Shown here: positions 1-64,000 of the stretch, piece after piece
Position numbering within the stretch: position 1 is the stretch's first letter
How the letters are laid out: the number at the start of each line of letters is the position of its first letter
Virus record (IMG/VR): IMGVR_UViG_3300012929_000001
DNA from: a virus
Reading direction: 5' to 3' (one strand)
DNA length: 64,000 nucleotides
Notes under the pieces: model-generated
What the model saw: the letters and a program-made list of their open reading frames with translations, nothing else
Told to the model about the DNA's origin: nothing
The model's database searches: none
Program-made: the position numbers and the translations under genes

Positions 1-1041
1 ATCGAAACTGCATCCTTAAATGGCGGGTACATTAAGCCTAACTGGAACCAGGTTCGCCAACAGTCTACCGACGGAGATTTTAGCGGCACCCGCACCGGAC
101 GCCCGTCGTGCGACGATCCGAACCTGTTTAACGTAAGCAAGAATTTCACGAACAACAAGAACGACGGATATTATCATCCTGCCCATCTCGCGGCATTGCC
201 CGAGCTACCCTTGATGCGCACTTACTTATTACCAGATAAAGACGGATTGTGGTTACATCGTGATTTCAATCAACAAGAGCTACGCATGTTGGCACACTTC
301 GAAGGTGGACCACTGTGCGAACGGTACAATTTAGAGCCGCGTTTCGACATTCACAGTACGATGGAAATTGGTATTGAGGAAATTACTACCATTGCGCTGG
401 GTCGCGATCGTACGAAGATCGTAGATTTTAGTTCTATCTACGGAAAAGGTGCGACGGGGCTATCCGTAGACTTGCATATTGATATGACAATGACAAAGTT
501 GATCCTAGCCGCAAAGGCAGCTTTAATGCCCGGCGTGGACCACCCTATTAACGGTCTCGCGGCCCGCGTAAAGGCTCGCGGCGCAGCGGGCGAAGCCATA
601 CGTACGTGGGGCGGACGCGAGTACTTTGCCGAAGAGCCGGGCTTCAACAAGAAATTCGGCTATGTGATGGACTACCTGTACAAGCTCCTAAACTATCTGG
701 TGCAGGGCTCTTCTGCCGACGTGACAAAAGAAGCGATGATCCGCTACGACGAGCACCCCCGGCGCGAAGGACGATTCTTAGTCGCTGTGTACGATGAGAT
801 TAACGTCTCCACGCCCTCTATGAAGGGTCTAACGGCGCGAGCGGTAAAGGACTTCGTTGCCCGAGAAATGGCCGTGCTTAGAGAGTGTATGGAGTCGGTC
901 GAAGTCGACGTACCCATGCTAACAGACGGGAAGTTGGGAAAGAATTGGGGTGCACTGGCGGCCTACGATAAGCCCGAAGAGCCCTTGGCACTGTGGACGG
1001 CGTGGAAGGCGCAACGCGATTTATTAACGGGGGCACCATGA
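1..1041 (+). CDS. Family A (Pol I-like) DNA polymerase, C-terminal polymerase domain; 5' end cut by the window edge
   Basis: Frame 1 is open from base 1. The translation contains TGRPSCDDPNLFNV (motif A-like), RDRTKIVDFSSIYGKG (motif B-like) and QGSSADV...LVAVYDEINV (motif C-like). Confidence 0.85.
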   Translation: METASLNGGYIKPNWNQVRQQSTDGDFSGTRTGRPSCDDPNLFNVSKNFTNNKNDGYYHPAHLAALPELPLMRTYLLPDKDGLWLHRDFNQQELRMLAHFEGGPLCERYNLEPRFDIHSTMEIGIEEITTIALGRDRTKIVDFSSIYGKGATGLSVDLHIDMTMTKLILAAKAALMPGVDHPINGLAARVKARGAAGEAIRTWGGREYFAEEPGFNKKFGYVMDYLYKLLNYLVQGSSADVTKEAMIRYDEHPRREGRFLVAVYDEINVSTPSMKGLTARAVKDFVAREMAVLRECMESVEVDVPMLTDGKLGKNWGALAAYDKPEEPLALWTAWKAQRDLLTGAP

Positions 1042-1325
1042 GTAATGTAGGCAGCAATGATGTACCGCTGTATATTCAACGCGGCTTTTATAAGCATGCG
1101 CCTCCGCCCAAATCGCGGATTACGCCCTTAGAATTGGCACAGCTGCTATCGGTAAAGTGCAACGGCGAACGTGTACTCGACGCTCATACTGCCTTTGATA
1201 CGGTCGCTGCCGCACTACCCAAGCTACAACTTATGGACGGAACGCCTGTAACCAGCTTATTCCAAGTGCAAACATTTTTCCGTAAGTTTTCTAAATTCAT
1301 AGATCCTAAGGAGAAGAATGCCTAG
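1038..1325 (+). CDS. Hypothetical protein
   Basis: ATG at 1038 overlaps the polymerase stop (ATGA coupling). The ORF lies in the same operon direction. No motif recognised. Confidence 0.45.
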   Translation: MSNVGSNDVPLYIQRGFYKHAPPPKSRITPLELAQLLSVKCNGERVLDAHTAFDTVAAALPKLQLMDGTPVTSLFQVQTFFRKFSKFIDPKEKNA

Positions 1326-2136
1326 ACCGAGGCTCGTTCAAATTTCTTCCTGGTCGTACAGCCGCTACCAGGATTACGAGAAGTGCCCCCAGCTGGCTAA
1401 ATTTAAGCACGTTGAGAAGCGCCGGGAGCCGGGCAGCGCCGCTTACGCTAAGGGTAACCGCGTGCACGCCCTAGCGCAAGTGTGGGTTACACGTGAAGTG
1501 CCTCCGCTGGACCGGGATAATAAAAATTACCATGCTGAACTGCTGGCCGTCAATAAGAAAGGCGCTCCCATACCCACCGAGCTCTCCACCTTCGAAGAGG
1601 AGTTCACAGAGTTACGGCTTACAAAAGGTAAGGGGGAACAGTCGTGGGGCTTTAAGTCTGACTGGTCGCTTACGCGCTGGGACGACTGGGCGGGCTGCTG
1701 GCTCCGCATCAAAACGGACTTTCACTATATCGTCGTCGAGAAGAAGGGTAAGCTGCGAAGCAGCGACGGCTTTATTATCGACTATAAGACCGGGCGTGAG
1801 TATTCGGAGCATGGCGAGCAGCGCTCGCTGTACGCGCTAGGTATGTTCTTGCTGTACCCCGACCTGCGCTCGGTAACAGCGGCACATTGGTATTTAGAAC
1901 CCGGCTTGGAGCGCCATGATACGTGGCAGGCGAAAGATTTCGAGAAGTTGCGTGAATATTGGGCCAAGCGGACCCGGGCCCTGCTCTCGGATACGACCTT
2001 TGCCCCGCGCCCGACGGCGGAGAACTGTCAGTGGTGCTTCTTCCGCCACACGCCCCACTGCACCGTATGCGGGCGGGGGAATTGCATCTGCCCGAGTGGA
2101 CCACAACTAGCCGAAGGACCGTGCGAACACGGATAG
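1318..2136 (+). CDS. PD-(D/E)XK nuclease, Cas4/RecB-like, with a Cys cluster
   Basis: AAGGAG RBS upstream. IIDYKTG...QRSLYAL matches the D-x-K and QxxxY motifs. One N-terminal Cys (EKCPQL) plus C-terminal CQWCFFRHTPHC resembles the Cas4 Fe-S cysteine pattern. Confidence 0.7.
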   Translation: MPRPRLVQISSWSYSRYQDYEKCPQLAKFKHVEKRREPGSAAYAKGNRVHALAQVWVTREVPPLDRDNKNYHAELLAVNKKGAPIPTELSTFEEEFTELRLTKGKGEQSWGFKSDWSLTRWDDWAGCWLRIKTDFHYIVVEKKGKLRSSDGFIIDYKTGREYSEHGEQRSLYALGMFLLYPDLRSVTAAHWYLEPGLERHDTWQAKDFEKLREYWAKRTRALLSDTTFAPRPTAENCQWCFFRHTPHCTVCGRGNCICPSGPQLAEGPCEHG

Positions 2137-2150
2137 AAAGGAGAAATATT

Positions 2151-2405
2151 GTGGTAGACTGGTATGTAAAAGGGAATACGATCTACGAAGGTCAACGTAT
2201 CGTAGCCATTGCTATCGGTGAAGGCCGAGAAGCTGCCGCCGAGCAGGCGGAAGCGATCGCTATGTTGCACAACAATGCAGAGAGCCTCACAGCGCTTGTC
2301 TGCCCGAACGGTTGCGTCGATCCGGGAAGTCACTATTGTAGGCACTGTGGAAGTGCGTTAACTGCAAAAACAGTTACCGTCGAAAGGCGAAGGATAGAAA
2401 AATGA
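2151..2405 (+). CDS. Small zinc-ribbon-like protein
   Basis: GTG start preceded by GAAAGGAG. The C-terminal CPNGC...CRHCG cysteine pairs suggest a zinc ribbon. The longer 1959 start lies inside the upstream gene. Confidence 0.45.
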   Translation: MVDWYVKGNTIYEGQRIVAIAIGEGREAAAEQAEAIAMLHNNAESLTALVCPNGCVDPGSHYCRHCGSALTAKTVTVERRRIEK

Positions 2406-2974
2406 GTAAGCGATTCTGCACTTTATGTGGCTATGCACTGTGTGGAGAGTTTGGAACTATGCATGAACTCTCAGGGCTGCTATCCTGTCCTCTGCCCGAA
2501 CAGCGCCCACCCGTTGAGCCCACATCTACGTTGACACGTTATGTCGCAGGGTTTATGATGACCCACGATGGGCTGGTCGCACTAGTGCACAAAAATAAGC
2601 CTCCCGCTTTAGCGGGAAGGCTGAACGGTATTGGTGGTAAGATCGAAGCCGACGAGTCGCCCCGACAGGCGATAGTCCGTGAGTTTTATGAAGAAACTAG
2701 TCTGCACATAGATTCGTGGGAATACTTTTGTCTGTTGCATTGTTCGCCTCCGGGTATGGGCGCGTCGGCAGTCTACTTTTTCTATACCTGGCAAACAGCG
2801 CAACTGTTGGCACAACTACAGACGATGGAAACGGAAGAAATCAAGATTGTTCCGGATCGACAGATTAATACCACGACGGCACTTCCCAATGTGCCATGGC
2901 TTTTACGGATGGCTGCTTCGATGCAGGAAGGCGAGCGGGCCGCGTGGTTTGAGGTAACGGAGCATTACGAGTGA
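2402..2974 (+). CDS. Nudix (MutT-like) hydrolase with a Cys-rich N-terminal extension
   Basis: Nudix box GGKIEADESPRQAIVREFYEETSL. ATGA coupling to the upstream ORF. N-terminal CTLCGYALCG. Confidence 0.8.
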   Translation: MSKRFCTLCGYALCGEFGTMHELSGLLSCPLPEQRPPVEPTSTLTRYVAGFMMTHDGLVALVHKNKPPALAGRLNGIGGKIEADESPRQAIVREFYEETSLHIDSWEYFCLLHCSPPGMGASAVYFFYTWQTAQLLAQLQTMETEEIKIVPDRQINTTTALPNVPWLLRMAASMQEGERAAWFEVTEHYE

Positions 2975-3132
2975 GCGATACTATCCACAACGACGCGGAA
3001 GGCTGGTGGTTTTGGGATGAAACCTGGGCGGATCGGCAAGGTCCCTATCCCACGGAGGGGCGGGCGCGGAAGCGGTTAAAAGATTACGCCGAATATCTGA
3101 ATACTGGCATCGACCCGGAAAAAGAAAAATGA
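2971..3132 (+). CDS. Small hypothetical protein (53 aa, below the ORF-track cutoff)
   Basis: GTGA overlap with the Nudix stop and ATGA overlap with the next start, so it fills the gap exactly. Trp-rich peptide VSDTIHNDAEGWWFWDETW... Confidence 0.3.
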   Translation: MSDTIHNDAEGWWFWDETWADRQGPYPTEGRARKRLKDYAEYLNTGIDPEKEK

Positions 3133-3383
3133 GCGTGTACGTGGACGATATGCGTGCGATTTACGGAAGAATGTTCATGTGCCACATGATCGCCGATTCG
3201 CACGAGGAACTGGTAACGATGGCCCGGTCGATCGGCGTCGCGGAGAAGTGGCTACAATGGCGGGGAACGCACCGGGAGCACTTCGACGTCTGTCTTAGTA
3301 AGCGCGTGCTGGCGGTACGGGCGGGAGCCGTAGAGCTGACACAACGGGAATTGGTAAGGAAAATTGTGGAGCGAAAGAAGTGA
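3129..3383 (+). CDS. DUF4031-like protein
   Basis: MSVYVDDMRAIYGRMFMCHMIADSHEEL...HFDVCLSKRVLAVRAGAV matches my recollection of the DUF4031 signature (VYVDD...M.HM.AD...HyD...r..A...GA). Confidence 0.6.
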   Translation: MSVYVDDMRAIYGRMFMCHMIADSHEELVTMARSIGVAEKWLQWRGTHREHFDVCLSKRVLAVRAGAVELTQRELVRKIVERKK

Positions 3384-3562
3384 AAATCTACAGACAGCAT
3401 TGGTTCTGCAAGAATTGTGAAATACAGGTAGAAACGAGAATTGAAACAGGCTTCGAAAAGGCTTTCCGCTGCGCGGAATGTGCCTCGCTAATGCAAGAAA
3501 TATTTTCGCAGTCTGGGGTTCTCTACCGCAAATTGATTATGGACTTCACGAGGGTACGATGA
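3380..3562 (+). CDS. Small zinc-ribbon protein
   Basis: GTGA coupling. CKNC...CAEC cysteine pairs. Confidence 0.4.
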   Translation: MKIYRQHWFCKNCEIQVETRIETGFEKAFRCAECASLMQEIFSQSGVLYRKLIMDFTRVR

Positions 3563-3768
3563 AAAGAAGAATAAAATACAAATTTATGCGCGTATTGGTT
3601 TACTTGCTAATGAAAACTTCAAAAGGCAAACAAATAACGATCGCGTATAGTTGCGATAAGTTCCACACCTTTAATCTAGTCGATGAGAACACGCCGCATT
3701 GGCTGGCCCGTAAAAATAAAGTGTTGCTGACGGCGCATAACTCTATGGATTTGGTACGCTTGAAGTGA
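3559..3768 (+). CDS. Hypothetical protein in an AT-rich islet
   Basis: ATGA coupling at 3559 and GTGA coupling at its 3' end. Its composition is clearly more AT-rich than its neighbours. Confidence 0.35.
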   Translation: MKRRIKYKFMRVLVYLLMKTSKGKQITIAYSCDKFHTFNLVDENTPHWLARKNKVLLTAHNSMDLVRLK

Positions 3769-4130
3769 AAAAGTTGGAACGTGATGTGCAGAAATCGGTG
3801 ACCACGTGGGCGCGGGAGCGCGGGGTGGAGTGTTCCAAGTTGAACACCGACAACGGCTACCCCGACTACATCTTCTGGCTTCCGCTACGCCCGGCGCTAA
3901 TCGAGTTTAAGCGCTCGGGCGCGGAGCCCTCCCCTTTGCAATTACACCGAATCGGAATCTTATTGGAGCTAGGATATGACGTTACCGTCGCAGACACAAA
4001 AGAAAAAGCCGTTGCGTTTATCGAAGAATGTATCCGCGAGCGCTACGAGAACTCGCAAATCCGCCGTCTTAAAAACGGCTCCGCAGTCCTCACCGCGAAA
4101 ACCACACAAGTACCAAAAGCGCGGCGTTGA
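3765..4130 (+). CDS. VRR-NUC domain nuclease
   Basis: GYPDYIFWLP...ALIEFKRSG...LQ fits the PD-(D/E)XK VRR-NUC pattern (D...E-x-K). Confidence 0.7.
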   Translation: MKKLERDVQKSVTTWARERGVECSKLNTDNGYPDYIFWLPLRPALIEFKRSGAEPSPLQLHRIGILLELGYDVTVADTKEKAVAFIEECIRERYENSQIRRLKNGSAVLTAKTTQVPKARR

Positions 4131-5565
4131 GTGGCTAGTGGGCCACGGCGGCGCGGGCATCTTTGCCGCCATCGGCAGCGGGAAGACGGCGGTCGTGCTG
4201 CGGGCGCTGCTGGCGCTGAAGGACGCCGGGCTCTTCCGCCGCGCCCTGGTCGTCGCCCCGCCGCGCGTGATGCGGCAGGTGTGGCCGCGCGAGGCCGCGG
4301 AGTGGGCGGGAACGGAGTGGGAGCGCGTTAAAGAGCTTCGCGTGGTGATGCTGCACGGCGAAGACAAGGACGCGCTGGCTATGCAGGACGCGGATATCTA
4401 CGTCATTAACGCGGAAGGTCTAAAGTGGCTTTTTGAAGATGGTAAATTCAAGCGCTTTAGATGCATGGTAATCGACACGTTCATCGTGGACGAAAGCACC
4501 CTGTTCAAAAACAGGAACACGAAGCGCTTCAAGATGGTGTCCAAGGTCCTGCCCTCCTTCCAGCGCCGCTGGATCATGACGGGGACGCCCAACCCGAACG
4601 GCTACATGAACCTCTTCCCGCAGATTTACCTGATCGACCTGGGGCTGGCGCTCGGGAAGTACGTCACCCGCTTCCGGCAGGAGTACTTCGTGCCCATCAA
4701 CGACTGGGAGTGGCGCTTGCAGGCCGGAGCGGATAAGCGGATTCAAGAGAAAATTGCACCTTACATTTTTCAACTCGATGCCGGCGACTACCGGGAAATC
4801 CCCGTAGAGCCCAACGTCGTGCGCGTGGACCTGCCCCCGGCGGCACGGAAGTTGTACAATAAGATGGAAGAAGAAATGTTGGTTGAGTTGAATAATCAAC
4901 GCTTCGTCGTGGCCGCGAACTCGGGCGCGGCCCATATGAAGTGTGCACAAATTGCCAACGGCGGATTGTATCACATGGTAGGTCCTGGCGGAATTGATTT
5001 TACCAATCTTAGCTTGGGGCAATCCTCTGCGAATACATTCAAAACTTTAAAGCGTACGTGGGAAAACTTGCACGAAGCGAAGACCGACGCCGTCGAGGAG
5101 CTCGTCGAGGAGCTAAACGGCTCGCCCGCGCTCGTCGTCTACGACTTCCTACACGACTTGGACCGCCTACGTAAGCGCTTCCCGCGAGCGCCCTTTATCG
5201 GCGGCGGAGTTTCGCTTAAGGAAAGTGAGCGGCTTTGCGACGCGTGGAACCGGGACGAGTTCCCGGTAATGCTGGTGCAGGCTACCAGCGTAAGCCGGGG
5301 GTTGAACCTGCAACGCGGATCGGCGCAGGACGTAATTTGGCACTCGCTCACCTTCGACCTGGAAGTTTTCCAGCAGCTGAACGGGCGGCTGGCGCGACAG
5401 GGCTCGAAGCATGACCGTATATTCTCACATCTTATTGTAGTCAACGGCACTACCGACGAAGCCCGTTTACGGGCGCTCCGTAGCAAGGACAAAACCCAGC
5501 AGGCATTTTTAGCGGCGCTGCGTGAATACGCGAAAAACCGACAAAAAGGCCGCAAAACCGCATAA
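3976..5565 (+). CDS. SNF2/SWI2-family DEAD-like helicase
   Basis: Q-motif-like HKYQKRGVEWL, motif I AAIGSGKTAV, motif II VDESTLFKN, motif III MTGTPNPNG, motif V ATSVSRGLNLQ, motif VI QLNGRLARQG. The start is uncertain: ATG 3976 or TTG 4012. Confidence 0.85.
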   Translation: MTLPSQTQKKKPLRLSKNVSASATRTRKSAVLKTAPQSSPRKPHKYQKRGVEWLVGHGGAGIFAAIGSGKTAVVLRALLALKDAGLFRRALVVAPPRVMRQVWPREAAEWAGTEWERVKELRVVMLHGEDKDALAMQDADIYVINAEGLKWLFEDGKFKRFRCMVIDTFIVDESTLFKNRNTKRFKMVSKVLPSFQRRWIMTGTPNPNGYMNLFPQIYLIDLGLALGKYVTRFRQEYFVPINDWEWRLQAGADKRIQEKIAPYIFQLDAGDYREIPVEPNVVRVDLPPAARKLYNKMEEEMLVELNNQRFVVAANSGAAHMKCAQIANGGLYHMVGPGGIDFTNLSLGQSSANTFKTLKRTWENLHEAKTDAVEELVEELNGSPALVVYDFLHDLDRLRKRFPRAPFIGGGVSLKESERLCDAWNRDEFPVMLVQATSVSRGLNLQRGSAQDVIWHSLTFDLEVFQQLNGRLARQGSKHDRIFSHLIVVNGTTDEARLRALRSKDKTQQAFLAALREYAKNRQKGRKTA

Positions 5566-5656
5566 AAATAAATGCTTTACAAACCGTAACGGATCGGTTA
5601 TACTGATGTTGTTATGGCGGTCCTTAAAGACGTCCGCTAACGAGGAGCAAGGAAAA

Positions 5657-6010
5657 ATGGCAAAAACACAAGTAGCGACCATCTGGCAAAGCGACCGTAT
5701 CGTGCGCGAGGTCCGTCCGGCGGACGGCAAGAAATTTTCCCTCCGAGAATTGCAGGATGCGGTCGGCGGTACCATTGAGCACGTTCCGCACACCCGCCCG
5801 TTTGCGTACTGCAACGAGGAGGGCCGCTTAATCGGGCTTCCCGTGAACGCGCTCGCCTCCCTCGAATTCCAGCAGATTCTCGTCGGCGACGTGATCCAGG
5901 TGCATACTGAAGTTAAACAAGAAAAACTCAATCCCAATTTGCACAACGAAATACGCCAAATCGGTAAACTCGTTGTGCAGCGTATGAAAGATAGGGTGAC
6001 CCGTGGATAA
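5657..6010 (+). CDS. DUF3846-like protein
   Basis: ATG preceded by GGAGCAAGGAAAA. LRELQDAVGGTIEHV...YCNEEGRLIGLPVN resembles the DUF3846 pattern as I recall it. Confidence 0.5.
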   Translation: MAKTQVATIWQSDRIVREVRPADGKKFSLRELQDAVGGTIEHVPHTRPFAYCNEEGRLIGLPVNALASLEFQQILVGDVIQVHTEVKQEKLNPNLHNEIRQIGKLVVQRMKDRVTRG

Positions 6011-6593
6011 CCAACAGTACCAGGGCAACCTCATCGACAGCCTCACCGCCACGGTCGCCCGCATGGTGCCGAAAAATAGCGGCGCGATTACCGCATATCA
6101 GCTAGGTGTGGTAAACGGCAACCTTTTCACTGATCCGGTAGCGGCCTTGACGTATATCCTCGCCGGAAACGCCTATGTTACGCTACGCAGCCGAGCAACC
6201 GGGACGCGCTATACCTACCGCGTCGCGCTGGCCAAGAAGACAGCGGAGCAGGCGGGGTTGTGGGCCGACGAACGAACAGACCTGCGGCGCTACTTTGTTT
6301 CGCTGCTGACCGGGCCAGAGAACATGGACGACTACTCCTATATCGGACTAGTGGAACAAGCGGGTACAAACCGCCCGACGTTCCGGCTGACGAAGAAGTC
6401 CAAGATGACCCGCGACTCAGCTCCAGTTAAGGCTGTTTCTTGGGCGGTGGAGAAGTTGGCGCTCGGCGTCCTACCAGACTCGCTGGAGGTCTGGCACGAA
6501 GGGCGTTGCGGACGCTGCGGCAGGCCCTTAACCGTACCGGAGTCCATCGCCGCCGGAATCGGTCCAGAGTGTGCTAGTAGGATGGGCCTATGA
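6003..6593 (+). CDS. Protein with a C-terminal DUF6011-like Cys motif
   Basis: C-terminal GRCGRCGRPLTVPESIAAGIGPEC matches the CxxCgRxLtdpeSi..GiGPxC motif I associate with DUF6011. Confidence 0.5.
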   Translation: MDNQQYQGNLIDSLTATVARMVPKNSGAITAYQLGVVNGNLFTDPVAALTYILAGNAYVTLRSRATGTRYTYRVALAKKTAEQAGLWADERTDLRRYFVSLLTGPENMDDYSYIGLVEQAGTNRPTFRLTKKSKMTRDSAPVKAVSWAVEKLALGVLPDSLEVWHEGRCGRCGRPLTVPESIAAGIGPECASRMGL

Positions 6594-6802
6594 CGATCCA
6601 CTGGGATTCCTCCGTGGAAGTCAAGGACGCGGCGGTGGAGCGGCGGGAGTGGCGGTACGACACCATCCTACTGGAACGTTCGCGGCTGAGGCGGCGGCTC
6701 GACTGGCTCCTGGGGGCAACCATCATCATTGCGATGGCGGCAATGGGATGGACGGCGCTTTACCTGGCGGTAACGGCGATCAAGGCGGCGCGGGTGCTGT
6801 AA
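6590..6802 (+). CDS. Small single-pass membrane protein
   Basis: ATGA coupling to the upstream ORF. Hydrophobic helix LLGATIIIAMAAMGWTALYLAV. The competing frame here is Gly/Ala low-complexity. Confidence 0.45.
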   Translation: MTIHWDSSVEVKDAAVERREWRYDTILLERSRLRRRLDWLLGATIIIAMAAMGWTALYLAVTAIKAARVL

Positions 6803-6831
6803 AAACTAGACTTACAATAAAGGAGCTCGAC

Positions 6832-7698
6832 ATGGCAGGAATTAAGTTGAAGAAGCGGAAAGTGAAAGTCCCCAGCGCCCGGGCTGGACGCGTCCTCGCT
6901 GGGCTTGTCCGTGGCAATAAACCCAACGCCGTCGTAAGCGGCCCTCCCCCGCTCGACGAGCAGAAAGCCGCCGCCGCGCCCGTCTGTCCCTGCGGTAAGC
7001 CGGGCTATAAGATACAGGGTATCGACGGTGACTTCTGTAGCGAGGCGTGCTACGAGGAGCACCGCCGCCCTAAGGCTCCGCTGGGCTCCGTAGGGCCAAT
7101 TAATGCCCTAAAGCCCGGGCAGCGGTTCCGCTGCGATATGCCAAAGATGGGCAATGATGGAGGTCACAGTCTTGCGGGTTATCTGGTCTATTGCACAGCA
7201 GGTGGGGCGCTAGTCGAGCTTGACAGTCCGCCCAGCCGCCGTCAGTTTAAGGACGCTCGCAGTGGGGCTGCCGTAGACTTTACTGCCGCTCGCCGGACGC
7301 GCGTAAACTGGTCTTTGCTGACGGAAGTCACTGTTTTGGAAGGAACAAAAGATTTCTCTTTACAATCTGCGAATGATGGAGTACAAAGGTCACGTAGTAC
7401 AAATCTAAACAGCAGGACACCCGAGGAGGGTATCGATATGGCAACCAAGAAAAAGGCAGCAAAGAAGACGAAAGCGAACGGAGAAGCCAAAGGTAAGCGC
7501 GGACGCGCCGGGCAGTTCGGTCCCGAAATGAAGATCAAAGTTCTCGCCGACAAGAACCCCAAGCGCGAAGGGAGCGCCGCCAGTGAGCGTTTCGAGCTCT
7601 ACGGCAAGAACAAGACGGTGGAGTCTTTCCTGGCAGCCGGGGGCAGCAGCCGCGACCTGGCTTACGACGTTACGCACGGTCACGTCGAAGTCAAGTAA
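6832..7698 (+). CDS. Hypothetical protein with a Cys motif and a Lys-rich internal segment
   Basis: AAAGGAG RBS before ATG 6832. CPCG...CSEAC motif. An in-frame internal GGAGG+ATG sits at 7438 (MATKKKAAKK...). The gene is followed by a terminator hairpin. Confidence 0.5.
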   Translation: MAGIKLKKRKVKVPSARAGRVLAGLVRGNKPNAVVSGPPPLDEQKAAAAPVCPCGKPGYKIQGIDGDFCSEACYEEHRRPKAPLGSVGPINALKPGQRFRCDMPKMGNDGGHSLAGYLVYCTAGGALVELDSPPSRRQFKDARSGAAVDFTAARRTRVNWSLLTEVTVLEGTKDFSLQSANDGVQRSRSTNLNSRTPEEGIDMATKKKAAKKTKANGEAKGKRGRAGQFGPEMKIKVLADKNPKREGSAASERFELYGKNKTVESFLAAGGSSRDLAYDVTHGHVEVK

Positions 7699-7726
7699 GC
7701 AGGTCCTCCCGGTAAAAAGCTGTAGG

Positions 7727-7756
7727 CCCTCCGGTCTTACGACCGGAGGGATTTTA
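7727..7756 (+). terminator. Rho-independent terminator candidate
   Basis: 10-bp perfect stem CCCTCCGGTC/GACCGGAGGG with loop TTAC, followed by ATTTTA, 29 nt after the stop at 7698. Confidence 0.55.
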
Positions 7757-7771
7757 ACACTGGAGACGTTT

Positions 7772-9517
7772 GTGGAATTCCAAATAAAAGTCCGCGAGCT
7801 TACCGAACTGTTAAAGCGGACTGGCAACAAGAACGAGAAAATCCGCGAAGCTATTCGCTATAAGAACGAGGACTCGCGGACCACGCTGGCCACTACCGTC
7901 TTCGCGCCCGGGGAGCTTAAGACGCTAGCCGCCGTAATCGACGCCCGGCTAGCGGAGGCACCGACCGATCGGCATAATAAATGGGTAAAGGGTCGCTTAC
8001 GCGCTTACTTCGAATTGTTCGAAGGCAAGGTTAGTTCCGCGACAAAGGTTAAGAACCTACAAATGCTTCCCATTGCCATTCAACGTTACCTGGAAGAATC
8101 TGCACCGCATCGTTGGATTTTCCGAGAGAATAGCGACCACATCCTGCTCCCCTATCTAGTTACGGATATTAAGTACTTTAAGCGCCGCCGCGAACGTGGA
8201 GGGTATGTCTACCCGGCCTACGTGAAAATAGATTTTCTTGGTTACAAGAACGGCTCTCGAGAAAGCGAAAGCGCGAGCATTGATGAGGACGCGTTTACGC
8301 CGACTACAGTTCCTAAGATTTTCGAGCAGCTCGGACTTAGTCATGAAACGCCCGCTGCTGTAGCAGAATACACGGCGTCGTTGGAAACCTATGGAGTTTA
8401 CCAGAATGCTTGTGGCGTCCAGGCATTGGCTATCGGAGTGGGCTTCGGTATACAACTTAGCCGTTGGCAATCTCGTTACAGCCAGGTGGAAATGGTCCGT
8501 AACGGTCAGGCGACAAAAGTAGTTCTTGACCCGCGAACCGAGGAGCTTGAAGACAATAAGGGTGATGACGAGCCCCGCTTCTACACAGTTAATTTCTGGG
8601 AAGACGTACCCGACCGTAACGGCCTAACCGCGCGGGGCATTGAACTCGATGAAGACGAGGATGAAGACGAGGATGAAGACGATCCAGACGAGCCGGAGAA
8701 GCCGAAACTCGAAGTTATGCTCCCGCTGCATCCTTATTTGTACTGCTTCGATCTGGACACTCATAGCTGGATTAACCTGCACGCCGCTAACCTACAACCG
8801 TACGATTGGGATAAAACGCTATTACAAAAGTTGATCTTACCGCAAGAGCAGAAAGACCTACTACAAATTCTCATCAGTTCCAGCGGGCACTCCATCGAAG
8901 ACATTGTACGCGGCAAAATGAGCGGTGTAATCGTCTTGGCTACGGGAGCGCCCGGCACGGGTAAGACGCTTACCGCAGAAGTGTTCTCGGAGTACATTGA
9001 GAAGCCGCTCTACAACGTGCAGTGTTCCCAGCTAGGTCTTAGCGTCGACACCATCGAAAGCAACCTACAAGAGATTCTCCAGCGGGCGTCACGATGGGGC
9101 GCAGTCCTACTCATTGACGAATCCGACGTTTACATCCGTAACCGGGGCGAGGACATAACCCAAAACGCAATTGTGGGTGTGTTCTTGCGGCTGCTCGAAT
9201 ACTACCGGGGCGTTCTGTTTATGACTAGCAATCGCGGGAATATCGTTGACGATGCCATTCTCTCGCGAGCCACAGCCTGGATTCAATACCAACTACCCTC
9301 CGCCGAGCTTCTCGCTACAATCTGGAGCGTGCTGTGCCGGCAATATCGTGTGGAGTTGAAAACGAAAGAAATTGCACAGCTAGTAAAAGAGCTTCCCAAC
9401 ATCAGCGGGCGTTCTGTACGCAACATTCTTAAGCTGGCAACAATGTTGAAGAAAGAGAAAGCTACGGTTGCTGACATCATTAACGTGAGTAAGTATCAAG
9501 CCTTGGAGCAAAAGTGA
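7772..9517 (+). CDS. AAA+ ATPase with a large unknown N-terminal domain and an acidic linker
   Basis: Walker A GAPGTGKT, Walker B LLIDESD, classical AAA second region of homology (SRATAW...). Start taken as the first GTG after the terminator, but CTG 7760 is possible. DEDEDEDEDEDD tract at ~8640-8700. Confidence 0.8.
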   Translation: MEFQIKVRELTELLKRTGNKNEKIREAIRYKNEDSRTTLATTVFAPGELKTLAAVIDARLAEAPTDRHNKWVKGRLRAYFELFEGKVSSATKVKNLQMLPIAIQRYLEESAPHRWIFRENSDHILLPYLVTDIKYFKRRRERGGYVYPAYVKIDFLGYKNGSRESESASIDEDAFTPTTVPKIFEQLGLSHETPAAVAEYTASLETYGVYQNACGVQALAIGVGFGIQLSRWQSRYSQVEMVRNGQATKVVLDPRTEELEDNKGDDEPRFYTVNFWEDVPDRNGLTARGIELDEDEDEDEDEDDPDEPEKPKLEVMLPLHPYLYCFDLDTHSWINLHAANLQPYDWDKTLLQKLILPQEQKDLLQILISSSGHSIEDIVRGKMSGVIVLATGAPGTGKTLTAEVFSEYIEKPLYNVQCSQLGLSVDTIESNLQEILQRASRWGAVLLIDESDVYIRNRGEDITQNAIVGVFLRLLEYYRGVLFMTSNRGNIVDDAILSRATAWIQYQLPSAELLATIWSVLCRQYRVELKTKEIAQLVKELPNISGRSVRNILKLATMLKKEKATVADIINVSKYQALEQK

Positions 9518-10338
9518 AAAACTCGCTCGAACTCTTTATTCCGAGCACGGGCCGCGCGGCGCTGCAGACCACTATCTTCGCACTGCCGGAACCCTGGCAA
9601 CGGGTTACCACGGTCGTCGTCTACGCCCACGAGCGCCGGGCGTACGTGGAAACGGTACCGCCCTGGGTTACGGTAAAAGCCGTTCCGGAGCGCGTGCAAC
9701 GCATCGGTATGAAGCGACAATGGATAGTGGAACAAGCGCAAGGGCCTAAGATCTGTATGCTCGACGACGATCTCGAGCTATTAGTCCGCCGCTCCGACGA
9801 ACCTGCGCACTTTTTAGCCGCGAGCACTACCGACGTCGGCGAAATGCTAGAAACTATCGAGCGGACACTATCTGCTCGAATCCCCCACGTCGGCGTCTGT
9901 CCCCGCGAAGGCGGTAACCGCATGTTGGAGGACGGATACTGTATGCGCATGTGTCGCGTATTGGCCTACCACATGAGCACACTGCGCGGGAGTGCTGCTC
10001 GTTTCGACCGTAACCCACCCATGGAAGACTTCGACATGACATTGCAGCTGCTACGGCTGGGGCACCCCAATAAGGTGCTCCACCTGTGGGCCCACGGACA
10101 ACGCGGTAGCAACACTATCGGCGGCTGTAGCGGTTACCGTACGCTTAAGGTACAGGCCGAGACGGCTCGGCGCTTGGCCCGACTGCACCCCGGCTTCGTT
10201 AAAGCTGTACAGAAGACCACCAAAACAGCGTGGGGCGGCGCAACGCGGACGGACGTAGTTGTGCAATGGAAAAAAGCCTATCTCAGCAGTGGAAAGGCGC
10301 TAAAGCGTGAGAACGACGGAATTCTTTCAATTTATTAA
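9514..10338 (+). CDS. Putative GT-A-fold nucleotide-sugar transferase (D-D-D motif); function uncertain
   Basis: GTGA coupling to the AAA+ gene. A beta-alpha-beta-like N-terminus followed by KICMLDDDLEL (DxD-type motif). It resembles phage DNA-glycosyltransferase-like GT-A proteins, from memory only. Confidence 0.45.
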   Translation: MKNSLELFIPSTGRAALQTTIFALPEPWQRVTTVVVYAHERRAYVETVPPWVTVKAVPERVQRIGMKRQWIVEQAQGPKICMLDDDLELLVRRSDEPAHFLAASTTDVGEMLETIERTLSARIPHVGVCPREGGNRMLEDGYCMRMCRVLAYHMSTLRGSAARFDRNPPMEDFDMTLQLLRLGHPNKVLHLWAHGQRGSNTIGGCSGYRTLKVQAETARRLARLHPGFVKAVQKTTKTAWGGATRTDVVVQWKKAYLSSGKALKRENDGILSIY

Positions 10339-11167
10339 AGTCCGCCACGCTATCTGGGTCTGTCGGGAGCGTGGTGAACCCGCGCCCTGGACGGAAGACC
10401 CAATTTTACAGAAGTTCCGTTTTTGCAATGTTTACAGGGAGCTTGACAAGGTAACAATCTGGATTCGGGAACACTGGCGTACGCCGCACGCGACGGACCC
10501 CGATCTGTGGTTCGCATTAACAGTGGCTCGCTTCTTCAACTTACCGGCGACGCTCGCGACGCTTGGATATCCGGTACCCTACCGCCCAGCGGAGCTCCGA
10601 AAGCGACTTAAGAAGCTAACCCCGCCCGTCTTTAACGCGGCGTATATGGTCCGCTCGGACCCGGGCGATAAAATCGACTATGTACTTAATGCCGTGTTGG
10701 CGCCGATGTGGAAAGCAAGAAAAGATATTTGGGCCGTAATTAACAATGAAACACTCGGCACTATTCCCCCGCCTACGCTCGCCGATATACACAGTGTACT
10801 TTCCCAATATTACGGCATGGGTAGCTTTATGGCCGCGCAAGTAATCGCGGATCTTAAGTACGTAGCACCGCTTAACCGAGCCAAAGACTGGTGGACGTGG
10901 GCTGCGCCCGGGCCGGGTAGCATGCGGGGTCTGAATCGAGTGTGCGGATATCCTACAGAACATCCCTGGAAAGACGGGCAGGTAAATCATTGGCTTTCTA
11001 CGTTGCAAAAATTACAATCGGAGTTGGCCCCGCTTTTACAAAAAGTAGGGATGCCACGTATGTGTGCACAAAATACCCAGAACGCATGTTGCGAGTTCGA
11101 CAAGTATGAACGCGCTCGCACGGGCGAAGGTCGACCGAAACAACTTTATCGAGGAAGTGGGATATGA
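10307..11167 (+). CDS. aGPT-Pplase-like protein (alpha-glutamyl/putrescinyl thymine pyrophosphorylase family), tentative
   Basis: N-terminal FIKVRHAIWVCRERGEPAPWTEDPILQKFRFCNVYRELDKVTIWI matches the PWT.D.IL...RFCNV.RE.D+VT signature I recall for this phage family. No HMM run. Confidence 0.5.
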   Translation: MRTTEFFQFIKVRHAIWVCRERGEPAPWTEDPILQKFRFCNVYRELDKVTIWIREHWRTPHATDPDLWFALTVARFFNLPATLATLGYPVPYRPAELRKRLKKLTPPVFNAAYMVRSDPGDKIDYVLNAVLAPMWKARKDIWAVINNETLGTIPPPTLADIHSVLSQYYGMGSFMAAQVIADLKYVAPLNRAKDWWTWAAPGPGSMRGLNRVCGYPTEHPWKDGQVNHWLSTLQKLQSELAPLLQKVGMPRMCAQNTQNACCEFDKYERARTGEGRPKQLYRGSGI

Positions 11168-11194
11168 CAAAGCAAGAACGAATGAAAGGAAAAT

Positions 11195-12274
11195 ATGGAA
11201 TTAAAGTGTCGTAACGTGAACGCAGCTCTTGCCGACGGTATCATGTACCTTCGTACGTCCGGCATCACACAAACTTCTCGCAACGGCCCGGTGTTGGTTG
11301 CACCAGAGCCAGTCCTTACCGTTTACCGCAAGCCTCAGGAACGAGTGCTGTTTTCGCCACGGCGAGATGCTAACCCCTTTTTCCATTTAATGGAAGCGCT
11401 CTGGATGCTCGCCGGGCGGAACGACTTAGCCTGGCCCTTGTACTTTAACTCCAAGTTCGGAGCTTACTCGGACGACGGTGTTACCGTGCACGGTGCATAC
11501 GGCGACCGCTGGCGCGTGGGAATGGGCTTCGATCAACTTATCCCCATTGCGAATGAGCTGAAGAATAACCCGGAAAGTCGACGTTGTATATTGCAGATGT
11601 GGGATGCAACGCAGGAAGCCGGGCAGTATAACGATCTGTACAAAGCAATCGGCGGTGGAAAAGATGTACCCTGCAACACACACGTCTATTTTCTCGTGCA
11701 GGATGGTGGTACGTTGGATATGACCGTATGCTGCCGCTCCAACGATATTATCCTCGGCGCGTACGGAGCCAACGCCGTACACATGTCGATCCTGCAAGAG
11801 TACGTCGCCGCCCGGGCGGGCTATGCGATCGGTACATATCGACAATTCTCGAACAATTACCACTTGTACACGCGCGACTTCGAAGCGCATTCCGATGGCC
11901 CGGACTGGGCACTTTGGCAATTGGCGCAGGACGTGGAAACCTCAAATCGCTATGAAGACGGTATTCCGCCGTCGCGCGTAATTAACATTGACAATGTTGA
12001 TGAGTGGGACGAAGAACTGAGTAATTTTTTCCGGCTGTGTGATTCTAACGCTTCAGGCAAACTAGATTGGTCAAAATTCACTGATCAATTTTTTACACAG
12101 TGCGCACTGCCGATGTACGCGGCGTGGACGGAACGGAAAGAAAAGCGAGGAACGGGGCTCGCAGCACTAGAACCTATGCAAACGGCTTATCGGGACTGGT
12201 ACGCGGCCTGTAAAGAATGGATCGAACGCCGGGAGCTAAGAAATATGAAACTCGTTGCGCCCGCCGGATCGTAG
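11195..12274 (+). CDS. Thymidylate synthase (ThyA) superfamily enzyme, either a deoxypyrimidine hydroxymethylase or a divergent TS, with a ~110-aa C-terminal extension
   Basis: NPESRRCILQMWD, catalytic-Cys context DVPCNTHVYFLV, and CRSNDIILGAYGAN (compare QRSxDxxLGxPFN in ThyA). AAAGGAAAA RBS. Confidence 0.8.
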   Translation: MELKCRNVNAALADGIMYLRTSGITQTSRNGPVLVAPEPVLTVYRKPQERVLFSPRRDANPFFHLMEALWMLAGRNDLAWPLYFNSKFGAYSDDGVTVHGAYGDRWRVGMGFDQLIPIANELKNNPESRRCILQMWDATQEAGQYNDLYKAIGGGKDVPCNTHVYFLVQDGGTLDMTVCCRSNDIILGAYGANAVHMSILQEYVAARAGYAIGTYRQFSNNYHLYTRDFEAHSDGPDWALWQLAQDVETSNRYEDGIPPSRVINIDNVDEWDEELSNFFRLCDSNASGKLDWSKFTDQFFTQCALPMYAAWTERKEKRGTGLAALEPMQTAYRDWYAACKEWIERRELRNMKLVAPAGS

Positions 12275-12443
12275 GCTGGACGAAGTTCTCCACGCCGTGC
12301 ACTTAATCGATATTTGTCTGCGCGTAGACCGGGGCGAGCGCTGTGGGGCGCATAAAAAGGTCGGCAACGACCTAGGCCCAATGATTGGGGTAATGGATTG
12401 GACGGTCGAGCTTCACCGATTATTGAACGGAGGACAGACGGCA

Positions 12444-12863
12444 ATGAAAGAATTGAAAGAAGATTTACGAGTAAAGGATCCTAACCGTAGACAGGTCGGA
12501 GGCATGCATTACGGCGGAGGTACATACCAACATTGGGATCTTATGATCGACACGATAGGTCCCGGGTACCTGGTCGGCTGTGCTACAAAGTATCTAGCTC
12601 GCGCGAAGAACCCATTGCAGGATACGGATAAAGCGATCCACTACATTGAGAAATTAGAATCACTTTACGCGCCCGGTGGTAAACTGTACGGACAACTTCC
12701 CCCGGCGCGAAGCCGAGCGGGATGGTACGCGTACTGTAAGGAAAACTGCCCGACGCAGGCGCAACAGGATATCTTCTTGCTCTTACTGGGCTATACGACG
12801 CTGGAAGAGGTCCGTACGGCGAAGCGGTTGACAATGGCATACCGGAATGCACTAACCCGTTAA
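12444..12863 (+). CDS. DUF3310-like protein
   Basis: GGAGGA RBS. HYGGGTYQHWDLMID...GCATKYLARAKN...DTDKAIHYIEKL matches the DUF3310 pattern (hY...KYl.R...K...Dl.KA.hYl). Confidence 0.55.
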   Translation: MKELKEDLRVKDPNRRQVGGMHYGGGTYQHWDLMIDTIGPGYLVGCATKYLARAKNPLQDTDKAIHYIEKLESLYAPGGKLYGQLPPARSRAGWYAYCKENCPTQAQQDIFLLLLGYTTLEEVRTAKRLTMAYRNALTR

Positions 12864-12986
12864 AATGTACTACTTTGTATTTTATCGACAGCGTTGGGAA
12901 GACTGTATGTTAACGTTCGCGCAGCGTATACTAGCTCAGCCGGGCGAGCTTACGTCCGAGAATGTGCAGGAATTGGAGGCGATAGG

Positions 12987-13313
12987 ATGGGCGCTCGAAG
13001 AAATATGCTCAGCCCCGAGCCGCTTTCCCAGCGGGCCATAACCGAGCTGCTTTCGATAAGAGAATTTCTCGGGCTCTGCGGCGCGATGGACGAGCGGTGC
13101 GGAAGAACGCTGGCGGCGGTCACGGCGCTGGGTGGGCCGCTGACAGGCATGGGCGGTGGGCAGTACCAAATCGCCGCCCGCAACCTGGGCGGCGTAAGGT
13201 TCGACGTGCTCCACGTGGACCGCGACGAGGGCGGGAAGCTCGTTTCCGTCCTCGTAAGTGCGGAGGACGACGGGCTGTTGAGAATCAATTACGAAAACGG
13301 AGAATTAAAATGA
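12987..13313 (+). CDS. Hypothetical protein
   Basis: ATG preceded by TTGGAGG. Alternative starts exist at 12894 (TTG) and 13005. A competing 43-aa ORF (12907-13038, another frame) also looks protein-like. Confidence 0.4.
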   Translation: MGARRNMLSPEPLSQRAITELLSIREFLGLCGAMDERCGRTLAAVTALGGPLTGMGGGQYQIAARNLGGVRFDVLHVDRDEGGKLVSVLVSAEDDGLLRINYENGELK

Positions 13314-13687
13314 AAATAGTAGACCGAATCGGGTCTTACATGTTAGAAGCTTTACTGTGCTTAGCTGTAGTAGGCTTCGTATTCGCCGAGACTGCCATAA
13401 CAACACTAACATTGCCCGAGGTCGTGCAGCTACGCATCCAGAACGCCTATAAAGACGCCATGCTGGCTTCGGCGGAAGTGCAGCGCGTACAAGCGGCGGT
13501 CATCGCTGCCTCCCCCGACTGCCAAACTGCAACCAAGGCATTCCAAAAAACCGTGGACGACTATAACGCTCTGCTCGCGAAAGAGGCTGCCGACGCCAAA
13601 TTACCCAAGGGCGCGACTATTGTTTATGACCCAACAACAAAGATTGCCAGTGTGAAGCAGCCGCCGTCAGAGCCAGTAAAGAAGTAG
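13310..13687 (+). CDS. Membrane-anchored or secreted small protein
   Basis: ATGA coupling. N-terminal hydrophobic segment MLEALLCLAVVGFVFA followed by a helical Ala/Lys-rich region. Confidence 0.5.
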   Translation: MKIVDRIGSYMLEALLCLAVVGFVFAETAITTLTLPEVVQLRIQNAYKDAMLASAEVQRVQAAVIAASPDCQTATKAFQKTVDDYNALLAKEAADAKLPKGATIVYDPTTKIASVKQPPSEPVKK

Positions 13688-13857
13688 AATTTGCGCGACG
13701 CTTTGCGTTGCGTCCCGCTCGCGCGCACCCGCGCAAAGGGTAGCTGGAGGAACGGCAAGTTCCCAAGAGTAGCGGCTGATCACCGTGAAGGGTTACGGTG
13801 CACCCTTAGACCAGCACAACCACTCAGCGAGCGGAACGGAACGCAAAGGAAATTAAA

Positions 13858-14016
13858 ATGACCGACAAATTTAACTACTTCCCCGTCTGCGCCGCCTGTG
13901 GCTTGGGCAATCTCGCGCTGATGCCACGGGTTACACTGGAAGAGCCAATCCGAGCTTTTTGTGTTGGCTGCCAGGAGCAGGTGTTGCTGACGGAGGTTCG
14001 ATACGAGAAGCGATAA
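13858..14016 (+). CDS. Small zinc-ribbon protein (52 aa, below the ORF-track cutoff)
   Basis: AAAGGAAATTAAAATG. Two CxxC pairs (CAAC, CVGC). Confidence 0.35.
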   Translation: MTDKFNYFPVCAACGLGNLALMPRVTLEEPIRAFCVGCQEQVLLTEVRYEKR

Positions 14017-14086
14017 TCCCAATTACATACAGCATACAGTAGAGAAGATCGAATTTGCGTTTATTATAGCGAGGCGCGAGCTTTCG

Positions 14087-14389
14087 GTGGACTTCCGAAT
14101 TTACCGCATTTGGGGCAGTACATTGCCGCCAGAAAGTGCACCCGTCTATTTGGATCGCTACGGTAATGGTGTAAATGTTACGGAGAACATAGTGCAAGCT
14201 GCTGTGTTTGCGCACGGCACGGTAAAGTGCGACGGCTGCTCGGACTGGCATTTCGACGCGCAAGAAGAAAACAACGCCGACGCCTTGCACGGCTGCACGC
14301 GAAAAGACCTCACCAATATCGGTGAGGTCCTGGCGGCAGCGTGGGACTCAGCGAAGAGCCTACTTGTCGATGTATGGACTGGCGGTTAA
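14087..14389 (+). CDS. Hypothetical protein (last gene of the plus-strand block)
   Basis: GTG-start ORF. It converges tail-to-tail with the minus-strand protease gene, overlapping by 4 nt. Confidence 0.4.
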   Translation: MDFRIYRIWGSTLPPESAPVYLDRYGNGVNVTENIVQAAVFAHGTVKCDGCSDWHFDAQEENNADALHGCTRKDLTNIGEVLAAAWDSAKSLLVDVWTGG

Positions 14390-15204
14390 ATCCAGGGGTG
14401 CCCCGAGTGCACAATCTTAAGGTCCGTATCCGGCGCGTCGAAGTACGCCACGGGCATCCAGCAGAACCCCCCGAGGCCCCATCCGTTGCCCCAGGAGTTC
14501 TGGATCAGAAAGGCAGCCGGGCAGTTCTGCGGTCGAATAGTTGGCATCCGACCAACATCGTACCCCAGGCAGAGTACCTCATGCCCGCCCAGCACCCGCT
14601 CGCCCCGCTGCGGTAGCGGAACGACGCCCGAATTGGCCACGGCATCGGACTCGAAGGAAGCGTACACGGTAAAGCCAACCTCCACGGGCCAAGGCGTCGA
14701 ATCACCCAGCACACTCTGTGCCACGGCACTTCCGGCGACGCCGTGGTACGCGCCCATACCGTAGTGTTTCGCCGCCGCTTCTTGCGTCGAAGTGGGCCGC
14801 GCGATCCGACCCGCAACGTACGGGTAGCTCGCTTCCGGACAACTGCCCTTGAAGATCAGCGTCTCGCAAAGTGTAGTCCCGTCCGATCCGGCGTCGTCCG
14901 CCGCATAGCCTTCAGGGAAACTACCCTGCCTGATCAACTCCTGCGCGTAGACGTACTGCGGGGACAAGACGGGCTCGGTGTGCAGGTAGCGGCGAAAGAT
15001 CCATTCCACGGCGCTGGTCCCGGCGTGGGCGGTGCAGCTGCCCTCGTCGCCCTGGTTCTTCACGGGCCCGGCGTTCGGGCGAAGATCAACGGCGGGCGGG
15101 AGGTTGGGCACCACGCGGCGGAGCATACGGTGCAAGGGTAAGGGTGGCGGTGCGGAGCGGCCATAACGACGTCCAGCAGGACTAACGGGTAAAACGGGAG
15201 GCAT
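14386..15204 (-). CDS. Papain-like cysteine peptidase (family C1)
   Basis: Full catalytic signature: NQGDEGSCTAHAG (Gln/Cys), GGHEVLCLGYD (His), IQNSWGNGWG (Asn-Ser-Trp). Confidence 0.8.
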   Translation of the reverse strand: MPPVLPVSPAGRRYGRSAPPPLPLHRMLRRVVPNLPPAVDLRPNAGPVKNQGDEGSCTAHAGTSAVEWIFRRYLHTEPVLSPQYVYAQELIRQGSFPEGYAADDAGSDGTTLCETLIFKGSCPEASYPYVAGRIARPTSTQEAAAKHYGMGAYHGVAGSAVAQSVLGDSTPWPVEVGFTVYASFESDAVANSGVVPLPQRGERVLGGHEVLCLGYDVGRMPTIRPQNCPAAFLIQNSWGNGWGLGGFCWMPVAYFDAPDTDLKIVHSGHPWI

Positions 15205-15266
15205 AGAGGGGTCCTTTCAGGTTTAGAAGGCTAGCTAGGCGTTACAGGTAGGGGTAGGCCAGCGAC

Positions 15267-15280
15267 TGGACAGCTGTCCA
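15267..15280. promoter_or_regulatory. Perfect 14-bp palindrome upstream of the C1 peptidase gene (possible operator)
   Basis: TGGACAGCTGTCCA lies 63-76 nt upstream of the ATG at 15204, inside a 158-nt intergenic gap. Confidence 0.3.
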
Positions 15281-15316
15281 AGCGTAGACTAGCGCTACTC
15301 GAGGGGGGGTATAAGA

Positions 15317-15342
15317 GGGGTTTTCCAACTAAGGAAAACCCC
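15317..15342 (-). terminator. Hairpin terminator candidate after the lysis cassette
   Basis: 10-bp perfect stem GGGGTTTTCC/GGAAAACCCC with a 6-nt loop, followed on the minus strand by TCTTAT. It sits 21 nt downstream of the stop at 15363. Confidence 0.5.
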
Positions 15343-15362
15343 ATAGCGGCCCGTACTGTGGT

Positions 15363-16178
15363 TTAACGCGGCCCGGGGACTACTGGGCCGACGGGTTTCG
15401 GTGGACGCTTTGGAGCTTGCCCGGTTGCAGCAGGTTCGTGTGCGGCGAACGCAGCATGACTGTGTGCATCGGCAAAGGCAGACTCACCCGCTAAACCCTG
15501 TTCAACGGGCTTAGCGGTAGCCTTAGGGTGAAACTCGTCGTGCCAATCGCCCCGGGGGTCGTGGCCCGGCTTGGGCAGAGTCTTCGCCCGGTTGATACGG
15601 TACTGATCGCCGAAACTTCCGGCGATAACGTTAAACTCTTTCTCGAACTCGTCGGCGCTCTTTACGGCATGCACGGCGACGCGGAGCTGCGCGTGCGTCG
15701 TCGTCTTACCTTGCAGGATCGGTACAAGCTTCTCTAAGGCGATGATCTCTGAGTCGATAGCTCCGATGACAGCGAAAATGCGCCCCTGTGTCACCGGGTC
15801 GGCGATGTGCAGGTCGGGTAGGATCGTATTGAGGTTGTCGGTGATCGTCTCTAGGATGTTCTGGATGCGCCCTAGGATTCCCGGCTGCTCCGTGGCGTCC
15901 GCAGAGTTGTAAGAGTTGATCAGGTTCGCGACCTCGCGCAAATCAGTTTGTGCCTCTGCGCCCCATTTCTGCACCGCCGTAAGCGTCGCCGGGGTCACGC
16001 CGACGCCGAAGGCGGTGACGATGCCGAGCGCGGAAAGGATGGCGGGTTCGAGCATCGCGACGATGCTGATGGCTTGGGCGGTCCAGCTCGCGTTGCACCC
16101 CGTGGTTAGCAGGATGCAAAGCACAATGACGTTCAGCGCCAGCAGGCGCAGGACGAAGGTTTTCAAGTCAGTCTTCAT
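15363..16178 (-). CDS. Putative lipoprotein or envelope protein of the lysis cassette
   Basis: Signal peptide with a lipobox-like LLTTGC. ATGA coupling to the endolysin gene. Pro-rich C-terminus. Confidence 0.6.
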   Translation of the reverse strand: MKTDLKTFVLRLLALNVIVLCILLTTGCNASWTAQAISIVAMLEPAILSALGIVTAFGVGVTPATLTAVQKWGAEAQTDLREVANLINSYNSADATEQPGILGRIQNILETITDNLNTILPDLHIADPVTQGRIFAVIGAIDSEIIALEKLVPILQGKTTTHAQLRVAVHAVKSADEFEKEFNVIAGSFGDQYRINRAKTLPKPGHDPRGDWHDEFHPKATAKPVEQGLAGESAFADAHSHAAFAAHEPAATGQAPKRPPKPVGPVVPGPR

Positions 16179-16732
16179 GATTGTTTCTCCTTGGTAGATT
16201 TTGTTGGCGCTTTTGCCACTTCTTCCGTCTTTGTTTCCATTGCGAACGCGGCAATAGGTTCGATAACCCTAGCCGCCGCCCACACTGCCACAAGTCCATG
16301 CGTCGCGAGCAGTGTTCGCATCGCGTCGGTCGGCTTCGCCGGCATTTCCGGCAACTCGAAGTGCGGCGCGTCGGGGTTGTGCTTAAACCGCGCACCTGCC
16401 CGCAGCCCGCAGCTCTCGCCGACGGCCACAATGCGCTTCCAAGCATCGTGGGTCTCGTTCCAATCTGGTTGTCCATGCGGAAGGGTCAGCGGTGCGCAGT
16501 CGCCCGCACCCCCGTACTCGTGCACGGACTCGCCGGGCGGTGCATTGGTAACCCGTCTACCGGGCGCTGTGCGGCCTTGCGCGTAAAGCTGCGCCTGCCG
16601 GGTATAAGAACGAAGCACTTCCGTCCAGCGGATCGGGATACCTTCTTGGGCCAGCGCATCGGTCATTCGCACTGCTCGCCGTCGGAACTCGGGCGCGGCT
16701 TCACTAAGGCGTTGCAGGGAAATTGGGTCCAT
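16175..16732 (-). CDS. Endolysin, peptidase M15 (VanY / L-Ala-D-Glu peptidase-like) family
   Basis: Zn-ligand motifs SVHEYGGAGD (SxHxxGxAxD) and DAPHFEL (DxxHxE). Confidence 0.8.
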   Translation of the reverse strand: MDPISLQRLSEAAPEFRRRAVRMTDALAQEGIPIRWTEVLRSYTRQAQLYAQGRTAPGRRVTNAPPGESVHEYGGAGDCAPLTLPHGQPDWNETHDAWKRIVAVGESCGLRAGARFKHNPDAPHFELPEMPAKPTDAMRTLLATHGLVAVWAAARVIEPIAAFAMETKTEEVAKAPTKSTKEKQS

Positions 16733-17217
16733 TATGGCTTCGCCTCCTTATCCTTGTCCGTGACGGCAGGTGTTACAACTACCGCCGCGACCACTGGCTC
16801 CGCGACAACGATGGCAGCGGCGTATTGCGGAATTTGTCCGCGAATGATCGTGTTCAACCATGCCAGCGAGGGCTTCGTGGCAATCACGGATTGCAGCGAG
16901 TCCAGCGGCTGGTCGATGAGGAACCCGAAGCCCCACGACGTGGCGAATGTCACCGGCACGTCGAAGTCGAATTTCAACGGGTTGTTGAAATACGCCAGGA
17001 TGCTGTTGATGGCCGTGGAGTGTCCCAGCCAGAACGCGAAAAGGCCCGTGGCTATGGCCGCCCGGATCAGGATGGTATCCCAATACTGTTTTAGAAATGC
17101 CCGTCGGTTGGTGATGGGGTTGACCGGATTGCGAATGGCGAACCCCGCCCGCAGCAGCACGTGGAAAGCTGCTCCGATGTAGAAGAAAACGTATAGTCCT
17201 ATCTGTGATTTAATCAT
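16732..17217 (-). CDS. Multi-pass membrane protein, holin candidate
   Basis: At least three hydrophobic helices. Immediately upstream of the endolysin with a 1-nt TAATG overlap. Confidence 0.55.
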   Translation of the reverse strand: MIKSQIGLYVFFYIGAAFHVLLRAGFAIRNPVNPITNRRAFLKQYWDTILIRAAIATGLFAFWLGHSTAINSILAYFNNPLKFDFDVPVTFATSWGFGFLIDQPLDSLQSVIATKPSLAWLNTIIRGQIPQYAAAIVVAEPVVAAVVVTPAVTDKDKEAKP

Positions 17218-17229
17218 CGCTACTCTCCT

Positions 17230-17469
17230 TTAGTCCACAGGCTCCTTTAGAATTTCCGCCAGCTTAAACCGCATCTCGTCATCCTTCGCCACGCAAAGGA
17301 TCGCCATAGTGATATTGTGGTGGCGGCAGGCCGACTGCTTCGCCTCCCGCCCGAACTTTCCGCCCAGACCGTCCACGTCCTTCCGGGACTGCTTAATCCA
17401 AAAGTAAGTACCCCCTGCCCCGAAAATCAGGGCTGTGATCGCCGGAAGCAGAGACGACTCAAAATTCAT
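17230..17469 (-). CDS. Small single-pass membrane protein (second holin or antiholin candidate)
   Basis: N-terminal TM LLPAITALIFGAGGTYFWI followed by a charged tail. Its position is in the lysis cassette. Confidence 0.5.
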   Translation of the reverse strand: MNFESSLLPAITALIFGAGGTYFWIKQSRKDVDGLGGKFGREAKQSACRHHNITMAILCVAKDDEMRFKLAEILKEPVD

Positions 17470-17788
17470 CTGAGAACGATATGGATTGCAATATGTTTTC
17501 CAAATCCACCCTTCGCTTCGTAAGTTCTAATCGCAGAGCCACGGCGTTTTCCTCCAGGCGTGCCTTTACGTCCAATTCCAACAGATAGCTTTTGAATTCC
17601 TTGGCAAAATCAGCATAGTCGGGCAACCGACCATGATTTTTCTGCATTCGCTTCACTACTTCCACCGCCACCGCCGCTAGGCGTTCTTCCGGTGTTCTTC
17701 CAGTCTGTATTCTAATATTCATAGCGGTCAACCCCCCCAGCAGGAGTTTTAAAATCCACTTCCAAGTAGCATTGGCCCAGAAATACAT
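17459..17788 (-). CDS. Hypothetical protein
   Basis: First ATG after the fibre gene stop (17794). An alternative ATG is at 17722. Helical, charged C-terminal part. Confidence 0.4.
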   Translation of the reverse strand: MYFWANATWKWILKLLLGGLTAMNIRIQTGRTPEERLAAVAVEVVKRMQKNHGRLPDYADFAKEFKSYLLELDVKARLEENAVALRLELTKRRVDLENILQSISFSDEF

Positions 17789-17793
17789 AAAAT

Positions 17794-20700
17794 TTAGTTG
17801 ACTGTAAGAGCGTAGGGCTGGGTGTCCGTCTGGTGCGCTGCGTCTTCGACGCCTGCCGAGAACGTCGAAGTACCCGGCACCGTCGGTACACCGGAGATCG
17901 CGCCTGTCCCGGCGTTTAAGGTTAGCCCCGTCGGCAGCGAACCCGTCACCACGGTCCAACGCTTGTACGGGGAAGCTCCTGCCGTGGCGTGGAGCGTAAT
18001 CGTGTAAAAGGCCCCGTTCGTTGCGGCGGGAAGGACGCAGTTCGCACCGTTCGTGCAAGTGACGTTCCCGAAGAACCCGTCAATAATTAGTGTAGGGTAT
18101 ACGAAGGGGTAAGCCACTCCGGCAGTGTCAGAGAGCACCGTGGACACGTTCGCGCCCAAGTCCAGGCCGTCGCCGAACCCAATCCCCTTGTAGGGGCTGT
18201 TGGACGGTAGCTGCATATCGTTCGTGGGCCCGCCGTTGGGGTCGTAATTGTTAAAGACGCTGTTGTAGCCCGCCGCGCGGTCGCAGGCGTCGAGCGAGCC
18301 CGTGCCGACCGGAGCGCTCCAGGCCCACGTGGCGGGCGTGCCCGGCGTGCCCGTGCAGTGCCCGTTAACCGGGTCCTGGGCGGCGGTCGTGCAGCTACAG
18401 GCCTCGACCGTGTTCGAGCCCAAAAGATTGACGTTAGGAAGTTGGGTCGTCTGCCCCGACCAAATGCCCTGTAGCGTAACGTTACGATGCACCGAGTAGT
18501 TGCAGCCCGTTACGGCGTCGTGCCCCGCGCAGCCGTAGAAGCCCAGGCCGAACGCCAGCGTGTTCACGGCGAAGTTCCCCGAGCCGTTGGTGACGTGTAG
18601 GGCGGCGGCGGCGAGATTATTGTTAAGGGTTAATCCTGACGTGAACATTGGCACCACGCCGTTGGCGCACAACGTCCCACTCGTGGGATTCCTACATACA
18701 TTGTCGAAGATGCCAGCGAGCCCAGACTGGTGGCTGGACGTAAATCCTATAATCTGCACCGAATTGTGCGATACGTTAAGGTCCGAGGGCGCGGTGGAGG
18801 GCACCGCCGTGCCGCTCAAGGTTTGGAACCAATAGCCGTTGTTGCAGCAGGAGTTGTTGTTATCGAAAACGGAGGAATTAATGTCGTAGCCCAGCATGTC
18901 GTGGACGTAGATTTCGTGTACGCCCAAAGCCTCCGATCCGCCGTCGTCGCCAGCGCTGGAAATTTGCATGCCATTCGCTGTATGAGCGATGATGCCGTAC
19001 CTTACCACCACGTCCCGCACGACGGCGAAGGGGCTTAAGGCTCGCTTATAAGCCAGCGGCACCACACCCACGACACTGGTGGAGTTTTCCACCACTTGCA
19101 CTTGATCCGAATTGATCACCTGCTGTATATGGTAGTAGGTGCCGCCCAGCCCGCCGACAATGACGGCGCAGCGCGTCTGGTCTCCCGCCGAAGCGCAGTG
19201 CTTTACGTAAGACCCGGGACACTGCGGGTTGCTGATGGCGGCGGCGGTGGCGGCGTGGGTTTCGGAGACGGTCGTAGCGCTAATGGTGAAGGAAGTGGAA
19301 GTAGAGGCTGTGATCACGCCGCGCTTCGGGCTGCTGGAGCCGTTGGCGTCGTTCACGAAGCCCTTAATTTCCACGGCCCAACCGACTAGCGCGTTCGCCG
19401 CGCCCCCGGTAATGGTGCCCTGGTAGACGCCCGTCGTGTTGACCGAGGTAAGCGTAAACGGGCCCGGCTGCGCAGCCGTTCCGGCAGTGCAAGGGAAGGC
19501 GACGATCTCGCCGCAGCTGGAGACCGCAGTACCTGTTCCGGTCCAGTCCGGGATGGCGTTGGGGTCGAAGCCGCAGGTGAACATGTTACCGCCGCTGGAC
19601 GAGCATGCCACGCCCGTTTTCAGGCAGTTAATGTAGAACAGACCGCTTGAAGTCGAACCCGTTAATACGGAGCCAGAAAGAGCGCCGCTGAGCGAAAGTT
19701 TCTGACTTTGGTTCTTCGGAGTAATCAGCAGCCCCGCGCCGGGTTGGTCCGACTGGAACCCCTGCCAGGAATAGTAGTTAACATTCGCCTCCCATACGCC
19801 CCGCACCGTGGACTTCGTTTCGCCCAGGTTCTTCGGGTCCCAGTGCGGCTCGGACTGCGTGGCCTTCCCTGCTGCGACGCCGCTTTCCGTAACCGTCGTA
19901 GCAGCGAAAGAAATTGTGGAGGCCGTCGACGCCGTCACCAGGGACACGGCGAGGTTGTTTGCGGCGTTCGTAAACCCAGAAGTCTTAAACGTTTTCCCCA
20001 CCAGCGCGTTGTTGGTGCCGCCGATAATCGTTCCCGTGAACACGCCCGTCGTGTTTACCGCCGTAAGCGTGATCGCGGGCGACTGGGACGCAAGGAACCA
20101 GGCCAGCGGGTGCATGCAAAAGTTCCGCCTTACTTCTGTGTCCGAAACCACGCCGTCCGGGTTATCCGCCGTCGGGAAGTACGCCTCCTGCCCCCCGCCC
20201 CAGAACCAGCACTCCCCCGCCGAAGCCCCGAAGTTATTAACAATCTTATGGGCATACTGCGGGAACGGGCCCACGCCGCCCGCCACCATCTGCGAGTCGA
20301 TGCAGGTGGTGCCAGAGGGCGCGTTGGCGCACATGACGGGGCCAACCCAGGAATTAATGAGCGATAAGTGGGTACCGTTAAAATTTACTCCCCCCTGGCA
20401 CTCGACGCGAAACAATGGGTCATCCTGACAGTGTATGAACACCCGGTCGGCGATCATGTGGTCCGCCCCGGCCAACTCCAAGAGCTTGTGCGACGTGCGT
20501 GTGCCCGCGACCGTAGTAAGGTCTAGCCCTTGCAGCCGCCAGCCTTGGTTGCAGGGGAACGTGGTAACGTCGCAGGTGGGGATTACAGCGTTGCCGTCGT
20601 AGGCCGCGAGCGCGGGCGTGGTAGCGCTGGTGCTTTGTATCTTGAACAGACGGTTCTTGGGTCCTCCCCGCGCCGTGCAGTCGGCGGAGTAGTCCGGGTA

Positions 20701-21534
20701 TCCGGTAAGGAACGTTGCCAGGCCCGCGTCGCACGGCGTGACCCGCAGCCCCTCGCCTGGGAACCCCACGTCGGGCACGCCCGTGGCTGGGTCTACCGAT
20801 TCCACCAGAATGGTCTGCGACTTCGCGCAGTGCTTCGCGGGCAGTATGCACCCGCTAGTGGTGGAGCAATTAGTCTTGGCGCAGCCTTGGGCCACTTTAA
20901 TAATGTCGCCACAGGACGCAGTGCTCATGGCCGTGTCCCAGTCAGCGTTGGCCGTACCACACGTGGCTACCCCGCCCGAGTACCCAACCGTGTGCACCAC
21001 GCCGGGCGAGGGCGTGGAGCTGATCGCCGTGTAGTTGCAAATTTTAAACAGGTCCACGGGCCCGTCCGTCGTCACGCCACCTGGGAAAGCCGCCAACTCC
21101 AGCACCGAGCAGTAGCGCGAGTCGTCGCCGCTTAGGATGGCGGCGCTGACGGTGACGTTCGCCGAGGCGCAGGCCGTGCCGAAGGCGTTCTGCGCGCAAA
21201 AAGTGTAGGTGGTGACCGTCGGGCCGGGCGCGGAGAACGGGGGTGTGAAGGCGCTGGTCGGGCTGGCGGGGCACGGGGTCGTGAGCGTCAGGATGCCATT
21301 ATTAATGCTACAGGACGCGGCCCCCGTGACCGTGTAGGCGAGGGTTACCGTCGCCCCCTGCACGGGGAACGCGTTCGACGGGTTGAAGAACGTGACGATG
21401 GGCGCAGAGCCCCCGGTGGAGCCCGTCGCCACGGTGGCTGCCCCGCCGATCGCGTTGCCGCTGCCGCCGGAGCTTTGTGCGAGCGCTGCTGCCGACGCGC
21501 AGAGAAGCGCGAGAACTAGAGTCAATCTTCTCAT
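17794..21534 (-). CDS. Tail fibre/spike protein with a beta-helix-like core, an internal duplicated domain and a C-terminal He_PIG-type Ig domain
   Basis: N-terminal signal-peptide-like MRRLTLVLALLCASAAALAQ. Long Gly/Asn/Thr-rich repeats typical of right-handed beta-helices. C-terminal GSLPTGLTLNAGTGAISGVPTVPGTSTF matches the putative Ig (He_PIG) motif. Confidence 0.7.
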   Translation of the reverse strand: MRRLTLVLALLCASAAALAQSSGGSGNAIGGAATVATGSTGGSAPIVTFFNPSNAFPVQGATVTLAYTVTGAASCSINNGILTLTTPCPASPTSAFTPPFSAPGPTVTTYTFCAQNAFGTACASANVTVSAAILSGDDSRYCSVLELAAFPGGVTTDGPVDLFKICNYTAISSTPSPGVVHTVGYSGGVATCGTANADWDTAMSTASCGDIIKVAQGCAKTNCSTTSGCILPAKHCAKSQTILVESVDPATGVPDVGFPGEGLRVTPCDAGLATFLTGYPDYSADCTARGGPKNRLFKIQSTSATTPALAAYDGNAVIPTCDVTTFPCNQGWRLQGLDLTTVAGTRTSHKLLELAGADHMIADRVFIHCQDDPLFRVECQGGVNFNGTHLSLINSWVGPVMCANAPSGTTCIDSQMVAGGVGPFPQYAHKIVNNFGASAGECWFWGGGQEAYFPTADNPDGVVSDTEVRRNFCMHPLAWFLASQSPAITLTAVNTTGVFTGTIIGGTNNALVGKTFKTSGFTNAANNLAVSLVTASTASTISFAATTVTESGVAAGKATQSEPHWDPKNLGETKSTVRGVWEANVNYYSWQGFQSDQPGAGLLITPKNQSQKLSLSGALSGSVLTGSTSSGLFYINCLKTGVACSSSGGNMFTCGFDPNAIPDWTGTGTAVSSCGEIVAFPCTAGTAAQPGPFTLTSVNTTGVYQGTITGGAANALVGWAVEIKGFVNDANGSSSPKRGVITASTSTSFTISATTVSETHAATAAAISNPQCPGSYVKHCASAGDQTRCAVIVGGLGGTYYHIQQVINSDQVQVVENSTSVVGVVPLAYKRALSPFAVVRDVVVRYGIIAHTANGMQISSAGDDGGSEALGVHEIYVHDMLGYDINSSVFDNNNSCCNNGYWFQTLSGTAVPSTAPSDLNVSHNSVQIIGFTSSHQSGLAGIFDNVCRNPTSGTLCANGVVPMFTSGLTLNNNLAAAALHVTNGSGNFAVNTLAFGLGFYGCAGHDAVTGCNYSVHRNVTLQGIWSGQTTQLPNVNLLGSNTVEACSCTTAAQDPVNGHCTGTPGTPATWAWSAPVGTGSLDACDRAAGYNSVFNNYDPNGGPTNDMQLPSNSPYKGIGFGDGLDLGANVSTVLSDTAGVAYPFVYPTLIIDGFFGNVTCTNGANCVLPAATNGAFYTITLHATAGASPYKRWTVVTGSLPTGLTLNAGTGAISGVPTVPGTSTFSAGVEDAAHQTDTQPYALTVN

Positions 21535-21535
21535 T

Positions 21536-24500
21536 TTAGTGTTGGAACCTCGTCACGAGAAACTCCTGCGGCGTGAAGGTCTCGGTCGCCGCCTGGTTGA
21601 TGCTGAATGTCAGCACGATGGTGCCCGATGTGGTTTGTGTGTAGGTCGTGGGGCCGGGAGAGTTGGTGATCAGGGTGGACCCGCGCTGCCCGCCCTCCTG
21701 GTACAGGTACTGCGTGTTGGCGATGACCGGGTCCTCCATGATGTTCACGTCGAACCGCTGCGACGCGGTGCCGTCGGTGTTGGTGGTCAAGTTAAAGTTA
21801 GAAGCGCTGCCGAATTTCAGCTGCCAGTTGGTAGAGGTAGTCCCAGTCTGGTGGCGGGCGGCGGCCAGGATGTGCACGCCGCAGCCGGGGCAGAACAGGT
21901 TGGCTGGCAGGGTCACCGTGTATAGCGTGGTATCGACGCCGCTCACGGCGGTGACCGCGCTGGTCGTCCCGGGCACCTGGTAGCTGATGACGTCGGGCGG
22001 AGGGGCTGAGGTTTGCGGGGCGATCAGCGCGTACTGCTGCTTCACGATGTTCGAGGCCCCGGTGGCGGAGAGCGCCACGGTGTAGTCGAGGAACAGCGGG
22101 GCGGTGAGGTCGATGTTCGAGCTGACCGCCGTGTTGACGTCGGGGTAGACCGTCGCCGCCGCCGAGACCACGTTCGACAGGTCCACGGCTAGCCCGGGCG
22201 AGCCCTTGACGATCAGGTTGCCGGTGGCTCCCGCCGCGTTGGTCACGGCGCTAACCGTGAAGTTCCAGGGCGCGTTCGTCGTGGCCGAGGCCGAGGCCGC
22301 CCCGCTGGCGATGGCGGAAAGGGGTACCACGGTGCCGCTACCGCAGCCGGAGACGGTGCAGAGCTTGGCCGAAATGGTGATGGTCGGCGAGGACGCGGCC
22401 CCGGTGGAGTAGACGCCGCCGCCGTGGATAACGACGGCCTGCCCCGCCAGGTTCAGGTACCCGCCGGGCAGCGAGAGCTCCGTCAACTGCGTATCAGTGG
22501 CGGCGGTCGGGTTAGTGACGGTGACGGTGGTGGAGGAAGTGATCGCCGCGCCCACAGCGCCGCCTACAGCAGAGATAGCGGTGCTGGTCTGGGCGGTCTC
22601 GCGACCTTTGGCATCAAAAGTAATGACGCAGCTGTGGGTGGCGTCGCCGCAGGACCCGGGGGAACCGACCGAAGCCAAAGTGGTAACCAACGTGCCCGTT
22701 GTGCCAACGTCTCCAGTCAGGTCGGCGTTGGTGATCGACGCTGCGCCGGAGAACTTGGAAAGGTTGCCGCTGGCGGGCGACCCCGTGGTAGTAACGGTCC
22801 CGGCGCCACCGCCCGTCCCAGTCTGCGGGTTCTGCAATTGCCACTCCGTCCCATCATAGACCAATATGGCGATCGCCGTCGTGGTGATGTCGCCAGCCGC
22901 CAGCGCGGCGGTGCCCAGCTTCGTGATTGTCTTCGCGCCCAGCGCGTTGACGTTTAGGGTTGGCGTCGTCGTGGTGTTGGCCAGGTTCGGCAGAATGCGC
23001 ACTTGCAGACCAGTGGTCAGCGAGGCGGGCACAGGCGCGAGCGTGGCGGTAAGTACGTTAACCGCTCCTGCGGCAGCCACATATTGCACGGCAGCAACGT
23101 CTACCGCCGTGGCCACGATGGGTAAATTCGACCCGTTGGTACCAATAAGGTGCGCCGTGGCGGGGAAGCTGCCGACATAGCTAACTGTCCCGCCCGTAAC
23201 GGCGTTGATCGTCGAGCCGTCCGTACCGGAGAGTGTAAGTGTGTTGGTGAGACTAAGCGTCTTACCCGCCGTTGGCGAGAACCCGGTCACGCTAGTGGCT
23301 GAAATGGTCCCAGTCCCGGTAGCTATCAGCGAGCCGCCCGAAGTGATGGATAGCGCATTAGCATTGCCGCCCGTAATGATCTTAGAAAACGAGGTACGGC
23401 AATAGTCGGGTGTGACGCCGTTGGCCGAGCAGAATAAGTCACCCGTGCCGGAGTCGAACGTGGTGAGGTTCTGCCCCGCCACGCCCGCGTGCGTTGCCGC
23501 GCCGAAGGGAGACTGCACGAACCAGCTGCCTGCCCCGGTGGAGATAAATCCGGCAGCGGTTACGGTACCACCGACGACAATGTTTCCTGTGGACTGGTCG
23601 AACGTGAACCCCGAGCTCGCCGCCAGAGCACCACCGAACTTGTACATCACCTGCCCGTTGATGCCGGGGATCGTCGTCGGCGTGCTGGGAATGCACACGC
23701 CGCCGATGCTGTAGCACCCGCTGGCGATGTCGACGTTCGCGGGGAAGTGGACGTTAAAACTCCCATCCACCGTGCTGCCCGTGACCGGGCTCGTCACGCC
23801 GCTGCCGTTGTTGTAAAGGAATTCCGTTGACACGCCCGGAGCCACTATGGCGGCGGCGACAAAGGCTGTTGTGGCGAACTGCGTCGAGCTGGTACCTGGC
23901 GTTGCCGTGGGTCCGCTAGGCACTCCAGTAAAATTCGGCGATGCAAGCGGTGCGCGGGTAGTGTCGATCGGATGTACGTGGTCCTGCCGGGCGTAGAGCA
24001 ACGACGTACCGACGGCAGCGGTGCCGTTGATGAGCGGTGTTGCCGTGCCGACCTGACCCAAGACGAACGCAGTTGTGGCTACTTGCGTCGTGTTAGTGGA
24101 AACGCCGGCCGTGGGCGCTACAGGCGTTCCGGTAAGCGAGGGGCTGGCAGCCAGTGCGACAATCGCGCCCGTTCCCGTCGTCGTGGCGGTCACGATCTGC
24201 CCACTACCATTTGTGCCTAGGACTGTACCGCTGATCGGCATGGTGACGCCGTTTACGCGGGCGACGTTCGGGTTCGGGTAGGTTCCCGTAAGATCACCAC
24301 CTGCCGTGCCGCCCGGGCTCACCCCGGCGGCGATGGCGGCGGTTACGAAAGCCGTAGTTGATAGCTGCGTGGTGTTCGTGCCCGGCGCAGCTGTCGGCGC
24401 AGTCGGTGTACCTAGCAAAGCTGGACTAGTAACGAGCGCCAGCGCACCGGAGCCGCTCGTCGTCGCCGCAACGACAACACCGCCGCCGCCCGTGCTGAGC

Positions 24501-25849
24501 GCAGGGGCGTTCGTAATCGGCGTAGTGATAGTCCCGGTAAAGACGGGGCTCGCAGTCGGGGCGCGGCTGGTGTCGCTGGGATGCACGTGGTCCGCGCGGG
24601 ACGTTAGCAGCGAGGTCCCCGCCGCCGCCGCGCCGTCCATCACGGGCAGCGTCGAGGCCAGCTGGCCCAGGACGTACGCCGTAGTGGCTATTTGCGTCGT
24701 GTTGGTACTTACCGTGGCGTTGGGCGCGGTCGGCGTGCCACTGAGCGCCGGGCTAGCTAGCGGAGCTGCGCCCGTCACCTGCGCTACGGAGTAGTCACCG
24801 CCCGCTGCGACGACTGCTCCTGTACGTCCAAAGACACTGGCCACGGCCTGATTGGCAAGTACGAATGCCGTAGTGGCGAGCTGCGTCGTGTTCGTGCCTA
24901 CAGTCGCCGTCGGCGCGGTCGGAGCGCCGCTGAACGCGGGGCTGGCGGATGGGGCCGCCCCGGTGACCTGGGAAACCGTGTAGTCGCCGATCGCGGCGAT
25001 CACCACGCCAGACCTGCCGAAAACCGACGCGACCGCGCCGCCTCCGCCCGAGCCGCAGTCGATTCCGGTGCCGCTGATTTGGCCCGAAGAGTTGACGTGG
25101 AGGCACTGATTGATGCCGGTAATCGGAAGCGTGATCGTGCCCGTAAACGACGGGTTGAACGAGGGCGCTGCGCCCGTCACCTGCGCCACCGTGTAGTCGC
25201 CCGTCTGCGCCGCCACCGCGCCCGTACGACCGAAGACCGCCGAGACCGCGCCTCCGCCTCCGCCGCTCGTCGATACGCAGGAGAACCGCCCCGTGCCGTC
25301 GGCGAGGCCGTTAAACGCCTGCCCGCTGGGGCAGGTGGAGGCGTAGACGCCGCCCAGCGAGAACGTGCGGGCCGGGCCCAATAGGGCCAGCGCCGCGCCC
25401 GGTATCGACGGCACAAAGCTGTCGAAGTTGCAGATGCCACTCGCGCACCAGCTGTTCGTGGTCTGCGGCTGGACGCAGTTGTACCCGCTACCGGGCCCGC
25501 CGAGGACGACGCGGTTAGAGCCGTCCTTGACAGTTGTGTTAAAGCAGACGTTCATCGGGTTCGTAATCGAGACGTTCGCCAGCTGGCAGCTGCCCGTGAT
25601 CGCCCCGGCGACAATGGAGCAGACGGTCGGGAAGCTGACCAGCTGCCCGCCGCCGCCGACTTGGTAGCCCACGGGGTTCCCGTTCAGGTCCGTGGGCTGG
25701 AAGATGATCGAGCCTGAGGGGAGCGGCTGCGGCTGGCCGCTGAGCGTCGTGAGGATGTTCGACGCCGTCACGGTCATGAAGTTCTGCTGCCCCGGGCAAG
25801 CTACCGAAGAAAGTATCACTAGTGTTAGCAGCGCAAGCAGCTTCTTCAT
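21536..25849 (-). CDS. Giant tail fibre protein with reiterated fibre-collar repeats
   Basis: GGAG RBS and ATGA coupling at 25849. At least six copies of SPxFTGxPTAPTAxxGTNxTQxATTAFV and three copies of VFGRTGAVxAxxGDYxVxQVTGA, as found in P2/Mu-type tail fibres. Confidence 0.85.
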   Translation of the reverse strand: MKKLLALLTLVILSSVACPGQQNFMTVTASNILTTLSGQPQPLPSGSIIFQPTDLNGNPVGYQVGGGGQLVSFPTVCSIVAGAITGSCQLANVSITNPMNVCFNTTVKDGSNRVVLGGPGSGYNCVQPQTTNSWCASGICNFDSFVPSIPGAALALLGPARTFSLGGVYASTCPSGQAFNGLADGTGRFSCVSTSGGGGGAVSAVFGRTGAVAAQTGDYTVAQVTGAAPSFNPSFTGTITLPITGINQCLHVNSSGQISGTGIDCGSGGGGAVASVFGRSGVVIAAIGDYTVSQVTGAAPSASPAFSGAPTAPTATVGTNTTQLATTAFVLANQAVASVFGRTGAVVAAGGDYSVAQVTGAAPLASPALSGTPTAPNATVSTNTTQIATTAYVLGQLASTLPVMDGAAAAGTSLLTSRADHVHPSDTSRAPTASPVFTGTITTPITNAPALSTGGGGVVVAATTSGSGALALVTSPALLGTPTAPTAAPGTNTTQLSTTAFVTAAIAAGVSPGGTAGGDLTGTYPNPNVARVNGVTMPISGTVLGTNGSGQIVTATTTGTGAIVALAASPSLTGTPVAPTAGVSTNTTQVATTAFVLGQVGTATPLINGTAAVGTSLLYARQDHVHPIDTTRAPLASPNFTGVPSGPTATPGTSSTQFATTAFVAAAIVAPGVSTEFLYNNGSGVTSPVTGSTVDGSFNVHFPANVDIASGCYSIGGVCIPSTPTTIPGINGQVMYKFGGALAASSGFTFDQSTGNIVVGGTVTAAGFISTGAGSWFVQSPFGAATHAGVAGQNLTTFDSGTGDLFCSANGVTPDYCRTSFSKIITGGNANALSITSGGSLIATGTGTISATSVTGFSPTAGKTLSLTNTLTLSGTDGSTINAVTGGTVSYVGSFPATAHLIGTNGSNLPIVATAVDVAAVQYVAAAGAVNVLTATLAPVPASLTTGLQVRILPNLANTTTTPTLNVNALGAKTITKLGTAALAAGDITTTAIAILVYDGTEWQLQNPQTGTGGGAGTVTTTGSPASGNLSKFSGAASITNADLTGDVGTTGTLVTTLASVGSPGSCGDATHSCVITFDAKGRETAQTSTAISAVGGAVGAAITSSTTVTVTNPTAATDTQLTELSLPGGYLNLAGQAVVIHGGGVYSTGAASSPTITISAKLCTVSGCGSGTVVPLSAIASGAASASATTNAPWNFTVSAVTNAAGATGNLIVKGSPGLAVDLSNVVSAAATVYPDVNTAVSSNIDLTAPLFLDYTVALSATGASNIVKQQYALIAPQTSAPPPDVISYQVPGTTSAVTAVSGVDTTLYTVTLPANLFCPGCGVHILAAARHQTGTTSTNWQLKFGSASNFNLTTNTDGTASQRFDVNIMEDPVIANTQYLYQEGGQRGSTLITNSPGPTTYTQTTSGTIVLTFSINQAATETFTPQEFLVTRFQH

Positions 25850-26055
25850 TTCGATGTCTCCTTCAAAGTTTTCGCAACATTCGCCCAGGCCGCTTCCTCG
25901 GTTTCGCCCTCGCCCAGCTGCCGCGTAGGATCGCCGAGAATCACGAATCTCTTGACATTTTCGCCCTCCGCGCAACAAAGGATATTCACTGGGCCGTGGC
26001 AAACGGCACGCGGGTAGCGCGACCGCACGAAATCTTTTGCTGTAATAAAATCCAT
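25846..26055 (-). CDS. Small hypothetical protein
   Basis: 69-aa ORF whose stop is ATGA-coupled to the giant fibre gene. Confidence 0.5.
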   Translation of the reverse strand: MDFITAKDFVRSRYPRAVCHGPVNILCCAEGENVKRFVILGDPTRQLGEGETEEAAWANVAKTLKETSK

Positions 26056-26068
26056 GAGCTACCTTTCT

Positions 26069-26812
26069 CTAGTATCCAAACGCTAGCAACAAAGGGGCCG
26101 TGCCAGCACCACTCAATGACGTATTGATAGCTTGCCAATTTACTAGTTGCCCGATTACTGTCGGCGCTCCGACGCACTGCCATGCCCCGTCCCAGTTACC
26201 GCTCGTATCACCTACGCGCGAGGATACGTTCGTGAAAAGGCAGGCCGTTGGGAAGCGAATCGGAAAATTGATGGTTTGCGAGGCGGCGGTGGAGGGCTGG
26301 TTCGCGGGAATGCTAAAGCCCACCGCCCATTGCAATACGAACCCTCCGAGCGCAGAGGGAAATTTGAAGTATCCGTTTACGCTCGCCAAAAACGTGAAGC
26401 CGAGAGATAGCAATGCGGTGACGAACGCGGTCGTGGCAATCTTCGTAGAATTATCGCCGGGTGCGGGCGTAGGCGCTTGGGGCACGCCAGTAAAAATCGG
26501 TGAGAGTAGGCGGGCGAAGACTGCCATGTCCGCCTGGGTCATCACGTTCGCGAACACATTAACCAGGTTCGCCAGCGCCGAGCCGGGCGCGGCGGAGCCA
26601 TCGTTCGGGCTATAGCCCTTGTTCGCCAGCATATCGGCAAAGGCTTTTGCAAATATTGACTGCTGGTAAGCGAACTTGTTGAACGTAGGCGAAGGGCAAA
26701 TGCCATCGGTTGGCGCTCCGTTGGTGCGCAAGGAGTCAGCAAGGTAGGCCGCGTCGTTCTCTTGATTAGTGGCATTCGGGTTAAAAATCTGGAAATTGTC
26801 TGTGCCTGCCAT
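26069..26812 (-). CDS. Short tail fibre protein
   Basis: Contains the same collar motif SPIFTGVPQAPTPAPGDNSTKIATTAFV. The C-terminus (GGFVLQWAVGFSIPANQ...INFPIRFPTACL) resembles gp53-like fibre tip domains. Confidence 0.7.
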   Translation of the reverse strand: MAGTDNFQIFNPNATNQENDAAYLADSLRTNGAPTDGICPSPTFNKFAYQQSIFAKAFADMLANKGYSPNDGSAAPGSALANLVNVFANVMTQADMAVFARLLSPIFTGVPQAPTPAPGDNSTKIATTAFVTALLSLGFTFLASVNGYFKFPSALGGFVLQWAVGFSIPANQPSTAASQTINFPIRFPTACLFTNVSSRVGDTSGNWDGAWQCVGAPTVIGQLVNWQAINTSLSGAGTAPLLLAFGY

Positions 26813-26828
26813 GCTGCCTCTCCTCTAG

Positions 26829-28958
26829 TTACGCGAAATGTCCTAAGTCGAATCCCGCTATCGTGGCGTTGTTAAGGTCGAACCCGAACAGCGGCAGATT
26901 CGCGAATGTGTAGTTGATCAGCACTCCCTCGGGCCGGGGAAATATCAGGCCATTTCGGATCATATCTTTCTGAAGGGAGCTAAACACGCCCGCGAGAATC
27001 AGCGTCAGCGACATGTTCTGGTTGTCAATGATCGATAATCTACCGTCTGGAAAGATCAGCCGCCGCAGGTCATAGAGCGCCTGCGAGGAACCGTCCCACT
27101 GATTCTGCGCTATCTTCGCCAGGAGCAGGATGCGGAAATCCATGTCCGAAAGCACGGGGGTAATCGTGGAGTTCACGTATGGTGTGGTCGAGCCGCCGAA
27201 CTCGAACTGAGCACCCCAAACGTCAATCTCAGCACCAATGCCCACAGTTCCACCGCCGCCAATTTGGATGTTGGCGGCAGTGTCTGTCGCGGCCATAGTA
27301 ACCGTTGCCGAGAATCTCTGCCATGCGGTCGTAAGGTTTGCCGTTACCCCAACGCGAGTCACGGAAACTTGATTCAAAATATAGATATTCACCATTCGAG
27401 TTCCCGAAGGAACCCGCAAGTACACGGAGAAAGCGACGGCCTGACTTGCAACAGAAGGAGAAATGACAAGTTGGTTGATGAAACTATCCGTAGTTTTACC
27501 GACTAATGAGGATGCCGTGTTTCCGCCCATCGGGTCGGCCAGTGACCCATCTCGTATCGTGAAGTTACCATCCATCCACGGCAAGCTTCCGAAGGCTCCC
27601 TGCGAGCCCACGATGAAGTTCGTGCTGGTGGGCTGGAAGGGCAGGATGCGACTCGCGCCGACTATCTGCCCGAGCACATCGAGCTGCGCTCCGACCGCCA
27701 GGTCAATGTCGAACGCCAGGTATGCCTCCTGCTCCAAGGCGAGCAGGTCGACGACCGGGCCTATCAGCGCCGCCATCCAAGCGTAGAAGTTCGGCGCTTG
27801 CTGGTATTGGCTCGTGAGCAGCGAAAGGTAGTAGAGCGGGAAGACGAACTCCTTTATTCGCACGACCGTTGCAGCGGGAATAGCTACATTCTGTACGGCC
27901 ACGATCTGGAAGTCTACGCCCGAGCCGTGCGGACTTGTCGAGGGCACACTGGCGGCGACGCTGTATCCTTTCCCACTATTGCCACCTTCAATAAATGCGA
28001 TAGCGCCGCCCGCGTTAATTCCTCCCACAACAACAGTTCCTCCTGATGCACCCGCCTGCAATAAGGTTATAGCGTCGTCAACTTGGTACCCTGAACCGAC
28101 AGTTAGTGCGGTTACACCATTTAACGCACCAATTACAGTGTTAGGATTAAACGTGTCCAACGGCGCATAGAGCGCCCGCCCGTTCTGTGTAATCCTGTAG
28201 TCACTAACTTCCCACGTTGCCGGAGTGCTTAAGTTTCCCGCTGGGCCGAACGGCCCCGAGGCGTTCGGAGAAAACCCGACAAAGTAGCTTTTACCGCTAG
28301 CAAGCAGATCCTTGCAAATCGTAGCCAGCACCATAACCGCCGCACCTACGGGCGCGTCAACAGTGACCGTTCCAATGTGCCAACCGCGATCCGTATTCGG
28401 AGAACAGATTTCAATTGCTCCAAAACTATTTGTCAACGTAGCATCGAAAAACCAAAGTCCAATCGTGGGACGCGCCGCGCCAGCCAGCCAGCGTATGGTC
28501 GCCGTAAGCGTTACGGAGTCGCCCGGCGCACATGGAAGCTGCACGCCACTTACGCCTCCAACGTAAGTAGCGCTGGCAGTGAAATTCAGCACGTTAAACG
28601 GACCCGTCGCCGCGCCGCTTGCGACGGGCGCGGCGGCGAGAACGGTTTGTATGGCCCCGGAAACCACGACCAAATTAAAGAGAATTCCGCTCGGGCTGGC
28701 GACCAGAAGCCCGGTGACCGTAGTCACCAGGGCCACGACATCCACCCGCAAGTCGCCCCAGCTGTACCCGCCCGGCGGAGGGTTCGGGACCACGGTCAAT
28801 TGCCAGACTTGCGCGGTAACCGAGTCCAGGACCAGCAGCGAGGCCACGGCAACTTGCCCCGTCACCTGCACGGTGGAAAGCTGCCCGTTGTCGTCGCAAG
28901 TGACGAGCCACTGCTGGCCTGAGGCATCAACTAAATAAATGAGATTGACGGCAGACAT
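26829..28958 (-). CDS. Baseplate wedge / fibre-attachment protein (DUF2612-like C-terminus)
   Basis: Position immediately downstream of baseplate J. The C-terminal segment DFRILLLAKIAQNQWDGS... resembles the DUF2612 family as recalled. Confidence 0.55.
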   Translation of the reverse strand: MSAVNLIYLVDASGQQWLVTCDDNGQLSTVQVTGQVAVASLLVLDSVTAQVWQLTVVPNPPPGGYSWGDLRVDVVALVTTVTGLLVASPSGILFNLVVVSGAIQTVLAAAPVASGAATGPFNVLNFTASATYVGGVSGVQLPCAPGDSVTLTATIRWLAGAARPTIGLWFFDATLTNSFGAIEICSPNTDRGWHIGTVTVDAPVGAAVMVLATICKDLLASGKSYFVGFSPNASGPFGPAGNLSTPATWEVSDYRITQNGRALYAPLDTFNPNTVIGALNGVTALTVGSGYQVDDAITLLQAGASGGTVVVGGINAGGAIAFIEGGNSGKGYSVAASVPSTSPHGSGVDFQIVAVQNVAIPAATVVRIKEFVFPLYYLSLLTSQYQQAPNFYAWMAALIGPVVDLLALEQEAYLAFDIDLAVGAQLDVLGQIVGASRILPFQPTSTNFIVGSQGAFGSLPWMDGNFTIRDGSLADPMGGNTASSLVGKTTDSFINQLVISPSVASQAVAFSVYLRVPSGTRMVNIYILNQVSVTRVGVTANLTTAWQRFSATVTMAATDTAANIQIGGGGTVGIGAEIDVWGAQFEFGGSTTPYVNSTITPVLSDMDFRILLLAKIAQNQWDGSSQALYDLRRLIFPDGRLSIIDNQNMSLTLILAGVFSSLQKDMIRNGLIFPRPEGVLINYTFANLPLFGFDLNNATIAGFDLGHFA

Positions 28959-28962
28959 GGGA

Positions 28963-30150
28963 TTAGACCGAGTTCACCGCCACGTTCGCCGCGATACCCT
29001 GCGCGACAAGATTGAAATTCATGGGTATGTCCACCGTCGTGCTCGGCGAAGGAATGATGCCCAGCGTCAGCGAGCGAACCGAGAACAGGGGGTTTTGAAG
29101 GTTTGGCGTAACCGACATGGCCGCCGCGTACAGCGCCGATTGCGTGACCAGCTCCCCTATCGACAAGCTGTTAAGGTAGTCCACGACGGCGCTCTGGATC
29201 GCGGTAGAGATCGCCGACGCGTATCCGGGCAGCGCGTGCACGCCGAGCGTGACGTAAATCGGCACGAGCGTGGGGCGCAGGAAGCTGACCACCTGCACCA
29301 CGCCACTGTTCGGATCGGTAACCGAGACGTGCACTGACCCGTTGGTGAAGCAACCCAAGCTCTTTCGGTCGTAGATGGCCTGCGCCACGTCCGTATCCGT
29401 GCCGCCCTCGACAACCATCGTTATCGAGTGCGGAGGATTGCCGTTCGCGTTCACCACGTTCGTAGGATTTTCGTCGCCCGTCGAGCGCGTAACCCCCGCG
29501 ACCGCCGCGACCGCCGCCAGCGTGGCTGCGAAAATTGTGTTCGCCGGGCCCTCGGTCGAGATGGCTTGCCGAGTGCGTAGCTGACTGTCGGTCTCGACGG
29601 GCTGCCCGAGCGTCGCGGCGTTCGCGTTCGTTACCCCGGTCCAGCCCGCCGTGGGCGAAGCGATATTGTTAAGCTGCCCAGGAAGCGCGTTTAGAGCGCC
29701 GACGGTCTGGCACGTAGCTACCACATCCACCGAGCCGCCCGAAGGAATGACCACCGCGCTTTGCAGCGACCACAGCGCCCCCTGCTGCGGAACTGAATCA
29801 CGTATAAGTCCATTATTAATCGTCGTGCCCGGAACGCCAGAAACCGTCACTGTGCAGGTGGAGAAGCTGGCGACCTTGCGGGACAGCCCGTTCAACTCCA
29901 CGAGCGAGGACAGCGCCGCGCCGACGGCGAAGTTCGGGCTGTGGTTGTTAAAATCTAGCTGCAAGCCTCCGTAGGCGTCGGCAACGGTAAGCGCAAAGAT
30001 GCTCATCATCTGAAACAGCGCCGAGTCGTTCCCCAGGAACTCGCCCGGTCCAAAGATACTTTGCGCGTTCGCTTCGTAGAAATCGATAAGGTCCTGGTAC
30101 ACCGGAACCGTCAGTCCCGTAGCGCCGATCGAAGGCGGAGTGTAGGCCAT
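28963..30150 (-). CDS. Baseplate J-like protein (P2 gpJ / Mu gp47 family)
   Basis: N-terminal YTPPSIGATGLTVPVYQDLIDFYEANAQSIFG... and overall size and position are typical of Baseplate_J. Confidence 0.75.
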   Translation of the reverse strand: MAYTPPSIGATGLTVPVYQDLIDFYEANAQSIFGPGEFLGNDSALFQMMSIFALTVADAYGGLQLDFNNHSPNFAVGAALSSLVELNGLSRKVASFSTCTVTVSGVPGTTINNGLIRDSVPQQGALWSLQSAVVIPSGGSVDVVATCQTVGALNALPGQLNNIASPTAGWTGVTNANAATLGQPVETDSQLRTRQAISTEGPANTIFAATLAAVAAVAGVTRSTGDENPTNVVNANGNPPHSITMVVEGGTDTDVAQAIYDRKSLGCFTNGSVHVSVTDPNSGVVQVVSFLRPTLVPIYVTLGVHALPGYASAISTAIQSAVVDYLNSLSIGELVTQSALYAAAMSVTPNLQNPLFSVRSLTLGIIPSPSTTVDIPMNFNLVAQGIAANVAVNSV

Positions 30151-30155
30151 AGAAT

Positions 30156-30521
30156 TTACACCTGTCCTGACGACGAAATCGGTATGCTGCCGAACTGCGT
30201 CTGCACCACCGCGTAGAATGAAAAACTACGGGCGTTCCCGTCGTAGCTTACCTGCACGTTGCTCAGACTCGTAACGAACGGAGTGCCAAGAATCCGCTGC
30301 TGGATCAGAAGGCTGATCTGCTGTTGCCGAGAATTCGCGCCGGAGACGCCGAGTATCTGCTGCCAAAGCGGAAGGCCGTCCGACTTGTCCGCCCACCACT
30401 CGCCCTCGAACAACCGAAGCCGGGTCAGGATGGCCTGACCAACGGCGTCCAAGTCCGTGAGATAGCTGGTCCAGATGGGGTCGTTGTTTGGGCCTAGTTG
30501 CCGATAGGTAATCTGGCTCAT
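30156..30521 (-). CDS. Baseplate wedge protein (gp25/gpW/Mu gp46-like)
   Basis: 121 aa, located between the spike and J genes. GEWWADKSDGLPLWQQILG pattern. Confidence 0.5.
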   Translation of the reverse strand: MSQITYRQLGPNNDPIWTSYLTDLDAVGQAILTRLRLFEGEWWADKSDGLPLWQQILGVSGANSRQQQISLLIQQRILGTPFVTSLSNVQVSYDGNARSFSFYAVVQTQFGSIPISSSGQV

Positions 30522-31213
30522 ACTACCGGCCCCGAATTCGCTCCGCCCGCCTGCACGCCCGTGTGCTGGTGAGTGAGGAAATTCTTTCCTTCAATGGTCG
30601 TGTGCCCGCTACCGTTAATGTTGACGAGCGTGGAGCTGCTCACGTCAACCTCCGTAGCGCCCATCACTTTAACCACGGGCGCAGTAATATCTATCTCCCC
30701 CGGCTTGACGGAAACTGTAACCGCGCCATCCAGCGAGCGCAACTCCGCCGCTGTCGCAGAGTAGTTCGGCACCGCGTTCGGCTTTGAACAAGGCCCCAAT
30801 ATGGCAAAGCCGTCCGAGAGGTCGTGCCGTCGGCGGTCCTCCTGCAAGTTTAGCACGCCGCCCTTCGCCCACCAGGAACTCATATCCATGTCGGCGAACA
30901 CGACCAGGCACTCGTCGCCCGCCTGCACGGGCATGGTAAGCACAAAGCCGCCCGCCCGGAACGGCATGATCGGCACGTCGTCAATAACACCGATGTCCGT
31001 ATCCGTTGGAATGGGAACCCCTTCCGCGTACTTGTTTAATCGCTCCATCACCGTAGGCCGAACCGAGACCGTCTGCTTCACCGAGTCGAACGACTGCACA
31101 ATGCAGGGTAGCGCAACGCGCAATTCGCAAAGCAGCTGCCAGACGCGCTCCCGCAGCGGCCCGTCGGGGAGCCCGAGCCGATCCGGTATTGTGAGAAAGC
31201 TCGGCGAGCTCAT
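30518..31213 (-). CDS. Baseplate central spike protein (Gp138_N / gpV / Mu gp45-like)
   Basis: ATGA coupling at both ends. LPCIVQSFDSVKQTVSVRP...PIMPFRAGGFVLTMPVQAGDECLVVFAD matches the Gp138 N-terminal OB-fold pattern. Confidence 0.65.
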   Translation of the reverse strand: MSSPSFLTIPDRLGLPDGPLRERVWQLLCELRVALPCIVQSFDSVKQTVSVRPTVMERLNKYAEGVPIPTDTDIGVIDDVPIMPFRAGGFVLTMPVQAGDECLVVFADMDMSSWWAKGGVLNLQEDRRRHDLSDGFAILGPCSKPNAVPNYSATAAELRSLDGAVTVSVKPGEIDITAPVVKVMGATEVDVSSSTLVNINGSGHTTIEGKNFLTHQHTGVQAGGANSGPVV

Positions 31214-32214
31214 CGGTACAAATTCGCGTTCAATGCGCCCCACGCCATTGCGTCCTCGATCCTCGTATAGCCCGTAACGTCCGTGTACCACGGACCTCCC
31301 CGCGAATCGCCCACGTGCCGCACTGCGCCGACGACGTATTGACCGTCCTGGTCCAGCGGGAGTATCAGCTCCCCGAGCTGCTTCTTCGCCTCGCGGATGG
31401 CGCTCTGCCGGATCGCGGCGACCATTAGCGGTATACGCGCCTGCAAACGCGGGTCTAGCAGGACCCGGAAGTTCACCCCGTTCTGCGTCTGCTCCGGCGT
31501 ACCGACGAGCCCCGTCGTCGGCGTGTAGATAACCGCAGGATCGTTCGAGACCGCAGGATCGTCCAGTCGGCCCATTGATAGCCCGCGATGAGAGAGAAAC
31601 CATACCATCTGATTATCCTCTGCGATCCAGTTAAGGTATTTGTCCGGCGACCCGAACATTTTCTTGCCTCGCGAGAGCTTTTTCGGATTTAAATCCGTAG
31701 CCACGAAATCCTCGTGTAGTCCGAGATTGCGGATAATCTGCCGTACGATCTCTGTCTGGTTGGCCCCTAGCGCAGCATTAGGGGCGGCATCCTCGCTGCC
31801 GCTTAGTACCGATGCTAAACTGAAGATACAATTCAAGGAGAGCTTAAAGTCCACCACGTTCTCCCGCGACCAAAGGGGCTGGAATATCGGTCCCTGCCAT
31901 ACAATGTCGAAGTTCCCGTTCGCGTATCCTGCCTTCAGCGTGACCGTCAAGCCCTGCCGAATCTGCGAGGCGTCCGCCAGCAGGCGATCCACGAACGTAA
32001 CGTCAAGATTATAGATGTCGATCGTCGCCCACCAATACGCAGAGAAACAAGGAGTGAATATGTCGAACGCAATCCGCAGCGCCTCCGGCTCGTCCCCGCT
32101 GTCGGAAATGGTGAAAATCTCCACGCTCGCGCCGTCCGGGGACGGATCCGACAGCGTCAGCTCATATTTCCGCCCGAATACGGCAGCGCCGGGCACGATC
32201 GCCAAACTACTCAA
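31210..32214 (-). CDS. Baseplate hub protein (gpD / Mu gp44-like)
   Basis: Size and position between the tape-measure-side genes and the spike. No sharp motif. Confidence 0.5.
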   Translation of the reverse strand: MSSLAIVPGAAVFGRKYELTLSDPSPDGASVEIFTISDSGDEPEALRIAFDIFTPCFSAYWWATIDIYNLDVTFVDRLLADASQIRQGLTVTLKAGYANGNFDIVWQGPIFQPLWSRENVVDFKLSLNCIFSLASVLSGSEDAAPNAALGANQTEIVRQIIRNLGLHEDFVATDLNPKKLSRGKKMFGSPDKYLNWIAEDNQMVWFLSHRGLSMGRLDDPAVSNDPAVIYTPTTGLVGTPEQTQNGVNFRVLLDPRLQARIPLMVAAIRQSAIREAKKQLGELILPLDQDGQYVVGAVRHVGDSRGGPWYTDVTGYTRIEDAMAWGALNANLYR

Positions 32215-32554
32215 GCGGAGTGTCCCCCCATATCAAGATGAAGTCCGAGCCCAAGTCGCTCGCGCCCGGGTAGTTTCGCGCCAGTGTTCCGCTCACATTA
32301 ATTACAAAGGCGGAGCCAATCCCGAGATACGCGAATTTTCCCAGTATGTTGCACGCGGGGTCGTTTCCCGTGACCAGCGGCAGCGAATTTATCAGCAATA
32401 CCCCAGTGCGGCTGAATATCGCCATGATCCAATAGTCCGCGATCTCGTTGTACCGGAACGTAAACCCGAGCGGCAACGGCTTACCGTCCACGTTCAAGAC
32501 GCAGGCCAGCGATTGGTTCGGGCTGCTGTCGAGCGGTAAGATCTGTTGGGCCAT
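32207..32554 (-). CDS. Tail/baseplate assembly protein, hypothetical
   Basis: Start taken at the internal ATG 32554, just after the upstream stop at 32563. Conserved-looking FRYNEIADYWIM...PLVTGND. Confidence 0.45.
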   Translation of the reverse strand: MAQQILPLDSSPNQSLACVLNVDGKPLPLGFTFRYNEIADYWIMAIFSRTGVLLINSLPLVTGNDPACNILGKFAYLGIGSAFVINVSGTLARNYPGASDLGSDFILIWGDTPLE

Positions 32555-32562
32555 TATTTCGT

Positions 32563-33453
32563 TTAGTGCCCCGTGGGCACCTGATGCGTGCCGAACGCGC
32601 CGGGCGCGAACGGGTCGCTGTGCCATTTCGGATTCGGGTTGGCAACGTTCGTCGACACGCCCGGAAACGTCGTCGGCGTGGCAACGGGCTCTGCGTGAGT
32701 GGCAGAAACCGCCGCGCTTACCGTTTGCGTCTGTACCGTGCCCTTGTTCGTGGTGGAGGTAACGCTGGGCCGAACGCTAACTGTGTTTGTAGCGACGGTA
32801 GCAAGATTAATCTGCTTAAACACAACCGTAACCCGCAACCCGGCGTAGGTCGCATTCGTGTCGGGAGAGCGAATTTCCTCAATTTGCACGTTCTCGTACG
32901 TCGCCAGACGGGTGGTAAGCACGAGCGGGGTGCGCAGCTTTTTAATGGCGACCAGGGTCTGGTAGGCGGAAACCGACTTCGACTGGTTGGTCGCGTACTG
33001 CCCGTGCACAAAGCTGTCCAGCGCATCGGACATCAGTATCTCCAAAACAATCCGGGGCGGAAGCTCGTAAATGTGGTCGGTCACGCTAGCGCCCGACTGG
33101 ACGGGATGGTCGGTAAAGCGGCTGGCGAGGTAGTGGTCCGTCGCCACCACGGCGTCGAAAAAGTAGGTTGTCGTCGTTGGAGTTGTAGTTCCCGCGACCG
33201 CGCCCGGCGTGGCTCCGGCGAATAGTATGTCGCTGCTAACTGCCTCGTCCGAGAACGCGGAAGGAGCTGTTTGTGCTTGCGACGTCTGCGTCGTCACCTT
33301 CAGCGAAACCTGTTGCGGGGCGCTCGCCCACTGCTGCGGGCGGTAGGGCACCGTCGTGGGCGGTGCCACGTCCTCCGGTGGCACGTCCTGCATTCGAAGC
33401 AGCTGCCAGTTTGCCAGCGAAAGCAACGTGCTGATTGTGGCTTGCGTGCTCAC
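32563..33453 (-). CDS. Tail protein (Mu gp43 / Dit-like N-terminal domain)
   Basis: FFDAVVATDHYLASRFTDHPVQSGASVTDHIYELPPRIVLEILMSD resembles the DNA-circulation/Dit-like N-terminal motif. Located directly downstream of the tape measure gene. Confidence 0.5.
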   Translation of the reverse strand: MSTQATISTLLSLANWQLLRMQDVPPEDVAPPTTVPYRPQQWASAPQQVSLKVTTQTSQAQTAPSAFSDEAVSSDILFAGATPGAVAGTTTPTTTTYFFDAVVATDHYLASRFTDHPVQSGASVTDHIYELPPRIVLEILMSDALDSFVHGQYATNQSKSVSAYQTLVAIKKLRTPLVLTTRLATYENVQIEEIRSPDTNATYAGLRVTVVFKQINLATVATNTVSVRPSVTSTTNKGTVQTQTVSAAVSATHAEPVATPTTFPGVSTNVANPNPKWHSDPFAPGAFGTHQVPTGH

Positions 33454-34982
33454 GAGTGCGCCAGAGCCCCCTTCGACTGCTGAATCCCTATCTGCGACAT
33501 ACGCTTAATTGATCTTGTAACGTGGTCCGCGATCTGCGCCGGGTCTGCCTGCGATTGCACGTTAATCGTAATGCTAAAACTTTGCTCGCGCTGCATCACG
33601 TCCGTCGCGTAGTCCTGAACCGACTGCGGCACGGGCTGCCCGCTGTCGACCCGGCCCGGCCCCCAGTTATACGCCTCCAGCGCCTTGCGCTCGTCGCCGC
33701 CGTAGCGCTTCAGCAATTGGCTTAAATAGTTCGTTCCGCCGCGTATGTTCGACTTGGGGTCGTATTGGTCGACGCCGAGCGCCTTCGCCGTGTCGGGCAT
33801 AAGCTGGAACAGCCCATAGTCGCCCTTCGTGCCCGTCGCCGTAGGGTTAAAGCCGCTCTCGCGAGAGGCGACTGCCAGCGCCAGCGCGGGGGAGATTCCC
33901 GCCTGCGCAGCGCCGACGGCAATCGCGGCCTGTATCCCGGACTTCGAGGATAGATCGTTGGCCGCGCCCTCGAACAGAGGCTTCCCCGTGGCCACGTCAC
34001 CAAGCAGGAAACCTCCCACGCCGCCGATTACCGCGCCCGGCAACGCCCCCACACCCGCGAGTGGAGCACCCGCCGCCGTGCCCGCGATCGCTCCGACGCC
34101 CGCACCGAGCAGCCGCAGGGCCCAGGGGTGCGTGTCGATAAAGTGCGCGACGCTGGCGAACCAGTCCATGACGCCCCGGATCGCGCCGGAAACCTTGTCG
34201 AGAGCGCGGCCTATGTTCTCGATATTCACAGCGCCCGCCTTTAGCGTCGCGTCGTCCGAAACCGTGCCGATGAAGCGGATGACGCCGGAGGCAACGTCCT
34301 TCAGAATCTCAACCATATCCAGCCAAATCTGCTTCGTGTCCCGGAGCACGGGCACGAGGTACGTGGAGAACTTCTCGGCGAGCTGCGGAATGTTGTTGAT
34401 CAGCCACTCGTTCCAGCCGCGCAGGCGGTTCAGCAGCCCGTTCTCGTCGCCCGTCAGCGCCCGACTCAGCGCGGTGGCCAGGTACATCGCGAACTTGCCC
34501 GCTTCGACCTTTAAGCGGGTAAACTCGAAACCGATATCACGAATACGCCGCATTTGCTGCTCGAAGTTCGCGCCCCCGAAGCCCGACTCCAGGCGCTTCT
34601 GGTCCTCGATCAGCTGCCGGTACCGCTCCTGCAACTCCGGCGGACCCCAAAGTATATCCTTAAGGTCGTAACCTAGCGCTTTCTGCGCCGTGCTCATCTG
34701 CCGCGCGGCTTCCGTCGTCATGTACATGTGCCGGGCGAAAAGCTGCATACCCAGGTCGCTCTGCGCGACAGAGTCCATCAGCGCCAGTGTGCCCGTGGAG
34801 ATTCCCGTCAGCGCCCCGACCACCGCCGCACCCGCTTCGATGAACCGCGTAGTCATGCCGCCCGTGAACCCCAGCACACTCGCCGTCGCCTGCCGCAGGG
34901 CGTCGTTGAAGCGGTTCAGCTGTGGCTGATCCACCGTGTAGCCGAGCGATACGAGATATGATCGCAATATATCAGGGTTCAT
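33450..34982 (-). CDS. Tape measure protein with a C-terminal lytic transglycosylase (SLT) domain
   Basis: Helical N-terminal region with Gly/Ala-rich hydrophobic segments. SLT motifs VASRESGFNP, GLFQLMP, YNWGPG. Confidence 0.8.
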   Translation of the reverse strand: MNPDILRSYLVSLGYTVDQPQLNRFNDALRQATASVLGFTGGMTTRFIEAGAAVVGALTGISTGTLALMDSVAQSDLGMQLFARHMYMTTEAARQMSTAQKALGYDLKDILWGPPELQERYRQLIEDQKRLESGFGGANFEQQMRRIRDIGFEFTRLKVEAGKFAMYLATALSRALTGDENGLLNRLRGWNEWLINNIPQLAEKFSTYLVPVLRDTKQIWLDMVEILKDVASGVIRFIGTVSDDATLKAGAVNIENIGRALDKVSGAIRGVMDWFASVAHFIDTHPWALRLLGAGVGAIAGTAAGAPLAGVGALPGAVIGGVGGFLLGDVATGKPLFEGAANDLSSKSGIQAAIAVGAAQAGISPALALAVASRESGFNPTATGTKGDYGLFQLMPDTAKALGVDQYDPKSNIRGGTNYLSQLLKRYGGDERKALEAYNWGPGRVDSGQPVPQSVQDYATDVMQREQSFSITINVQSQADPAQIADHVTRSIKRMSQIGIQQSKGALAHS

Positions 34983-35161
34983 TTTTTATCCCTTAAATCC
35001 AGTATCGCGTGCATGTCCAGCAAGTCGTCACCCGTATACGTGCCGTCCCAAAGCTCCCTCTGCCGCCAGAAGCCCTGCATCACCGGACGCCAAGCGAATG
35101 GGTCTACGCCGTCTTCGTCTGCGGGATCGACTGCGTTTTTTCGGACCCCGCGACGAAAAAA
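34979..35161 (-). CDS. Tail assembly chaperone -1 frame extension (GT-like fusion product, T part)
   Basis: The -1 frame is open from the slippery site to a TGA at 34979-34981, which is ATGA-coupled to the tape measure start. Confidence 0.5.
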   Translation of the reverse strand, partial: FFRRGVRKNAVDPADEDGVDPFAWRPVMQGFWRQRELWDGTYTGDDLLDMHAILDLRDKK

Positions 35162-35595
35162 GGAGATATATTGAACTGAAGCGCCTGCCGGATCAGCTCG
35201 TCCACCGCCTGCGCGTCTTTCTCCAAGTCCTTAGCCGTCCATCGCCCATCGGACAGGACTACGGGCGACCAAGTAGACAAGTCCGCATCATAATACTTAC
35301 TACAACGAAGACAATAGTTTTGAATCTTAGTGTACGTATCCTCCGAAAGAACGCTGCTCGCTCCGATCCAAAGCATCGAAACCGTGCCGTCCGCCCGCTC
35401 CTGCACGGGGATCGCCGCGAGCTCCTCCGCCGAGGGCGCGGAGCTTCCGTTACTCGACTTAGCCTGCTGCTGTTGCAGGATCATGGCCGAGTAAATCAGC
35501 CAACCATGCACGCGGCTGGCGACCATCGCGCCCATTTTCTCCAGCTGGTACCGCCTGCTGCCAATGGTTATTTCCTTTACTTGCTCGTCTCGCAT
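35104..35595 (-). CDS. Tail assembly chaperone (G-like, zero-frame product)
   Basis: Located between the tube and tape measure genes. Contains the slippery heptamer T TTT TTC 17 codons before its stop. Confidence 0.6.
   Translation of the reverse strand: MRDEQVKEITIGSRRYQLEKMGAMVASRVHGWLIYSAMILQQQQAKSSNGSSAPSAEELAAIPVQERADGTVSMLWIGASSVLSEDTYTKIQNYCLRCSKYYDADLSTWSPVVLSDGRWTAKDLEKDAQAVDELIRQALQFNISPFFVAGSEKTQSIPQTKTA
35155..35161 (-). other. -1 programmed ribosomal frameshift slippery heptamer
   Basis: Minus-strand CC[T TTT TTC] is in the correct X XXY YYZ phase relative to the 35104-35595 ORF. Confidence 0.5.
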
Positions 35596-35801
35596 GGCAT
35601 TCCTCTCTTGTCGACGCGGATTTCTGGCGGGTGATCGAACAATCTAGTGTCGCTCCAAATTTGACTTCCCAGGTGGAAGGCTGCGATGTAGCGCCATTCC
35701 CCGTGGTCTGAAAAAAGCGAAATCGTGCAGCGGTCGCCGTCGCCCGGGTACGGCGGATCGTAGACGGGCCGTCGCCATCGTTGCCGCCGCTCCTTAGCCA
35801 T
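35577..35801 (-). CDS. Small hypothetical protein between tube and chaperone
   Basis: This is the only ORF filling the 35595-35794 gap, and it overlaps both neighbours slightly. Confidence 0.3.
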   Translation of the reverse strand: MAKERRQRWRRPVYDPPYPGDGDRCTISLFSDHGEWRYIAAFHLGSQIWSDTRLFDHPPEIRVDKRGMPCETSK

Positions 35802-36234
35802 GCTGAATGTCGGCGGCCATGAGGTTCCATGTCACGTTGCCGCCCTGCGCGGCGTACGGCTTATCGGGAATCTTGGCCGGGCTTACCCCGGTGAGAATAT
35901 GGTACGCGCCATCCGTCAGCGAGCGGAAGGACAGCGTCGCCGTCGCCCACTGGGAAACGTTGTGCTGGTCGGCGAGCGTGGCAATCTGGTTAAACCAATC
36001 CAACAGAAAACTGTGGATATCACTGGTCTGCTGAGCCTCTACAGTGCAGGAGCCGCTCCTTCCTGCGATGTAGCTGACGAGAACGTTGCCGTCGGCGGCG
36101 GTGGCGTGGGCGGTGCGCTCGGTGGCGTTGGATATCATAATGCTACCTTCACCGATTTCACCAGCAAGCGCGAAAGGCCCCACCAAGGGATGCTCGAAGG
36201 CCCCGATTATGTCCTTAAAACTGTAAACGTCCAT
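35794..36234 (-). CDS. Tail tube protein (DUF3277-like)
   Basis: 146 aa, directly downstream of the sheath gene. The sequence type matches my recollection of DUF3277 tube proteins. Confidence 0.6.
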   Translation of the reverse strand: MDVYSFKDIIGAFEHPLVGPFALAGEIGEGSIMISNATERTAHATAADGNVLVSYIAGRSGSCTVEAQQTSDIHSFLLDWFNQIATLADQHNVSQWATATLSFRSLTDGAYHILTGVSPAKIPDKPYAAQGGNVTWNLMAADIQHG

Positions 36235-36274
36235 GACTCAATTCCTCCTCAAGATTTTACGGCATTCGCGAACT

Positions 36275-37651
36275 CTAGCGCTGCGGGTAAACCCCGATCA
36301 AAAGACTCTGCGCCGACCCGGCCTCGATGATTGCCACATAAATCGGCATCGCCTTTCGCGCCTGCCGATCTGAAGTGAGTTGCGTGCTATACGGCGCAGC
36401 CTGCGCCAAATATCCGGCAGGAACCGACTGTCCCGCTACCAGATTTAGAATCTGCACACCCTGCCAAACCCCTCCTGCCAGAAAGCCGCGAAGCACGGCC
36501 TGCTGGCAAGCCTGGTTGACGGCGTGGATTAGCTGCGTCTCCCCAGCGTCCGTCATCGGGATCGAGGCGTTCTGCGTGAACAGGTTCATTTCGTTGAATT
36601 GCATCCCGGCGACGAGCATGTCGATATTAAGCACTTCGTCCATGAATTGCCCGTTCGCGACCTTACCGTTCGTGAACAATGTGTAGACATTGGCGAAGTT
36701 AAGATAAACGTTGCCGTTGTTACCCTGTATCACACCGACCTGCGTCTCCGTAAGCGGCTCCGTCGTGACGCCGACCTCCGTCTTACCCCAAAGCGTGAAC
36801 GCCGAGTTCGCCAGGCCGGTATTCAACCCCATCGCTACGCCCATCGCCGCAGCGACGGCGTAGATATTGTTCGGGAACGCGCCGTTCTGCGTCGTAGAGT
36901 ACTGCCCGATGGCGCGGTTGTAAGCGAATACCTTCAGCGTCGAGAAGACATTTCCCGCCGCGCCGGAGAGCGCGTCGGTGTCGCCCGTGGTGTAAAAGTA
37001 CATCATGGGCGTCGGACTGGCCTGCGCGAACCCGGCGATGGCGATGTGGTCGGCTTTCACGGCGGACGTGACCAGGCACGCCCACCATAGCGACGACGCC
37101 GACCGCACTGCCTGCACGGCGGCGAGCGGCGTGTCACCGATCGACGTAACATTTACCGTGGCCCCGACGCCGTGCCCGCCCGTAACCGCCAGCCCCGCAG
37201 CCACGCTGTAGCCCGTTCCGGGGCTCGAAAGCACAGCCCCGGTAATGCCGCCGCCGCCGTTTACCGTCAGCACGGCGAGCGCCCCGCCTGCCGCCGCACC
37301 TTGCGTGATGCCGATAACATCATTAACGGCGTACCCCGTACCCAGCGCATTAATCACGAAGCCCGTGATCGACGTAAGGTCCTGCCGACCGACGACGAGC
37401 TTGCGGGGAGGAACTAGTTGGCTGAAGTAAATCTGCGCGGCGATGTACTCCGGGCTATTGACGGTGAACCCGTCGGCAAGCATCGCAGCGAGGGCGTTGG
37501 AAGAGTAGACACGGGCACGTTCCGACGCGGGGATTACGGCGCTGGGGCCGATGATGCAGCCGACGTTGAACGTGGGAATGGCGGGCGCTTGCGGCTGCAC
37601 CAGCACGACTACGTCAACGATGTCCTGAAGCGGGAATGCGATGGTGCTCAT
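36275..37651 (-). CDS. Contractile tail sheath protein (DUF3383-like)
   Basis: 458 aa, upstream of the tube gene. The N-terminal FPLQDIVDVVVLVQPQAP...FNVGCIIG pattern is typical of DUF3383 sheath proteins. Confidence 0.65.
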   Translation of the reverse strand: MSTIAFPLQDIVDVVVLVQPQAPAIPTFNVGCIIGPSAVIPASERARVYSSNALAAMLADGFTVNSPEYIAAQIYFSQLVPPRKLVVGRQDLTSITGFVINALGTGYAVNDVIGITQGAAAGGALAVLTVNGGGGITGAVLSSPGTGYSVAAGLAVTGGHGVGATVNVTSIGDTPLAAVQAVRSASSLWWACLVTSAVKADHIAIAGFAQASPTPMMYFYTTGDTDALSGAAGNVFSTLKVFAYNRAIGQYSTTQNGAFPNNIYAVAAAMGVAMGLNTGLANSAFTLWGKTEVGVTTEPLTETQVGVIQGNNGNVYLNFANVYTLFTNGKVANGQFMDEVLNIDMLVAGMQFNEMNLFTQNASIPMTDAGETQLIHAVNQACQQAVLRGFLAGGVWQGVQILNLVAGQSVPAGYLAQAAPYSTQLTSDRQARKAMPIYVAIIEAGSAQSLLIGVYPQR

Positions 37652-37666
37652 GTTGTTTCTCTCCTC

Positions 37667-38806
37667 TTAAAGTTTGGTGCTCGTGAACGTAGCGATAGCG
37701 CCTCCGGTAGTGATAAACCCGGTCAACCCTGAGGGCAGTTCGGAGTCCTCAGCCTCGATGACCGGAACCCCGTTAATCGAAACCGTCAATTTTGAGCCGA
37801 CCGCCTCGAACTTAAAATCAACATTCGGCGTGAATGCGAAGTCGTCAATCTGTCCCAGCAATGCGCCGCCGCCAGGAACAACTTTTTCCAACTGCACGGA
37901 AGGGTGGTTAGCGGAAATGAACGCGAGATAGTAAGAACCGAGCGCCACTGGAGCTCCACTTAACCTCAACAACAAGCCTATCGAATTATTGTTTGTCTGC
38001 GAAACGTCGAACAGCGGAACTGTAACTTCTACGCTGGAAATGAATTGCGGTCTACTGTCTAAAATAGCTGGATTAGACTGACAAAGCCCCAGCGGACAGC
38101 TTACCCCGCTCGCGTCGAAGACGAACGGCCCGCTACCGTACAAGTAGCTATTACCGAGCGCCATGCGCGGAGGCAGGAAATTGTCAGTAAACATGCCGCC
38201 GATTGTAACGTCTGTCTGAACCCCGTCCGCATTCTCCACAATTATCTCCGACGACGCGATGGCGTCCACAATCTCCAATTCCGAAACCCGCTCGTTAAAC
38301 CGCACTTCCCAGTCCACCCGCTCCCACCACTGCCCACCGTCTTTAGGCTCCGGCACCCGACGAGGAGCCACTCGGTCAGGCACTAGATAAAGACCGAGAT
38401 TCAACACGGCGGCGAGGTCGTGCTGCCGCTGCGACATCAAGCCCGAGCGTATCTTCCGCATCGCGTCGAACGAGTTCGGGCCGTACGCGCACCAGTACAC
38501 CTGCCAGACACGAATATAAGTCGTGACTTGTCCGACCGAAACGGCGTCGTTCTGCAAGTTCTTCACGTCAATCTGCCGATTAATCGGGTCGTCGACTTCC
38601 GTGGCCCGTAGATAAACTACATCATCATTAATTGCCTGTGCGGGTTGCCCCTGCTGCTGCCACCCCACACGCACTTTATCCAATGAGCCGCCCGTGGGCG
38701 CGGTGGGCACGGGTAGCCCCAGCAGTTGGATCGTAAGCGCCTGCATGGCGTTCTCCACTTCTTTCGGTACCAACGGCGGCGGGTACTGCGCGGCAGATAC
38801 GGTCAT
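37667..38806 (-). CDS. Neck/tail-terminator-like protein fused to a C-terminal beta-sandwich (LamG/ConA-like) domain
   Basis: ATGA-coupled start at 38806. The N-terminal half resembles phage neck terminator proteins. The C-terminal ~170 aa form a separate Gly/Ser/Val-rich beta-type domain. Confidence 0.45.
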   Translation of the reverse strand: MTVSAAQYPPPLVPKEVENAMQALTIQLLGLPVPTAPTGGSLDKVRVGWQQQGQPAQAINDDVVYLRATEVDDPINRQIDVKNLQNDAVSVGQVTTYIRVWQVYWCAYGPNSFDAMRKIRSGLMSQRQHDLAAVLNLGLYLVPDRVAPRRVPEPKDGGQWWERVDWEVRFNERVSELEIVDAIASSEIIVENADGVQTDVTIGGMFTDNFLPPRMALGNSYLYGSGPFVFDASGVSCPLGLCQSNPAILDSRPQFISSVEVTVPLFDVSQTNNNSIGLLLRLSGAPVALGSYYLAFISANHPSVQLEKVVPGGGALLGQIDDFAFTPNVDFKFEAVGSKLTVSINGVPVIEAEDSELPSGLTGFITTGGAIATFTSTKL

Positions 38807-39183
38807 GCACCCAACATCCTTCCCGCAATCGCCCAACAATAGCCTCGCGTACGGTAGGGGTAAACAGTCAGCACGCGGTAGTTCTGCCCGCGCCAGACTA
38901 TGATGTCGCTCGTGCCAGGTTTCGCCGTCTCGTCCGGCCCGCTGGCCCCAATACGAGTACCGAAAAGCGGCGTGCGCGTGTTGATCACAATGGCTCCGTG
39001 CACCTGGTCCGCCTCCGGCAACGTCTCCAACTGCTTTGGGCTTGCTATGCTAATGACGCCACGCGCCGTTATGTTCATGCGCTTCGTCTCCTGCCATCCC
39101 CCTGCGCCCCAAGCCCCTTCCAGGCGCACCACGGTGAACTTTTCCGCCATGTTCGTATCCGCGAGCGCGAGTGAAAGGTCCAC
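38803..39183 (-). CDS. Head closure / head-tail adaptor protein
   Basis: 126 aa with the C-terminal SDIIVWRGQNYRVLTVYP motif typical of SPP1 gp16/HK97 gp9-type head-tail joining proteins. Confidence 0.5.
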   Translation of the reverse strand: MDLSLALADTNMAEKFTVVRLEGAWGAGGWQETKRMNITARGVISIASPKQLETLPEADQVHGAIVINTRTPLFGTRIGASGPDETAKPGTSDIIVWRGQNYRVLTVYPYRTRGYCWAIAGRMLGA

Positions 39184-39686
39184 TACTTCTTTTTATCCGT
39201 TACAACGTAGTTAACCGCTTGTCTCATTTGGCCCGTGTCAATTAGCGGGCGCACGCTAGTAGAAGTCCTGCCCCGGTGCTTCCGGTTGCGAGCGCGGATC
39301 GTGGCGGGTTTCAGCGGCGTGAACGGGCCGTCGCTGATCTTCTTGCGTATTGACTTCTGCGCAATCAGGCCTGCCGCGTTCAGCGCCTGCTCGACGCCGT
39401 TCCTGTTCCCGTCCAGCGCCATGCGAGCGCCCTGCCCAAGCCGAGCCACTATTTCCTCCTGCCCGAGCTTGATACCCGGGTGCACGAACTCGCGCTGAGG
39501 GATTCCCCGCGCAGGACTACCTTTGTCGTGGATGTACGCGAGCGTGGCATTGTTAACTCCAGTCTCCTTGCGCCCCGCCGTCGACTCCGGGAAGCCCGCG
39601 AGCACTTCCCGCGCCGTCAGCAGCTTTACCGTACTGCCAATCTTCTTGGAGTTGTCGAACGACTTCAATTTAATCCCGATCGCCAA
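39183..39686 (-). CDS. Tail completion / virion morphogenesis protein (HK97 gp10 / Mu G-like)
   Basis: RPLIDTGQMRQAV motif near the C-terminus. Position in the connector module. Confidence 0.5.
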   Translation of the reverse strand: MAIGIKLKSFDNSKKIGSTVKLLTAREVLAGFPESTAGRKETGVNNATLAYIHDKGSPARGIPQREFVHPGIKLGQEEIVARLGQGARMALDGNRNGVEQALNAAGLIAQKSIRKKISDGPFTPLKPATIRARNRKHRGRTSTSVRPLIDTGQMRQAVNYVVTDKKK

Positions 39687-39689
39687 GCA

Positions 39690-39866
39690 CTATCCCCTCG
39701 GAAGCAGGTTGACGATCTTGCCGAATTGCAGGAGAAACGCCAACAGCCCGGTCCAAAACATAAGCCTGCCGATTTCGGCCCAACGCGTCGGCGCGGGCGT
39801 GTGCCAACCGTACACGATTAGGCCAATGATGCAGATTAACAGGGAAAGGTAGATTTGAATCGTCAT
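39690..39866 (-). CDS. Small two-helix membrane protein embedded in the connector module
   Basis: Strong RBS AAAGGAGAATTTCAATG. Two hydrophobic helices (IYLSLLICIIGLIVYGW and LMFWTGLLAFLLQFG). Confidence 0.55.
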   Translation of the reverse strand: MTIQIYLSLLICIIGLIVYGWHTPAPTRWAEIGRLMFWTGLLAFLLQFGKIVNLLPRG

Positions 39867-39879
39867 TGAAATTCTCCTT

Positions 39880-40392
39880 TTATTCTCCGAACGTGAACGG
39901 GCCGCTCCAGCCTCCACCGCCCGTAGGATTGCAGCCCGGCGTGTTTACTTGCAGCGGACCCGCGCCCATCATCCTCGCTAGGCGGATGAACCGACTCCCC
40001 CATGAAGTGTAGTTCCAGTGCCCGGCGTCCAATTCGATCGTGGCCTGCGGCGAGTAGGAAATAGCCACGTCGCCCGCCGACTTCCCGGCCACGACGCCCG
40101 TGGCCACGCCCGGCACTCCGGCCATGTCCATGTCCCGGGCGGCGAGGATGTCGAGAGTGACATGGTGCAAGGTAAACATCTCCAACCCGAGATTGTAAAC
40201 GACCGTGTTCGGGTCGCCGTCCGCCGTCCAGCGCTGCGCGTTCAGCATCGCAAAAGCGACCGTGGCCCAGAACAGTATCGAGTTCGGGTCCACCGAGACC
40301 AAGTCCGTATCCGTCTCCGTAGAGGTATCAAAGACGGGGAAGTCTGCCAGGATTGCCGTAACTAGCTGCGCGGGAGTGGTGATGGCTGACAC
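39880..40392 (-). CDS. Head-tail connector protein (DUF4054-like)
   Basis: Position downstream of the capsid-associated genes. The family assignment is by recollection only. Confidence 0.45.
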   Translation of the reverse strand: MSAITTPAQLVTAILADFPVFDTSTETDTDLVSVDPNSILFWATVAFAMLNAQRWTADGDPNTVVYNLGLEMFTLHHVTLDILAARDMDMAGVPGVATGVVAGKSAGDVAISYSPQATIELDAGHWNYTSWGSRFIRLARMMGAGPLQVNTPGCNPTGGGGWSGPFTFGE

Positions 40393-40395
40393 TAA

Positions 40396-40698
40396 TTACC
40401 TTTTCGGCACATCGTGCGTCTGGTCCCCGCCCTCGGCGGAGGACTCACCCCAACTCGGGGCCCAGTACTTCTTGTTGTTGGCGTTGATCTCCGCCGGGGT
40501 CATCACCGTCGTGGCGTGCGCGAGCGGCTCGGCATCGAGGACGCGAGTGTCTTCCTCGTCGTAAACTTCATCCTTGTTCGACTTCCCCGCCTTCTCCAGC
40601 GCGATGGCGACGGCCTGCTTCTGCGGCTTCCCCGCCGCCATCTCGGTCGCGATGTTCTTCGAGACCGCCTTACGGCTACTTCCCGTTTCGAGTGGCAT
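40396..40698 (-). CDS. Small hypothetical protein
   Basis: 100-aa ORF in the operon. N-terminal [27 protein letters not shown] motif seen in small phage proteins. Confidence 0.45.
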
Positions 40699-40745
40699 TT
40701 TTAAGCTCCTTCGGTTTACGTCGGGCGGTGCAATCCGCCCGATTC

Positions 40746-41336
40746 TTACGCCGCCTTCGCTTCCTTCTTTGCTAACGCGAGCAAATCGTCCTTTGTCGCC
40801 TTGGACGAAGGCTCAACACCGTGATCTTGCAAGAACACGAATAACTCCGCTTTTGTCATTTGCTGCAATGACTTTTTACCTTCTTTTTCAATTTCCTCAT
40901 CATCATCATCATCTGCCTTTGCACTACCCTGCTCCGGCTGCTGCCACTCCGCCGCGTCGGCGAAGAACGCGGCCCGCTCACGCACCGTCATGCGGTCTAC
41001 GAACCTCTGTGTCCCCTCGATGCCGTCCTTCGCCGCGTAGCCCCGGCTGGCGAGAAAGGCAACGTGGTGGTCGGTGACGATCTGCGGGATTGCGGCCTCA
41101 GGCTCGTAGCGCTTCACGTTGTTCGCGCGCAGGAACCAGTGGTCAGCGATGTCTTCGGGCACTTCCTGCGTGCCCTCGCGGAATTGGATGCGCTTCTGAT
41201 TGTCTAGCAAAAGGACCACGGGACGCGGAAAAATCATCGTCACCGTGGTCCCCGGATTCTCGCGCAGGTAGTCGGAGACGGCTTTTGTCTCCGCTGCCTG
41301 GCGACCGAATGCGATTGGTTCTTTTTGTGCTGGCAT
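40746..41336 (-). CDS. Hypothetical protein with a C-terminal HeH/Rho_N-like helix-extension-helix motif
   Basis: Acidic DDDDDEE linker followed by [32 protein letters not shown]. Confidence 0.5.
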
Positions 41337-41441
41337 ATTTTCCTTTCGACGGAACCGCCCTCGCTACCGAGAGCGGCTCGACGCGGTTATCGGGTTTTAG
41401 CGGTCCTCCCCGGAATTAGTTCTTAGTTTCGTTGCCGAAAC

Positions 41442-42599
41442 TTACAGCCCGTCGCGGTAGGCGATGCACGAAGGGTAGACCACTTCCACAACACCGAGTC
41501 GGCAGAAATAAGTCGTCTTGTGATAGATCGACTCATACTGGATTGGTGTACGCTGAAGGAGCGTCATCGGATAACGCACCCGCTGCTTGTCCTTCGTGTA
41601 GCACATCATGCGGTCGTGCGTACCCTCTGTGCCAATCGTACCGCCTGCGCCCGTTCCAATGCACCACTTCAGCGGATAAATGTCCAACTTGCCGCGACCG
41701 GAGGTCGTGAGCAGGTTGTTTTCCTGGATGTACTTAAGTACAGAAACGTTGCCGGCGGTGGAGACCTTCTGCGTGCTGATTTGCCCGAACTGCACGGGCG
41801 GAAGCAGAAAGCGAGAAGGCACGATCGCCCACGCCGACGCAGCCCAGGCACTGGTGATAATCTCGTTGCAGTCCAGGAGAATCTCGTCCGGCGTTTTGTT
41901 GGCCCACAATGGTGACCCGCCGCCACCGTTGGCGACGTTCGTACTGTTAGTTACGAGCGTGTTGTTTAGCAGTCCCAAAGCGCCAGTGGTGGTGTCACCG
42001 ATATAGACCTGCTCGTCGATGTCCATCTGGTGCTTTAGTTGCAACCCCTCGTACTTCTGCTGGTCGATGGGGCGGCCCAGCCGCGCGGCACTTTCCAGTT
42101 CAGGAATGGTGTACTTAATCTCCATACCCCAAAGCTGCAACGGGTTCGGAATTTTAGCGATGTCGACGCCGATTCCGGTAACCTGGTCCGTTGTCTTACC
42201 GATCCAAGCCTTCCCGTTTCCGATGCCGTTACCGCCCATGCTCCCCGAAGCTGCGTAAGTGGACAGCGTGAAACTACTGACCTCATCAGCGATGGTGACG
42301 TCTTCCCGCAAGTCGATGTCCCGGCCCCAAGTCACTGCCGCTAGCGGCTCATGCAGCGTAAGGTCCAACCGCTCCAGTTCGCCCACCAGGAACGCGCCCG
42401 TACTGTCCACGGTGCGCCCGTCGTGCGTCTGGAACCGACCCGGAAGCGGTACGCCCATAGCGTTCCCCGCCCCGTCGTGCGTACGCATTGTGTTCGCGTA
42501 CGTTAACATTTCATCCATCGTCCTGCGACGACCGACAAACCGCCCCGGCGCTCCGTGACCCACGAAGTATTCGGGGTTGCTCTGCATAGTTTGCAACAT
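41442..42599 (-). CDS. Major capsid protein (DUF2184-like, HK97-fold class)
   Basis: AAAGGAG RBS before ATG 42599. Its size and its position after a DUF2213-like scaffold and a small accessory protein are the typical arrangement. Confidence 0.7.
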   Translation of the reverse strand: MLQTMQSNPEYFVGHGAPGRFVGRRRTMDEMLTYANTMRTHDGAGNAMGVPLPGRFQTHDGRTVDSTGAFLVGELERLDLTLHEPLAAVTWGRDIDLREDVTIADEVSSFTLSTYAASGSMGGNGIGNGKAWIGKTTDQVTGIGVDIAKIPNPLQLWGMEIKYTIPELESAARLGRPIDQQKYEGLQLKHQMDIDEQVYIGDTTTGALGLLNNTLVTNSTNVANGGGGSPLWANKTPDEILLDCNEIITSAWAASAWAIVPSRFLLPPVQFGQISTQKVSTAGNVSVLKYIQENNLLTTSGRGKLDIYPLKWCIGTGAGGTIGTEGTHDRMMCYTKDKQRVRYPMTLLQRTPIQYESIYHKTTYFCRLGVVEVVYPSCIAYRDGL

Positions 42600-42646
42600 G
42601 GTAAAATTCTCCTTTACTTGATTTTTATTGCACCCGCAATCCCCCA

Positions 42647-43246
42647 CTACCGGATGCAAAGTTCAGTGATACCGTTGGCGTCCTGCACGGCACGGTAGGT
42701 AAACCGCCCGTCCAAGGCCATCGTGTTACCGCCCGAGGCCGCAGTCTCAAAGCCGCCCTGGACGTGGTTGCCGGAGCTGGCCGCGCACCAAATGAACACC
42801 GCTCCGCCGCGAACCGCGCCCGTGATCGCGCCGTTGCCGAGGACTACGTTGATATAGCCCCAACGCATAACGTCTTGCACGATGGTCTTATTCGGACCAC
42901 CTGAGTTAAACGTCGCCGGGGCGAAGTCCGTCGAAGCCTGCGCCTGCTGCGTCGGGTAAGGACGCACGATGACGCCTTCAATGGAGGTTAGCGCCGTGTC
43001 GCCTGCCAACAGCTTGCGGGGATTATGACTGGTGCCGTCGAGGACGACGGGCTGGCCGAAGAAGGTTGGCGGGTTGGTGGCGTCGAGCTGCATCGGTTCG
43101 ATGGAAACCGGATGCGTACGGTTGACATCGCCCGGGAATCCCGCGCCCATGCGAAACGCGAACGTCGCGTCCCTGGTCCTCATACGGCCTACGTACAGGC
43201 CGCTCTCCGTACGACGGCTGAAGAAATACTTTTTGAAGAAGTTCAT
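42647..43246 (-). CDS. Capsid-associated protein (decoration/cement-like)
   Basis: Lies between the scaffold and major capsid genes. Gly-rich beta-type sequence. Confidence 0.45.
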   Translation of the reverse strand: MNFFKKYFFSRRTESGLYVGRMRTRDATFAFRMGAGFPGDVNRTHPVSIEPMQLDATNPPTFFGQPVVLDGTSHNPRKLLAGDTALTSIEGVIVRPYPTQQAQASTDFAPATFNSGGPNKTIVQDVMRWGYINVVLGNGAITGAVRGGAVFIWCAASSGNHVQGGFETAASGGNTMALDGRFTYRAVQDANGITELCIR

Positions 43247-43322
43247 TGCGAATTCTCCTGTCCTTTCGAGATTTTTTAATCGTTGTAGTGCCTACCGCCG
43301 AGAGTTCGTACGTCGCCGCCTA

Positions 43323-44687
43323 TTACGACTTGTAGCGTTCGGCGTTCGCCTTGTTCAATTCGGCGATGCTCTTAATCTTGCCGGTTACGCCGAGCCCCGC
43401 GCTCGTACGAATCGTGCCCGGGGGAAGCGCAGAGTCGCCCGTGCTGGCGCGAACCGTGCCGTTGTTACGATTTTTGGCGAAGGTACCGACAGCTTGAAAC
43501 AAAGTCCGAACCTCCCCGCACTTCCGCGTTTTCAGGTCATGCCCGTTCAGCAACTCGTCGCGGAACGTCAAGTTGTCGCCCGTCGCCGAATCCAACACAC
43601 GGCGGCGGAAGGCGCAAATGGCGTCCACGGTCTTGCCGGGCTTCGCCTTGGCGTCGAAGGTCGGTACGCCGATGCCCGGAACGATGATCTCGCCCAGGGC
43701 CAGCGCGGCCTGAAAGCTGTCGGCGAAGGGCTTCGAGTCCTTCAGGCCCTTAAACGCAGCGTCGTTGGTTCCGGGCGGCGCTTCGGCCTCGAACTCGATC
43801 TCCTCGTCCTTCGTCTTCTTGTCGTCATCCTCCTCGTCCTCTTCCTCCTCCTCGCGGGAAGCATCGTAGGACCTCTTCATTTCCTTGACGTCCTTGGACA
43901 CGCTGTCGATGGCGTCCTCGACCTTGTTGAAGCGAGCATCTATGGCCGCATCTCGAGTTTTCTTCTTATCGTCCTCTTCCTCTTCCTCTTCAGATTCGGC
44001 ATCGCGGGTGCGGCCCGCAGAATGGACGTGGACGTGCGTGGCGGTTGCGCCGTTCTCCGGCAATTCGTCGAGAACGGCAGTCATGGCACCTTCATCCTTC
44101 TTCTTAAAGGCGTCCAAGATTCTGTCTTTCAGGCTTTTCATTTCTGGCTCCTTTACAGTTTGTCGGTCTCCAATTGCACAGCGCGGCCCGCAACGGCCAC
44201 TTTCCACGAGAGCTACATGATTACCAATAATGTTTACTTGGCGACCCCTGCCGGGTTCGGTCTCTATGTAGTCCGCATCATAACCGCAACTAACTTCGCG
44301 TTTACCTCCTAAAATTCTCTGGATCGTCTGTGCGTCCTTGACGATGATGTCGGCGAACAAGACGTCGTCCGCAGCACCCGAACCACGACGCGGGTGCAGC
44401 ACCTGCCCTTTTTCCAGATTGAACCAGTTCGTAGGATTCACATCCTCGTACGGGTGTTCATCCACGAAAGACTTGCCATTAAAGGAGGCAATTGTCTCCG
44501 CTCGAAAAACCTCTTCCGGGTTGCGATCGATTCGCGAAATCCCGTCCGGTCCCGCCGATACAGGCGTCTCGTTAGGTCCATAAATCTGCGTCCCCGTGCG
44601 AGCAATGGGGACGTCTTCAATCAATAAGTAGCCTTCCGGCGTACGCGATTGCTTCGGCCCAAGCTGCTCAGTGGTGTAAAAACGCAT
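43323..44687 (-). CDS. Scaffolding / prohead core protein (DUF2213-like)
   Basis: PEGYLLIEDVPIARTGTQIY...FNGKSFVDEHP...REVSCGYDADY matches the DUF2213 pattern. Two acidic EEEEEEDD tracts. TAATG coupling at 44687. Confidence 0.7.
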   Translation of the reverse strand: MRFYTTEQLGPKQSRTPEGYLLIEDVPIARTGTQIYGPNETPVSAGPDGISRIDRNPEEVFRAETIASFNGKSFVDEHPYEDVNPTNWFNLEKGQVLHPRRGSGAADDVLFADIIVKDAQTIQRILGGKREVSCGYDADYIETEPGRGRQVNIIGNHVALVESGRCGPRCAIGDRQTVKEPEMKSLKDRILDAFKKKDEGAMTAVLDELPENGATATHVHVHSAGRTRDAESEEEEEEDDKKKTRDAAIDARFNKVEDAIDSVSKDVKEMKRSYDASREEEEEDEEDDDKKTKDEEIEFEAEAPPGTNDAAFKGLKDSKPFADSFQAALALGEIIVPGIGVPTFDAKAKPGKTVDAICAFRRRVLDSATGDNLTFRDELLNGHDLKTRKCGEVRTLFQAVGTFAKNRNNGTVRASTGDSALPPGTIRTSAGLGVTGKIKSIAELNKANAERYKS

Positions 44688-47320
44688 TAGTGAATACCTA
44701 TGTTCTGCGGGACGAACTGGTAGGCTCCTATGTCCCACGTCGCCCCGCGAGCGTTCCCCGCCATGTCGATGTTGTAGGGCGAGCCGAGGTTCGCGCCCGC
44801 GTGCACGGTGGGCGAATTGACCGTCGGGCGGAAGTCCATCTCCGCGCCCGTAGCCAGGGCGGGGCAGGTGTAGAAGCTGCCGGGCACGAAGCTACCCGTG
44901 TATCCAACACCGACGGGCGGTGTGATGGGCAATTGGTTACAGGCCAACAACAAATTCATAAGCTGCGTGTTCGATTTAAACGTCGCCCCAGCGGAGAGCA
45001 TTACCTTCAGTTCGTTCTGCACTTGGTCCGGGGGAAGCTCGTACAGGTGCATAAAGAAGCCCATCGGGTTACCCCACGCCGCGTCCTTCCACAAATAGTT
45101 CAACATATAGCGGCGCATCGCGTCGTAGGAGAGATTCTGCAAATTAGGCACGGTGCCCTGGCTGGTCATGTCGAATACGTTGTACCCGTTGGCCAGCGTG
45201 GTTGTGTTGCCGCAGCAGGGCTTGGATGAGCCCGTGCCGCGAATGCCCTTATAGCCGAGCCCCGCCAGGATCACCTGCGTCTGCGGGTCGGAGAACATGA
45301 ACGGCATTACCGCTACGCGGTTCACTGGAAGCCCGGTAAAGTTCGCGTTCAGCCATTTCTGCGCCTGGTCGAACTCCACCAGTTCAAAGTTGTGCTCGTC
45401 GTATAGAACCGAGTACGGGGCGCCCCAAATATCCTGGTTAGATACATCCGCCAGCGAGAACATGCGCGACGCGCCCTTCACGGCGGAATTCTGATAGGCC
45501 ACCAGACCCAAAGTAAAGCAATTGCCGCGCCCCAACAGCGCCGAGATAGCGTTGGATACCGTGTCGATCTGCGTCAGTCCCGGTACGCCGCCCGGATCGA
45601 CGGGCTTCAGGTTCCAGCTAACGTCGCACGCCGCGTCGTCGGGGAAAGTAGAAATGGTAAGCGTGCCGCCGCCCACGCCGTCATGAGTAACCGTCAGATG
45701 CGCCTGCGTCGCGACAGTGCCCGAATATTGAATCTTGAACACGTCGCAAGGCACCCCTCCCGGGTTGTCACTACACGCGCCCGAAGCGCCCCCGGTAAAC
45801 GCGGGCGGTGCTGTATACCCATGTGAATTGGAGTGCGAGTTGGGATCGGCGGAACCCGCGTTAATCCAGCCTTGTACTACGGGAATCGCTGCTGGGGAGT
45901 ACGTCTGCCCGGTTACCACAGCAACGGACGGCGTAATGCCTATGGCGTTAATTAGCGGCAGCAGCGTCCCCAGGTATTCGCACGAATATTGCACCAGACC
46001 GCAATCGTCGAAGGTCCAGGTGACCAGCGCGGGCCAGCGCTTCCAGTTCATTATCCATGGCGGCGTTAGAGCGACAACGTCGTGTGCAGCTGCGACAGGT
46101 ACGGTAGCGCCCGCTCCGGCCCCGAAGTCCGTTTCCAGCGATATACCCAGATTATTTCCGTAGAAGTGGCAGTAGTCGTGCGTCAGCACGCCTGCGCCCG
46201 TAACGTTAGAAACCAATCCGAAAAGCCGGTTCCCGTAGGCCCGGCAATTCTGAAGATCAAACAGGCACCCATTACATCCCGTAACGGCCCCGAACTCGAA
46301 GCCGTCGTAGTTCATGTCAGCGTCGACGTTCCAAAGGTGGATGTCCGTGGCAGCGGTGAGGTTGGCCCAGAAGCCCAGCTGCGAGTACTGCGCCCCGAAA
46401 ATAGTCTCGCCGTTCTCCACCATCGAATTGGCCGCGCCGTTCGCGATCCAGATGTGGTCGGAAGCGTCGCTGATCGTCAGGCCCAGGGAGTCGTACCAGT
46501 CCAGCTGGAAGTGCTGCACTTGTAGCCACTGCGCGTTCTTAATGCTGATCAGTGTCGAGCCGCCATTCGTCGGCGTCTGCTCGCCCGAAATCGCTATTGG
46601 AACCACGGCCCCATAGGCCGTCGCCGGATTGCCACCCGAAGAATAGACGGTTAAAGTCTGCGTGCAGCCGTGGGCGCAGGTGCAGATGCCGGTAACCAGG
46701 TCGCAGTCGAGCGGGTTGAAGCCGGGGTCGAAGTTCCAGTCGTAATTCTGCGCGGGCGTAGTGCCGACGCCACGGTTGGAGCCGAAGACCTTCGCGAACC
46801 GGACCTTGTTCAGCACCTGTAGCGGCTGGTCCAGGCAGGCGTTGAACAGCGAGCCGTAGCACTTTACACAATTCGCGAGCGCCCCGCAGTGCGTCGTACC
46901 GTCGGGGTTCACCGCGTACAGCACAGTTTGCCAAAGGTTGCCCGACGAGTTCGTCCAGAACCCGGCGGCGACTGGCAGCTGGCCGCTGAAGTGGAACGCG
47001 GCGGTGCCGGGCGTGACCGGGAGCCCGTTCACCAGGCTGTAGGTGTCGTACAGGATGGGGTGCCCGCTCGTGCCGCTACTGGAGATCACCAGCCCCGATT
47101 GCCAAACGCAGCCGTCCGTGCGGAAGTAGACGTGGTCGTCGGGATTGAAGTGCGTCGTGTTGCTGTAGACCGTGGCCTGCAACGGACGCCGCCAGGGCCG
47201 CGTGAACGAGGTACCCGGGTTGGTGTCCCCCGTCGTGGCGTAGCAATCCACATAGAAGTTCGCGCCCCAGCAGGCTGCGGACGTAAGCAGAATCAAGGCC
47301 AGCAAAAATAGCCTGCTCAT
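44687..47320 (-). CDS. Secreted-type beta-helix protein with a CE4 (NodB) polysaccharide deacetylase-like domain
   Basis: Signal peptide MSRLFLLALILLTSAACWG. Beta-helix-like middle region. WTFDDCG and HSNSH match CE4 motifs 1 and 2, with FFMH as a possible motif 5. ATGA coupling at 47320. Confidence 0.6.
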   Translation of the reverse strand: MSRLFLLALILLTSAACWGANFYVDCYATTGDTNPGTSFTRPWRRPLQATVYSNTTHFNPDDHVYFRTDGCVWQSGLVISSSGTSGHPILYDTYSLVNGLPVTPGTAAFHFSGQLPVAAGFWTNSSGNLWQTVLYAVNPDGTTHCGALANCVKCYGSLFNACLDQPLQVLNKVRFAKVFGSNRGVGTTPAQNYDWNFDPGFNPLDCDLVTGICTCAHGCTQTLTVYSSGGNPATAYGAVVPIAISGEQTPTNGGSTLISIKNAQWLQVQHFQLDWYDSLGLTISDASDHIWIANGAANSMVENGETIFGAQYSQLGFWANLTAATDIHLWNVDADMNYDGFEFGAVTGCNGCLFDLQNCRAYGNRLFGLVSNVTGAGVLTHDYCHFYGNNLGISLETDFGAGAGATVPVAAAHDVVALTPPWIMNWKRWPALVTWTFDDCGLVQYSCEYLGTLLPLINAIGITPSVAVVTGQTYSPAAIPVVQGWINAGSADPNSHSNSHGYTAPPAFTGGASGACSDNPGGVPCDVFKIQYSGTVATQAHLTVTHDGVGGGTLTISTFPDDAACDVSWNLKPVDPGGVPGLTQIDTVSNAISALLGRGNCFTLGLVAYQNSAVKGASRMFSLADVSNQDIWGAPYSVLYDEHNFELVEFDQAQKWLNANFTGLPVNRVAVMPFMFSDPQTQVILAGLGYKGIRGTGSSKPCCGNTTTLANGYNVFDMTSQGTVPNLQNLSYDAMRRYMLNYLWKDAAWGNPMGFFMHLYELPPDQVQNELKVMLSAGATFKSNTQLMNLLLACNQLPITPPVGVGYTGSFVPGSFYTCPALATGAEMDFRPTVNSPTVHAGANLGSPYNIDMAGNARGATWDIGAYQFVPQNIGIH

Positions 47321-48495
47321 TGCAGGAGCACCATCGGCACCACCGCACCGCGCGAGGGCGCGTCCGTAGGCGGCGTGCACCCGCCGTTCAGGGTGCCACC
47401 TGCGGTGACGGGCTGATCGGCGATGGCATTGTAGAACGACCACTGCCCGTTCCCCGAGCTTCCGCTAAAGGCAGCGCACGACGCGCCACAGCTAGTAGTG
47501 ATAGCGAGGTAGTAGTCCGCGATCTGTAGCACAACCGGCGAGCCCACTACCGTGCAGTTCTTGGTCCCTGTGGAGGGCGCGAACGTCGTGCCCGCCGTTG
47601 CCCCGCAGTGCGCTATCAAATTGCAAGAGCGGTCCATCAACCCTATGTCATAGGTATTCGCCGTGTTATCCACCGTGCCCACGTCGTAGTAAATCTTGGT
47701 CAGCGTCTTGCGGAACGGGAGCGTAACACCCCAAATGCGCATCTTGTTAGCCACAACACTGGGAACAATGGTAGTCGCCGAGCCCCAAACGTTCCCGATT
47801 GCCCACGCCGCCGCGTAGGGGCCATTCACCGAGAGCGTCGCGCCCGAGTTCTCATTGAACATGGGGTAGTGCGTGACCGAGTCGCCCCAAAGGTTTAAGT
47901 TTGCCGCTAGCGCGACTATCCCGGTAGTCTCCGTAATGGTCAGCACGCCGGGCGTAGAGCAGACAGCGTTAAAACTGGCATCCACGCCGCGCGAGACCGA
48001 GCCAGAGCAAAGTGTCGGCGTGTTCTTGGCCCCCAACGCCGTCGTAGCCGTGCCCGTCGTGTCCGAGTTCAAAAACGCGAGGATCTGCGGCGCTCCCGTG
48101 TTCCAAGAGAACTCCGGCACCGCCGAGCCGCTCACCGTGGCGAAGCCTATAGTCGCGTGCCCCGCCGTCGAAGAGACCGCGCCGGAGTAGACGCCCGTCA
48201 GCGGTGCCCCCCCGTTGGAGCAGCTCCACGCCCCGGCTACGCCCGTGGCAACGGCCCCGGTACCAAAGGCGGCACAGGGTATGGTCTGCGAGCAGTCGGA
48301 GCAGAATATCGTCAGCCCGTCCAACTCCGCCGGAAGCGAGCCGAACGTCACGGGGCCGTCGGTGTGTCCAGCGGTGAATCGATTCGTACCAGTAAAATTG
48401 TTGTTAGTGTCCGTCGCAGGGAAGACGTGCGTCTGCGCCTGCGCGCTAACCAGCGTAGCAAACAGCAGCAATAAAATTGCAAATATGTTGCGCAT
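47317..48495 (-). CDS. Secreted-type fibre-like protein
   Basis: Signal peptide MRNIFAILLLLFATLVSAQAQT. DTNNNFTGTNRF is a motif common in fibre proteins. Confidence 0.55.
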   Translation of the reverse strand: MRNIFAILLLLFATLVSAQAQTHVFPATDTNNNFTGTNRFTAGHTDGPVTFGSLPAELDGLTIFCSDCSQTIPCAAFGTGAVATGVAGAWSCSNGGAPLTGVYSGAVSSTAGHATIGFATVSGSAVPEFSWNTGAPQILAFLNSDTTGTATTALGAKNTPTLCSGSVSRGVDASFNAVCSTPGVLTITETTGIVALAANLNLWGDSVTHYPMFNENSGATLSVNGPYAAAWAIGNVWGSATTIVPSVVANKMRIWGVTLPFRKTLTKIYYDVGTVDNTANTYDIGLMDRSCNLIAHCGATAGTTFAPSTGTKNCTVVGSPVVLQIADYYLAITTSCGASCAAFSGSSGNGQWSFYNAIADQPVTAGGTLNGGCTPPTDAPSRGAVVPMVLLQ

Positions 48496-48496
48496 T

Positions 48497-50407
48497 CTAG
48501 TAACCAAACAGCGCGAAGCTGATAATATCATTCACGACAACTCCCGTGCAACTAAGTACGGCGGTGGTTGTCGTACTGGAGGAAACGCGGCAAGTCGAAA
48601 CGGCAGGAGTTTGAGTCTGGTTGGTCACTGGGCCAGTCCAACCGTTGGGGGAAGTACCAGTATTGTTGATCGTAATTGTCGTGCTGCAAGTGCCGGTCGC
48701 CCCGTTGGTAAACTTCCCCACGGAAGCCCCACCAGTTAAAGCCGAGTCCGTGCACCCTGCGCTACTAGTGAACGGTGTGCCGACGGAAATGTACGCCGCC
48801 GCCTTCAATCGCCCGTTCGTGTTGCAGGAAGCTCCGTTACCCACCGAAACCACCCCAGGGGCGTTCTTGCACAGCGCGGTGTCGGCGTTCATCGTGGCGG
48901 CGTTCAGCACCGTCGTGCTGCTGCCCCAAGTCAACACGCCCGCCGAGTTCATGCCCAGCTGCGCCGTGCCCGTCGTAGACAGCGCGAACATATCAGTGGA
49001 AGTCGTACCGTAAACCCAGGCCCCGGCAGTGACCGTGGAGCCGTAGTAGCGCCCGAACGCCTGCGTCGTGAGCCGGTCCGAGGGCAGCGCCTGCGTGCCG
49101 TCGGGCAGCTGGATCGCGTTGGAAATCACGATCGGGTTCCCTGTAGTTCCGGCCACCGATGGAGCTACAAGAGTCGCCGTGCCAGAAGTCGTACCCGCTA
49201 GCGCCAGCGTGCCGTTCGCGCTGCCCGCAACACCGATAGTTAAGGTCGTGGTCCCGTTCGTCGTCAGCCCGGCAGCCACCTTGGCAGCCTGACCGCCCTG
49301 CCCCAGCACGATGCTGTTGGAGGTCAGAGTGCTGCCTGCCGTGACGCAAGTCGCGCACCCTAAGTTGCCCGCCGCGCTCAGCGTGACCGGGGCAGTGACG
49401 GCAGAGGGGATGGTGCCACCAGTAGTGGGGCCAGTAAGCGTGACAGTGCCCGCGTTAGCTCCCGGGACAATCACTAAAGGGTTAGCCGTGGCTCCAGCTA
49501 TATTGATGGAAATTTGGCCAGTGGAGGCGGCGGCTCCGGCAATGGTAAGAGTTCCTTGCGTCGTGTTCTGAATTCCCAGCGTGGGCGTTGGAGTAAACGC
49601 CCCGGTCGCACCGTTTGGAACCTGGCCAGCGGTCCCGGACAGGGAAATAGCTCCGGCAGCAGAAACGGCCACGGGGGCCGTACCTGATAACGCCCCGCCG
49701 TTGGTTGTAGTGGCGCAGGTGGCGCAGGAAATAGCCCCAGCAGCGGAAACGGCCAACGCACCGGTGCCTGACAGCCCCGCGCTGCCGACGGCACCAATCG
49801 GCAACTGCCCGCTAACGTCGGCAGCCAAGGCCACAAGGGAACTGGTTACGGTCTGCGTAGACCCGGCGAAGTGGGCAACACCCACGCCCGGGGCCGAAGC
49901 CACAACGCAGGTGGCGCAGGCCAGAGTTCCCGTGGTGGTGATAGGCCCGCCAGTGATCGGCGATGTCGTAGCTACGCTGGTTACCGTGCCGCTGCCACCG
50001 CTGCTTCCACCCTGGCGAGCGTTACTAAAGGCGGCGTTAACGGTGATGCTCGGGTTTGTGCCTCCGGTAAAGGTCGCGGTGACAATGTAGTGGGTATAAA
50101 ACTTCGTCACCGCCGCCGTCACCATCGCCGCCGCCGTTGAAGTGTTTGTGAGCCCGGCAATGGCGTCGCAGGTCGGCACGCTGGGGTTAGCGTTGGTTCC
50201 CTTACCGCAGCCCTGCACTGTAATACTTACCGTGGCGGGGCTGCCGTTCGGGATTTCCTCGAAGGTAGGGTTAAAGGTACCGTAAAGATTCTGAATATCT
50301 GCGGTACCTCCGCTGGCGCTAATCGTGTAGGTTTTATTGATCGTCGTTTGCGCAGAGGCAAACGGAGCCAACAACAACGCGAACGCCAACAAGATTCGAT
50401 TTTTCAT
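48497..50407 (-). CDS. Secreted-type fibre-like protein with reiterated CATC motifs
   Basis: AAAGGAG RBS. Signal peptide MKNRILLAFALLLAPFASAQT. Three copies of a G(T/A)(L/I)xCATC(V/A) unit. Thr/Gly/Ala-rich throughout. Confidence 0.6.
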   Translation of the reverse strand: MKNRILLAFALLLAPFASAQTTINKTYTISASGGTADIQNLYGTFNPTFEEIPNGSPATVSITVQGCGKGTNANPSVPTCDAIAGLTNTSTAAAMVTAAVTKFYTHYIVTATFTGGTNPSITVNAAFSNARQGGSSGGSGTVTSVATTSPITGGPITTTGTLACATCVVASAPGVGVAHFAGSTQTVTSSLVALAADVSGQLPIGAVGSAGLSGTGALAVSAAGAISCATCATTTNGGALSGTAPVAVSAAGAISLSGTAGQVPNGATGAFTPTPTLGIQNTTQGTLTIAGAAASTGQISINIAGATANPLVIVPGANAGTVTLTGPTTGGTIPSAVTAPVTLSAAGNLGCATCVTAGSTLTSNSIVLGQGGQAAKVAAGLTTNGTTTLTIGVAGSANGTLALAGTTSGTATLVAPSVAGTTGNPIVISNAIQLPDGTQALPSDRLTTQAFGRYYGSTVTAGAWVYGTTSTDMFALSTTGTAQLGMNSAGVLTWGSSTTVLNAATMNADTALCKNAPGVVSVGNGASCNTNGRLKAAAYISVGTPFTSSAGCTDSALTGGASVGKFTNGATGTCSTTITINNTGTSPNGWTGPVTNQTQTPAVSTCRVSSSTTTTAVLSCTGVVVNDIISFALFGY

Positions 50408-50434
50408 GCACAATCTCCTTTCCGCTCGCAAGAA

Positions 50435-50962
50435 CTAAGCGCCCAGTTGCGTGTTCCACTTGCCCGTGACCATACAGAAAAACTCGCAGGTCTTTCCAGC
50501 AGCAACAGCGAATGGAGTTTGCACGGCAAGTGCGTTGATGATGTCGGTAGTACCCTTAGGGTACACATTCATCGAGGCCGCACCCGAGTTGTTTACCGCT
50601 ACGTTCGTACCCGCGATCGCCGCCGGAAGCACAGAGGAGTCGCCGCCCGTGGCCACGGTATCAAACCGCGCGAACAGCGTCGCGATCGGCGTCGCGCCAG
50701 GCTGCCCACCGCCCGCCAGCGCCACCAGGCCCGCCGCGCTCGACGCCAACTGGTAACTGATAATCGCCTGCCCCGCGCCGGGAGCCGAGGGCAGGAGCTG
50801 CACGTATTGAATCTCCGAGTACGACGGAGCCCCGTCGCGCGTGCGCGCGCGACCGCGCGGAATTGTTGGAAGCGAAATGTGGTTCGGCTTAACTAAGTGT
50901 GTAGGCCGCGAACGATCCTCTGAGACGAAAAACTTTTGGTAAATGCGGTTAAGCCATTTCAT
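50435..50962 (-). CDS. Hypothetical protein
   Basis: 175-aa ORF between the MuF-like gene and the fibre-like genes. Confidence 0.45.
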   Translation of the reverse strand: MKWLNRIYQKFFVSEDRSRPTHLVKPNHISLPTIPRGRARTRDGAPSYSEIQYVQLLPSAPGAGQAIISYQLASSAAGLVALAGGGQPGATPIATLFARFDTVATGGDSSVLPAAIAGTNVAVNNSGAASMNVYPKGTTDIINALAVQTPFAVAAGKTCEFFCMVTGKWNTQLGA

Positions 50963-50974
50963 TGTAGTGCCTCC

Positions 50975-51757
50975 TTAAATCAAATCTGGTATAATTGGTT
51001 CCGGCACACAACGACAATTGTAGATTGCGCCGGGTAAAGCACGTTCCCCGTTCTCACCCGCCACGGGCGGATCATCCCAGGCGAAAGCCTTTCCTTCGAG
51101 TTCACGATGCAGCCTGCGCACGTCGGAGTCCCGCGCCGTACGCCAAATAAAGTGCGTCGAGCCCACGAACTTAGCCCGCGCCGCCGTAAGGTTGGTCGTC
51201 GTGCGAGCGACCTCGGTGCGGGCGATCAGGTTCGCCCGCGATTTAGTCACGTGCCCCGTGCGCAGTATCTCCTGTGCTACGCTCTCCGCTCGTGTGCCTC
51301 GGCTAATCCCCTCCAGCGTTAGTTTATGCACCCGCTCGGCGGCGTCCCGGGGAAGGGAGGTGATGAGGTCGACCTGCGCCTGCATGGCGGCCTTCAGCGT
51401 CTCGCCCACTGGACTTTGCCGTATCTCCTTTGCCAGCGCCCGGCCCATGCGGTCTCCCGCCTGCGCCCACGCCGTCGCGTCCCGCCGCGAGACCTCCGCC
51501 ACCATACGCCCCGCCACGGCCTTAGCCCACGGTGCCAAAATGCGCCCGTACGCCATCAGCGTTTCACGCAGCAGAAAGAAATCTTCCAGCGTGCCCGTCG
51601 GCGCAAAGCCGCGTATGATCTCCCCCACTACACGCGCAACCTGTCGCAGTTGCGCCCCGTAGTCACCCTCCACGCGCCGCGCTTTAGCCCAGCGTTCGCG
51701 GTCCTGTAGGCGCTGCGCGCGCGGCGTCAAGATGCGATCTATGGTGAGCATATTCAT
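50975..51757 (-). CDS. Head morphogenesis protein (Mu F / SPP1 gp7 family)
   Basis: C-terminal FIWRTARDSDVRRLHRELEG...LPGAIYNCRCVPEP is the Phage_Mu_F signature. Confidence 0.75.
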   Translation of the reverse strand: MNMLTIDRILTPRAQRLQDRERWAKARRVEGDYGAQLRQVARVVGEIIRGFAPTGTLEDFFLLRETLMAYGRILAPWAKAVAGRMVAEVSRRDATAWAQAGDRMGRALAKEIRQSPVGETLKAAMQAQVDLITSLPRDAAERVHKLTLEGISRGTRAESVAQEILRTGHVTKSRANLIARTEVARTTTNLTAARAKFVGSTHFIWRTARDSDVRRLHRELEGKAFAWDDPPVAGENGERALPGAIYNCRCVPEPIIPDLI

Positions 51758-51840
51758 TTTTTATGCATACAAAAACGATACATAACGATTGCTATTACAA
51801 CCCAAAATGCCAAAGCCGCGAAATACCTTACGTTTAACAT
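51754..51840 (-). CDS. Micro-ORF encoding a 28-aa hydrophobic peptide
   Basis: MLNVRYFAALAFWVVIAIVMYRFCMHKK. Its stop is ATGA-coupled to the MuF-like start. Confidence 0.25.
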   Translation of the reverse strand: MLNVRYFAALAFWVVIAIVMYRFCMHKK

Positions 51841-51939
51841 TTTAGTAAGCGCCCGAGACGGTTTTAAGTCCAGCCCGACCCGCCTCCGTCTCGAGCGCCC
51901 GCGTTTCCCCGCCATGCCATAGCGAGGAACTTGGGAAAA

Positions 51940-52521
51940 CTATCCCTCCGCCACGACGAATGTGCCTGCCGGACCCGCCACGATGTCGATGGGGTTACCG
52001 TCGCCCGTAATGGTTGCCGTTGTACCGTCCTCTTGAGGCACGTTATCAGCACTCACTGTAGGGATTGCGCCTGTAACCAGCACAGGCGGATCGGAGGGTG
52101 CCGCTGTTGCGGTGAGCCCGGTCGGGTCGGCGACAAGGTCCTGCGTGATCACCAAACCCGGGGCCGAGCTTTTCCACGACGCCACAATACCGTCCGGCAA
52201 CTTGGTCGCCAAACCCTTCTTATCCAGCGCCGTCGCCGTCAGACGAGCTGTGCCGTCGTCCAAAAGTTGAAAGTCTACCGCCGCTTTCTTTACCGCCATT
52301 GTAGTTCCTCCTTTTAATTGTGTTGCTACCGCCGTTACCGCAACGGCAAAGCGTACCGCAGGCGCAGGAATCTCCAATCCAACAAGAACATCTATTTTGT
52401 CTCGCAGCGCCTTTACTTCTTTGCGCAGAGAATTGATATCTACTCCCTGCTTCTCCAACAATCGTAAAATTTTATCGTCGTCCCGCCAGCCCATCGCCCG
52501 CGCTCCCGCGTCTTCCGGCAT
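51940..52521 (-). CDS. Hypothetical protein; the C-terminal part is an Ig-like (Big_2-type) domain
   Basis: Full ORF starts 2 nt after the portal stop. A strong internal AAAGGAGGAACTACAATG at 52299 could give a 119-aa product. Confidence 0.5.
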   Translation of the reverse strand: MPEDAGARAMGWRDDDKILRLLEKQGVDINSLRKEVKALRDKIDVLVGLEIPAPAVRFAVAVTAVATQLKGGTTMAVKKAAVDFQLLDDGTARLTATALDKKGLATKLPDGIVASWKSSAPGLVITQDLVADPTGLTATAAPSDPPVLVTGAIPTVSADNVPQEDGTTATITGDGNPIDIVAGPAGTFVVAEG

Positions 52522-52522
52522 G

Positions 52523-54649
52523 TTATTTTCTGGCCGAAACCTTCACTTCGAACTCCTTGCACCATCCAGTCGGCATCACCAGCTTCAACCCGTCCCGCGT
52601 CTCCGGCACACGGGGATCGCGCTGCGTCTCTGCATCCGTGCAGATGCCCGTATCATAGTGCTCACAGTTCGAGCACTTCATTTCGCCGCTCGTAACGGGA
52701 ACATATTGCACGTCTGTCGGCGGCGTATAGGGGCGCTTACCCGCGCCCGGCTCCGCGAGCCACGCCCGCAAGCCCTGCTCGTCGGTCGCCGCGCCCGCGT
52801 ACCCAATAAGATTAAAATCGGTCATACGCCCGTAGTAAGCGCGGAACGCTGCCAGCGCCGCCTCGCGGTCAGTATAGCCTAGCATGCACTTATGCTCGTT
52901 GAACTTCCCCGTCGCCCGCTCATAGGCGTCGACGACAAAAATCCGCCCGTCAGCCACGTCCGGCCCGACAAAACAGTCAATCTGCGCCGCGTCCGCGCCG
53001 TCCGTGCGACGAATGTAACCGTAATCAGCGGGCAAATTAACTCCGTAGCGTGACTCGCCTTTAATGTGCTCAATGACGACCGGAAAGCCCATCACCCTGC
53101 GGTCGCCTAACATTGCGTCTTTTGTGCGCCTGCGATCTTTCGACTTGGCTTTCTTCTTGGCTGCCGTTTCCGGCTCGGGCGGCTCATCCTGACGATCCTG
53201 ATCGCGATCGGCGTGTTCCATAGATTGTTCTTGTTGTTGCAAAGCAGCTGCTTCCGCCGCACCGGGCGGGGGCGCTAACTTGGCCCGTGCAATGTCCTCG
53301 TCGGAAATATTCGAGAAGATGCCAGTAACACGCGACGACTGTCGTAATTCTTTTAACGCCGTCTCCTTGGACGTAATGCCCGCCTGGTCCACCTGCGTCA
53401 CGGCGGCAGCCACCTGCCCGGCGAGCGCCGCCTTCTCCGAACTGTTCATGATCCATAGCGGCTTAAACTCCACGGTGAACGAATCGTTTAGCTTAATCCC
53501 CTCGCTCGCTGCAATGCAACGGTAGATACGCACGACGGGCGTGTACAGATGACGGTTCTGTTGTTGTGTAATGCCGTCGTAATACATCCGCAGGTCCGAC
53601 TCTCCGGTAGAGTTCAGACCTGCGGGCGATTGGCCGAACAACCGCACGAGGGGAATCTGGAGTGCCCCGCTTAACTGCTGGCCAAATTGCAACAACGCAT
53701 CGCTAAGTCCAGCAAAAGCTCCGTGCGTTTGCGCTTCGAACTCATCCGTCGCGTCCAACAGCGTTATACCTTCGATGTTCTGAAAGCGGGTCATCATCTG
53801 CACGTACTTTAGCAGACCCGCTTCGGCCGCGCCCCCAGTGGCAATAATTTCGCGCAGCTTGTCTATTTTATACGTACGCAAGTACGACTTGTAAACTAGC
53901 TGCGCGGCACCCGTAGTAGCGGAGTCGAAGGCGATCATGCGGTCGTACAGCCGTTCTAGAACAGAAATGCCCCAGAAATTCTCCTGCACCTTTTGCCAAT
54001 AGGGCAAGCGCACGCCTTCTAGCCGCAAACAACGGGAATAATGAATTTTCATGCGCCGCAACGCCGGAGCGTCCGCAACAACGCGGTAATACTTGGGCAG
54101 CCCCATGTCTGGCCCGGGCTCCGTGACCAAGGTCTCCATCGACGGCTCAATCATCCAGCGGTCTAACACCATCAATCCGCGAAACTGCCCCTTCGATACC
54201 GTATCTAGGCGCAATGGCGTTTCCGGCAGCTGTCCGTCGATCAGCATAACGGCGATGCAGCCGCCGTAAAGCCGGGACCACTTTACCGTTTCGTTGATCA
54301 TGCCCCAAACGTCAAAGGTCGTAGCTACACGTTGTAGCTGCTCGATCTGCTTGGGCTCCAGGTCGCCCTTCAACTCGACGCCCTGCTTGGTCATATCGTC
54401 GGCGACCACGTCAATGGCGATACCGCCGAGCCAGGAGCCGCGATGAATCCATTCCAGCAGCGTGCGGACGCGGGTGATGGGGTTGTAGCCGTAGGAGCCA
54501 CCGCTGCTGATATTGTCCGTGCCGAGGCCGAGCTTGGCCGCGAAGTTCTGGAACGAGTCCAGGGTCTTGCGCGTGGCGGCGGCCCGCGCCTTCTTGTCGG
54601 CGGTCTTGGCACGCTGGGCGGCTTGTAGGGCGGAGACAGGGCGGGGCAT
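52523..54649 (-). CDS. Portal protein (DUF1073-like) with a ~200-aa C-terminal extension
   Basis: N-terminal 2/3 (GTDNISSGGSYGYNPITR...WIHRGSWLGGIAIDV...) matches the DUF1073 portal type. The extension follows a charged linker. Confidence 0.8.
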   Translation of the reverse strand: MPRPVSALQAAQRAKTADKKARAAATRKTLDSFQNFAAKLGLGTDNISSGGSYGYNPITRVRTLLEWIHRGSWLGGIAIDVVADDMTKQGVELKGDLEPKQIEQLQRVATTFDVWGMINETVKWSRLYGGCIAVMLIDGQLPETPLRLDTVSKGQFRGLMVLDRWMIEPSMETLVTEPGPDMGLPKYYRVVADAPALRRMKIHYSRCLRLEGVRLPYWQKVQENFWGISVLERLYDRMIAFDSATTGAAQLVYKSYLRTYKIDKLREIIATGGAAEAGLLKYVQMMTRFQNIEGITLLDATDEFEAQTHGAFAGLSDALLQFGQQLSGALQIPLVRLFGQSPAGLNSTGESDLRMYYDGITQQQNRHLYTPVVRIYRCIAASEGIKLNDSFTVEFKPLWIMNSSEKAALAGQVAAAVTQVDQAGITSKETALKELRQSSRVTGIFSNISDEDIARAKLAPPPGAAEAAALQQQEQSMEHADRDQDRQDEPPEPETAAKKKAKSKDRRRTKDAMLGDRRVMGFPVVIEHIKGESRYGVNLPADYGYIRRTDGADAAQIDCFVGPDVADGRIFVVDAYERATGKFNEHKCMLGYTDREAALAAFRAYYGRMTDFNLIGYAGAATDEQGLRAWLAEPGAGKRPYTPPTDVQYVPVTSGEMKCSNCEHYDTGICTDAETQRDPRVPETRDGLKLVMPTGWCKEFEVKVSARK

Positions 54650-55705
54650 CTATGCTTGTGAGTGGTGAATGTGTTCCAAAGCTTCCTGTTTACTATTGTG
54701 CGTAATTACTTCTGATCCATTTTTGCCCTTAGGACCAATCGTTTTCCACTGCCCACCACTGGTACCAGCACCTTCGTGAAGCTGGTGTGGTCGCTTTTCT
54801 CCTACCGTACTATGGTGATACCAACGTGAACCCGGTTTTTCTGCATCCCGCGCTTGCGTCGATGCATCCTGTGCCATGCCCTTGTGATTGCCGCCGTAGA
54901 ACTTCTCGTTCGCCTCGTTTACGTCGTGTATGCTCTTGTCGGTGGCGGAGATGTAGCCAGCGTCGCCTAAATTTTCTTTGACAATAGCAGCAGCGTGTTT
55001 GTGAATTTTAGGACTAACCTTTCCGACCGACTTACCTGTGTGTGCTTGCTGCATACGAGAACCCAACGCCTTCACAGCCTTATTCACTCCAGATGCGCCT
55101 GTTGGCTCTCCCGTTTTCTGCATAACACGAGTTAAAACCCGCTCACCATGTGCTTCTCCAGCATTCGGAAATTTCTCACTATTAGCAAGTTTACGTTGCG
55201 CCCTTTGTTGCGGTGTGCTATCCTTTTCGTCATGTTGTGACACCGTCTGCCCACCGCGCTGCAACTCCTGCGAATTGCCGGCCTTGGGGTGGCGGACGTC
55301 CTGCCCGAGCGCCTTCTTTCCGTACCGTGCCGCCGTGCGTGCGTACTGCCCAGCCACGCTGGCAGCACCTTCGCTGGCGGCTTGTTTAGCCTTAGCTCCA
55401 ACCCGTTCAGCCTCTTGTTTATTAGCTCCTGTGTTGCCGGCCCGCGCATCCTGCCCGAGCGCTTTCTTGCCCAACGTCGCGGCCATTCGCGCTTTGCTAC
55501 CAGCAGCGTTCGGAGCATTGCCACGTTTTGCTAAAGTAGCTGCTAAAGAGCCAATCTGTTCGGCCTCTTTTCCGTAAGCAGCTTTCGCCTCTGCGCTTTG
55601 TGAATATTTTTCGGCGTCCCGCGTAACGGTAGGCTGCCCGTGGAATTTGCGTTGCGCGTCGTTAACAGCTGCGAGCGTAGTCTTGGGTTGCGTTGCGAAA
55701 CTCAT
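54650..55705 (-). CDS. Low-complexity Ala/Lys/Gln-rich protein with an internal duplication
   Basis: AATLGKKALGQDAR and AARYGKKALGQDVR repeat. Located between the terminase-side genes and the portal gene. Confidence 0.5.
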   Translation of the reverse strand: MSFATQPKTTLAAVNDAQRKFHGQPTVTRDAEKYSQSAEAKAAYGKEAEQIGSLAATLAKRGNAPNAAGSKARMAATLGKKALGQDARAGNTGANKQEAERVGAKAKQAASEGAASVAGQYARTAARYGKKALGQDVRHPKAGNSQELQRGGQTVSQHDEKDSTPQQRAQRKLANSEKFPNAGEAHGERVLTRVMQKTGEPTGASGVNKAVKALGSRMQQAHTGKSVGKVSPKIHKHAAAIVKENLGDAGYISATDKSIHDVNEANEKFYGGNHKGMAQDASTQARDAEKPGSRWYHHSTVGEKRPHQLHEGAGTSGGQWKTIGPKGKNGSEVITHNSKQEALEHIHHSQA

Positions 55706-55983
55706 ATGGTTACTCTCCTTTTTCGAGCTGCACGCTCACGTTCAAGGAAAATGCCTATCACGACCCCATAGTTCATGCCGAGCGCGAGCACGTTTACGGG
55801 ATCGTACCCCTGGTGCACAGCCTCCTGCGCCGCCTCTGAGAGCAGCGCTTTAGCCGCCCGGCTGGTGAGTAGCTCCTGGTGGATCATTTGGAACAGATCG
55901 CCCCGCTCCGCGCCATACGCGCCACGCAAATACTCGGCGATTACACCATTCACATCGTGCTCGAGTTTTAGAACTTCGGGCAT
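55702..55983 (-). CDS. Hypothetical protein
   Basis: 93-aa ORF, ATGA-type coupling to the downstream gene. Confidence 0.45.
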   Translation of the reverse strand: MPEVLKLEHDVNGVIAEYLRGAYGAERGDLFQMIHQELLTSRAAKALLSEAAQEAVHQGYDPVNVLALGMNYGVVIGIFLERERAARKRRVTI

Positions 55984-55989
55984 CGGGTG

Positions 55990-56427
55990 CTACTCCACAC
56001 CACTGCCGGAACTGATGCGTTGGCGTTGAACGCAGGTGCCCTTGTAACAGTTTCCCCTTTGCGTATCCATGGTCTCGCTGGCATTGCTACCCCCGCTGTT
56101 AAACGAACCCGTTAGCACACCGTACATGTTTGTACCCGTAAAGGTTCCCGAGAATTTTCCGGCGAAGTCCTTATAGGTTACCGTCCCGCCATCGGCGCGG
56201 GTGATCAGCACTTCCCCGGCCTTAAAGCTGTTATCCGGCTGGAGCGTAAACCAGAAGCCAATCCATCCCACTTGCACACCTTTTTCGAACAGCGGCGCAC
56301 TCGAACAATAGCGAGAGTGGAAAGTCAAGTTGTAGGAGCACACGGCGACTCCGTTAGTAAACGAAGTTTGCGCGTGCGCTACGAAATTAAACAGCGCCAA
56401 GAACACGAGAAGAAACAGTTTTCGCAT
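55990..56427 (-). CDS. Small secreted protein
   Basis: Signal peptide MRKLFLLVFLALFNFVAHAQT. Beta-rich mature part containing 4 Cys. Confidence 0.55.
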   Translation of the reverse strand: MRKLFLLVFLALFNFVAHAQTSFTNGVAVCSYNLTFHSRYCSSAPLFEKGVQVGWIGFWFTLQPDNSFKAGEVLITRADGGTVTYKDFAGKFSGTFTGTNMYGVLTGSFNSGGSNASETMDTQRGNCYKGTCVQRQRISSGSGVE

Positions 56428-56493
56428 TACAGTCTACCTTTCCGCTTTTCGTACAAAATGCAAACCACGAAGAACATAACCACGAGCGCAACA

Positions 56494-56685
56494 CTACCTT
56501 TCCGCAGCGATTTCCCCGATCTTCCGCACCAACTCCGTCCAACTCACGTTCGGGTCGACATGCAGTATGTCGAACTCGTCGAGACGCATATCATTGAGGT
56601 TAATGCGCACGTGGTAGTCAGCCCCGTGCCCTGCGCCCGGATCGTTAGTACGGATGGCTGTGATGACAAACGTAGGACGATCCAT
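56494..56685 (-). CDS. Small hypothetical protein
   Basis: ATG at 56685 overlaps the TerL stop (TAATG). Confidence 0.4.
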   Translation of the reverse strand: MDRPTFVITAIRTNDPGAGHGADYHVRINLNDMRLDEFDILHVDPNVSWTELVRKIGEIAAER

Positions 56686-58229
56686 TATTGCCCCAGCTTC
56701 GCCCACATCTCCAAAGCCGCTATTCCTGCTCCGAGATAGATTGCCGCCTGCGTCATCATATCGACCATATCATCAAACGCCGCCGTGGGGAACTGTGTAA
56801 TCTGCGCGATAAAGGGCTCCGTCCACGCCGCCGTACGATCTACGTACCAATCGTGCGCTTGCCACTCCGGCGCTGCCGCAAACATACGTGCTATCTTTCC
56901 GCCTTGCGGCTCAATAGCTATGATACCGGTAAGATCCTGTTGAAGCTTAGAAATTACAGCCGGGCCGTTAGCCTTGTCCTCTACGATTACTGCCGTAGCC
57001 TGCCACTTCTCCTTCATACGGCGTATTGCTAACTCCGTACCCGTAACATCGAGATGCTCGTTAATTACCTCCAACACAAAACGCTTCCGCCCGCGCGTCC
57101 CTATAGCACCCATAGCCACGTAGTCCGAGGTCTTAAGGTCTTTAAACGAACAGTCGACCGATACAATAACACGGTCGAAAAACTCACCATGTTTAGCATC
57201 AGGCAACGCTTCGTCCAACGCCCCAGTAAGCGGATCGCGTCCGCCGTAGTACATAACGTCAGCACGCTTAATCAAATTGCCTTCCAGCGGAGCCGGGCGC
57301 TGCTGATACTGACCGGAGAAGACCAAGCGGTTACGCTTTTTCTCCTCTACAATCTCGGGCGGGAAACGGTCAGGTTGCAGCACGTCGCCCTTTTTGCGCG
57401 TTACTACACGCTTCGATATAGGAAACTCCCAACGTTCATCCTTCTCCGCGATAAGCGGAATTTCGATCTTCTTCCACAGACCTTTCTCTTCTTCCGTAAC
57501 GAAGCCCGTAGTGTCGAGCTCGTGCAGACGCTGCATAATGATAATGATCGATGCCGTAGCGGGGTTATTAAGTCGCTGCTTAAGTGTGTGGTTAACCCAA
57601 CGATTCGCCGACAAACGCTCGACGTCCGAAAGCGACATCTCCGAAGACATCGGATCGTCGAGAATCGCCGTATCACCGCCTTTACCTTCCGCGCCCGACC
57701 CGGTACTGGTGGCAATCATACGCCCGCGCTTGTCGTTATCGAACTGTGTAGTAAGGTTGCGATCAGCACTAAGCGAGAACCGATTACCCCAGAGCGCCCG
57801 ATACCAATCGCTCATTAACAGGTTGCGCCGCGCTACACTGTGGTCCGTACTAAGCGCAAGACTGTGGCTCCCACACAGAAACTCGTGCTTCGGATCGGTG
57901 GTCCAAACCCAACACGGAAACGACATTACGCCCAATGTAGACTTAGCCGTGCGCGGGGGGACATTAATGATAAGCCGACGGCACTTCCGCTGCCGCACCT
58001 GCATAAGATGCTCACAAAGTAAGTCATAATGCCACGACCAAGTAAGCTCTCGTCCGGGGTTGTAGAACTTCCACGCTTCCCTAAAGAATAGCGATAGGTC
58101 TTGTTCCATATCACTAACAATACGCAACGACTCACGCTGCTCCACGAGCCGCGCAATCTCGGCCACTTCCCACGGGCGAGCCGTGGCGATTAGAGCGTGC
58201 AGGTCGAGCGTGGAGAGTTGTGTACTCAT
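56685..58229 (-). CDS. terL: Terminase large subunit
   Basis: Walker A-like PPRTAKST, Walker B ILDDP, C-terminal RNaseH-like nuclease motifs (VSVDCSFK, VIVEDKANG). Confidence 0.85.
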   Translation of the reverse strand: MSTQLSTLDLHALIATARPWEVAEIARLVEQRESLRIVSDMEQDLSLFFREAWKFYNPGRELTWSWHYDLLCEHLMQVRQRKCRRLIINVPPRTAKSTLGVMSFPCWVWTTDPKHEFLCGSHSLALSTDHSVARRNLLMSDWYRALWGNRFSLSADRNLTTQFDNDKRGRMIATSTGSGAEGKGGDTAILDDPMSSEMSLSDVERLSANRWVNHTLKQRLNNPATASIIIIMQRLHELDTTGFVTEEEKGLWKKIEIPLIAEKDERWEFPISKRVVTRKKGDVLQPDRFPPEIVEEKKRNRLVFSGQYQQRPAPLEGNLIKRADVMYYGGRDPLTGALDEALPDAKHGEFFDRVIVSVDCSFKDLKTSDYVAMGAIGTRGRKRFVLEVINEHLDVTGTELAIRRMKEKWQATAVIVEDKANGPAVISKLQQDLTGIIAIEPQGGKIARMFAAAPEWQAHDWYVDRTAAWTEPFIAQITQFPTAAFDDMVDMMTQAAIYLGAGIAALEMWAKLGQ

Positions 58230-58346
58230 CTAATTAGCAAGCGCCTTTCGATGACAAACACAATTACACTTGCTCGGATTACTGCAATCAGCATGTGGTC
58301 CAGAAAAGAAACACTGCGGAGATAACCAAGTCTCCTCTTCTTTCAT
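58230..58346 (-). CDS. Micro-ORF encoding a 38-aa Cys-rich peptide
   Basis: MKEEETWLSPQCFFSGPHADCSNPSKCNCVCHRKALAN. Its stop abuts the TerL ATG. Confidence 0.25.
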   Translation of the reverse strand: MKEEETWLSPQCFFSGPHADCSNPSKCNCVCHRKALAN

Positions 58347-58378
58347 TAACTCTTCAAATGTTAACTGTGGCGTATCTT

Positions 58379-59161
58379 TCAATCCATCAACTCCCGCTGC
58401 CGCCGAGCGGCAATCTTAGCCAGTACACTCATAATCTGATCGTCGATACCTTCTACCGTCATCGTCAACGGTTTCCCGCCCGGCCCGCTGACCTCTAAGC
58501 GACCATTACCCACCAGCTTCTTAAACTCTAGGTAGAGACGAATGGCTGCGAGCTTATCATAGGGCTTATACTTACGCACCTGCCCGGAAGCCGCCGAGCT
58601 AGCCGAGTCAACTTCACCTTCTTCTTTTACTCCCAACGCCAAACCATACTCTTCTTCAACTTCTATATGCGCCAAAGCTAGTGCCGTTTCATCGTCAAGC
58701 GCATTAATGTCCTTACCTACCTTACGCGGATCGAAGTCAATAATGGCACCCAGCCGTTGCAGCAGCCACGCCGTCTCAGCATCAACCTTTTCCAACTGCT
58801 CGTTAAGCTGTTCGTCAATAGCACGCAACACAGCGGGGTGCCGCAGTAATTGCGACCCAGCAGTTGCGCCTACATAGCCTGCGTCTCGTGCCGTCTTACC
58901 GATAGCTCCTTTTTCGCCGGCAATCATACGAGGAACTACCGTAGCTGCAAAAGCTTCCTGTCGAGGGGTAAGATCGTTTTCCGGGTTCTTCTTAAATAGA
59001 GGATTCGGCGGCTTCGCAATACGTCGCGTGCGGAGCCCGTGGGGCGTAGCGATTACTTCTTCGTGACGCTCACGAGGAACCCGCTTACGAGTACTACCAT
59101 CGCGTGAGACTGCCGTCTCTAGTGCCAGCACCTTACGCGGTTTGCGTTTCTTCGCCGGCAT
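58379..59161 (-). CDS. terS: Terminase small subunit
   Basis: LTPRQEAFAATVV...KTARDAGYVGATAGSQLLRHPAVLRAI resembles the Terminase_2 HTH region. Located upstream of terL. Confidence 0.7.
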   Translation of the reverse strand: MPAKKRKPRKVLALETAVSRDGSTRKRVPRERHEEVIATPHGLRTRRIAKPPNPLFKKNPENDLTPRQEAFAATVVPRMIAGEKGAIGKTARDAGYVGATAGSQLLRHPAVLRAIDEQLNEQLEKVDAETAWLLQRLGAIIDFDPRKVGKDINALDDETALALAHIEVEEEYGLALGVKEEGEVDSASSAASGQVRKYKPYDKLAAIRLYLEFKKLVGNGRLEVSGPGGKPLTMTVEGIDDQIMSVLAKIAARRQRELMD

Positions 59162-59163
59162 AG

Positions 59164-59241
59164 CTAAAAGCGCCGCCGTCCGTAGTAAGCAGCGAACAGC
59201 GCCAGTAAAACAAAAGCAATTAGGTAATACTTCGGAGTCAT
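59164..59241 (-). CDS. Micro-ORF encoding a 25-aa hydrophobic peptide
   Basis: MTPKYYLIAFVLLALFAAYYGRRRF. ATGA-coupled to the upstream ORF and ends 3 nt before the terS ATG. Confidence 0.3.
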   Translation of the reverse strand: MTPKYYLIAFVLLALFAAYYGRRRF

Positions 59242-59702
59242 ACTGGCAACACTACTCGATGGGAGTTCCAAAGCGTACGCCGTAACACGTCGCCGTTCGA
59301 CTCCTGATAGCGAGCCGGATACGAGAGATCTAAATTCATAGGTTCGCGTGGCGGTAGTAACACGTGGGCTTCGGCAGCTCGGCGGTCGGCGGTAGCTACT
59401 ACAGCGTCGGCGGCGCGATAACGCTGCTTTACCGAAGCCCACGTTTCGACGGCGACCAGCACGATGCCGCGTCGAAGGTCTAAAAGGTCGAGGGGGGTAG
59501 CCGCCCGGTCGGCTACGAGCCTACCTGCAAAGACTGGAGCGGCCCGGTGGACTGTAGGGAGGAGCCCGGGTAAGAATACGGGTATGCGCGAACGACGGCG
59601 AATTTGGGGCTGTTCAGGGCCACTCTTGGATTGAGTACCGGGTGCGAGACTTACGCCTCTAGCGCGGAATCCTGTTCCGCCAGTTGTAGTGTTAGCTAAC
59701 AA
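59238..59702 (-). CDS. Hypothetical first ORF of the late operon (start uncertain)
   Basis: Open frame with only a TTG at its 5' end and Arg-rich composition. It may be shorter or non-coding. Confidence 0.3.
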   Translation of the reverse strand: MLANTTTGGTGFRARGVSLAPGTQSKSGPEQPQIRRRSRIPVFLPGLLPTVHRAAPVFAGRLVADRAATPLDLLDLRRGIVLVAVETWASVKQRYRAADAVVATADRRAAEAHVLLPPREPMNLDLSYPARYQESNGDVLRRTLWNSHRVVLPV

Positions 59703-59889
59703 AGTTAAAGCTACTCAGCTAAACATACATCTACGCGGGGGAGTGTCCGGTGGGCGCTCTCACACACCCACCGAACTGCTCGTTCAACCAGCCACAACTA
59801 ACCAGCCGTTCGGGTACGTTGGATAGAACTCTACGGTAGAAAAATCTAAAAGTAAACGCCTTTTTTACGACATTGTTTTAGACCACATC

Positions 59890-59950
59890 GGTTACGCAAG
59901 TTACGCGAGGCCTGCTCGGCGGGCGATGATAGGGGAAAAGTGCGTAACCG
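59890..59950. repeat. GTTACGC repeat cluster A (two direct copies plus one inverted copy)
   Basis: GGTTACGCAAGTTACGCG at 59890-59907 and the inverted GCGTAACC at 59942-59949. Confidence 0.5.
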
Positions 59951-60023
59951 TGTCTGAATGAAAGCGAAAAACGTGTTTGGATCGATAAAATAGATGGTTA
60001 GCAAATCCTATTACAACACAACA

Positions 60024-60147
60024 GGTTACGCAGTTACGGTTACGTCCTTCCAAACCTATATTGTCCTATGTACCCCTTTAAAATTATAATATTCGGTAGT
60101 AGTCCATAGAGTATAGGTTTTAGTCCGCGTAACCGTAACCGCGTAAC
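60024..60147. repeat. ~123-bp interrupted palindrome built from triple GTTACG repeats flanking an AT-rich core (candidate origin or operator)
   Basis: GGTTACGCAGTTACGGTTACG (60024-60044) is mirrored by CGCGTAACCGTAACCGCGTAAC (60126-60147), with 1 mismatch over 20 nt. The inner arms AAACCTATA (60052-60060) and TATAGGTTT (60112-60120) share the same centre, ~60086, inside AAAATTATAATATT. Confidence 0.7.
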
Positions 60148-60322
60148 TTGTAGAAATACGAACTCAAGTCTTTATCGATATGTAAAGCACTCAACAGATA
60201 AGTTACCTAGTATTTTATCGAGTCCGCGGAACTAGAAAAATAAGCCTTTACTTTTTTATAAAACCCGCGTATACCTACCTCCCTAGCTCGAACCCGAGAA
60301 AAAAGCGCTCCCAGGAGATTAC

Positions 60323-60703
60323 ATGGTAGTATCAACTGACGTACCAGAAGAAATAATGCGAAAGATCGATGCCCTTATAAAAGGTGGTGAACCCCCCGTC
60401 TGGCCCTTCAAGACTCGAACAGTAATTCCGGCTGGTTTACCGCCCGTCGAAAAACGGAAGCTCGACGCCTTTCTTAAAGCTAAGGCTGAATTCGACAAAG
60501 CTGAGTGCGACGCCTCCGCGCTACGCTCCCGCTCTGCCGTATTACGTATGATTTTAATGGCGTATTTTAAGTACACCGCGCCTAAAAAACCCTCGGTTAC
60601 ACCCACTGCTGTATACCAACGGCAGCGTCGAAAACGGCACAACGAGGCCATGACAAGAAATCTTACCGTTGTTCCTATTTCTACGTCCGCAGAACAAATC
60701 TAA
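60323..60703 (+). CDS. Putative ribbon-helix-helix (CopG/Arc-like) DNA-binding protein
   Basis: AGGAG RBS. RSRSAVLRMILMAYF resembles the RHH helix motif (SRSefiR.al). It is the first gene downstream of the repeat region. Confidence 0.45.
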   Translation: MVVSTDVPEEIMRKIDALIKGGEPPVWPFKTRTVIPAGLPPVEKRKLDAFLKAKAEFDKAECDASALRSRSAVLRMILMAYFKYTAPKKPSVTPTAVYQRQRRKRHNEAMTRNLTVVPISTSAEQI

Positions 60704-60739
60704 GCCCTCCACCAAAAGAAAGCGTGGTAATAAGTACGA

Positions 60740-62821
60740 ATGCTCTCGCTTCCCGCAGTCCGTAAGCTAATGCACCTAAAAATCGCGGAAAGCACCCTTA
60801 CCCCCCGTGACGCCGACCGCCTCGGATTCTTACCCTCTATTACACCCCCACCCGGTATTTCCGTCCCCGCTGCTGGGTTTTCCATTCCCTACTTCGACCT
60901 TAAGGGTCGCCCCATTGATTTCTTCCGCTTCCGGACGTTATCCTTAAACGGCTTCGCGGCCATCGTCGATCCGAAGAAGCAGATTCGATACACTCAGCCC
61001 GCTGGGAAAAGTCCGCGCGTCTACTTCTCCCCTTTTCTGGATTGGCCCGCTGCGCTAGGAGCGCCCGGTGCCGAGCGAGCAGTAATTCTTACGGAAGGGG
61101 AGAATAAAGCCAACGCTGCGTGCAAAGCCGGATATTGCTGCCTGGGGCTGGGAGGCGTGTGGAACTTTAAGGCTGCTACGGACTCGCTCTGTACCGACTT
61201 GGATCAAATCGACTGGAAGGGTGCAACTGCGTATATTGCCTACGACAGCGACGCCCGCTCTAACGTTAACATTATACGCGCCGAAAATGCCCTGGCTCGC
61301 GAGCTCTTAGAGCGCGGAGCTTACATCGTTATTGTACGTATCCCCTGCCTCGTGCCGGGTAAGAAGACCGGCATTGACGACTATCTATTAGCAAAAGGTC
61401 CGGAGGAGTTCGCCGACCTGTTGGCCACCGCCGCTAAAGAACCTTTCGATCGCTCCCGCGCCCTACACGAGCTGAACGAGCGTTACGTTTTTATTCGCCA
61501 TCCACAAATGGTGCTCGAGTACGAAACCCTAAAGCGCACTACATCCAATTCCTTTATCCACGCTCTCGGCGCCAACATACTACTGGAAGAGACTGTAATT
61601 GATACTAAAGGCAACGCCAAGGTAGTTAAGAAGCCCGCCGCTAAGCCCTGGATCGACTGGCCCCAGCGCGGGGAAGTGCAAGAGACTACCTATAAGCCTG
61701 GCCATCCTACGGTTACTGGTAACCGACAATTAAATCTGTGGCCTGGGTGGGGTATCGCAGATACAGACATACACAAAGGCGACCTACACCTGTGGACACG
61801 GCTGCTGGACTATATCTTTACTGGCACGCTACCTGCCCATCGACGCTGGTTCGAGCAATGGCTGGCCTACCCAATACAGAACCCCGGGGCTAAGATGTTT
61901 ACGGCGGTAGTGGTGTGGGGGGTAACGCAGGGAACGGGCAAAACGCTGATAGGCCACACACTAGGTCGGCTGTACGGGCGCAACTTCTCCGAGATAGAAT
62001 CCGCAGACCTAACCGGCAGCTTTAACGAATGGGCCGAGAACAAGCAATTCGTAATGGGCGACGAGATAACGGGCGACGAAAAGCGTACCACTGCCGACCG
62101 CATGAAGTCGGTAATTACCCGTAACGTTATCCGCATCAACGCCAAGTTCATTCCCACCTACACCGTCCCCGACTGCATTAACTATTATTTTACCAGTAAC
62201 CATCCCGACAGCTTCTTCATCGACGACAACGATCGACGCTATTTTATTCACGAAGTCGCTGCCGACACGCCCCTACCCGATGAGTTCTACCGCGAATATG
62301 ACGCGTGGTACAAGTCCTCCGCCGTTGGCGCTCTGCTGTACCATCTTAGAAATGTAAGTCTGGAAGGCTTTAACCCCGCCGCCCACGCGCCCACTACGTT
62401 AGCTAAAATGAATATGGTCGCCGCCGGACGCTCGGACCTAGCCAGCTGGGTCGCTATGCTAAAAGAAGAGCCCGACGCCGTGCTACGCACATCTCCCTCC
62501 GCCGCGCCCATTAAGCATCGCTGGTTTACCACCGGGGAGTTGTACCAGCTGTATACCGGAGAGACAGCCAACCATTCCGAACATCGCTCTCGATTGACAA
62601 AGAACGGTCTAATGCGCGAACTGCTTCGACAGAAATTCCCCCAGGTTAACTTCGGTCAACCCGTTAAAACCTTTAACGGCGCACAGCGGCTGTGGGCCGT
62701 GCGCAAGCCGCGCGAGATTATCGGGTACAGTCTAGTCCAGGTAGCTAAAGGTTACGCCGAGGACCGCGCGGCGGACGCTAAGGCGTTGGCCGAGGTAAAA
62801 CGCAAGATGGGGGTGAAATGA
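60740..62821 (+). CDS. Primase-helicase: Toprim (DUF3854-like) N-terminal domain plus SF3 / D5-P4-type helicase
   Basis: Toprim VILTEGENKA...AYDSDARSN. Walker A GVTQGTGKT, Walker B FVMGDEITG. Confidence 0.85.
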   Translation: MLSLPAVRKLMHLKIAESTLTPRDADRLGFLPSITPPPGISVPAAGFSIPYFDLKGRPIDFFRFRTLSLNGFAAIVDPKKQIRYTQPAGKSPRVYFSPFLDWPAALGAPGAERAVILTEGENKANAACKAGYCCLGLGGVWNFKAATDSLCTDLDQIDWKGATAYIAYDSDARSNVNIIRAENALARELLERGAYIVIVRIPCLVPGKKTGIDDYLLAKGPEEFADLLATAAKEPFDRSRALHELNERYVFIRHPQMVLEYETLKRTTSNSFIHALGANILLEETVIDTKGNAKVVKKPAAKPWIDWPQRGEVQETTYKPGHPTVTGNRQLNLWPGWGIADTDIHKGDLHLWTRLLDYIFTGTLPAHRRWFEQWLAYPIQNPGAKMFTAVVVWGVTQGTGKTLIGHTLGRLYGRNFSEIESADLTGSFNEWAENKQFVMGDEITGDEKRTTADRMKSVITRNVIRINAKFIPTYTVPDCINYYFTSNHPDSFFIDDNDRRYFIHEVAADTPLPDEFYREYDAWYKSSAVGALLYHLRNVSLEGFNPAAHAPTTLAKMNMVAAGRSDLASWVAMLKEEPDAVLRTSPSAAPIKHRWFTTGELYQLYTGETANHSEHRSRLTKNGLMRELLRQKFPQVNFGQPVKTFNGAQRLWAVRKPREIIGYSLVQVAKGYAEDRAADAKALAEVKRKMGVK

Positions 62822-63033
62822 CTAAAGATATTAGTAACGATGAGATTCCCGTTTTAGAAATGCAGCAGCTCGTCGACGCGGGCCTGAACGCCTTCGGGCT
62901 TCAGCTTTTTATTGAGAGTATTGCGGACAAGAAGGACTCCGACGCGTTTAGACCTTTTTCGTTCTTGTTTCGGGGCATAAAGATAACAATGGAGCCCGTG
63001 CCGGGCGTGGCGATCGATACGAGTCATCACTAA
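62818..63033 (+). CDS. Small hypothetical protein
   Basis: ATGA coupling to the primase-helicase gene. Confidence 0.45.
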   Translation: MTKDISNDEIPVLEMQQLVDAGLNAFGLQLFIESIADKKDSDAFRPFSFLFRGIKITMEPVPGVAIDTSHH

Positions 63034-63035
63034 AT

Positions 63036-63374
63036 ATGGTTGGCATTCCCAAAAAGCAACCCCCACCGCCGACGCTTTATACACTCTTCCGGCTTCCGCC
63101 CGGGGCGGACGCGGAGCGGATTCACGGTGTCTATATCGCAATCGCTAGCGATATGCACAACATGGGCAACTTTGCGCCGGAGTTTACAGAGGTCACGCTG
63201 GCGTGGGGTGTGCTAAAAGACCCCGCCCGACGCCGACAGTACGACGCGCAACTGGAGGCCGACGGGTACAACTGTAGGCGCTGTCTGGGCAAGGGTGAAC
63301 TGTGGCAGCTTAAGGCGCGGGGGTACGTAGACTGCAAGGAGTGTGGGGGGACGGGGCGGAGGACCGAAAAATAA
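63036..63374 (+). CDS. DnaJ-like protein: degenerate J-domain (no HPD) plus two CxxCxGxG zinc-finger repeats
   Basis: LYTLFRLPPGADAERIHGVYIAIASDMH...AWGVLKDPARRRQYD follows the J-domain layout, but DMHNMG replaces HPD. CRRCLGKG and CKECGGTG match DnaJ zinc repeats. Confidence 0.6.
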   Translation: MVGIPKKQPPPPTLYTLFRLPPGADAERIHGVYIAIASDMHNMGNFAPEFTEVTLAWGVLKDPARRRQYDAQLEADGYNCRRCLGKGELWQLKARGYVDCKECGGTGRRTEK

Positions 63375-63437
63375 AGCTAGCTTTTTCGTAAGCGATAGGT
63401 TACGCTTAACTGTTCGGTTAAGTTGGAGATTTTAGCG

Positions 63438-63737
63438 ATGCGCAAAGAAGACGTGTTCTGGTTCCTGATCTTCGCGGGCCTGGTCTTAAGCGGCATGGGC
63501 CTAGGGTACTACGCTGGGTCGCAGCGCTCAGTGGTCGCTGCCGCTGCTCCGGCAGCGCCCGTTTGCACGCAGATTAACGTACAACGCGCCGCCCCGGTAC
63601 CCCCGCCCGGTAAGCCCGGCGCACGTCGACCGTTGCCACTTTGCCAGACCGACCCCCGCACCGGAGCCGTAAACCTGCCCTGCCGCCTGGCGGACGGGCG
63701 CATACTGCTGCCAACAGAAATCAAGGGAGGAAAGTAA
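63438..63737 (+). CDS. Membrane-anchored Pro/Ala-rich protein
   Basis: GGAG RBS. TM helix VFWFLIFAGLVLSGMGLGYYA. Confidence 0.5.
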   Translation: MRKEDVFWFLIFAGLVLSGMGLGYYAGSQRSVVAAAAPAAPVCTQINVQRAAPVPPPGKPGARRPLPLCQTDPRTGAVNLPCRLADGRILLPTEIKGGK

Positions 63738-63739
63738 AA

Positions 63740-64000
63740 ATGAAAATATTGGCTGTAATGACACTTCTCGCGGTTGTGGCACTTTCGGAATCTTTAAATG
63801 AAGGTAAGGTCAATGTGCAAACATTCGCGGAAGGTGGGCAATTCGCGGTAGCAGTGCGTGTCCACGACGTTCCCAACGCCAACCATGCCATCGTGACCTA
63901 TCAATATTGGGAGGAGACGTCCGGTTACGGCAGACTTTTGCGGACTCGTCAAGAAACGATTGAAGTTGTGCCTGACGCGTTCGTAATGGGTAACGGTATC
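63740..64000 (+). CDS. Secreted small protein, 3' end cut by the window edge
   Basis: GGGAGGAAAGTAAAAATG. Signal-like MKILAVMTLLAVVALSES. The frame is open to base 64000. Confidence 0.5.
   Translation, partial: MKILAVMTLLAVVALSESLNEGKVNVQTFAEGGQFAVAVRVHDVPNANHAIVTYQYWEETSGYGRLLRTRQETIEVVPDAFVMGNGI

Follow-up and report, generated by a model that had tools for sequence, protein, structure and literature searches.

Gene content of the locus

The window (the whole stretch of viral DNA that was analyzed, 64,000 nt) is part of a circular genome of ~72.4 kb, of which the remaining 8.4 kb lie outside it. Four co-directional ORFs on the plus strand, situated inside a block of replication and nucleotide-metabolism genes, encode a TAGT glycosyltransferase, a clade-1 aGPT-Pplase (Pplase1), a ThyA-superfamily enzyme and a DUF3310 protein. 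The four plus-strand ORFs of an earlier note, made from the sequence alone, were all confirmed at the positions given there, and the same genes were returned by the gene caller on the source contig. Together with the preceding ATPase gene, they are:

7772..9517, plus strand: AAA+ ATPase, 581 aa on the contig call (PF00004 AAA, E 1.4e-13; phrog_29662, E 2.4e-92)
9514-10338, plus strand: ORF1, TAGT-family GT-A glycosyltransferase, 274 aa (PF20691, E 5.6e-19; phrog_842, E 7.4e-43)
10307-11167, plus strand: ORF2, clade-1 aGPT-Pplase (PF18723 'HMUDK_hel'), 286 aa, standalone (PF18723, E 6.9e-42; phrog_2396, E 2.6e-56)
11195-12274, plus strand: ORF3, ThyA-superfamily enzyme, 359 aa (PF00303 Thymidylat_synt, E 7.1e-18; phrog_5131, E 5.7e-105)
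12444-12863, plus strand: ORF4, DUF3310-family small protein, 139 aa (phrog_5839, E 1.5e-17)

The motifs CMLDDDLEL (ORF1), PWTEDPILQKFRFCNVYRELDKVT (ORF2), and PCN and CRSND (ORF3), all pointed out previously, were found, and the GT-A, aGPT-Pplase and ThyA family calls were borne out by profile matches far above chance (PF20691, PF18723 and Thymidylat_synt). The GTGA coupling of ORF1 to the AAA+ gene was also confirmed, in that the GTG start of ORF1 (9514-9516) overlaps the TGA stop of the ATPase (9515-9517). The overlap is real but local only: the AAA+ gene does not accompany the module elsewhere, and no homolog was found in the surveyed loci (described below) beyond this same contig. The AAA+ ATPase is probably a neighbor, outside the conserved module. 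Its longest ORF begins at 7583.

Analysis of the four genes supported the proposal of a DNA base-hypermodification module in which a ThyA paralog is combined with a GT-A transferase and a protein of the aGPT-Pplase type, and which has no P-loop 5-HMUDK. The lack of a P-loop 5-hmdU DNA kinase holds for the window and extends to the whole ~72.4-kb circular genome. ADDT, Nmad5 and HD hydrolase genes were likewise not found in the 64-kb window or the remaining 8.4 kb, nor were PLP or radical SAM enzymes in the genome as a whole, and there is no methyltransferase, TET, or alpha- or beta-GT. A point against the pathway proposed below is that no enzyme excluding dTTP was recognized: the genome lacks an HD hydrolase and a dCMP deaminase of the M6/PhiJL001 type, and a NUDIX protein and a HAD phosphatase are the only candidates. 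To our knowledge, a DNA kinase is used by every characterized thymine-hypermodification pathway.

The ThyA homolog and the base probably modified

ORF3 is 44-45% identical to M6 gp58 and PhiJL001 gp24 over 96% of its length. The ~110-aa C-terminal extension noted earlier is present but is not peculiar to this protein, since both homologs align over residues 3-346. Alignments with PDB entries identified Cys160 as catalytic and Asn193 as the equivalent of E. coli N177, which is uracil-specific, and the Cys, Arg, Asp and Asn of ORF3 are invariant in 75 homologs from related loci. The earlier note had allowed for modification of either T or C. This choice resolves to T: at the N177 position, which is Asp in cytosine-specific enzymes, ORF3 and all 75 homologs carry Asn. 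This residue and the closeness of ORF3 to its M6 counterpart argue that the modified base is T and not C; in M6, 5-NedU derives from 5-hmdU (PMC5889632, PMC8989533). ORF3 is predicted from sequence to be a dUMP 5-hydroxymethyltransferase, although hydroxymethylase and methylase activities are inseparable by sequence alone.

The TAGT glycosyltransferase

ORF1 scored 69 bits against TAGT PF20691 (cut-off, 27.5), and its match to phrog_842 spans residues 1-257. All family-invariant residues are kept (R14, R68, D84-D85-D86, R131, E171-D172-F and GGCS at 203-206), and the protein shows the full R...DDD...ED[F/Y] signature known from phage GT-A DNA glycosyltransferases. It is 37% identical to PhiJL001 gp22 and 41% identical to the glucosyl transferase of MW202897. 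Models of the phage GT-A DNA glycosyltransferases were reported to match the trypanosome base-J glucosyltransferase; the structural match is to T. cruzi JGT, with a reported sequence identity of only ~9% (bioRxiv 10.1101/2023.12.21.572611). ORF1 is predicted to be a DNA glycosyltransferase that acts on the 5-hydroxymethyl group of 5-hmU, the expected acceptor because the linked ThyA homolog is uracil-specific. Its assignment as a first-sugar transferase is weakened by the best-known TAGT, that of T2/T6, which does not attach the first sugar but puts a second glucose on a base that already bears one (PMC13216743).

Pplase1

The signature in ORF2 that had been taken as aGPT-Pplase proved correct under an old name, PF18723 having formerly been aGPT-Pplase clade 1 (GenBank annotations). 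ORF2 scored 144 bits against this family (cut-off, 25) and is 36% identical to M6 gp55. Its AF2 model (pLDDT 94.2, pTM 0.91) is all-helical and HhH-glycosylase-like, and Cys262-Glu263 is invariant among 90 Pplase1 sequences. Neighbors of the model in BFVD included the clade-1 protein of phiRSL1 (TM 0.87) and the SP10 kinase fusion (E 1e-8), as well as ADDT-domain proteins at TM 0.51-0.62. Similarity between Pplase1 and ADDT was weak in sequence (hhalign, E 0.065) and not significant against the ADDT crystal structure (Foldseek, E 0.66). Aminoacylation of the base, as suggested previously, was unsupported, for ORF2 belongs to clade 1 and not to clade-2 ADDT (PF18724), and no ADDT was detected at any threshold. 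Amino-acid:DNA transferase activity has been shown for the clade-2 family, and the clade-1 protein gp55 of M6 was dispensable in reconstitution (PMC8989533).

Core residues of Pplase1 are identical across all locus classes. As closely related copies occur in loci of the kinase type, of the TAGT type and of neither, the substrate is most likely the one thing common to them, 5-hmU in DNA, and not an intermediate that carries a phosphate or a sugar. Pplase1 would thus be a conserved enzyme with a Cys-Glu pair that acts on 5-hmU DNA.

The DUF3310 protein

ORF4 is DUF3310-like, as had been claimed, though divergent, but its most likely start is the ATG at 12444 and not the TTG at 12255 that gave an earlier 202-aa reading. 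A GGAGGA Shine-Dalgarno sequence lies 9 nt upstream of this ATG, and the contig gene caller picked the same start. The DUF3310 match of ORF4 itself was sub-threshold (E 0.015-0.03; 15 bits vs. 24), whereas 21 of 22 members of its family matched at E <= 0.01. Genes of this type are conserved directly downstream of ThyA or ThyA-HD in kinase-type and TAGT-type loci alike. The family aligned with T7 gp1.7, a nucleotide kinase, at E 0.0023 (hhalign), in the common DUF3310 core only; ~40 residues align, and the N-terminal two thirds of gp1.7 are unmatched. ORF4 is a candidate for an enzyme acting at the nucleotide level and may be a 5-hmdUMP kinase resembling T7 gp1.7.

Recurrence of the module in other phages

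The surroundings (+/-10 kb) of 80 Pplase1 genes on IMG/VR viral contigs were surveyed. TAGT, Pplase1 and ThyA occurred together in 31 of the 80 loci. TAGT was present in 33 loci and the kinase (HMUDK) in 19, but never both (0/80; Fisher p = 7e-6, a statistic that ignores phylogeny). Switches between TAGT and kinase are scattered over the Pplase1 tree, with the two locus types interleaved. The three genes lie next to one another in PhiJL001, LuckyBarnes, phiRSL1 and close metagenomic relatives, though their order varies. The kinase-less TAGT arrangement is a recurrent module of several phage lineages and not a one-off.

The cluster of M6/YuA (Lee et al. 2018, 2021; PMC5889632, PMC8989533) has a ThyA enzyme of the same clade (44% identity), a standalone clade-1 Pplase (gp55) and, downstream of ThyA, a DUF3310-like gene, and it likewise sits among the replication genes of a genome of siphovirus size. 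M6 also has the P-loop 5-HMUDK gp54, ADDT gp51, PLP decarboxylase, radical SAM isomerase, Nmad5 and HD hydrolase genes, all of which our phage lacks; in their stead, the window carries the TAGT glycosyltransferase. PhiJL001 (Keylargovirus), Brevibacterium phage LuckyBarnes and the Ralstonia jumbo phage phiRSL1 possess clustered TAGT, clade-1 Pplase and ThyA genes that are annotated but uncharacterized. LuckyBarnes and the first 50 kb of PhiJL001 yielded neither HMUDK nor ADDT. PhiJL001 differs from our phage in its additional Nmad5, HD hydrolase and dCMP deaminase genes, LuckyBarnes in having two TAGTs and a ThyA of 517 aa, and phiRSL1 in having three TAGTs along with NDP-sugar, sulfotransferase and APS-kinase-like genes. 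For phages with TAGT, Pplase1 and ThyA, the literature searched contained no report of DNA chemistry.

Proposed pathway

Taken as a whole, these results point, with a probability that we place slightly above even, to a kinase-independent, glycosyltransferase-type version of 5-hmdU thymidine hypermodification, in which T is replaced by 5-hmU and a sugar is added in DNA. By homology, ORF3 would convert dUMP to 5-hydroxymethyl-dUMP, which would then be phosphorylated as far as the triphosphate, perhaps with ORF4 assisting, and inserted in place of T by the phage family-A DNA polymerase. Family membership and genomic linkage suggest that ORF1, the single TAGT enzyme, would then glycosylate the hydroxymethyl group of 5-hmU in the DNA directly, with a host NDP-sugar as donor, giving a base-J-like O-glycosyl-5-hmU. 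ORF2, with the fold of the Cys-dependent amino-acid:DNA transferases and an invariant Cys-Glu pair, would act on 5-hmU DNA. We favor a role in processing or selecting 5-hmU residues left without hypermodification, e.g., conversion of 5-hmdU to thymidine, a step whose enzyme was not known to Lee et al.; alternatively, it may present flipped 5-hmU to a partner enzyme. In kinetoplastids, O-glycosylated 5-hmU in DNA also arises via a GT-A enzyme (JGT), but the JBP1/2 route oxidizes T in DNA, whereas here a ThyA paralog would make 5-hmU prior to replication; no TET/JBP gene is present. If the proposal is correct, the modification would serve escape from host restriction. The gene set is not unique to this phage and represents a known pathway type, but a kinase-less one, and the suggestion that its chemistry may depart from that of the known pathways is a reasonable hypothesis.

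Alternative explanations

It is conceivable, though unlikely, that the base is activated by glycosylation and not by phosphorylation: TAGT would add a sugar or sugar-phosphate, and the Pplase1 Cys would attack C6, expel that group and install an amine, amino acid or hydride, leaving no glycoside on the final base. Such a scheme would accord with the mutual exclusion of TAGT and HMUDK as partners of Pplase1, which may itself be the transferase in kinase-type loci, since only 5 of 20 of these have a recognizable ADDT. The invariant Pplase1 Cys also lies in an ADDT-like motif (QEVETVLCKW vs. QDLQNCLCEF), and ADDT-domain models are among the structural neighbors cited above. However, phosphate is the better leaving group, an O-glycoside a poor one. 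MW202897, a complete 40-kb genome, has TAGT, ThyA, HD and DUF3310 genes without Pplase1, which indicates that TAGT does not need Pplase1. The extra TAGTs, NDP-sugar enzymes and sulfotransferase of phiRSL1 and the second TAGT of LuckyBarnes argue for glycans as end products, and fit only a glycan retained on DNA. Interleaved Pplase1 proteins with an identical core would be unexpected if the leaving groups differed, and M6 gp55 was dispensable in vitro.

We consider it decidedly improbable that a standard kinase pathway operates through an unrecognized non-P-loop kinase, either the DUF3310 protein or the AAA+ ATPase, with Pplase1 as the group transferase and the TAGT sugar added later. The DUF3310 of T7 gp1.7, annotated as a nucleotide kinase, the many invariant polar residues of the ORF4 family and the translational coupling of the AAA+ gene to ORF1 are in keeping with this idea. 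On the other hand, DUF3310 genes were found in 12 of 19 kinase-type and 13 of 33 TAGT-type loci, and this presence in kinase-type loci argues that DUF3310 is no stand-in for the missing DNA kinase. Resemblance to gp1.7 is confined to the ~40-residue core, the AAA+ gene is not kept with the module, and ADDT is absent.

Equally low is our estimate that ORF3 is an ordinary thymidylate synthase making dTMP, that the glycosyltransferase acts on a cell-envelope polymer or protein, and that the DNA is canonical. Methylase and hydroxymethylase sequences would not tell these cases apart, the GT-A enzymes are structurally like TarP-type wall teichoic acid transferases, and ~65% of metagenomic GT matches are not beside a base-modification gene (bioRxiv 10.1101/2023.12.21.572611). 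Yet TAGT repeatedly and tightly adjoins an M6-clade ThyA homolog and Pplase1, the module lies within a replication/nucleotide-metabolism block, and, of seven genomes compared, only those of thymidine-hypermodifying phages encoded aG/PT-PPlases, with homologs noted elsewhere (Lee et al. 2018).

A T-even-like cytosine pathway, with ORF3 as dCMP hydroxymethylase and TAGT glycosylating 5-hmC, would accord with the discovery of TAGT in T2/T6 5-hmC DNA and with the CMP hydroxymethylase MilA as top PDB sequence match of ORF3 (E 6.8e-19), but is highly improbable given Asn193 where MilA has Asp, the invariance of that Asn in the 75 homologs, the modification of T in M6, the closest characterized-phage relative, and the membership of Pplase1 in a thymidine-pathway family. 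The T2/T6 beta-glucosyl-HMC-alpha-glucosyltransferase and the TET-associated GT-A enzymes (Burke 2021, Pyle 2023/2024) share PF20691 and the R...DDD...ED[F/Y] signature with ORF1; their acceptor is 5-hmC or glucosyl-5-hmC, whereas 5-hmU is expected here.

Gene organization and completeness of the genome

The module consists of four consecutive plus-strand ORFs, as the earlier note had described, and the same genes were returned by a gene caller run on the source contig:

9514-10338, plus strand: ORF1, 274 aa, TAGT family (PF20691)
10307-11167, plus strand: ORF2, 286 aa, clade-1 aGPT-Pplase (Pplase1; PF18723)
11195-12274, plus strand: ORF3, 359 aa, ThyA superfamily (PF00303, E 7.1e-18; phrog_5131, E 5.7e-105)
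Likely start ATG 12444, plus strand: ORF4, divergent member of the DUF3310 family

The source contig (ERZ27253148:k141_3948130) is 72,580 bp long, of which the window covers 64,000 bp; the stretch outside the window (L005:13262-21700) measures 8,439 bp. Because these two lengths add up to 72,580 minus 141, the assembler k-mer overlap, the genome is circular and complete at ~72.4 kb. Position 1 of the window falls within a gene for a family-A DNA polymerase, 950 nt into it.

The GTGA overlap reported to couple an upstream AAA+ gene to ORF1 is present. The AAA+ ATPase was rejected as a member of the module, being conserved nowhere else among the surveyed loci. This protein belongs to phrog_29662 (E 2.4e-92), labeled 'ATP-dependent protease', and in a 644-aa reading it carries at residues ~340-375 (window 8600-8700) a long acidic linker, DEDEDEDEDEDDPDEPE, that separates an unannotated N-terminal half of ~380 aa from the ATPase domain.

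The ThyA homolog and the identity of the base predicted to be modified

Alignments to solved structures placed Cys160 of ORF3 at the catalytic Cys146 of E. coli ThyA and Asn193 at the position of E. coli Asn177, where the CMP hydroxymethylase MilA has Asp. The residue at the N177 position selects uracil or cytosine, the roles of N177 and D179 being known from ThyA and the dCMP hydroxymethylases. All 75 ThyA homologs from related loci had Cys, Arg, Asp and Asn at the four key positions, regardless of gene neighborhood. The nearest relatives of ORF3 in cultured phages were M6 gp58 and PhiJL001 gp24, which are 44-45% identical to it in alignments that cover 96% of the protein and take in the C-terminal extension. 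In M6, ~30% of T is 5-NedU, which is derived from 5-hmdU (PMC5889632, PMC8989533). Since Asn193 is of the uracil type and the closest relatives include a phage with a 5-hmdU-derived modification of T, the pathway was assigned to thymine. The earlier proposal that either T or C is replaced is thus narrowed to T, and its cytosine branch is dropped. The most probable activity of ORF3 is that of a dUMP hydroxymethyltransferase, and the 44% identity of the protein to M6 gp58, together with the gene context, suggests that the product would be 5-hmdUMP rather than dTMP.

The glycosyltransferase

ORF1 matched PF20691 with 69.3 bits (cut-off 27.5; E 5.6e-19), which agrees with its first description as a GT-A-like protein, and over its full length it also matched phrog_842, 'beta-glucosyl-HMC-alpha-glucosyltransferase' (E 7.4e-43). 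Every residue conserved in at least 90% of 42 homologs is present in ORF1 (R14, R68, D84-D85-D86, R131, E171-D172-F173 and GGCS at 203-206), and the R...DDD...ED[Y/F] active-site signature of phage GT-A DNA glycosyltransferases, as defined in bioRxiv 10.1101/2023.12.21.572611, is complete. The same work catalogued GT-A genes beside ThyS homologs across metagenomes and found that phage GT-A models match the trypanosome JGT (bioRxiv 10.1101/2023.12.21.572611). Frequent linkage to GTs has been published for phage T-dioxygenases as well. A solitary TAGT of unknown function was found in 288 of the 753 phage genomes that encode a GT (PMC13216743).

The closest TAGT to ORF1 in the phage database (41% identity) is that of MW202897, a complete circular genome of 40 kb that carries TAGT, ThyA, HD and DUF3310 genes and neither Pplase1 nor a kinase. 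The presence of TAGT and ThyA in a genome lacking Pplase1 indicates that TAGT does not need Pplase1.

The clade-1 aGPT-Pplase

The N-terminus of ORF2 had been read as an aGPT-Pplase signature. This was right under the old name of the family: PF18723, now called 'HMUDK_hel', was matched at E 6.9e-42 with 144.2 bits (cut-off 25), residues 5-273 covering positions 6-277 of the 281 in the profile. The database holds 1,771 homologs of ORF2, many of them on contigs of ~70 kb. In GenBank, records of homologs bear the label 'aGPT-Pplase1' or 'alpha-glutamyl/putrescinyl thymine pyrophosphorylase clade 1'. The companionship of a kinase is an association implied by the current Pfam name and does not define the family by sequence; a kinase is absent from this genome and present in 19 of 80 related loci. 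The Pfam name probably originates from the kinase-Pplase fusion of phage SP10 (637 aa in BFVD), which was already noted in Lee 2018 (PMC5889632). Fusions of Pplase1 with either TAGT or kinase domains were not found among the surveyed ORFs.

The residues that mark PF18723 (F39, R44, D47, Y113, D182, GPG at 202-204, C262-E263 and K266) are all present in ORF2, and in 90 sequences from all classes of locus they are invariant or differ in no more than four (P203). Apart from one gapped sequence, R13, F39, R44, D47, N78, Y113, F174, D182, G202, G204, C262, E263 and K266 are invariant in these 90 proteins, and N41 differs in one. This pattern looks like that of an enzyme and not of a passive helical domain. 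Because the invariant residues are identical across TAGT-type, kinase-type, ThyA-only and orphan loci (n = 90), a substrate shared by all of these contexts is suggested.

An AF2 model of ORF2 was all-helical (pLDDT 94.2, pTM 0.91). Among predicted viral structures (BFVD), it resembled the clade-1 protein of phiRSL1 (TM 0.87), the SP10 kinase fusion (TM 0.78) and PhiW-14 gp72 (TM 0.73); predicted viral structures with ADDT domains, i.e., clade-2 amino-acid:DNA transferases, gave TM 0.51-0.62 with a best E of 4.9e-3. Against solved structures, Foldseek ranked the PaMx11 ADDT (8z2m) first at E 0.66, followed by HhH-type folds, none of them significant, and a Pplase1 profile search of PDB sequences gave no match. 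The assignment of ORF2 to the ADDTs was rejected, as the ADDT model PF18724 gave no match at E <= 1 and hhalign with the Pplase1 family profile reached only E 0.065 against a five-sequence ADDT profile and E 0.052 against M6 gp51, values that do not join the two clades. ADDTs have a catalytic Cys in the C-terminal helix, with an essential Glu close by. By eye only, their catalytic segment NIQEVETVLCKWKSH looks like AQDLQNCLCEFDKYE of Pplase1, and GFGPWIGFKIADM like GMGSFMAAQVIADL, at similar spacing; this likeness (QEVETVLCKW against QDLQNCLCEF, at a similar distance from the GxG...AD motif) was recovered by no alignment program. A supposed loss of the ADDT metal site in ORF2 (E-T to Q-N) was dropped, since 21 of the 90 homologs have E-H there.

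In M6, the clade-1 protein gp55 is dispensable for the reaction of the kinase with gp51 (PMC8989533), and according to Lee et al. the route from 5-hmdU to thymidine in such phages is not known (PMC5889632).

Search for a kinase, a transferase and tailoring enzymes

When the whole genome was searched by tblastn with M6 gp54 (the kinase), gp51 (the ADDT), PLP, radical SAM, Nmad5, HD hydrolase and dCMP deaminase proteins and with their PhiJL001 counterparts, only the Pplase1, TAGT and ThyA genes were found. Filter-free (--max) HMM searches of 681 ORFs, with models built from 24 kinases and five ADDTs, returned nothing below E 0.18, and a scan for Walker-A motifs within genes recovered only the SNF2 helicase and the AAA+ protein. 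Pfam identified an HAD_PNKP phosphatase and an Rv2179c-like exonuclease, and no kinase, among the ten largest ORFs of the 8,439-bp gap; the gene table of the rest of the gap held no further Pfam matches, and ORFs in the middle of the window matched tail and lysis proteins. The failure to see a P-loop 5-HMUDK-type kinase in the window is therefore borne out and extends to the whole ~72.4-kb genome. The clade-2 transferase of the characterized 5-hmdU pathway (Lee/Weigele) was likewise not found in the whole genome with M6 gp51 or the ADDT HMM.

M6 and PhiJL001 possess an HD hydrolase and a dCMP deaminase, whereas both are absent here. The only candidates for dTTP/dTMP clearance are a NUDIX hydrolase (window 2402-2974) and the HAD_PNKP-type phosphatase (L005:19067-19507, outside the window).

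Recurrence of the module in other phages

The module is real but not unique to this phage, as the trio of TAGT, Pplase1 and ThyA occurs in three cultured phages and in 31 of 80 related loci. PhiJL001 carries Pplase1 (gp19), TAGT (gp22), Nmad5, ThyA, HD and DUF3310 genes; its first 50 kb contain neither a kinase nor an ADDT. In Brevibacterium phage LuckyBarnes, ThyA, two TAGTs and Pplase1 are consecutive genes, and no kinase was found in 50.0 of its 50.8 kb. The nine-gene cluster of jumbo phage phiRSL1 (L094, 157980-176744) comprises three TAGTs, Pplase1 (ORF231) and ThyA together with NDP-sugar pyrophosphorylase, nucleotidyltransferase, galactose-3-O-sulfotransferase-like and APS-kinase-like genes, the product of the last matching the HMUDK model marginally (E 0.004). 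The content of this cluster may reflect a sulfated oligosaccharide attached to thymine. The trio was also present in two relatives. The corresponding set in M6 is ADDT, PLP, rSAM, HMUDK, Pplase1, Nmad5, ThyA, HD and DUF3310.

Eighty IMG/VR loci with Pplase1 were then annotated iteratively with local HMMs, and partners were counted within 10 kb on either side.

Table. Partners of Pplase1 within +/-10 kb in 80 IMG/VR loci.
Partners: number of loci
TAGT and ThyA: 31 of 80
TAGT only: 2 of 80
ThyA and HMUDK: 15 of 80
ThyA, HMUDK and ADDT: 4 of 80
ThyA only: 20 of 80
None of TAGT, ThyA, HMUDK and ADDT: 8 of 80

TAGT (33 loci) and HMUDK (19 loci) never occurred together in the 80 loci (Fisher p = 7e-6, a value that ignores phylogeny). 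An ADDT lay within 10 kb in only 5 of 20 kinase-type loci. In a neighbor-joining tree of the Pplase1 proteins the TAGT and kinase classes were interleaved, which implies many independent exchanges. TAGT, Pplase1 and ThyA are mostly adjacent, in variable order, with median start-to-start distances of ~1.1-1.3 kb, and the remaining conserved neighbors of Pplase1 belong to replication (PD-(D/E)XK nuclease, Pol A, UvrD helicase and primase).

A SPASM/radical-SAM gene was the third recurrent partner of Pplase1 and ThyA in the 80 loci, alone in seven, with TAGT in four and with the kinase in two (L009:8420-9289, L014, L015, L018, L020, L025, L034, L037, L045, L050 and L068). This partnership suggests further thymidine chemistries that are not yet characterized. 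Orphan clade-1 Pplases were also encountered. Those at L010:10001-10918 and L011:10001-10918, on bacterial contigs (322 kb and 188 kb), are 52% identical to ORF2 (alignment A1) and have no ThyA, TAGT or kinase; the small element that carries them also encodes a phage-type integrase and an AAA_25 protein and is flanked by bacterial housekeeping genes. Similar orphans are found in L017 and L021-L023 (contigs of 31-463 kb). The aGPT-Pplase domain is among the unvalidated defense domains predicted by DefensePredictor (PMC13092281).

Proposed pathway

To our knowledge, in all thymidine hypermodifications reconstituted biochemically a P-loop kinase phosphorylates 5-hmdU in DNA and a clade-2 transferase carries out the displacement. 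Compared with those pathways, the present phage and a substantial group of its relatives retain the enzyme that makes 5-hmdU and the clade-1 paralog, whereas a GT-A glycosyltransferase replaces the kinase. The most likely mechanism is that 5-hmdU is made pre-replicatively by ORF3 and that 5-hmU in DNA is then glycosylated directly by the TAGT, ORF1; ORF2, as a conserved Cys-Glu enzyme, would act on 5-hmU DNA. Where the earlier note had a hydroxymethylated base being either glycosylated or aminoacylated, the sugar is retained and the amino acid is not, given that a TAGT is present, that ORF2 belongs to clade 1 and that no ADDT was found.

The sugar could serve as a leaving group or be the end product on DNA. 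We favor the glycan as end product because MW202897 manages without Pplase1, because phiRSL1 and LuckyBarnes have several TAGTs and because phiRSL1 has sugar-tailoring genes. A bolder and, in our estimation, unlikely combination is that phages with ThyA, TAGT and no kinase bear base-J-like glycosylated 5-hmU while their Pplase1 works directly on 5-hmU in DNA that has not been activated, for instance by turning leftover 5-hmdU back into thymidine through attack of Cys262 at C6. If true, such an activity would explain why Pplase1 keeps company with ThyA in kinase-, sugar- and radical-SAM-type loci.

Direct glycosylation of 5-hmU by the TAGT, the preferred mechanism, means that the gene block predicts a base-J-like sugar-modified thymine in bacterial viruses, of which our literature search found no demonstration. 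The papers searched, which included neither Iyer et al. 2013 nor Lohr et al. 2005, report no product for any phage with TAGT, a uracil-type ThyA and Pplase1 and make no comment on the mutual exclusivity of TAGT and kinase. The prediction is directly testable in PhiJL001, LuckyBarnes and phiRSL1, and a genome with neither kinase nor ADDT offers a clean genetic setting for finding the function of the clade-1 protein. Modifications of this kind are relevant to evasion of restriction and CRISPR, to sequencing artefacts and to enzyme tools for DNA labeling.

The DUF3310-family protein and neighboring features

A GGAGGA Shine-Dalgarno motif lies 9 nt before the likely start codon of ORF4 (ATG 12444). 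Alone, ORF4 scored 15.7 bits against PF11753 (gathering score 24); among its aligned relatives, 21 of 22 matched DUF3310 at E <= 0.01, the best at 1.4e-9. Sixteen residues, many with polar side chains, are invariant in the family, whose gene immediately follows ThyA or ThyA-HD in 13 of the 33 loci with TAGT and in 12 of the 19 with the kinase. With the nucleotide kinase gp1.7 of T7 it has only the DUF3310 core in common: BLASTP of ORF4 against gp1.7 gave no match, and hhalign of the family found no full-length likeness, aligning 40 columns only (gp1.7 149-188; E 0.0023). The protein could plausibly act at the nucleotide level, e.g., as a 5-hmdUMP kinase, though support for this is weak. The DUF3310 protein was rejected as a replacement for the DNA kinase because DUF3310 co-occurs with HMUDK.

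The 170-nt gap between the ThyA stop codon and the start of ORF4 contains a hairpin with a perfect 6-bp stem and a GCAA loop (AGGTCG-GCAA-CGACCT; window 12358-12373), preceded by a run of A. The hairpin was scored as terminator-like on the minus strand, where no gene ends at that point, and sites from the scan for promoters and terminators were not enriched relative to shuffled sequences. Upstream of the module (window 3976-6593) lies a gene for an SNF2-family helicase, followed by DUF3846 and DUF6011 proteins; the SNF2-DUF6011 pairing was found again in relative L009. G+C content is markedly lower, at 0.52-0.59, in the early, replication and modification region (window 1-14000) than in the tail-fiber region (20000-26000), where it is 0.64-0.66. 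At the start of the minus-strand late region, a papain-family (Peptidase_C1) cysteine protease gene (window 14386-15204, minus strand) adjoins a VanY/M15 peptidase gene. Among the lysis or structural genes of a phage a papain-family protease is unusual, and relative L012 has one at the same place.

Follow-up and report, generated by a model that had tools for sequence, protein, structure and literature searches.

The window, the 64,000-nucleotide stretch of DNA analyzed here, comes from an uncultured soil phage, a myovirus. Four ORFs, denoted A to D, lie between the gene for a MuF-like minor head protein (50975..51757; PF04233, E 1.4e-19; phrog_324), which forms the upstream border of the locus, and the gene for a DUF2213 scaffold (43323..44687; PF09979, E 2e-50), which forms the downstream one. 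All are on the minus strand, and the arrangement described in an earlier sequence-only reading of this DNA is indeed present. Gene A (50435..50962) encodes a 175-aa protein without a signal peptide, a putative head-associated spike or decoration protein. Gene B (48497..50407; 636 aa) encodes a predicted exported fiber-like protein, gene C (47317..48495; 392 aa, or 404 aa from an alternative ATG at 48531) a predicted exported protein with a fiber-tip domain at its end, and gene D (44687..47320; 877 aa) a predicted exported protein that combines a beta-helix with a CE4-like deacetylase region.

The stop codon of the MuF-like gene overlaps the AGGAGG preceding gene A. The gaps before A and B are 12 and 27 nt long, respectively, each with an AGGAG, and GGAAAGGAGA lies 7 nt upstream of the B start codon. 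Direct reading of the further junctions showed a 1-nt gap between B and C, an ATGA overlap of C and D (47317-47320), and a TAATG overlap of D and the scaffold gene (44685-44689), so that the translational coupling proposed earlier is real at both sites. No excess of promoter-like or terminator-like sites was seen within the locus. The genes are closely spaced, with Shine-Dalgarno sequences or overlapping start and stop codons and without promoter or terminator signals inside the locus, which indicates that B, C, and D are translated from the late head operon and supports the suggestion that the cassette is co-expressed with the head genes. The features of a moron or lysogenic-conversion gene, its own promoter and terminator in a temperate phage, were not found in the window. 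GC skew is flat across the cassette. Composition was considered as a sign of foreign origin and set aside, since few charged residues explain the flat skew. Scans of Pfam, PHROGs, and NCBIfam gave no match for A, B, or C, and a cultured phage collection queried with the locus DNA and with proteins A, B, and D gave none either.

Three of the four ORFs had been credited with Sec signal peptides. Our calls combine a simple rule (a basic n-region, a hydrophobic core of 7-15 residues without charges, and a small residue at both -3 and -1) with conservation across families. The predicted starts of B, C, and D fit this rule, and A has no such start. The start of B contains K2, R4, a 13-residue core, and the site ASA/Q; that of C (MRNIFAILLLLFATLVSA then Q), R2, a 13-residue core, and VSA/Q (or AQA/Q); that of D (MSRLFLLALILLTSAACWG then A; 47264-47320), R3, a 13-residue core, and CWG/A. 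Among all window ORFs scanned by the rule, only six full-length proteins are signal-peptide-like, and Shine-Dalgarno sequences or translational coupling indicate that translation begins at these starts. The other three, also on the minus strand, are a 145-aa protein between the terminase and portal genes (55990..56427) and two giant proteins at the tail end of the genome, after the canonical tail fiber gene: G1 (21536..25849; 1437 aa), a second-site fiber, and G2 (17794..21534; 1246 aa), the C-terminus of which is He_PIG Ig-like. Of 133 fetched proteins (13 from the D family and 120 from the B family), the rule flags 97, and a looser version with a guess of the cleavage site flags 85 B-family members. 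Most B homologs carry a signal peptide by the rule, and so do the D homologs except P0008, which is truncated at the N-terminus. Signal-peptide-like N-termini are conserved as a class across unrelated phage types.

The cysteine statistics point in the same direction. Cysteine content is 1.5-3.5% in the signal-peptide proteins of the window, as against 0-1.7% in the others, and the mature parts of the six contain 4 (the 145-aa protein), 14 (B), 12 (C), 24 (D), 20 (G1), and 42 (G2) cysteines, all even numbers. An even mature count is found in 67 of 85 B-family proteins (p 4e-8), in 51 of the 54 D-family proteins with at least 14 cysteines, and in 38 of 43 copies of the giant neighbor protein described below; counts for the D-like proteins of Terriglobales were anchored at the conserved YYVDC motif and exclude signal-peptide cysteines. 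Signal peptides followed by cysteine-rich mature parts with even counts suggest that B, C, and D are probably exported and disulfide-bonded in the periplasm. They differ from Llp/Cor-type proteins, which are small and have a lipobox ([LVI][ASTVI][GAS]C): B, C, and D are 392-877 aa long, no lipobox was found, and B and C have no cysteine near the cleavage site. A lipoprotein reading of D was rejected, as its S-A-A-C with Ser at -3 is not a proper lipobox and most homologs lack the cysteine there.

The sequence-only reading had treated the four genes as one insertion between genes that are normally adjacent. Adjacency of the MuF and scaffold genes holds for only part of the phage group. Across 71 loci with a MuF gene upstream of a DUF2213 scaffold gene, the two are 727 nt apart at the median, with a lower quartile of 112 nt and gaps of up to 8.1 kb; the 6.3-kb gap of the window is one of the three largest. 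Of these 71 loci, 8 have an A-like gene in between and 12 a signal-peptide ORF. In L022, the closest relative found (portal 79% identical), the order is already MuF-A-B'-scaffold. Thus the stretch consists of a resident gene plus a variable slot and is not a single insertion; gene A, moreover, has a head leader motif and recurs at head-module positions. B, C, and D lie downstream of A in a slot with variable cargo. The flanks of the cassette show no meaningful repeats, direct or inverted.

The content of this slot differs between phages. Locus L245 has three signal-peptide genes there, one of them encoding GH54-like and GDSL/SGNH esterase-like domains. L032 and L036 encode large signal-peptide proteins with carbohydrate-binding-type domains, and in L036 the MuF, A, and B genes have been relocated together to a new position. 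Judging by such sequence comparisons, exported proteins resembling receptor-binding proteins appear to recur in many related soil phages. Another earlier suggestion, a mobile receptor-binding or enzymatic cassette, describes B to D well: the distal part of B is swapped among relatives, and the tip domain of C and the whole D family occur in other phage types. It had also been considered that relatives might routinely carry these genes as known structural head components. The first half of this was observed, as A and a B-type gene are often present at the locus, but neither is a known structural component.

Gene A, on the evidence of its leader and its neighbors, is a member of the head module. 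The motif [RK]x[RK]TxD occurs in six copies in the window, all in head proteins and none in the other 26 proteins; the expectation from shuffling is 0.13, and none of 2000 shuffles reached six. In A it reads RARTRD (50834..50851, minus strand) and ends the N-terminal leader. The major capsid and cement proteins, which also have the motif, carry a leader of this type, and the scaffold and portal share the motif. The 27-residue leaders of A (in L030) and of the cement protein agree in length and key residues, and cement homologs without a leader begin directly after the motif position. The link between A and cement lies in this short leader alone, as direct BLASTP comparison of the two proteins was not significant. 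No match of A to the cement/decoration families PF22758 and PF23982, or to any other Pfam or PHROG family, was found; the motif and the head-module position are those of a shared head maturation or targeting leader.

Relatives of A are numerous, with 2054 representatives. A-like genes adjoin MuF, scaffold, or capsid genes in many phages. They lie between MuF and scaffold in L022, L023, L098, L100, L032, L184, and L186, and in unrelated phages upstream of scaffold-like or capsid-like genes, which were named by position, size, and recurring N-termini and not by annotation. The C-terminal part of A (residues 70-175; 50438..50755) is a predicted beta-sandwich domain, modeled by AF2 with pLDDT above 90 over most of its length; this knob is 54% identical between the window and L022. 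Foldseek matched it to a domain of tailspike gp83 of Acinetobacter phage Solidus (E 2e-4), to KP1 baseplate proteins, the Pa223 capsid spike (E 0.03), and T4 gp9; some of the 131 BFVD matches are named tail fiber. Such small beta-sandwiches are a feature of the fibers and spikes of phages. We infer that A is a capsid-associated spike or decoration protein, the leader of which would be used or removed in head maturation. The Pa193 cement protein is modeled from residue 1, and hence leader removal is not general for this head type. In its head-module position and its cement/capsid-type leader, A resembles the known capsid decoration, spike, and fiber proteins and proteins with N-terminal leaders (T4 internal proteins, E217/Pa193 cement), and it shares a small distal beta-sandwich, at the level of a weak fold match, with the Pa223 capsid spike. 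It differs from them in belonging to no Pfam or PHROG family, and its capsid association is putative.

Gene B is composed of distinct segments. Its signal peptide by the rule (50351..50407; MKNRILLAFALLLAPFASA then Q) is followed by a clade-specific N-domain identified by homolog comparison (residues 20-133; 50009..50350) and a widely shared fiber segment (residues 134-220; 49748..50008; GSGTVTSV...PITGGPITTTGTL), which about 90-100 of 121 homologs cover. The protein contains 57% S+T+G+A and 2.2% K+R. This composition and the homologs (n=191), some of which contain Peptidase_S74, K1-lyase_C, or Gly_rich_2, bear out its description as fiber-like; neither B nor G1 has a recognizable enzyme domain. 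The N-domain is 84% identical to that of B' from L022 (P0020) and 41-47% identical to those of L032, L036, and L186. It is found only beside A-type genes and once stand-alone, as a 138-aa signal-peptide protein in L186. DNA homology between the window and L022 stops at the Gly/Ser linker of B. By these comparisons, B is a predicted fiber with a conserved clade-specific N-domain and an exchangeable distal part.

The description as fiber-like also holds for C, the C-terminus of which is a tail-fiber-tip domain. Residues 220-392 (47320-47838) are common to 47 proteins, several of which have tail-fiber collar motifs and no signal peptides. The locus has the shaft/tip architecture and the conserved N-terminal and variable distal parts of a virion tail fiber, as seen in the C tip, the S74 and K1-lyase_C domains of the B family, and the B N-domain. 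It has neither the attachment nor the position of one, as B, C, and D each begin with a signal peptide and are encoded in the head operon. PHROG tail-fiber families gave no match to B, C, or D.

The product of gene D was one of the three described earlier as fiber- or beta-helix-like, and a profile match, the AF2 model, and Foldseek all point to a beta-helix in residues 21-395 (46136..47260). Structural comparison of D ranked beta-helix glycosidases and lyases first, and K1 lyase is among the fold matches. The D-family profile matches the N-terminus of GH136 (E 4e-14), covering the first ~100 residues of the GH136 chains only. GH136 structures also lead the Foldseek list, with low TM-scores (0.14-0.24) for a model of moderate confidence (pLDDT 64.5). 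A weak, sub-threshold match to the choice-of-anchor Q domain, which marks extracellular proteins, was also seen. The second region (residues 430-790; 44951..46033) is CE4/NodB-like. It contains both CE4 motif 1, TFDD (residues 436-439, with D438-D439 at 46004-46009), and motif 2, H[ST]xxH, here HSNSH (residues 496-500; 45821-45835). D438, D439, H496, S497, and H500 are invariant in an alignment of 11 D-family sequences, and R..VMP-like and G.F.H.NEL-like stretches, roughly placed, are conserved in the family. D itself matched nothing in Pfam, PF01522 included, even at E up to 1; its homologs P0011 to P0013 match PF01522, and P0011 also matches PF13229, in support of the beta-helix. The PDB search gave a weak hit on a chitin deacetylase (E 0.078). 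D thus appears to join a glycosidase- or lyase-like beta-helix to a putative CE4 deacetylase with intact metal-binding and catalytic motifs.

Relatives of D were found only in Acidobacteriota genomes, always inside a phage-like element, and the D homologs with examined context were all found in phages or in phage-like surroundings. Conservation of a D-like gene and a gene for a giant signal-peptide protein beside the terminase gene of a phage-like element extends to at least 74 species of Terriglobales. The host is probably an acidobacterium, a member of Terriglobales. A Bacteroidota host, considered because Gln often follows the cleavage site, was rejected in view of the AGGAG before many phage genes and the restriction of D relatives to Acidobacteriota.

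Similar proteins are encoded at the tail end of the genome. G1 contains at least five copies of a collar motif common to the canonical tail fiber (26069-26812), which has no signal peptide. Other soil phages have clusters like G1/G2. In L013, seven signal-peptide genes follow one another, GH18 and GH16 among them; a PHROG scan of its tail-end genes for the classical tail-fiber position gave no match. The phage of the window looks virulent: it encodes a thymidine hypermodification cluster, a primase/helicase-like protein, and a DNA polymerase of its own, and the scanned proteins of the 64-kb window (64 of the contig's 72.6 kb) showed no integrase or repressor domain.

Several known systems resemble parts of this locus. 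PelA- and PgaB-type enzymes are exported via Sec, combine a glycoside hydrolase-type domain with a CE4 deacetylase, and act on surface polysaccharide. The predicted Sec-type signal and the two-domain hydrolase-like/CE4 build of D are alike. In contrast, the hydrolase-like part of D is a GH136-like beta-helix and not GH153 or GH166, D is phage-encoded and not in an exopolysaccharide operon, and the sequence likeness consists of the CE4 motifs. Tailspike depolymerases and deacetylases (the K1 capsule lyase type, SGNH and other esterase tailspikes) share with D the phage-encoded beta-helix with a carbohydrate esterase and modular evolution, but they have an N-terminal virion adaptor instead of a Sec signal peptide and an SGNH esterase instead of CE4; D also has 24 paired-looking cysteines and a head-operon position. 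T5 Llp, Cor, lambda Lom/Bor, signal-peptide/SAR endolysins, and spanins are, like B to D, phage-encoded with host export signals, and some of these proteins adjoin receptor-binding genes and block or destroy receptors. Unlike B to D, they are small, and none is fiber-like or beta-helical. To our knowledge, no tailed phage has virion proteins that pass through Sec; a literature search for signal-peptide-bearing phage tail fibers or virion proteins gave nothing relevant, and a paper on Tunturi acidobacterial phages makes no mention of signal peptides or tail fibers. Secreted CAZymes described as auxiliary metabolic genes of soil viruses and prophages are also virus-encoded and carbohydrate-active, and a minority of them have signal peptides; among 64,678 prophage CAZymes in one catalogue, SignalP assigned a signal peptide to about 5% (PMC13507307). 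The window genes differ from these in their coupling to structural genes, the virulent-looking phage, and the fiber modules alongside. Compared with known exported phage proteins, the head-operon position and large modular architecture of B to D are new.

Our preferred reading, held tentatively and at somewhat less than even odds, is that B, C, and D are exported late proteins that bind or modify glycans and act on the envelope polysaccharide of the host. Their site of action would be extracytoplasmic, the capsule or exopolysaccharide of a host that is presumably a member of Terriglobales, and they would not be assembled into heads inside the cytoplasm. Late in infection and after burst they would bind polysaccharide and deacetylate or degrade it; the receptor or matrix would be cleared or masked, and the progeny would be neither trapped nor re-adsorbed. 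The phage has a canonical tail fiber of its own, lacking a signal peptide, so adsorption need not depend on the exported proteins. The signal peptides and the even cysteine counts, the invariant motifs of D, its GH136-like N-terminus, and the fold matches to beta-helix glycosidases and lyases favor this reading, as do the parallel cargo in L245, L032, and L036 and the enzyme-rich cluster of L013. Against it stand the failure of D to match the Pfam CE4 model, its moderate structural model with low TM-scores, the reliance of the signal-peptide call on a simple rule, and the lack of any evident way through the outer membrane. The evolution of B is that of a virion receptor-binding protein, with swapped distal modules on a conserved N-domain that free exported factors would hardly need, and free fibers without an enzyme domain, such as B and G1, would compete with virions for the receptor. 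A particle-linked role would account at least equally well for the recurrent placement in head and tail operons and for the conserved association of D-like genes with a phage-like element across Terriglobales (74 species or more).

Such a role could take the form of virion fibers or spikes, the main rival reading: B, C, and D, together with G1 and G2, would mature by disulfide formation in the periplasm and dock on finished particles at lysis or just after burst, when holin and endolysin merge the compartments, with B attaching via its N-domain to the head or to A. We regard this as possible but rather doubtful. T4 adds its tail fibers last, and fiberless particles can be completed in trans. 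Receptor-binding proteins have modules of this kind (collar motifs, a fiber tip, and, in the families, S74 and K1-lyase_C), the genes are in structural operons and coupled to the scaffold gene, and in the 74 or more species noted above, D-like genes and genes for giant signal-peptide proteins lie by the terminase of a phage-like element. The B N-domain is conserved while the distal part is swapped, it occurs only by A-type head genes and once stand-alone in L186, and MuF, A, and B relocate jointly in L036. However, tight co-evolution of A and B is at odds with the identities to L022, 54% for the A knob and 84% for the B N-domain; no precedent for Sec-routed virion proteins of tailed phages was found in the literature; and docking at or after lysis looks inefficient. 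A tail fiber without a signal peptide is already present, and several cargo genes of sister phages encode small signal-peptide proteins or plain glycoside hydrolases that are not fiber-like. The broader proposition, that a class of soil phages exports accessory fibers or spikes via Sec, forms their disulfides in the periplasm, and attaches them after the compartments merge, is likewise one we consider less probable than its negation by a good deal; B, perhaps bearing C and D, would then be a head-linked fiber, and G1 and G2 extra tail fibers.

The classical form of a particle-linked role, head fibers or whiskers assembled in the cytoplasm, was among the roles suggested by the sequence-only reading. 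Here the hydrophobic N-termini would not be export signals and might be retained anchoring helices, for example. Head fibers exist in other phages, such as phi29, and the head-module position, the coupling to the scaffold gene, the head-associated appearance of the neighboring A, and the Pa223 capsid spike among the fold matches of A would agree with it. We consider it very unlikely, as it fits poorly with the Sec signal peptides and the paired-cysteine statistics. The N-termini have all three signal-peptide regions with short 13-residue cores and are conserved as a class, the family-wide even cysteine counts point to extracytoplasmic disulfides, B to D lack the leader motif of A, cement, and capsid, and proteins of the same kind are also encoded at the tail end of the genome. 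Finally, B to D could be host-benefit cargo, that is, auxiliary metabolic genes or morons for secreted carbohydrate-active proteins that feed or protect the host, as proposed for CAZymes of soil viruses, and have no role in the particle or in spread. Acidobacteria are rich in secreted CAZymes, D is a predicted carbohydrate esterase-type enzyme, and L013 has GH18 and GH16 neighbors. Signal peptides are known from a minority of phage-encoded CAZymes (PMC13507307). This explanation is improbable, because the genes lack a promoter or terminator of their own and are translationally tied to the late head genes, the phage looks virulent, with no integrase among the scanned proteins of the 64-kb window, B and C are fiber modules and not metabolic enzymes, and the D homologs with examined context are all phage or phage-like.

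Gene A represents a very common phage domain that is new and without a family assignment, and [RK]x[RK]TxD is a candidate head-maturation motif. For annotation pipelines, the locus advises caution over tail-fiber or metabolic-CAZyme labels given from position or domain content alone. Structural operons of tailed phages are assumed to encode proteins assembled in the cytoplasm. In the window and in many related uncultured soil phages, these operons also encode large receptor-binding-like proteins with export signals and paired cysteines. If these proteins are joined to virions after export, the textbook picture of phage assembly would change, with an extracytoplasmic last assembly step. If they are free or envelope-directed factors, phages would have in them a novel class of tools with which capsule or exopolysaccharide is cleared or masked, and this would bear on the movement of phages through polysaccharide-rich colonies of Acidobacteria, a major soil phylum that is poorly studied.

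The window belongs to a 72.6-kb metagenome contig (ENA ERZ27253148) and holds a complete late region on its minus strand. This region encodes the small and large terminases, a portal protein (Phage_portal_3 with a C-terminal InPase domain), MuF (50975-51757), a DUF2213 scaffold (43323-44687), a cement protein and the major capsid protein, as well as a contractile tail (sheath, tube, tape measure with a transglycosylase domain, hub, baseplate J and a DUF2612 protein) and a 247-aa tail fibre lacking a signal peptide. Lysis-related genes encode an M15 peptidase and a papain-like cysteine protease. The protease gene (14386-15204; PF00112, E 1.3e-12) is the last of the late region on that side, about 1 kb past the M15 peptidase gene, and is odd for a phage lysis neighbourhood. 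Elsewhere, genes for a TET-associated glycosyltransferase and a 5-hmdU DNA kinase, with an adjoining thymidylate-synthase-like gene (9514-12274), look like a thymidine hypermodification cluster. Nearby are genes for DNA polymerase A, a PD-(D/E)XK nuclease, an SNF2 helicase and a NUDIX protein; no integrase was found among the window proteins scanned.

Four minus-strand genes lie between those for MuF and the scaffold: A (50435-50962, 175 aa), B (48497-50407, 636 aa), C (47317-48495, 392 aa) and D (44687-47320, 877 aa). As read directly from the sequence, an AGGAGG overlapped by the MuF stop codon stands 7 nt ahead of the ATG of A, A and B are separated by 27 nt containing GGAAAGGAGA, and B and C by 1 nt; C overlaps D in ATGA, and D overlaps the scaffold gene in TAATG. 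Thus, an earlier sequence-only reading was right about the coordinates and the translational coupling. No enrichment of promoter-like or terminator-like sites was found at the locus.

That reading had also described a four-gene insertion between normally adjacent genes. MuF and scaffold genes are indeed adjacent in Elizabethkingia phage EKP1 and in one further locus (L017), but 71 surveyed loci with MuF upstream of a DUF2213 scaffold show a median gap of 727 nt and a maximum of 8.1 kb; in a quarter of them the gap does not exceed 112 nt, and in 90% it stays within 2.8 kb. The 6.3-kb gap of the window is among the three largest. In Klebsiella phage KpV79 the gap comprises 1.3 kb of small opposite-strand genes. 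Signal-peptide ORFs occupy the gap in 12 of the 71 loci. Examples are provided by L245, with three such ORFs (520, 268 and 828 aa, the last with GH54-like and GDSL/SGNH esterase-like domains), and L236, with signal-peptide proteins of 1086 and 220 aa; the gap of L032 holds an 8-kb set. In the closest relative found, L022 (portal 79% identical), the order is MuF-A-B'-scaffold, where B' shares with B the N-domain (84% identity) and not the distal part; DNA homology between L022 and the window stops at a Gly/Ser linker near B residue 131. L186 encodes the B N-domain by itself, in a 138-aa signal-peptide protein. Repeats that would mark an insertion were not found on either side of the cassette. 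Together, the gap survey, the L022 and L186 layouts and the absence of such repeats argue that the locus is a recurrent cargo slot beside a resident gene. C and D are the phage-specific parts, and the four genes as a whole are not one insertion. L022 has an extra 205-aa ORF (7032-7630) between MuF and A, missing from the window, that might be a homing-endonuclease-type insertion. In another relative, L016, the 630-aa large terminase (4226-6118) contains a stretch starting with CLALGT and ending with THNS that looks like an intein.

Gene A differs from its neighbours, as it encodes no signal peptide. Its C-terminal ~105 residues (50438-50755) form a very common phage domain without family assignment: it has 2054 representative relatives and 292 IMG/VR hits, lies outside any Pfam family and often occurs in tandem, in 2-6 copies (loci L022-L101). 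The domain is modelled as a beta-sandwich, with pLDDT above 90 over most of its length, and matches a phage tailspike domain, baseplate proteins, the Pa223 capsid spike, T4 gp9 and many uncharacterised phage proteins. An A-like gene lies between MuF and scaffold in L022, L023, L098, L100, L032, L184 and L186. In L030 such a gene separates portal from MuF, and L036 has MuF, A and B grouped after head-completion genes. A single-domain A-like gene also occurs in dozens of unrelated phage contigs, just upstream of two genes that, by position, size and recurring N-termini, are putative scaffold and capsid genes. More generally, the domain is usually encoded directly ahead of genes resembling those for scaffold and capsid.

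The leader of A ends in RARTRD. The corresponding motif, [RK]x[RK]TxD, has six copies in the window, all between 41442 and 54649. Each belongs to a head protein: the portal has two (residues 13 and 506), and capsid (24), cement (21), A (38) and scaffold (241) have one each. The motif is absent from the other 26 window proteins; 0.13 copies are expected after shuffling, and none of 2000 shuffles reached six. The 27-residue leaders of the L030 version of A and of cement have the same length and matching key residues, and leaderless cement homologues start exactly past the motif position. The head leader is absent from B, C and D. The motif is a candidate head-maturation cleavage or targeting site. 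Because the portal copy at 506 immediately precedes the InPase domain, this domain may be cut off there. From these patterns we conclude that A is a head protein with a shared maturation or targeting leader, whose cleavage is putative. In phage Pa193, the DUF2213 protein is a putative scaffold that may undergo cleavage, and the model of the cement protein begins at residue 1 (PMC11456595).

At the N-termini of B, C and D, one or two basic residues precede an uncharged hydrophobic core of 13 residues, and the -3/-1 positions are occupied by small residues. When one simple signal-peptide rule, a heuristic, was run over every window ORF and every internal start, only six full-length proteins were positive: B, C, D, a 145-aa protein, and two giants, G1 and G2, encoded after the tail fibre gene. 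The rule also called 97 of 133 family proteins (13 of the D family and 120 of the B family); D homologues share the signal-peptide start, except P0008, which is truncated at its N-terminus. The 145-aa protein, with four cysteines and no family match, is encoded between the terminase and portal genes (55990-56427). The plus strand carries another ORF at 63740-64000, cut off by the window end, whose start (MKILAVMTLLAVVALSE...) resembles a signal peptide.

Cysteine makes up 1.5-3.5% of the six signal-peptide proteins, compared with 0-1.7% of 25 other phage proteins examined. Past the predicted cleavage site, the six contain 4, 14, 12, 24, 20 and 42 cysteines, all even numbers. Even counts also prevail in the B family (67 of 85, p 4e-8), in the giant protein adjoining D-like genes (38 of 43, p 1e-7) and, with counting anchored at the conserved mature N-terminus, in the D family (60 of 80, p 4e-6; 51 of 54 where at least 14 cysteines are present). 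No such bias was seen in the cytoplasmic control families (terminase, portal, capsid, HipA_2 and DUF3037). Paired cysteines point to disulfide bonds, so that these proteins would fold outside the cytoplasm. Cysteine content and parity thus lend independent support to the predicted export.

None of A-D matched anything in Pfam, PHROGs or the cultured-phage collection. The first search with D yielded 13 proteins including D itself, three relatives carrying Beta_helix and/or Polysacc_deac_1 domains. The D-family profile hits GH136 lacto-N-biosidase beta-helices over their N-terminal ~100 residues (E 4e-14) and has a weak match to a chitin deacetylase. An AF2 model of D (pLDDT 64.5) shows a beta-helix at ~60-390 followed by an alpha/beta domain; its best Foldseek matches, with low TM-scores, are GH136 enzymes, glycosidase BT_1002 and K1 capsule lyase. 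The CE4 motifs TFDD (436-439) and HSNSH (496-500) are present, with invariant Asp, His and Ser residues. D is thus probably a beta-helix carbohydrate-active module joined to a metal-dependent deacetylase, the latter probably active.

B contains few charged residues and much Ser, Thr, Gly and Ala. Most of its 191 homologues share only an ~85-residue segment (134-220) at 70-85% identity, and some family members carry Peptidase_S74, K1-lyase_C or Gly_rich_2 domains; Peptidase_S74 is the intramolecular chaperone of endosialidase-type fibres. The last ~170 residues of C recur at the C-termini of 47 proteins, several with tail-fibre collar motifs and most without signal peptides, which identifies this part as a predicted fibre-tip domain. 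G1 (1437 aa) and G2 (1246 aa), encoded at 17794-25849 after the canonical tail fibre gene, appear to form a second cluster of exported proteins resembling receptor-binding proteins. In G1 the collar motif SPxFTGxPTAPT...TQLATTAFV is repeated at least five times, and it is also present in the phage's own signal-peptide-less tail fibre; G2 has a He_PIG C-terminus and 42 cysteines past its signal peptide. The C tip domain, the B-family domains and the G1 collar motifs indicate that the exported proteins are built from receptor-binding-protein parts. Signal peptides on three of the four products, as a heuristic call recurring across families, and their fibre- or beta-helix-like character (B-family fibre domains, C tip, D beta-helix model) were both recognised correctly in the sequence-only reading.

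In metagenomes, D relatives are found in unrelated phage-like elements, either within tail-type regions or directly ahead of the terminase gene. A scan of species-representative genomes found full-length relatives (31-43% identical) in 154 stretches; of these, the 80 listed are all from Acidobacteriota, mostly Terriglobales or Acidobacteriaceae MAGs. In 74-80 of these 80 loci (L102-L181; e.g. L174, 1-22319) the order is the same: a regulator-like gene, DSPc phosphatase, a ~1850-aa giant signal-peptide protein, a D-like signal-peptide protein, terminase, HipA_2, DUF3037, portal, a protease-like gene and capsid. This cluster may represent either prophages of a very widespread family or a domesticated element that produces particles. 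Because D relatives and the shared synteny occur there, Terriglobales are the likely host group of the window phage, and its 55-65% G+C and AGGAG Shine-Dalgarno sequences agree with such a host. The predicted mature N-terminus starts with Gln (…A|Q) in five of the six window proteins (B, C, G1, G2 and the 145-aa protein) and in most B-family members (P0014-P0133). A '+1 Gln rule' has been described for Bacteroidota; here the host appears to be an acidobacterium using Shine-Dalgarno sequences.

In other phage genomes (L011, L014), signal-peptide relatives of B are encoded at the tail end, directly ahead of lysis genes. In L013, a 47-kb contig of the NCBI MAG GCA_040384245.1, seven signal-peptide genes, including GH18 and GH16, stand in a row (6598-15194) downstream of a presumed tail region, which comprises a 983-aa gene and further large ones; none of the seven has a PHROGs match.

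As the sequence shows, the genes sit in a late operon and recur in relatives, and their products combine signal-peptide features with paired cysteines, receptor-binding-type modules and, in D, intact CE4 motifs. By inference, these proteins would pass through Sec, fold with disulfide bonds in the periplasm and act on host surface polysaccharide. We tentatively favour B-D as free or envelope-directed factors: late in infection and after burst, they would bind host capsule or exopolysaccharide and deacetylate or degrade it, so that progeny escape trapping and re-adsorption. This preference is based on sister-phage cargo rich in glycosidase and esterase pairs, on the many neighbouring signal-peptide genes that are small or plainly enzymatic, and on the virion already having a signal-peptide-less tail fibre.

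The main alternative, which we consider somewhat less likely, is that B-D are genuine virion fibres that mature in the periplasm and join the particle once lysis merges the compartments. Several observations fit such fibres better: B has a conserved clade-specific N-domain, MuF, A and B have moved jointly in L036, the genes are part of structural operons, and D-like genes show a conserved association with a phage-like element. However, no precedent was found in the literature on signal-peptide-bearing phage virion fibres, and we know of none for fibres matured in the periplasm. Cargo benefiting the host is improbable, given the coupling to head genes and the virulent-type content (DNA polymerase A, a primase/helicase-like protein and the hypermodification cluster, with no integrase found). 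Classical head fibres assembled in the cytoplasm are more improbable still, as they clash with both the signal peptides and the cysteine statistics.

Returning to the favoured free factors, D would, judging from its sequence and model, work like tailspike depolymerases/deacetylases and like the periplasmic PelA/PgaB enzymes, being a demonstrated member of neither group. Known exported phage proteins acting on the envelope are small. Among prophage CAZymes, those bearing signal peptides are a 5% minority (PMC13507307). In the literature, no account was found of large modular disulfide-rich receptor-binding-like proteins with export signals in head and tail operons. There is a substantial chance that these proteins represent something more unusual than a variation on known exported phage proteins or CAZymes.

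Follow-up and report, generated by a model that had tools for sequence, protein, structure and literature searches.

Opposed GTTACG iterons upstream of an SF3 primase-helicase gene as a probable replication origin of a 72.5-kb phage

This locus raises the question of what a dense and symmetric group of GTTACG hexamers does in the gap between two divergent phage operons, and which of the neighbouring proteins might read it. The window analysed here is a stretch of 64 kb (64,000 nucleotides) of the IMG/VR virus record IMGVR_UViG_3300012929_000001, from a genome of approximately 72.5 kb that encodes a portal, terminases, a Mu-F-like head protein, long tail-region ORFs and a DNA polymerase. Comparison with known phages at the nucleotide level gave a single match, a short stretch of the primase gene with 67% identity. 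The element sits in a divergent gap, between the leftward packaging and late operon and the rightward early and replication operon. On its left, all on the minus strand, are the large terminase (56685-58229), the small terminase (58379-59161) and an ORF at 59238-59702, which we accepted as a gene because its protein is conserved in three relatives (L092, L096 and L095). A short hydrophobic ORF comes next after the small terminase on this leftward side. On its right, on the plus strand, are ORF126 (60323-60703), a weakly ribbon-helix-helix (RHH)-like protein of 126 aa whose small family is limited to close relatives, and the gene of a 693-aa primase-helicase (60740-62821). The element is on the 5' (upstream) side of the latter gene, at a distance of 589 nt that includes ORF126.

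The initial annotation described the gap as AT-rich and about 620 nt long. The length holds once the ORF at 59238-59702 is counted as a gene, but only the right part, from about 59950 to 60300, is AT-rich. The GC skew changes at approximately 60 kb; as this coincides with the switch in the direction of transcription, it does not constitute independent evidence. RNA explanations of the element were rejected: Rfam gave no match in the whole window at gathering thresholds and only chance-level matches between 59100 and 60400 at E values up to 10, and a tRNA and tmRNA search found none.

Nine exact copies of GTTACG are found within 257 nt (59891-60147). They start at 59891 and 59900 on the plus strand, at 59943 on the minus strand, at 60025, 60033 and 60039 on the plus strand, and at 60128, 60134 and 60142 on the minus strand. 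Approximately 0.2 copies would be expected from the 50 copies present across the remaining 63.7 kb of the window, and the group is the densest cluster of any hexamer anywhere in it. When the window was simulated 100 times with a first-order Markov model, the densest cluster that any hexamer formed held only 4-7 copies per 300 nt. The clustering is thus real and far above chance, as was first proposed, although the copies number nine and not the ten that were claimed, the list given in support of that claim itself summing to nine.

The four groups of repeats that were originally listed are all present where they had been placed. Two of them lie outside the core and may be regarded as auxiliary iterons: two direct copies about 120 nt to the left of the core (59891-59906, plus strand, GTTACGC-AA-GTTACGC, with a period of 9 nt) and a single inverted copy (59942-59948, minus strand, GCGTAAC). 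The core itself is an inverted repeat. Its left arm (60021-60044, plus strand) contains three iterons directed at the centre (60025-60030, 60033-60038 and 60039-60044), with a spacing of 8 and 6 nt, and its right arm (60128-60151, minus strand) contains three that face the other way (60128-60133, 60134-60139 and 60142-60147). These 24-nt arms are 92% complementary, which bears out the earlier description of the last two groups as reverse complements. Between them is a spacer of 83 nt (60045-60127), the proposed melting zone, with an AT content of 65% compared with 42% for the whole window. Two inner arms, AAACCTATA (60052-60060) and TATAGGTTT (60112-60120), share their axis with the outer arms, which makes a single dyad, centred on 60086 within ATTATAAT; the inner arms and the symmetric element had been recognised correctly. 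Single-strand folding of the element yields a z-score of -7.2. The anatomy of the array is established by these observations.

We consider that the element is probably a replication origin of the phage, of the type described in the SaPI/PICI satellites, used by the adjacent self-loading primase-helicase. Subunits of this SF3 enzyme would bind the hexamers, probably through a C-terminal winged-helix domain, and one hexamer of the protein would assemble on each arm. The AT-rich spacer of 83 nt between the two protein hexamers would then melt, and the Toprim-like domain would prime bidirectional synthesis. The copies at 59891-59948 may function as auxiliary binding sites. The iteron binder, the melting site and initiation at the element are what we infer here from the comparison of genomes, and the evidence for each is presented below.

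With regard to the relatives of the phage, the feature that is conserved appears to be the architecture of the element, not the sequence of its repeats. L092, whose primase is 78% identical, has arms reading GGTTACAcaGTTACGGTTACA ... CTGTAACTGTAACtcTGTAACC, with 3+3 iterons in the same order and with the same spacing; the G at position 6 of the hexamer is replaced by A in five of the six copies, giving GTTACA in these and GTTACR as the consensus. L098, the closest relative, whose ORF126 is 93% identical, carries CTTACG / ATTACG / CTTACG and the mirror set, such that position 1 is changed from G to C or A in all six core copies ([C/A]TTACG), while the DNA between the right arm and ORF126 (60148-60322) is largely identical in the two phages. 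The number, order and spacing of the iterons of the left arm are thus retained in both L092 and L098, with one base of the hexamer altered in concert. L094 (primase 52% identical) has AGTTACGY with a period of 8 nt, arranged as 2+2 on the two sides of a spacer of some 85 nt with 81% AT, and its auxiliary copies flank the core on both sides. Auxiliary copies on the terminase side are present in L094 (2713-2750) as well as in L092 (about 3470-3505). L096 (primase 49% identical) has opposed arrays of TGTTTCAR around approximately 100 nt. The 90% cluster of the primase contains the window's own protein as its sole member, and a relaxed pattern scan of viral contigs for a longer contig of the L098 type gave no match.

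Many of the 51 more distant IMG/VR relatives, whose primases are 33-47% identical, have phage-specific inverted arms upstream of the primase gene, with AT-rich spacers of 50-135 nt between them; GTTACG itself is not conserved across this set. A strict test, in which at least two tandem exact 6-mers were required on each side at a distance of 30-150 nt, was passed within 1.5 kb upstream of the primase by 8 of the 48 non-redundant loci, a minority of the family, compared with none of the 48 in a control stretch of equal length from the primase start onward. Further loci show longer, single-copy inverted arms around AT-rich spacers. The spacers of the relatives measure 64-109 nt and are 63-83% AT. 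A cultured member of the group, Stenotrophomonas phage AXL3, shows a similar dyad of some 133 nt. Its spacer is 65 nt long and 66% AT, compared with 36% AT for the locus; the dyad, which runs across the coordinate origin of the record MT536174.2, lies upstream of gp65/gp64 (primase), divergent from the terminase genes. Comparison of the repeat geometry across related phages had been suggested at the outset as a check, and the outcome is conservation upstream of homologous primase-helicase genes together with drift of the hexamer itself, so that the combination of a kept geometry with concerted repeat change is established for this phage and its relatives.

The gene downstream of these arrays encodes the proposed initiator. 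Pfam and PHROG assign to the primase-helicase a DUF3854 (Toprim-like) domain and a DUF5906 (SF3 helicase) domain; these are followed by a predicted C-terminal winged-helix-like domain. Over the helicase core, the sequence matches in the PDB are 6k9c/6k9e, annotated as 'Primase', and the protein has 1458 detectable homologues. The winged-helix-like module corresponds to 62522-62698 on the plus strand (about residues 595-653). It is predicted from an AlphaFold2 model of residues 540-693 (pLDDT 87.7), for which the top Foldseek matches in the PDB are mostly winged-helix DNA-binding domains, with E values of only 0.08-0.5; they include FoxP3, FOXN1, PadR, MarR, RTP and Orc1/Cdc6. The origin-binding domain of P4 alpha was absent from the PDB sequence searches and from the top 50 Foldseek matches. 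The C-termini of the helicases found beside other GTTACG arrays align to this module, including the C-terminus of L073, which Pfam assigns to the Pox_D5/RFX type.

Other observations speak against this module as the reader. Its putative recognition helix, TxNGLxRELRRAG, shows good conservation across relatives with different repeats. The C-terminal domains of L094 and L078, both of which use GTTACG, are no closer to that of the window than those of relatives with other repeats, and a comparison of regional identity between L012, L094, L078 and the other relatives revealed no region of the protein that tracks the identity of the repeat, in the few comparisons that were possible. The primase-helicase is favoured as the binder of the iterons by association, and its winged-helix domain is a candidate for the part that reads them, by analogy with known initiators.

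Association is also what emerges from mobile elements unrelated to the phage. Exact-pattern scans of public collections were performed with GTTACGGTTACG-N60-90-CGTAACCGTAAC. Hits belonging to a multi-copy GGTGCCGGTGTTACGGTTACG hairpin family, to telomere-like tandem repeats, to coding repeats and to GAGGCCCGTATCG hairpins were set aside as unrelated. A match in L057, with an AT-rich spacer and an XRE-type gene close by, was left unclassified, and those in L080 (terminator-like) and L086 were left unclassified or set aside. The remaining arrays in mobile elements were all located 5-370 nt from a gene for an SF3 helicase (D5/P4-alpha-type, DUF5906) or a primase. In L052 and L068, the array is 5 nt 3' of a 770-aa D5_N+DUF5906 gene, and in L091 it is 15 nt 3' of a 772-aa gene with the same domains. 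In L090, it lies between a D5_N+DUF5906 helicase and a primase-like ORF, in L073 it is 370 nt 3' of a Pox_D5-type C-terminus, in L076 it is 60 nt 5' of a CHC2 primase, and in the L060 / L064 group the array and the 3' end of a DUF3631 gene overlap. L078 carries an identical 3+3 GTTACG array about 65 nt beyond the 3' end of the gene for a DUF5906 helicase, a protein matching the family profile of the window's protein with an E value of 4e-38; this element has a P4-type integrase nearby and, of the same family, only a helicase. The association with SF3 helicase and primase genes is therefore a repeated one, and the array design belongs with these genes. BLASTP detected no similarity between the primase-helicases of the window and of L052. 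Without such similarity, the shared hexamer is most simply explained as a matter of sampling, in which the scan picks origins with the same word from what would be a very large pool of this design.

The repeats can also be set against the genes on either side of the gap, and they follow the primase-helicase and not the terminase. L094 has small and large terminases without detectable similarity to those of the window, yet the GTTACG repeats and a primase of 52% identity are common to both phages. Because L094 combines GTTACG with non-homologous terminases, the repeats are tied to the primase and not to the packaging genes. This weighs heavily on the possibility that the element is a packaging site, pac or cosB-like, with opposed repeats bound by the small terminase. 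That possibility could draw on the terminase genes, which are the leftward neighbours of the element here and in most relatives, and on the fact that some IMG/VR contigs terminate just upstream of the primase. However, the core is approximately 860 nt from the start of the small terminase gene, with one further conserved gene between them. The arrays of L052/L068, L078, L090 and L091 all adjoin helicase genes, and for L052/L068 and L078 the ORF lists contain no terminase-like ORF in the few kilobases inspected. Contig ends were rejected as a sign of genome termini: two independent assemblies of the genome of about 72.5 kb are broken at different points, from which it follows that the map is circular and that the ends of contigs carry no information on termini. 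The repeats do not co-vary with the small terminase in the way that those of a pac or cosB site would, and we regard a packaging function as very improbable.

The most serious competitor is a role as transcription-switch operators, through which ORF126 or another phage regulator would control the divergent operons. It has in its favour the location of the element within a divergent intergenic region and the only match of a consensus promoter scan in the region, a sigma-70-like TTGTCC-N18-TATAAT (60061-60090), which lies inside the spacer. In L098, however, the hexamers at these positions are CTGTGA / TATAAA; they are not conserved, and a spacer promoter was rejected as the main function of the element. 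A second promoter-like sequence, TTTACT-N17-TATACC, preceded by GCG, is located at 60247-60275 on the plus strand, roughly 100 nt rightward of the arrays and some 45 nt before the first rightward ORF. It was missed by the consensus scan because its second hexamer is without the final T in the window. L098 carries the block unchanged (100% identity), and versions of it can be recognised in L092 (TTGCAA-N17-TATACA) and in L094 (TTTACG-N17-TATAGT). The block is likely the early promoter and, on this evidence, would stand outside the iteron element, which suggests that the arrays are not classic operators.

The candidate repressor is probably not a reader of the repeats either. ORF126 has no match in Pfam or PHROG at default thresholds; Pfam and PDB profile searches yielded nothing beyond a sub-threshold match to RHH_1 (E = 0.045), and its AlphaFold model is poor (pLDDT 50), the alignment being too shallow. 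The RHH_1 match and an 'SRSAVLR' motif speak for an operator-binding protein, as does the fact that the family accompanies the element in L092, L094, L095 and L097; in the closest relatives, synteny alone leaves ORF126 conceivable as a reader. Its homologues are nevertheless confined to close relatives (L092, L094, L095, L097 and L098), and none was found near the unrelated elements with identical GTTACG arrays, some of which occupy co-directional and not divergent gaps. Five relatives (L012, L005, L003, L021 and L039) have the inverted element with no small ORF before the primase. Furthermore, the window, L098 and L092 have exactly the same N-terminus of ORF126, MVVSTDVP, despite the differences between their repeats; in a ribbon-helix-helix protein, which ORF126 may be, this segment would be the strand that reads the DNA. 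ORF126 is probably a regulator and probably not the reader of the iterons. Of the two binding partners proposed in the initial annotation, the primase-helicase is accordingly favoured by the comparative evidence, and the RHH-like protein is disfavoured by its constant N-terminus and by the absence of its homologues near unrelated arrays.

At a switch operator, the sites would overlap or adjoin a promoter that is functional and conserved, and a neighbouring repressor would read them. The element does not display this combination, and we consider an operator as its principal function unlikely. An operator role could nonetheless coexist with an origin, for instance as autoregulation of the initiator, as in iteron plasmids. 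The element had been presented at first as either an origin or a master operator. The former proposal has gained from the conservation of the architecture upstream of homologous primase-helicases and from identical arrays beside unrelated SF3 genes, whereas the latter has lost ground with the spacer hexamers that are missing in the closest relative and the conserved promoter-like block about 100 nt downstream. There is also only a slim chance that the arrays are bound by a host factor or act as a structural palindrome (a cruciform or a single-strand priming hairpin), with no phage-encoded reader. Such an explanation would account for the occurrence of the same hexamer beside helicases that share no recognisable recognition residues, and it is compatible with the strong single-strand fold noted above. 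Against it, the repeats differ between near-identical phages and widely across the family, which fits a fast-evolving cognate partner; palindromy alone would also leave unexplained why a tandem hexamer substructure is kept while single positions change in concert.

The reading of the element as an origin of the primase-helicase has several consequences. It provides a candidate origin for a large group of phages, most of them uncultured, represented by the 1458 homologues of the DUF3854-DUF5906 primase-helicase, whose cultured members include Stenotrophomonas phage AXL3 and Pseudoxanthomonas phage PW916. We found no described origin in the literature on this group, AXL3 included, and the paper on AXL3 does not describe an origin of replication (PMC7504290). 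The concerted changes of the repeats constitute a natural series of specificity variants for the study of how self-loading SF3 helicases read DNA. Together with the helicase-only element L078 and its identical array, the concerted change of the core repeats between near-identical phages hints at fast turnover of origin specificity or at competition for it. A further suggestion, which we regard as rather doubtful, is that origin specificity turns over fast in this phage lineage and is perhaps shared with satellites, the origin acting as a determinant of incompatibility or hijacking. Its basis is the concerted hexamer change in L098 and L092 beside largely identical promoter-proximal DNA, and the identical array of L078. 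If it were true, phages and helicase-only satellites would compete for, or escape, each other's initiators.

Among known systems, the element most likely represents a fresh example of an established origin design and not a new type of element. The closest design is that of the SaPI/PICI satellites, whose origins contain penta- or hexanucleotide iterons, two or more on either side of an AT-rich centre and with the two sets in opposite directions, which an SF3 Rep or Pri-Rep protein recognises through its C-terminal winged helix (Ubeda et al. 2007, 2012, as summarised in PMC9371898; Fillol-Salom et al. 2018, PMC6092414). The window shares with them short iterons of 5-8 bp in two opposed sets around an AT-rich centre of approximately 80 bp. 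It has three iterons per arm, and opposed sets with at least two per side are also present in L092, L098, L094 and L096; the AT richness of the centre, given above, is likewise found in the relatives. Common to both are also an SF3 helicase, a primase fusion, as in PriRep5 of SaPI5, and an iteron sequence that varies between related elements; the C-terminal winged helix of the satellite proteins has a putative counterpart here.

Several features set the phage apart from these satellites. Their origin is immediately 3' of rep, whereas the candidate origin here is 5' of the gene, in the divergent gap between terminase and replication genes; a position 3' of the gene (5-65 nt) is found in L052, L078 and L091. 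The primase module is a DUF3854 (Toprim-like) domain, and there are auxiliary iterons outside the core. The host of the element is moreover a phage of about 72 kb with its own structural and packaging genes, and not a small, helper-dependent island, such that the design of the origin alone is common to both. The satellite-type design of opposed short iterons and an AT-rich core would thereby be extended to full-size phages, a modest broadening of its range.

Other systems resemble the element in part. The opposed protein-binding repeats that adjoin terminase genes, namely the R sites of lambda cosB and pacL-pacR of SPP1, are similar in their orientation and in their proximity to terminase genes; unlike them, the repeats of the window track the primase-helicase and also occur where no terminase-like ORF was seen nearby. 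Iteron plasmids such as pPS10, R6K, F and P1 have direct repeats of 17-22 bp with helical spacing, bound by RepA-type initiators that recruit the DnaB of the host, and inverted copies often serve in autoregulation. The window resembles them in having repeated sites for a putative initiator beside an AT-rich unwinding element, but its repeats are 6-8 bp long and in opposed sets, its helicase is encoded by the phage, and neither direct repeats of 17-22 bp nor, by Pfam or PHROG, a RepA-type family among the nine ORFs between 56685 and 63737 was found. The core origins of SV40 and other polyomaviruses and of papillomaviruses contain inverted sites of 5-6 bp (the GAGGC pentamers of T antigen and the E1 sites), which nucleate two head-to-head SF3 hexamers beside AT-rich DNA. 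Their arrays abut, and their origin-binding domain is N-terminal to the helicase, whereas the arrays of the window are separated by its 83-nt spacer. Finally, the alpha protein of P4 is a fused primase and SF3 helicase with a C-terminal origin-binding winged helix, and the P4 ori and crr contain octamers, TGTTCACC, in both orientations, the second cluster (crr) being located kilobases away. The octamers of P4 are arranged differently, and no match in sequence or fold to the binding domain of alpha was recovered. Nevertheless, a fused primase-helicase, short repeats in both orientations and a further cluster of the same repeats are features that the phage has in common with P4.

The entire GTTACG iteron region of the window (59891-60147), a candidate replication origin, was found to be bracketed by a 19-nt inverted repeat (59848-59866 and 60237-60255), whose arms are 84% complementary and separated by 370 nt. 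The motif TTTACT is present in both copies. The right-hand one belongs to the conserved promoter-like block at 60247-60275 on the plus strand (TTTACT-N17-TATACC), and the left copy, read leftward, would yield TTTACT-N17-TAGAGT. The two copies may act as twin divergent promoters; conservation of the left copy in the related phage locus L092 is not obvious. Elsewhere in the window, a small GTTACG cluster was observed at 18475-18514, comprising the palindrome CGTAAC/GTTACG and a third copy 28 nt away. This cluster, which sits within an ORF of 1246 aa on the minus strand, is probably a chance occurrence.

Two ORFs on the minus strand separate the small terminase gene from the iteron region. The one directly after the terminase gene (59164-59241) encodes a hydrophobic peptide of 25 aa, MTPKYYLIAFVLLALFAAYYGRRRF, of which L092 has a similar counterpart. 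The other (59238-59702) showed no match in Pfam and PHROG scans. It lies within a stretch for which one gene caller predicted zero genes in L099 (8423-9583; 1160 nt, equivalent to window 59162-60322), yet its protein is conserved in the related phages, at 54% in L092, 39% in L096 and 28% in L095.

On the other side of the iteron region, the primase-helicase gene is followed, a few genes further on, by an ORF (63036-63374, plus strand) for a small protein that combines a DnaJ domain with a zinc ribbon. This protein occupies the same position across the family, in the phage loci L092, L093 and L095-L097 and as gp60 of Stenotrophomonas phage AXL3. One listed homologue of the primase-helicase, P0021, is 1049 aa long and contains Pfam domains of homing-endonuclease and intein type (PF05204, PF05203 and PF14528), which suggests that an intein is inserted in its helicase.

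The loci matched in exact-pattern scans of public collections include arrays in other mobile elements. L078 carries a GTTACG 3+3 array identical to that of the window (5500-5597), between a small winged-helix ORF (5191-5493) and an ORF (5665-7152) for a helicase-only protein of the same family as the window's primase-helicase, followed by a P4-type integrase-like ORF assigned by eye from the sequence (7994-9256). The stretch 5191-9256 thus looks like an integrative element, and L078 may be a satellite with the origin type proposed for the window. In five other loci (L060, L064, L066, L067 and L070), the GTTACG arrays and a DUF3631 gene overlap at the 3' end of that gene. Because the gene that comes next has its start codon and ribosome-binding site in the inter-array spacer, origin-like repeats are interleaved with coding signals in this group. 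A further set of matches (L054, L055, L059, L063, L065, L071, L072, L075, L082-L085, L088 and L089) contains an unrelated, multi-copy palindromic element with GGTGCCGGTGTTACGGTTACG arms and GC-rich spacers of 60-90 nt. Gammaproteobacteria bacterium PRO2 has this element on at least three of its scaffolds, and several large metagenome contigs contain it as well; in appearance it resembles a REP- or MITE-like repeat.

Among cultured relatives, AXL3 (MT536174.2) possesses a dyad of about 133 nt, which runs across the record origin (1-135 of stretch L100 and 1-210 of stretch L101). Its arms, TGTTACAGAAAGCGGAATAAAGGTAGCCCTATCT and AGAGAGGGCTGGCTTTATTCTGTATTCTGCAACA, enclose a 65-nt spacer of 66% AT. 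The dyad is located immediately upstream of gp65 and the primase gene gp64, divergent from the terminase genes, and offers a cultured system in which the origin model could be tested.
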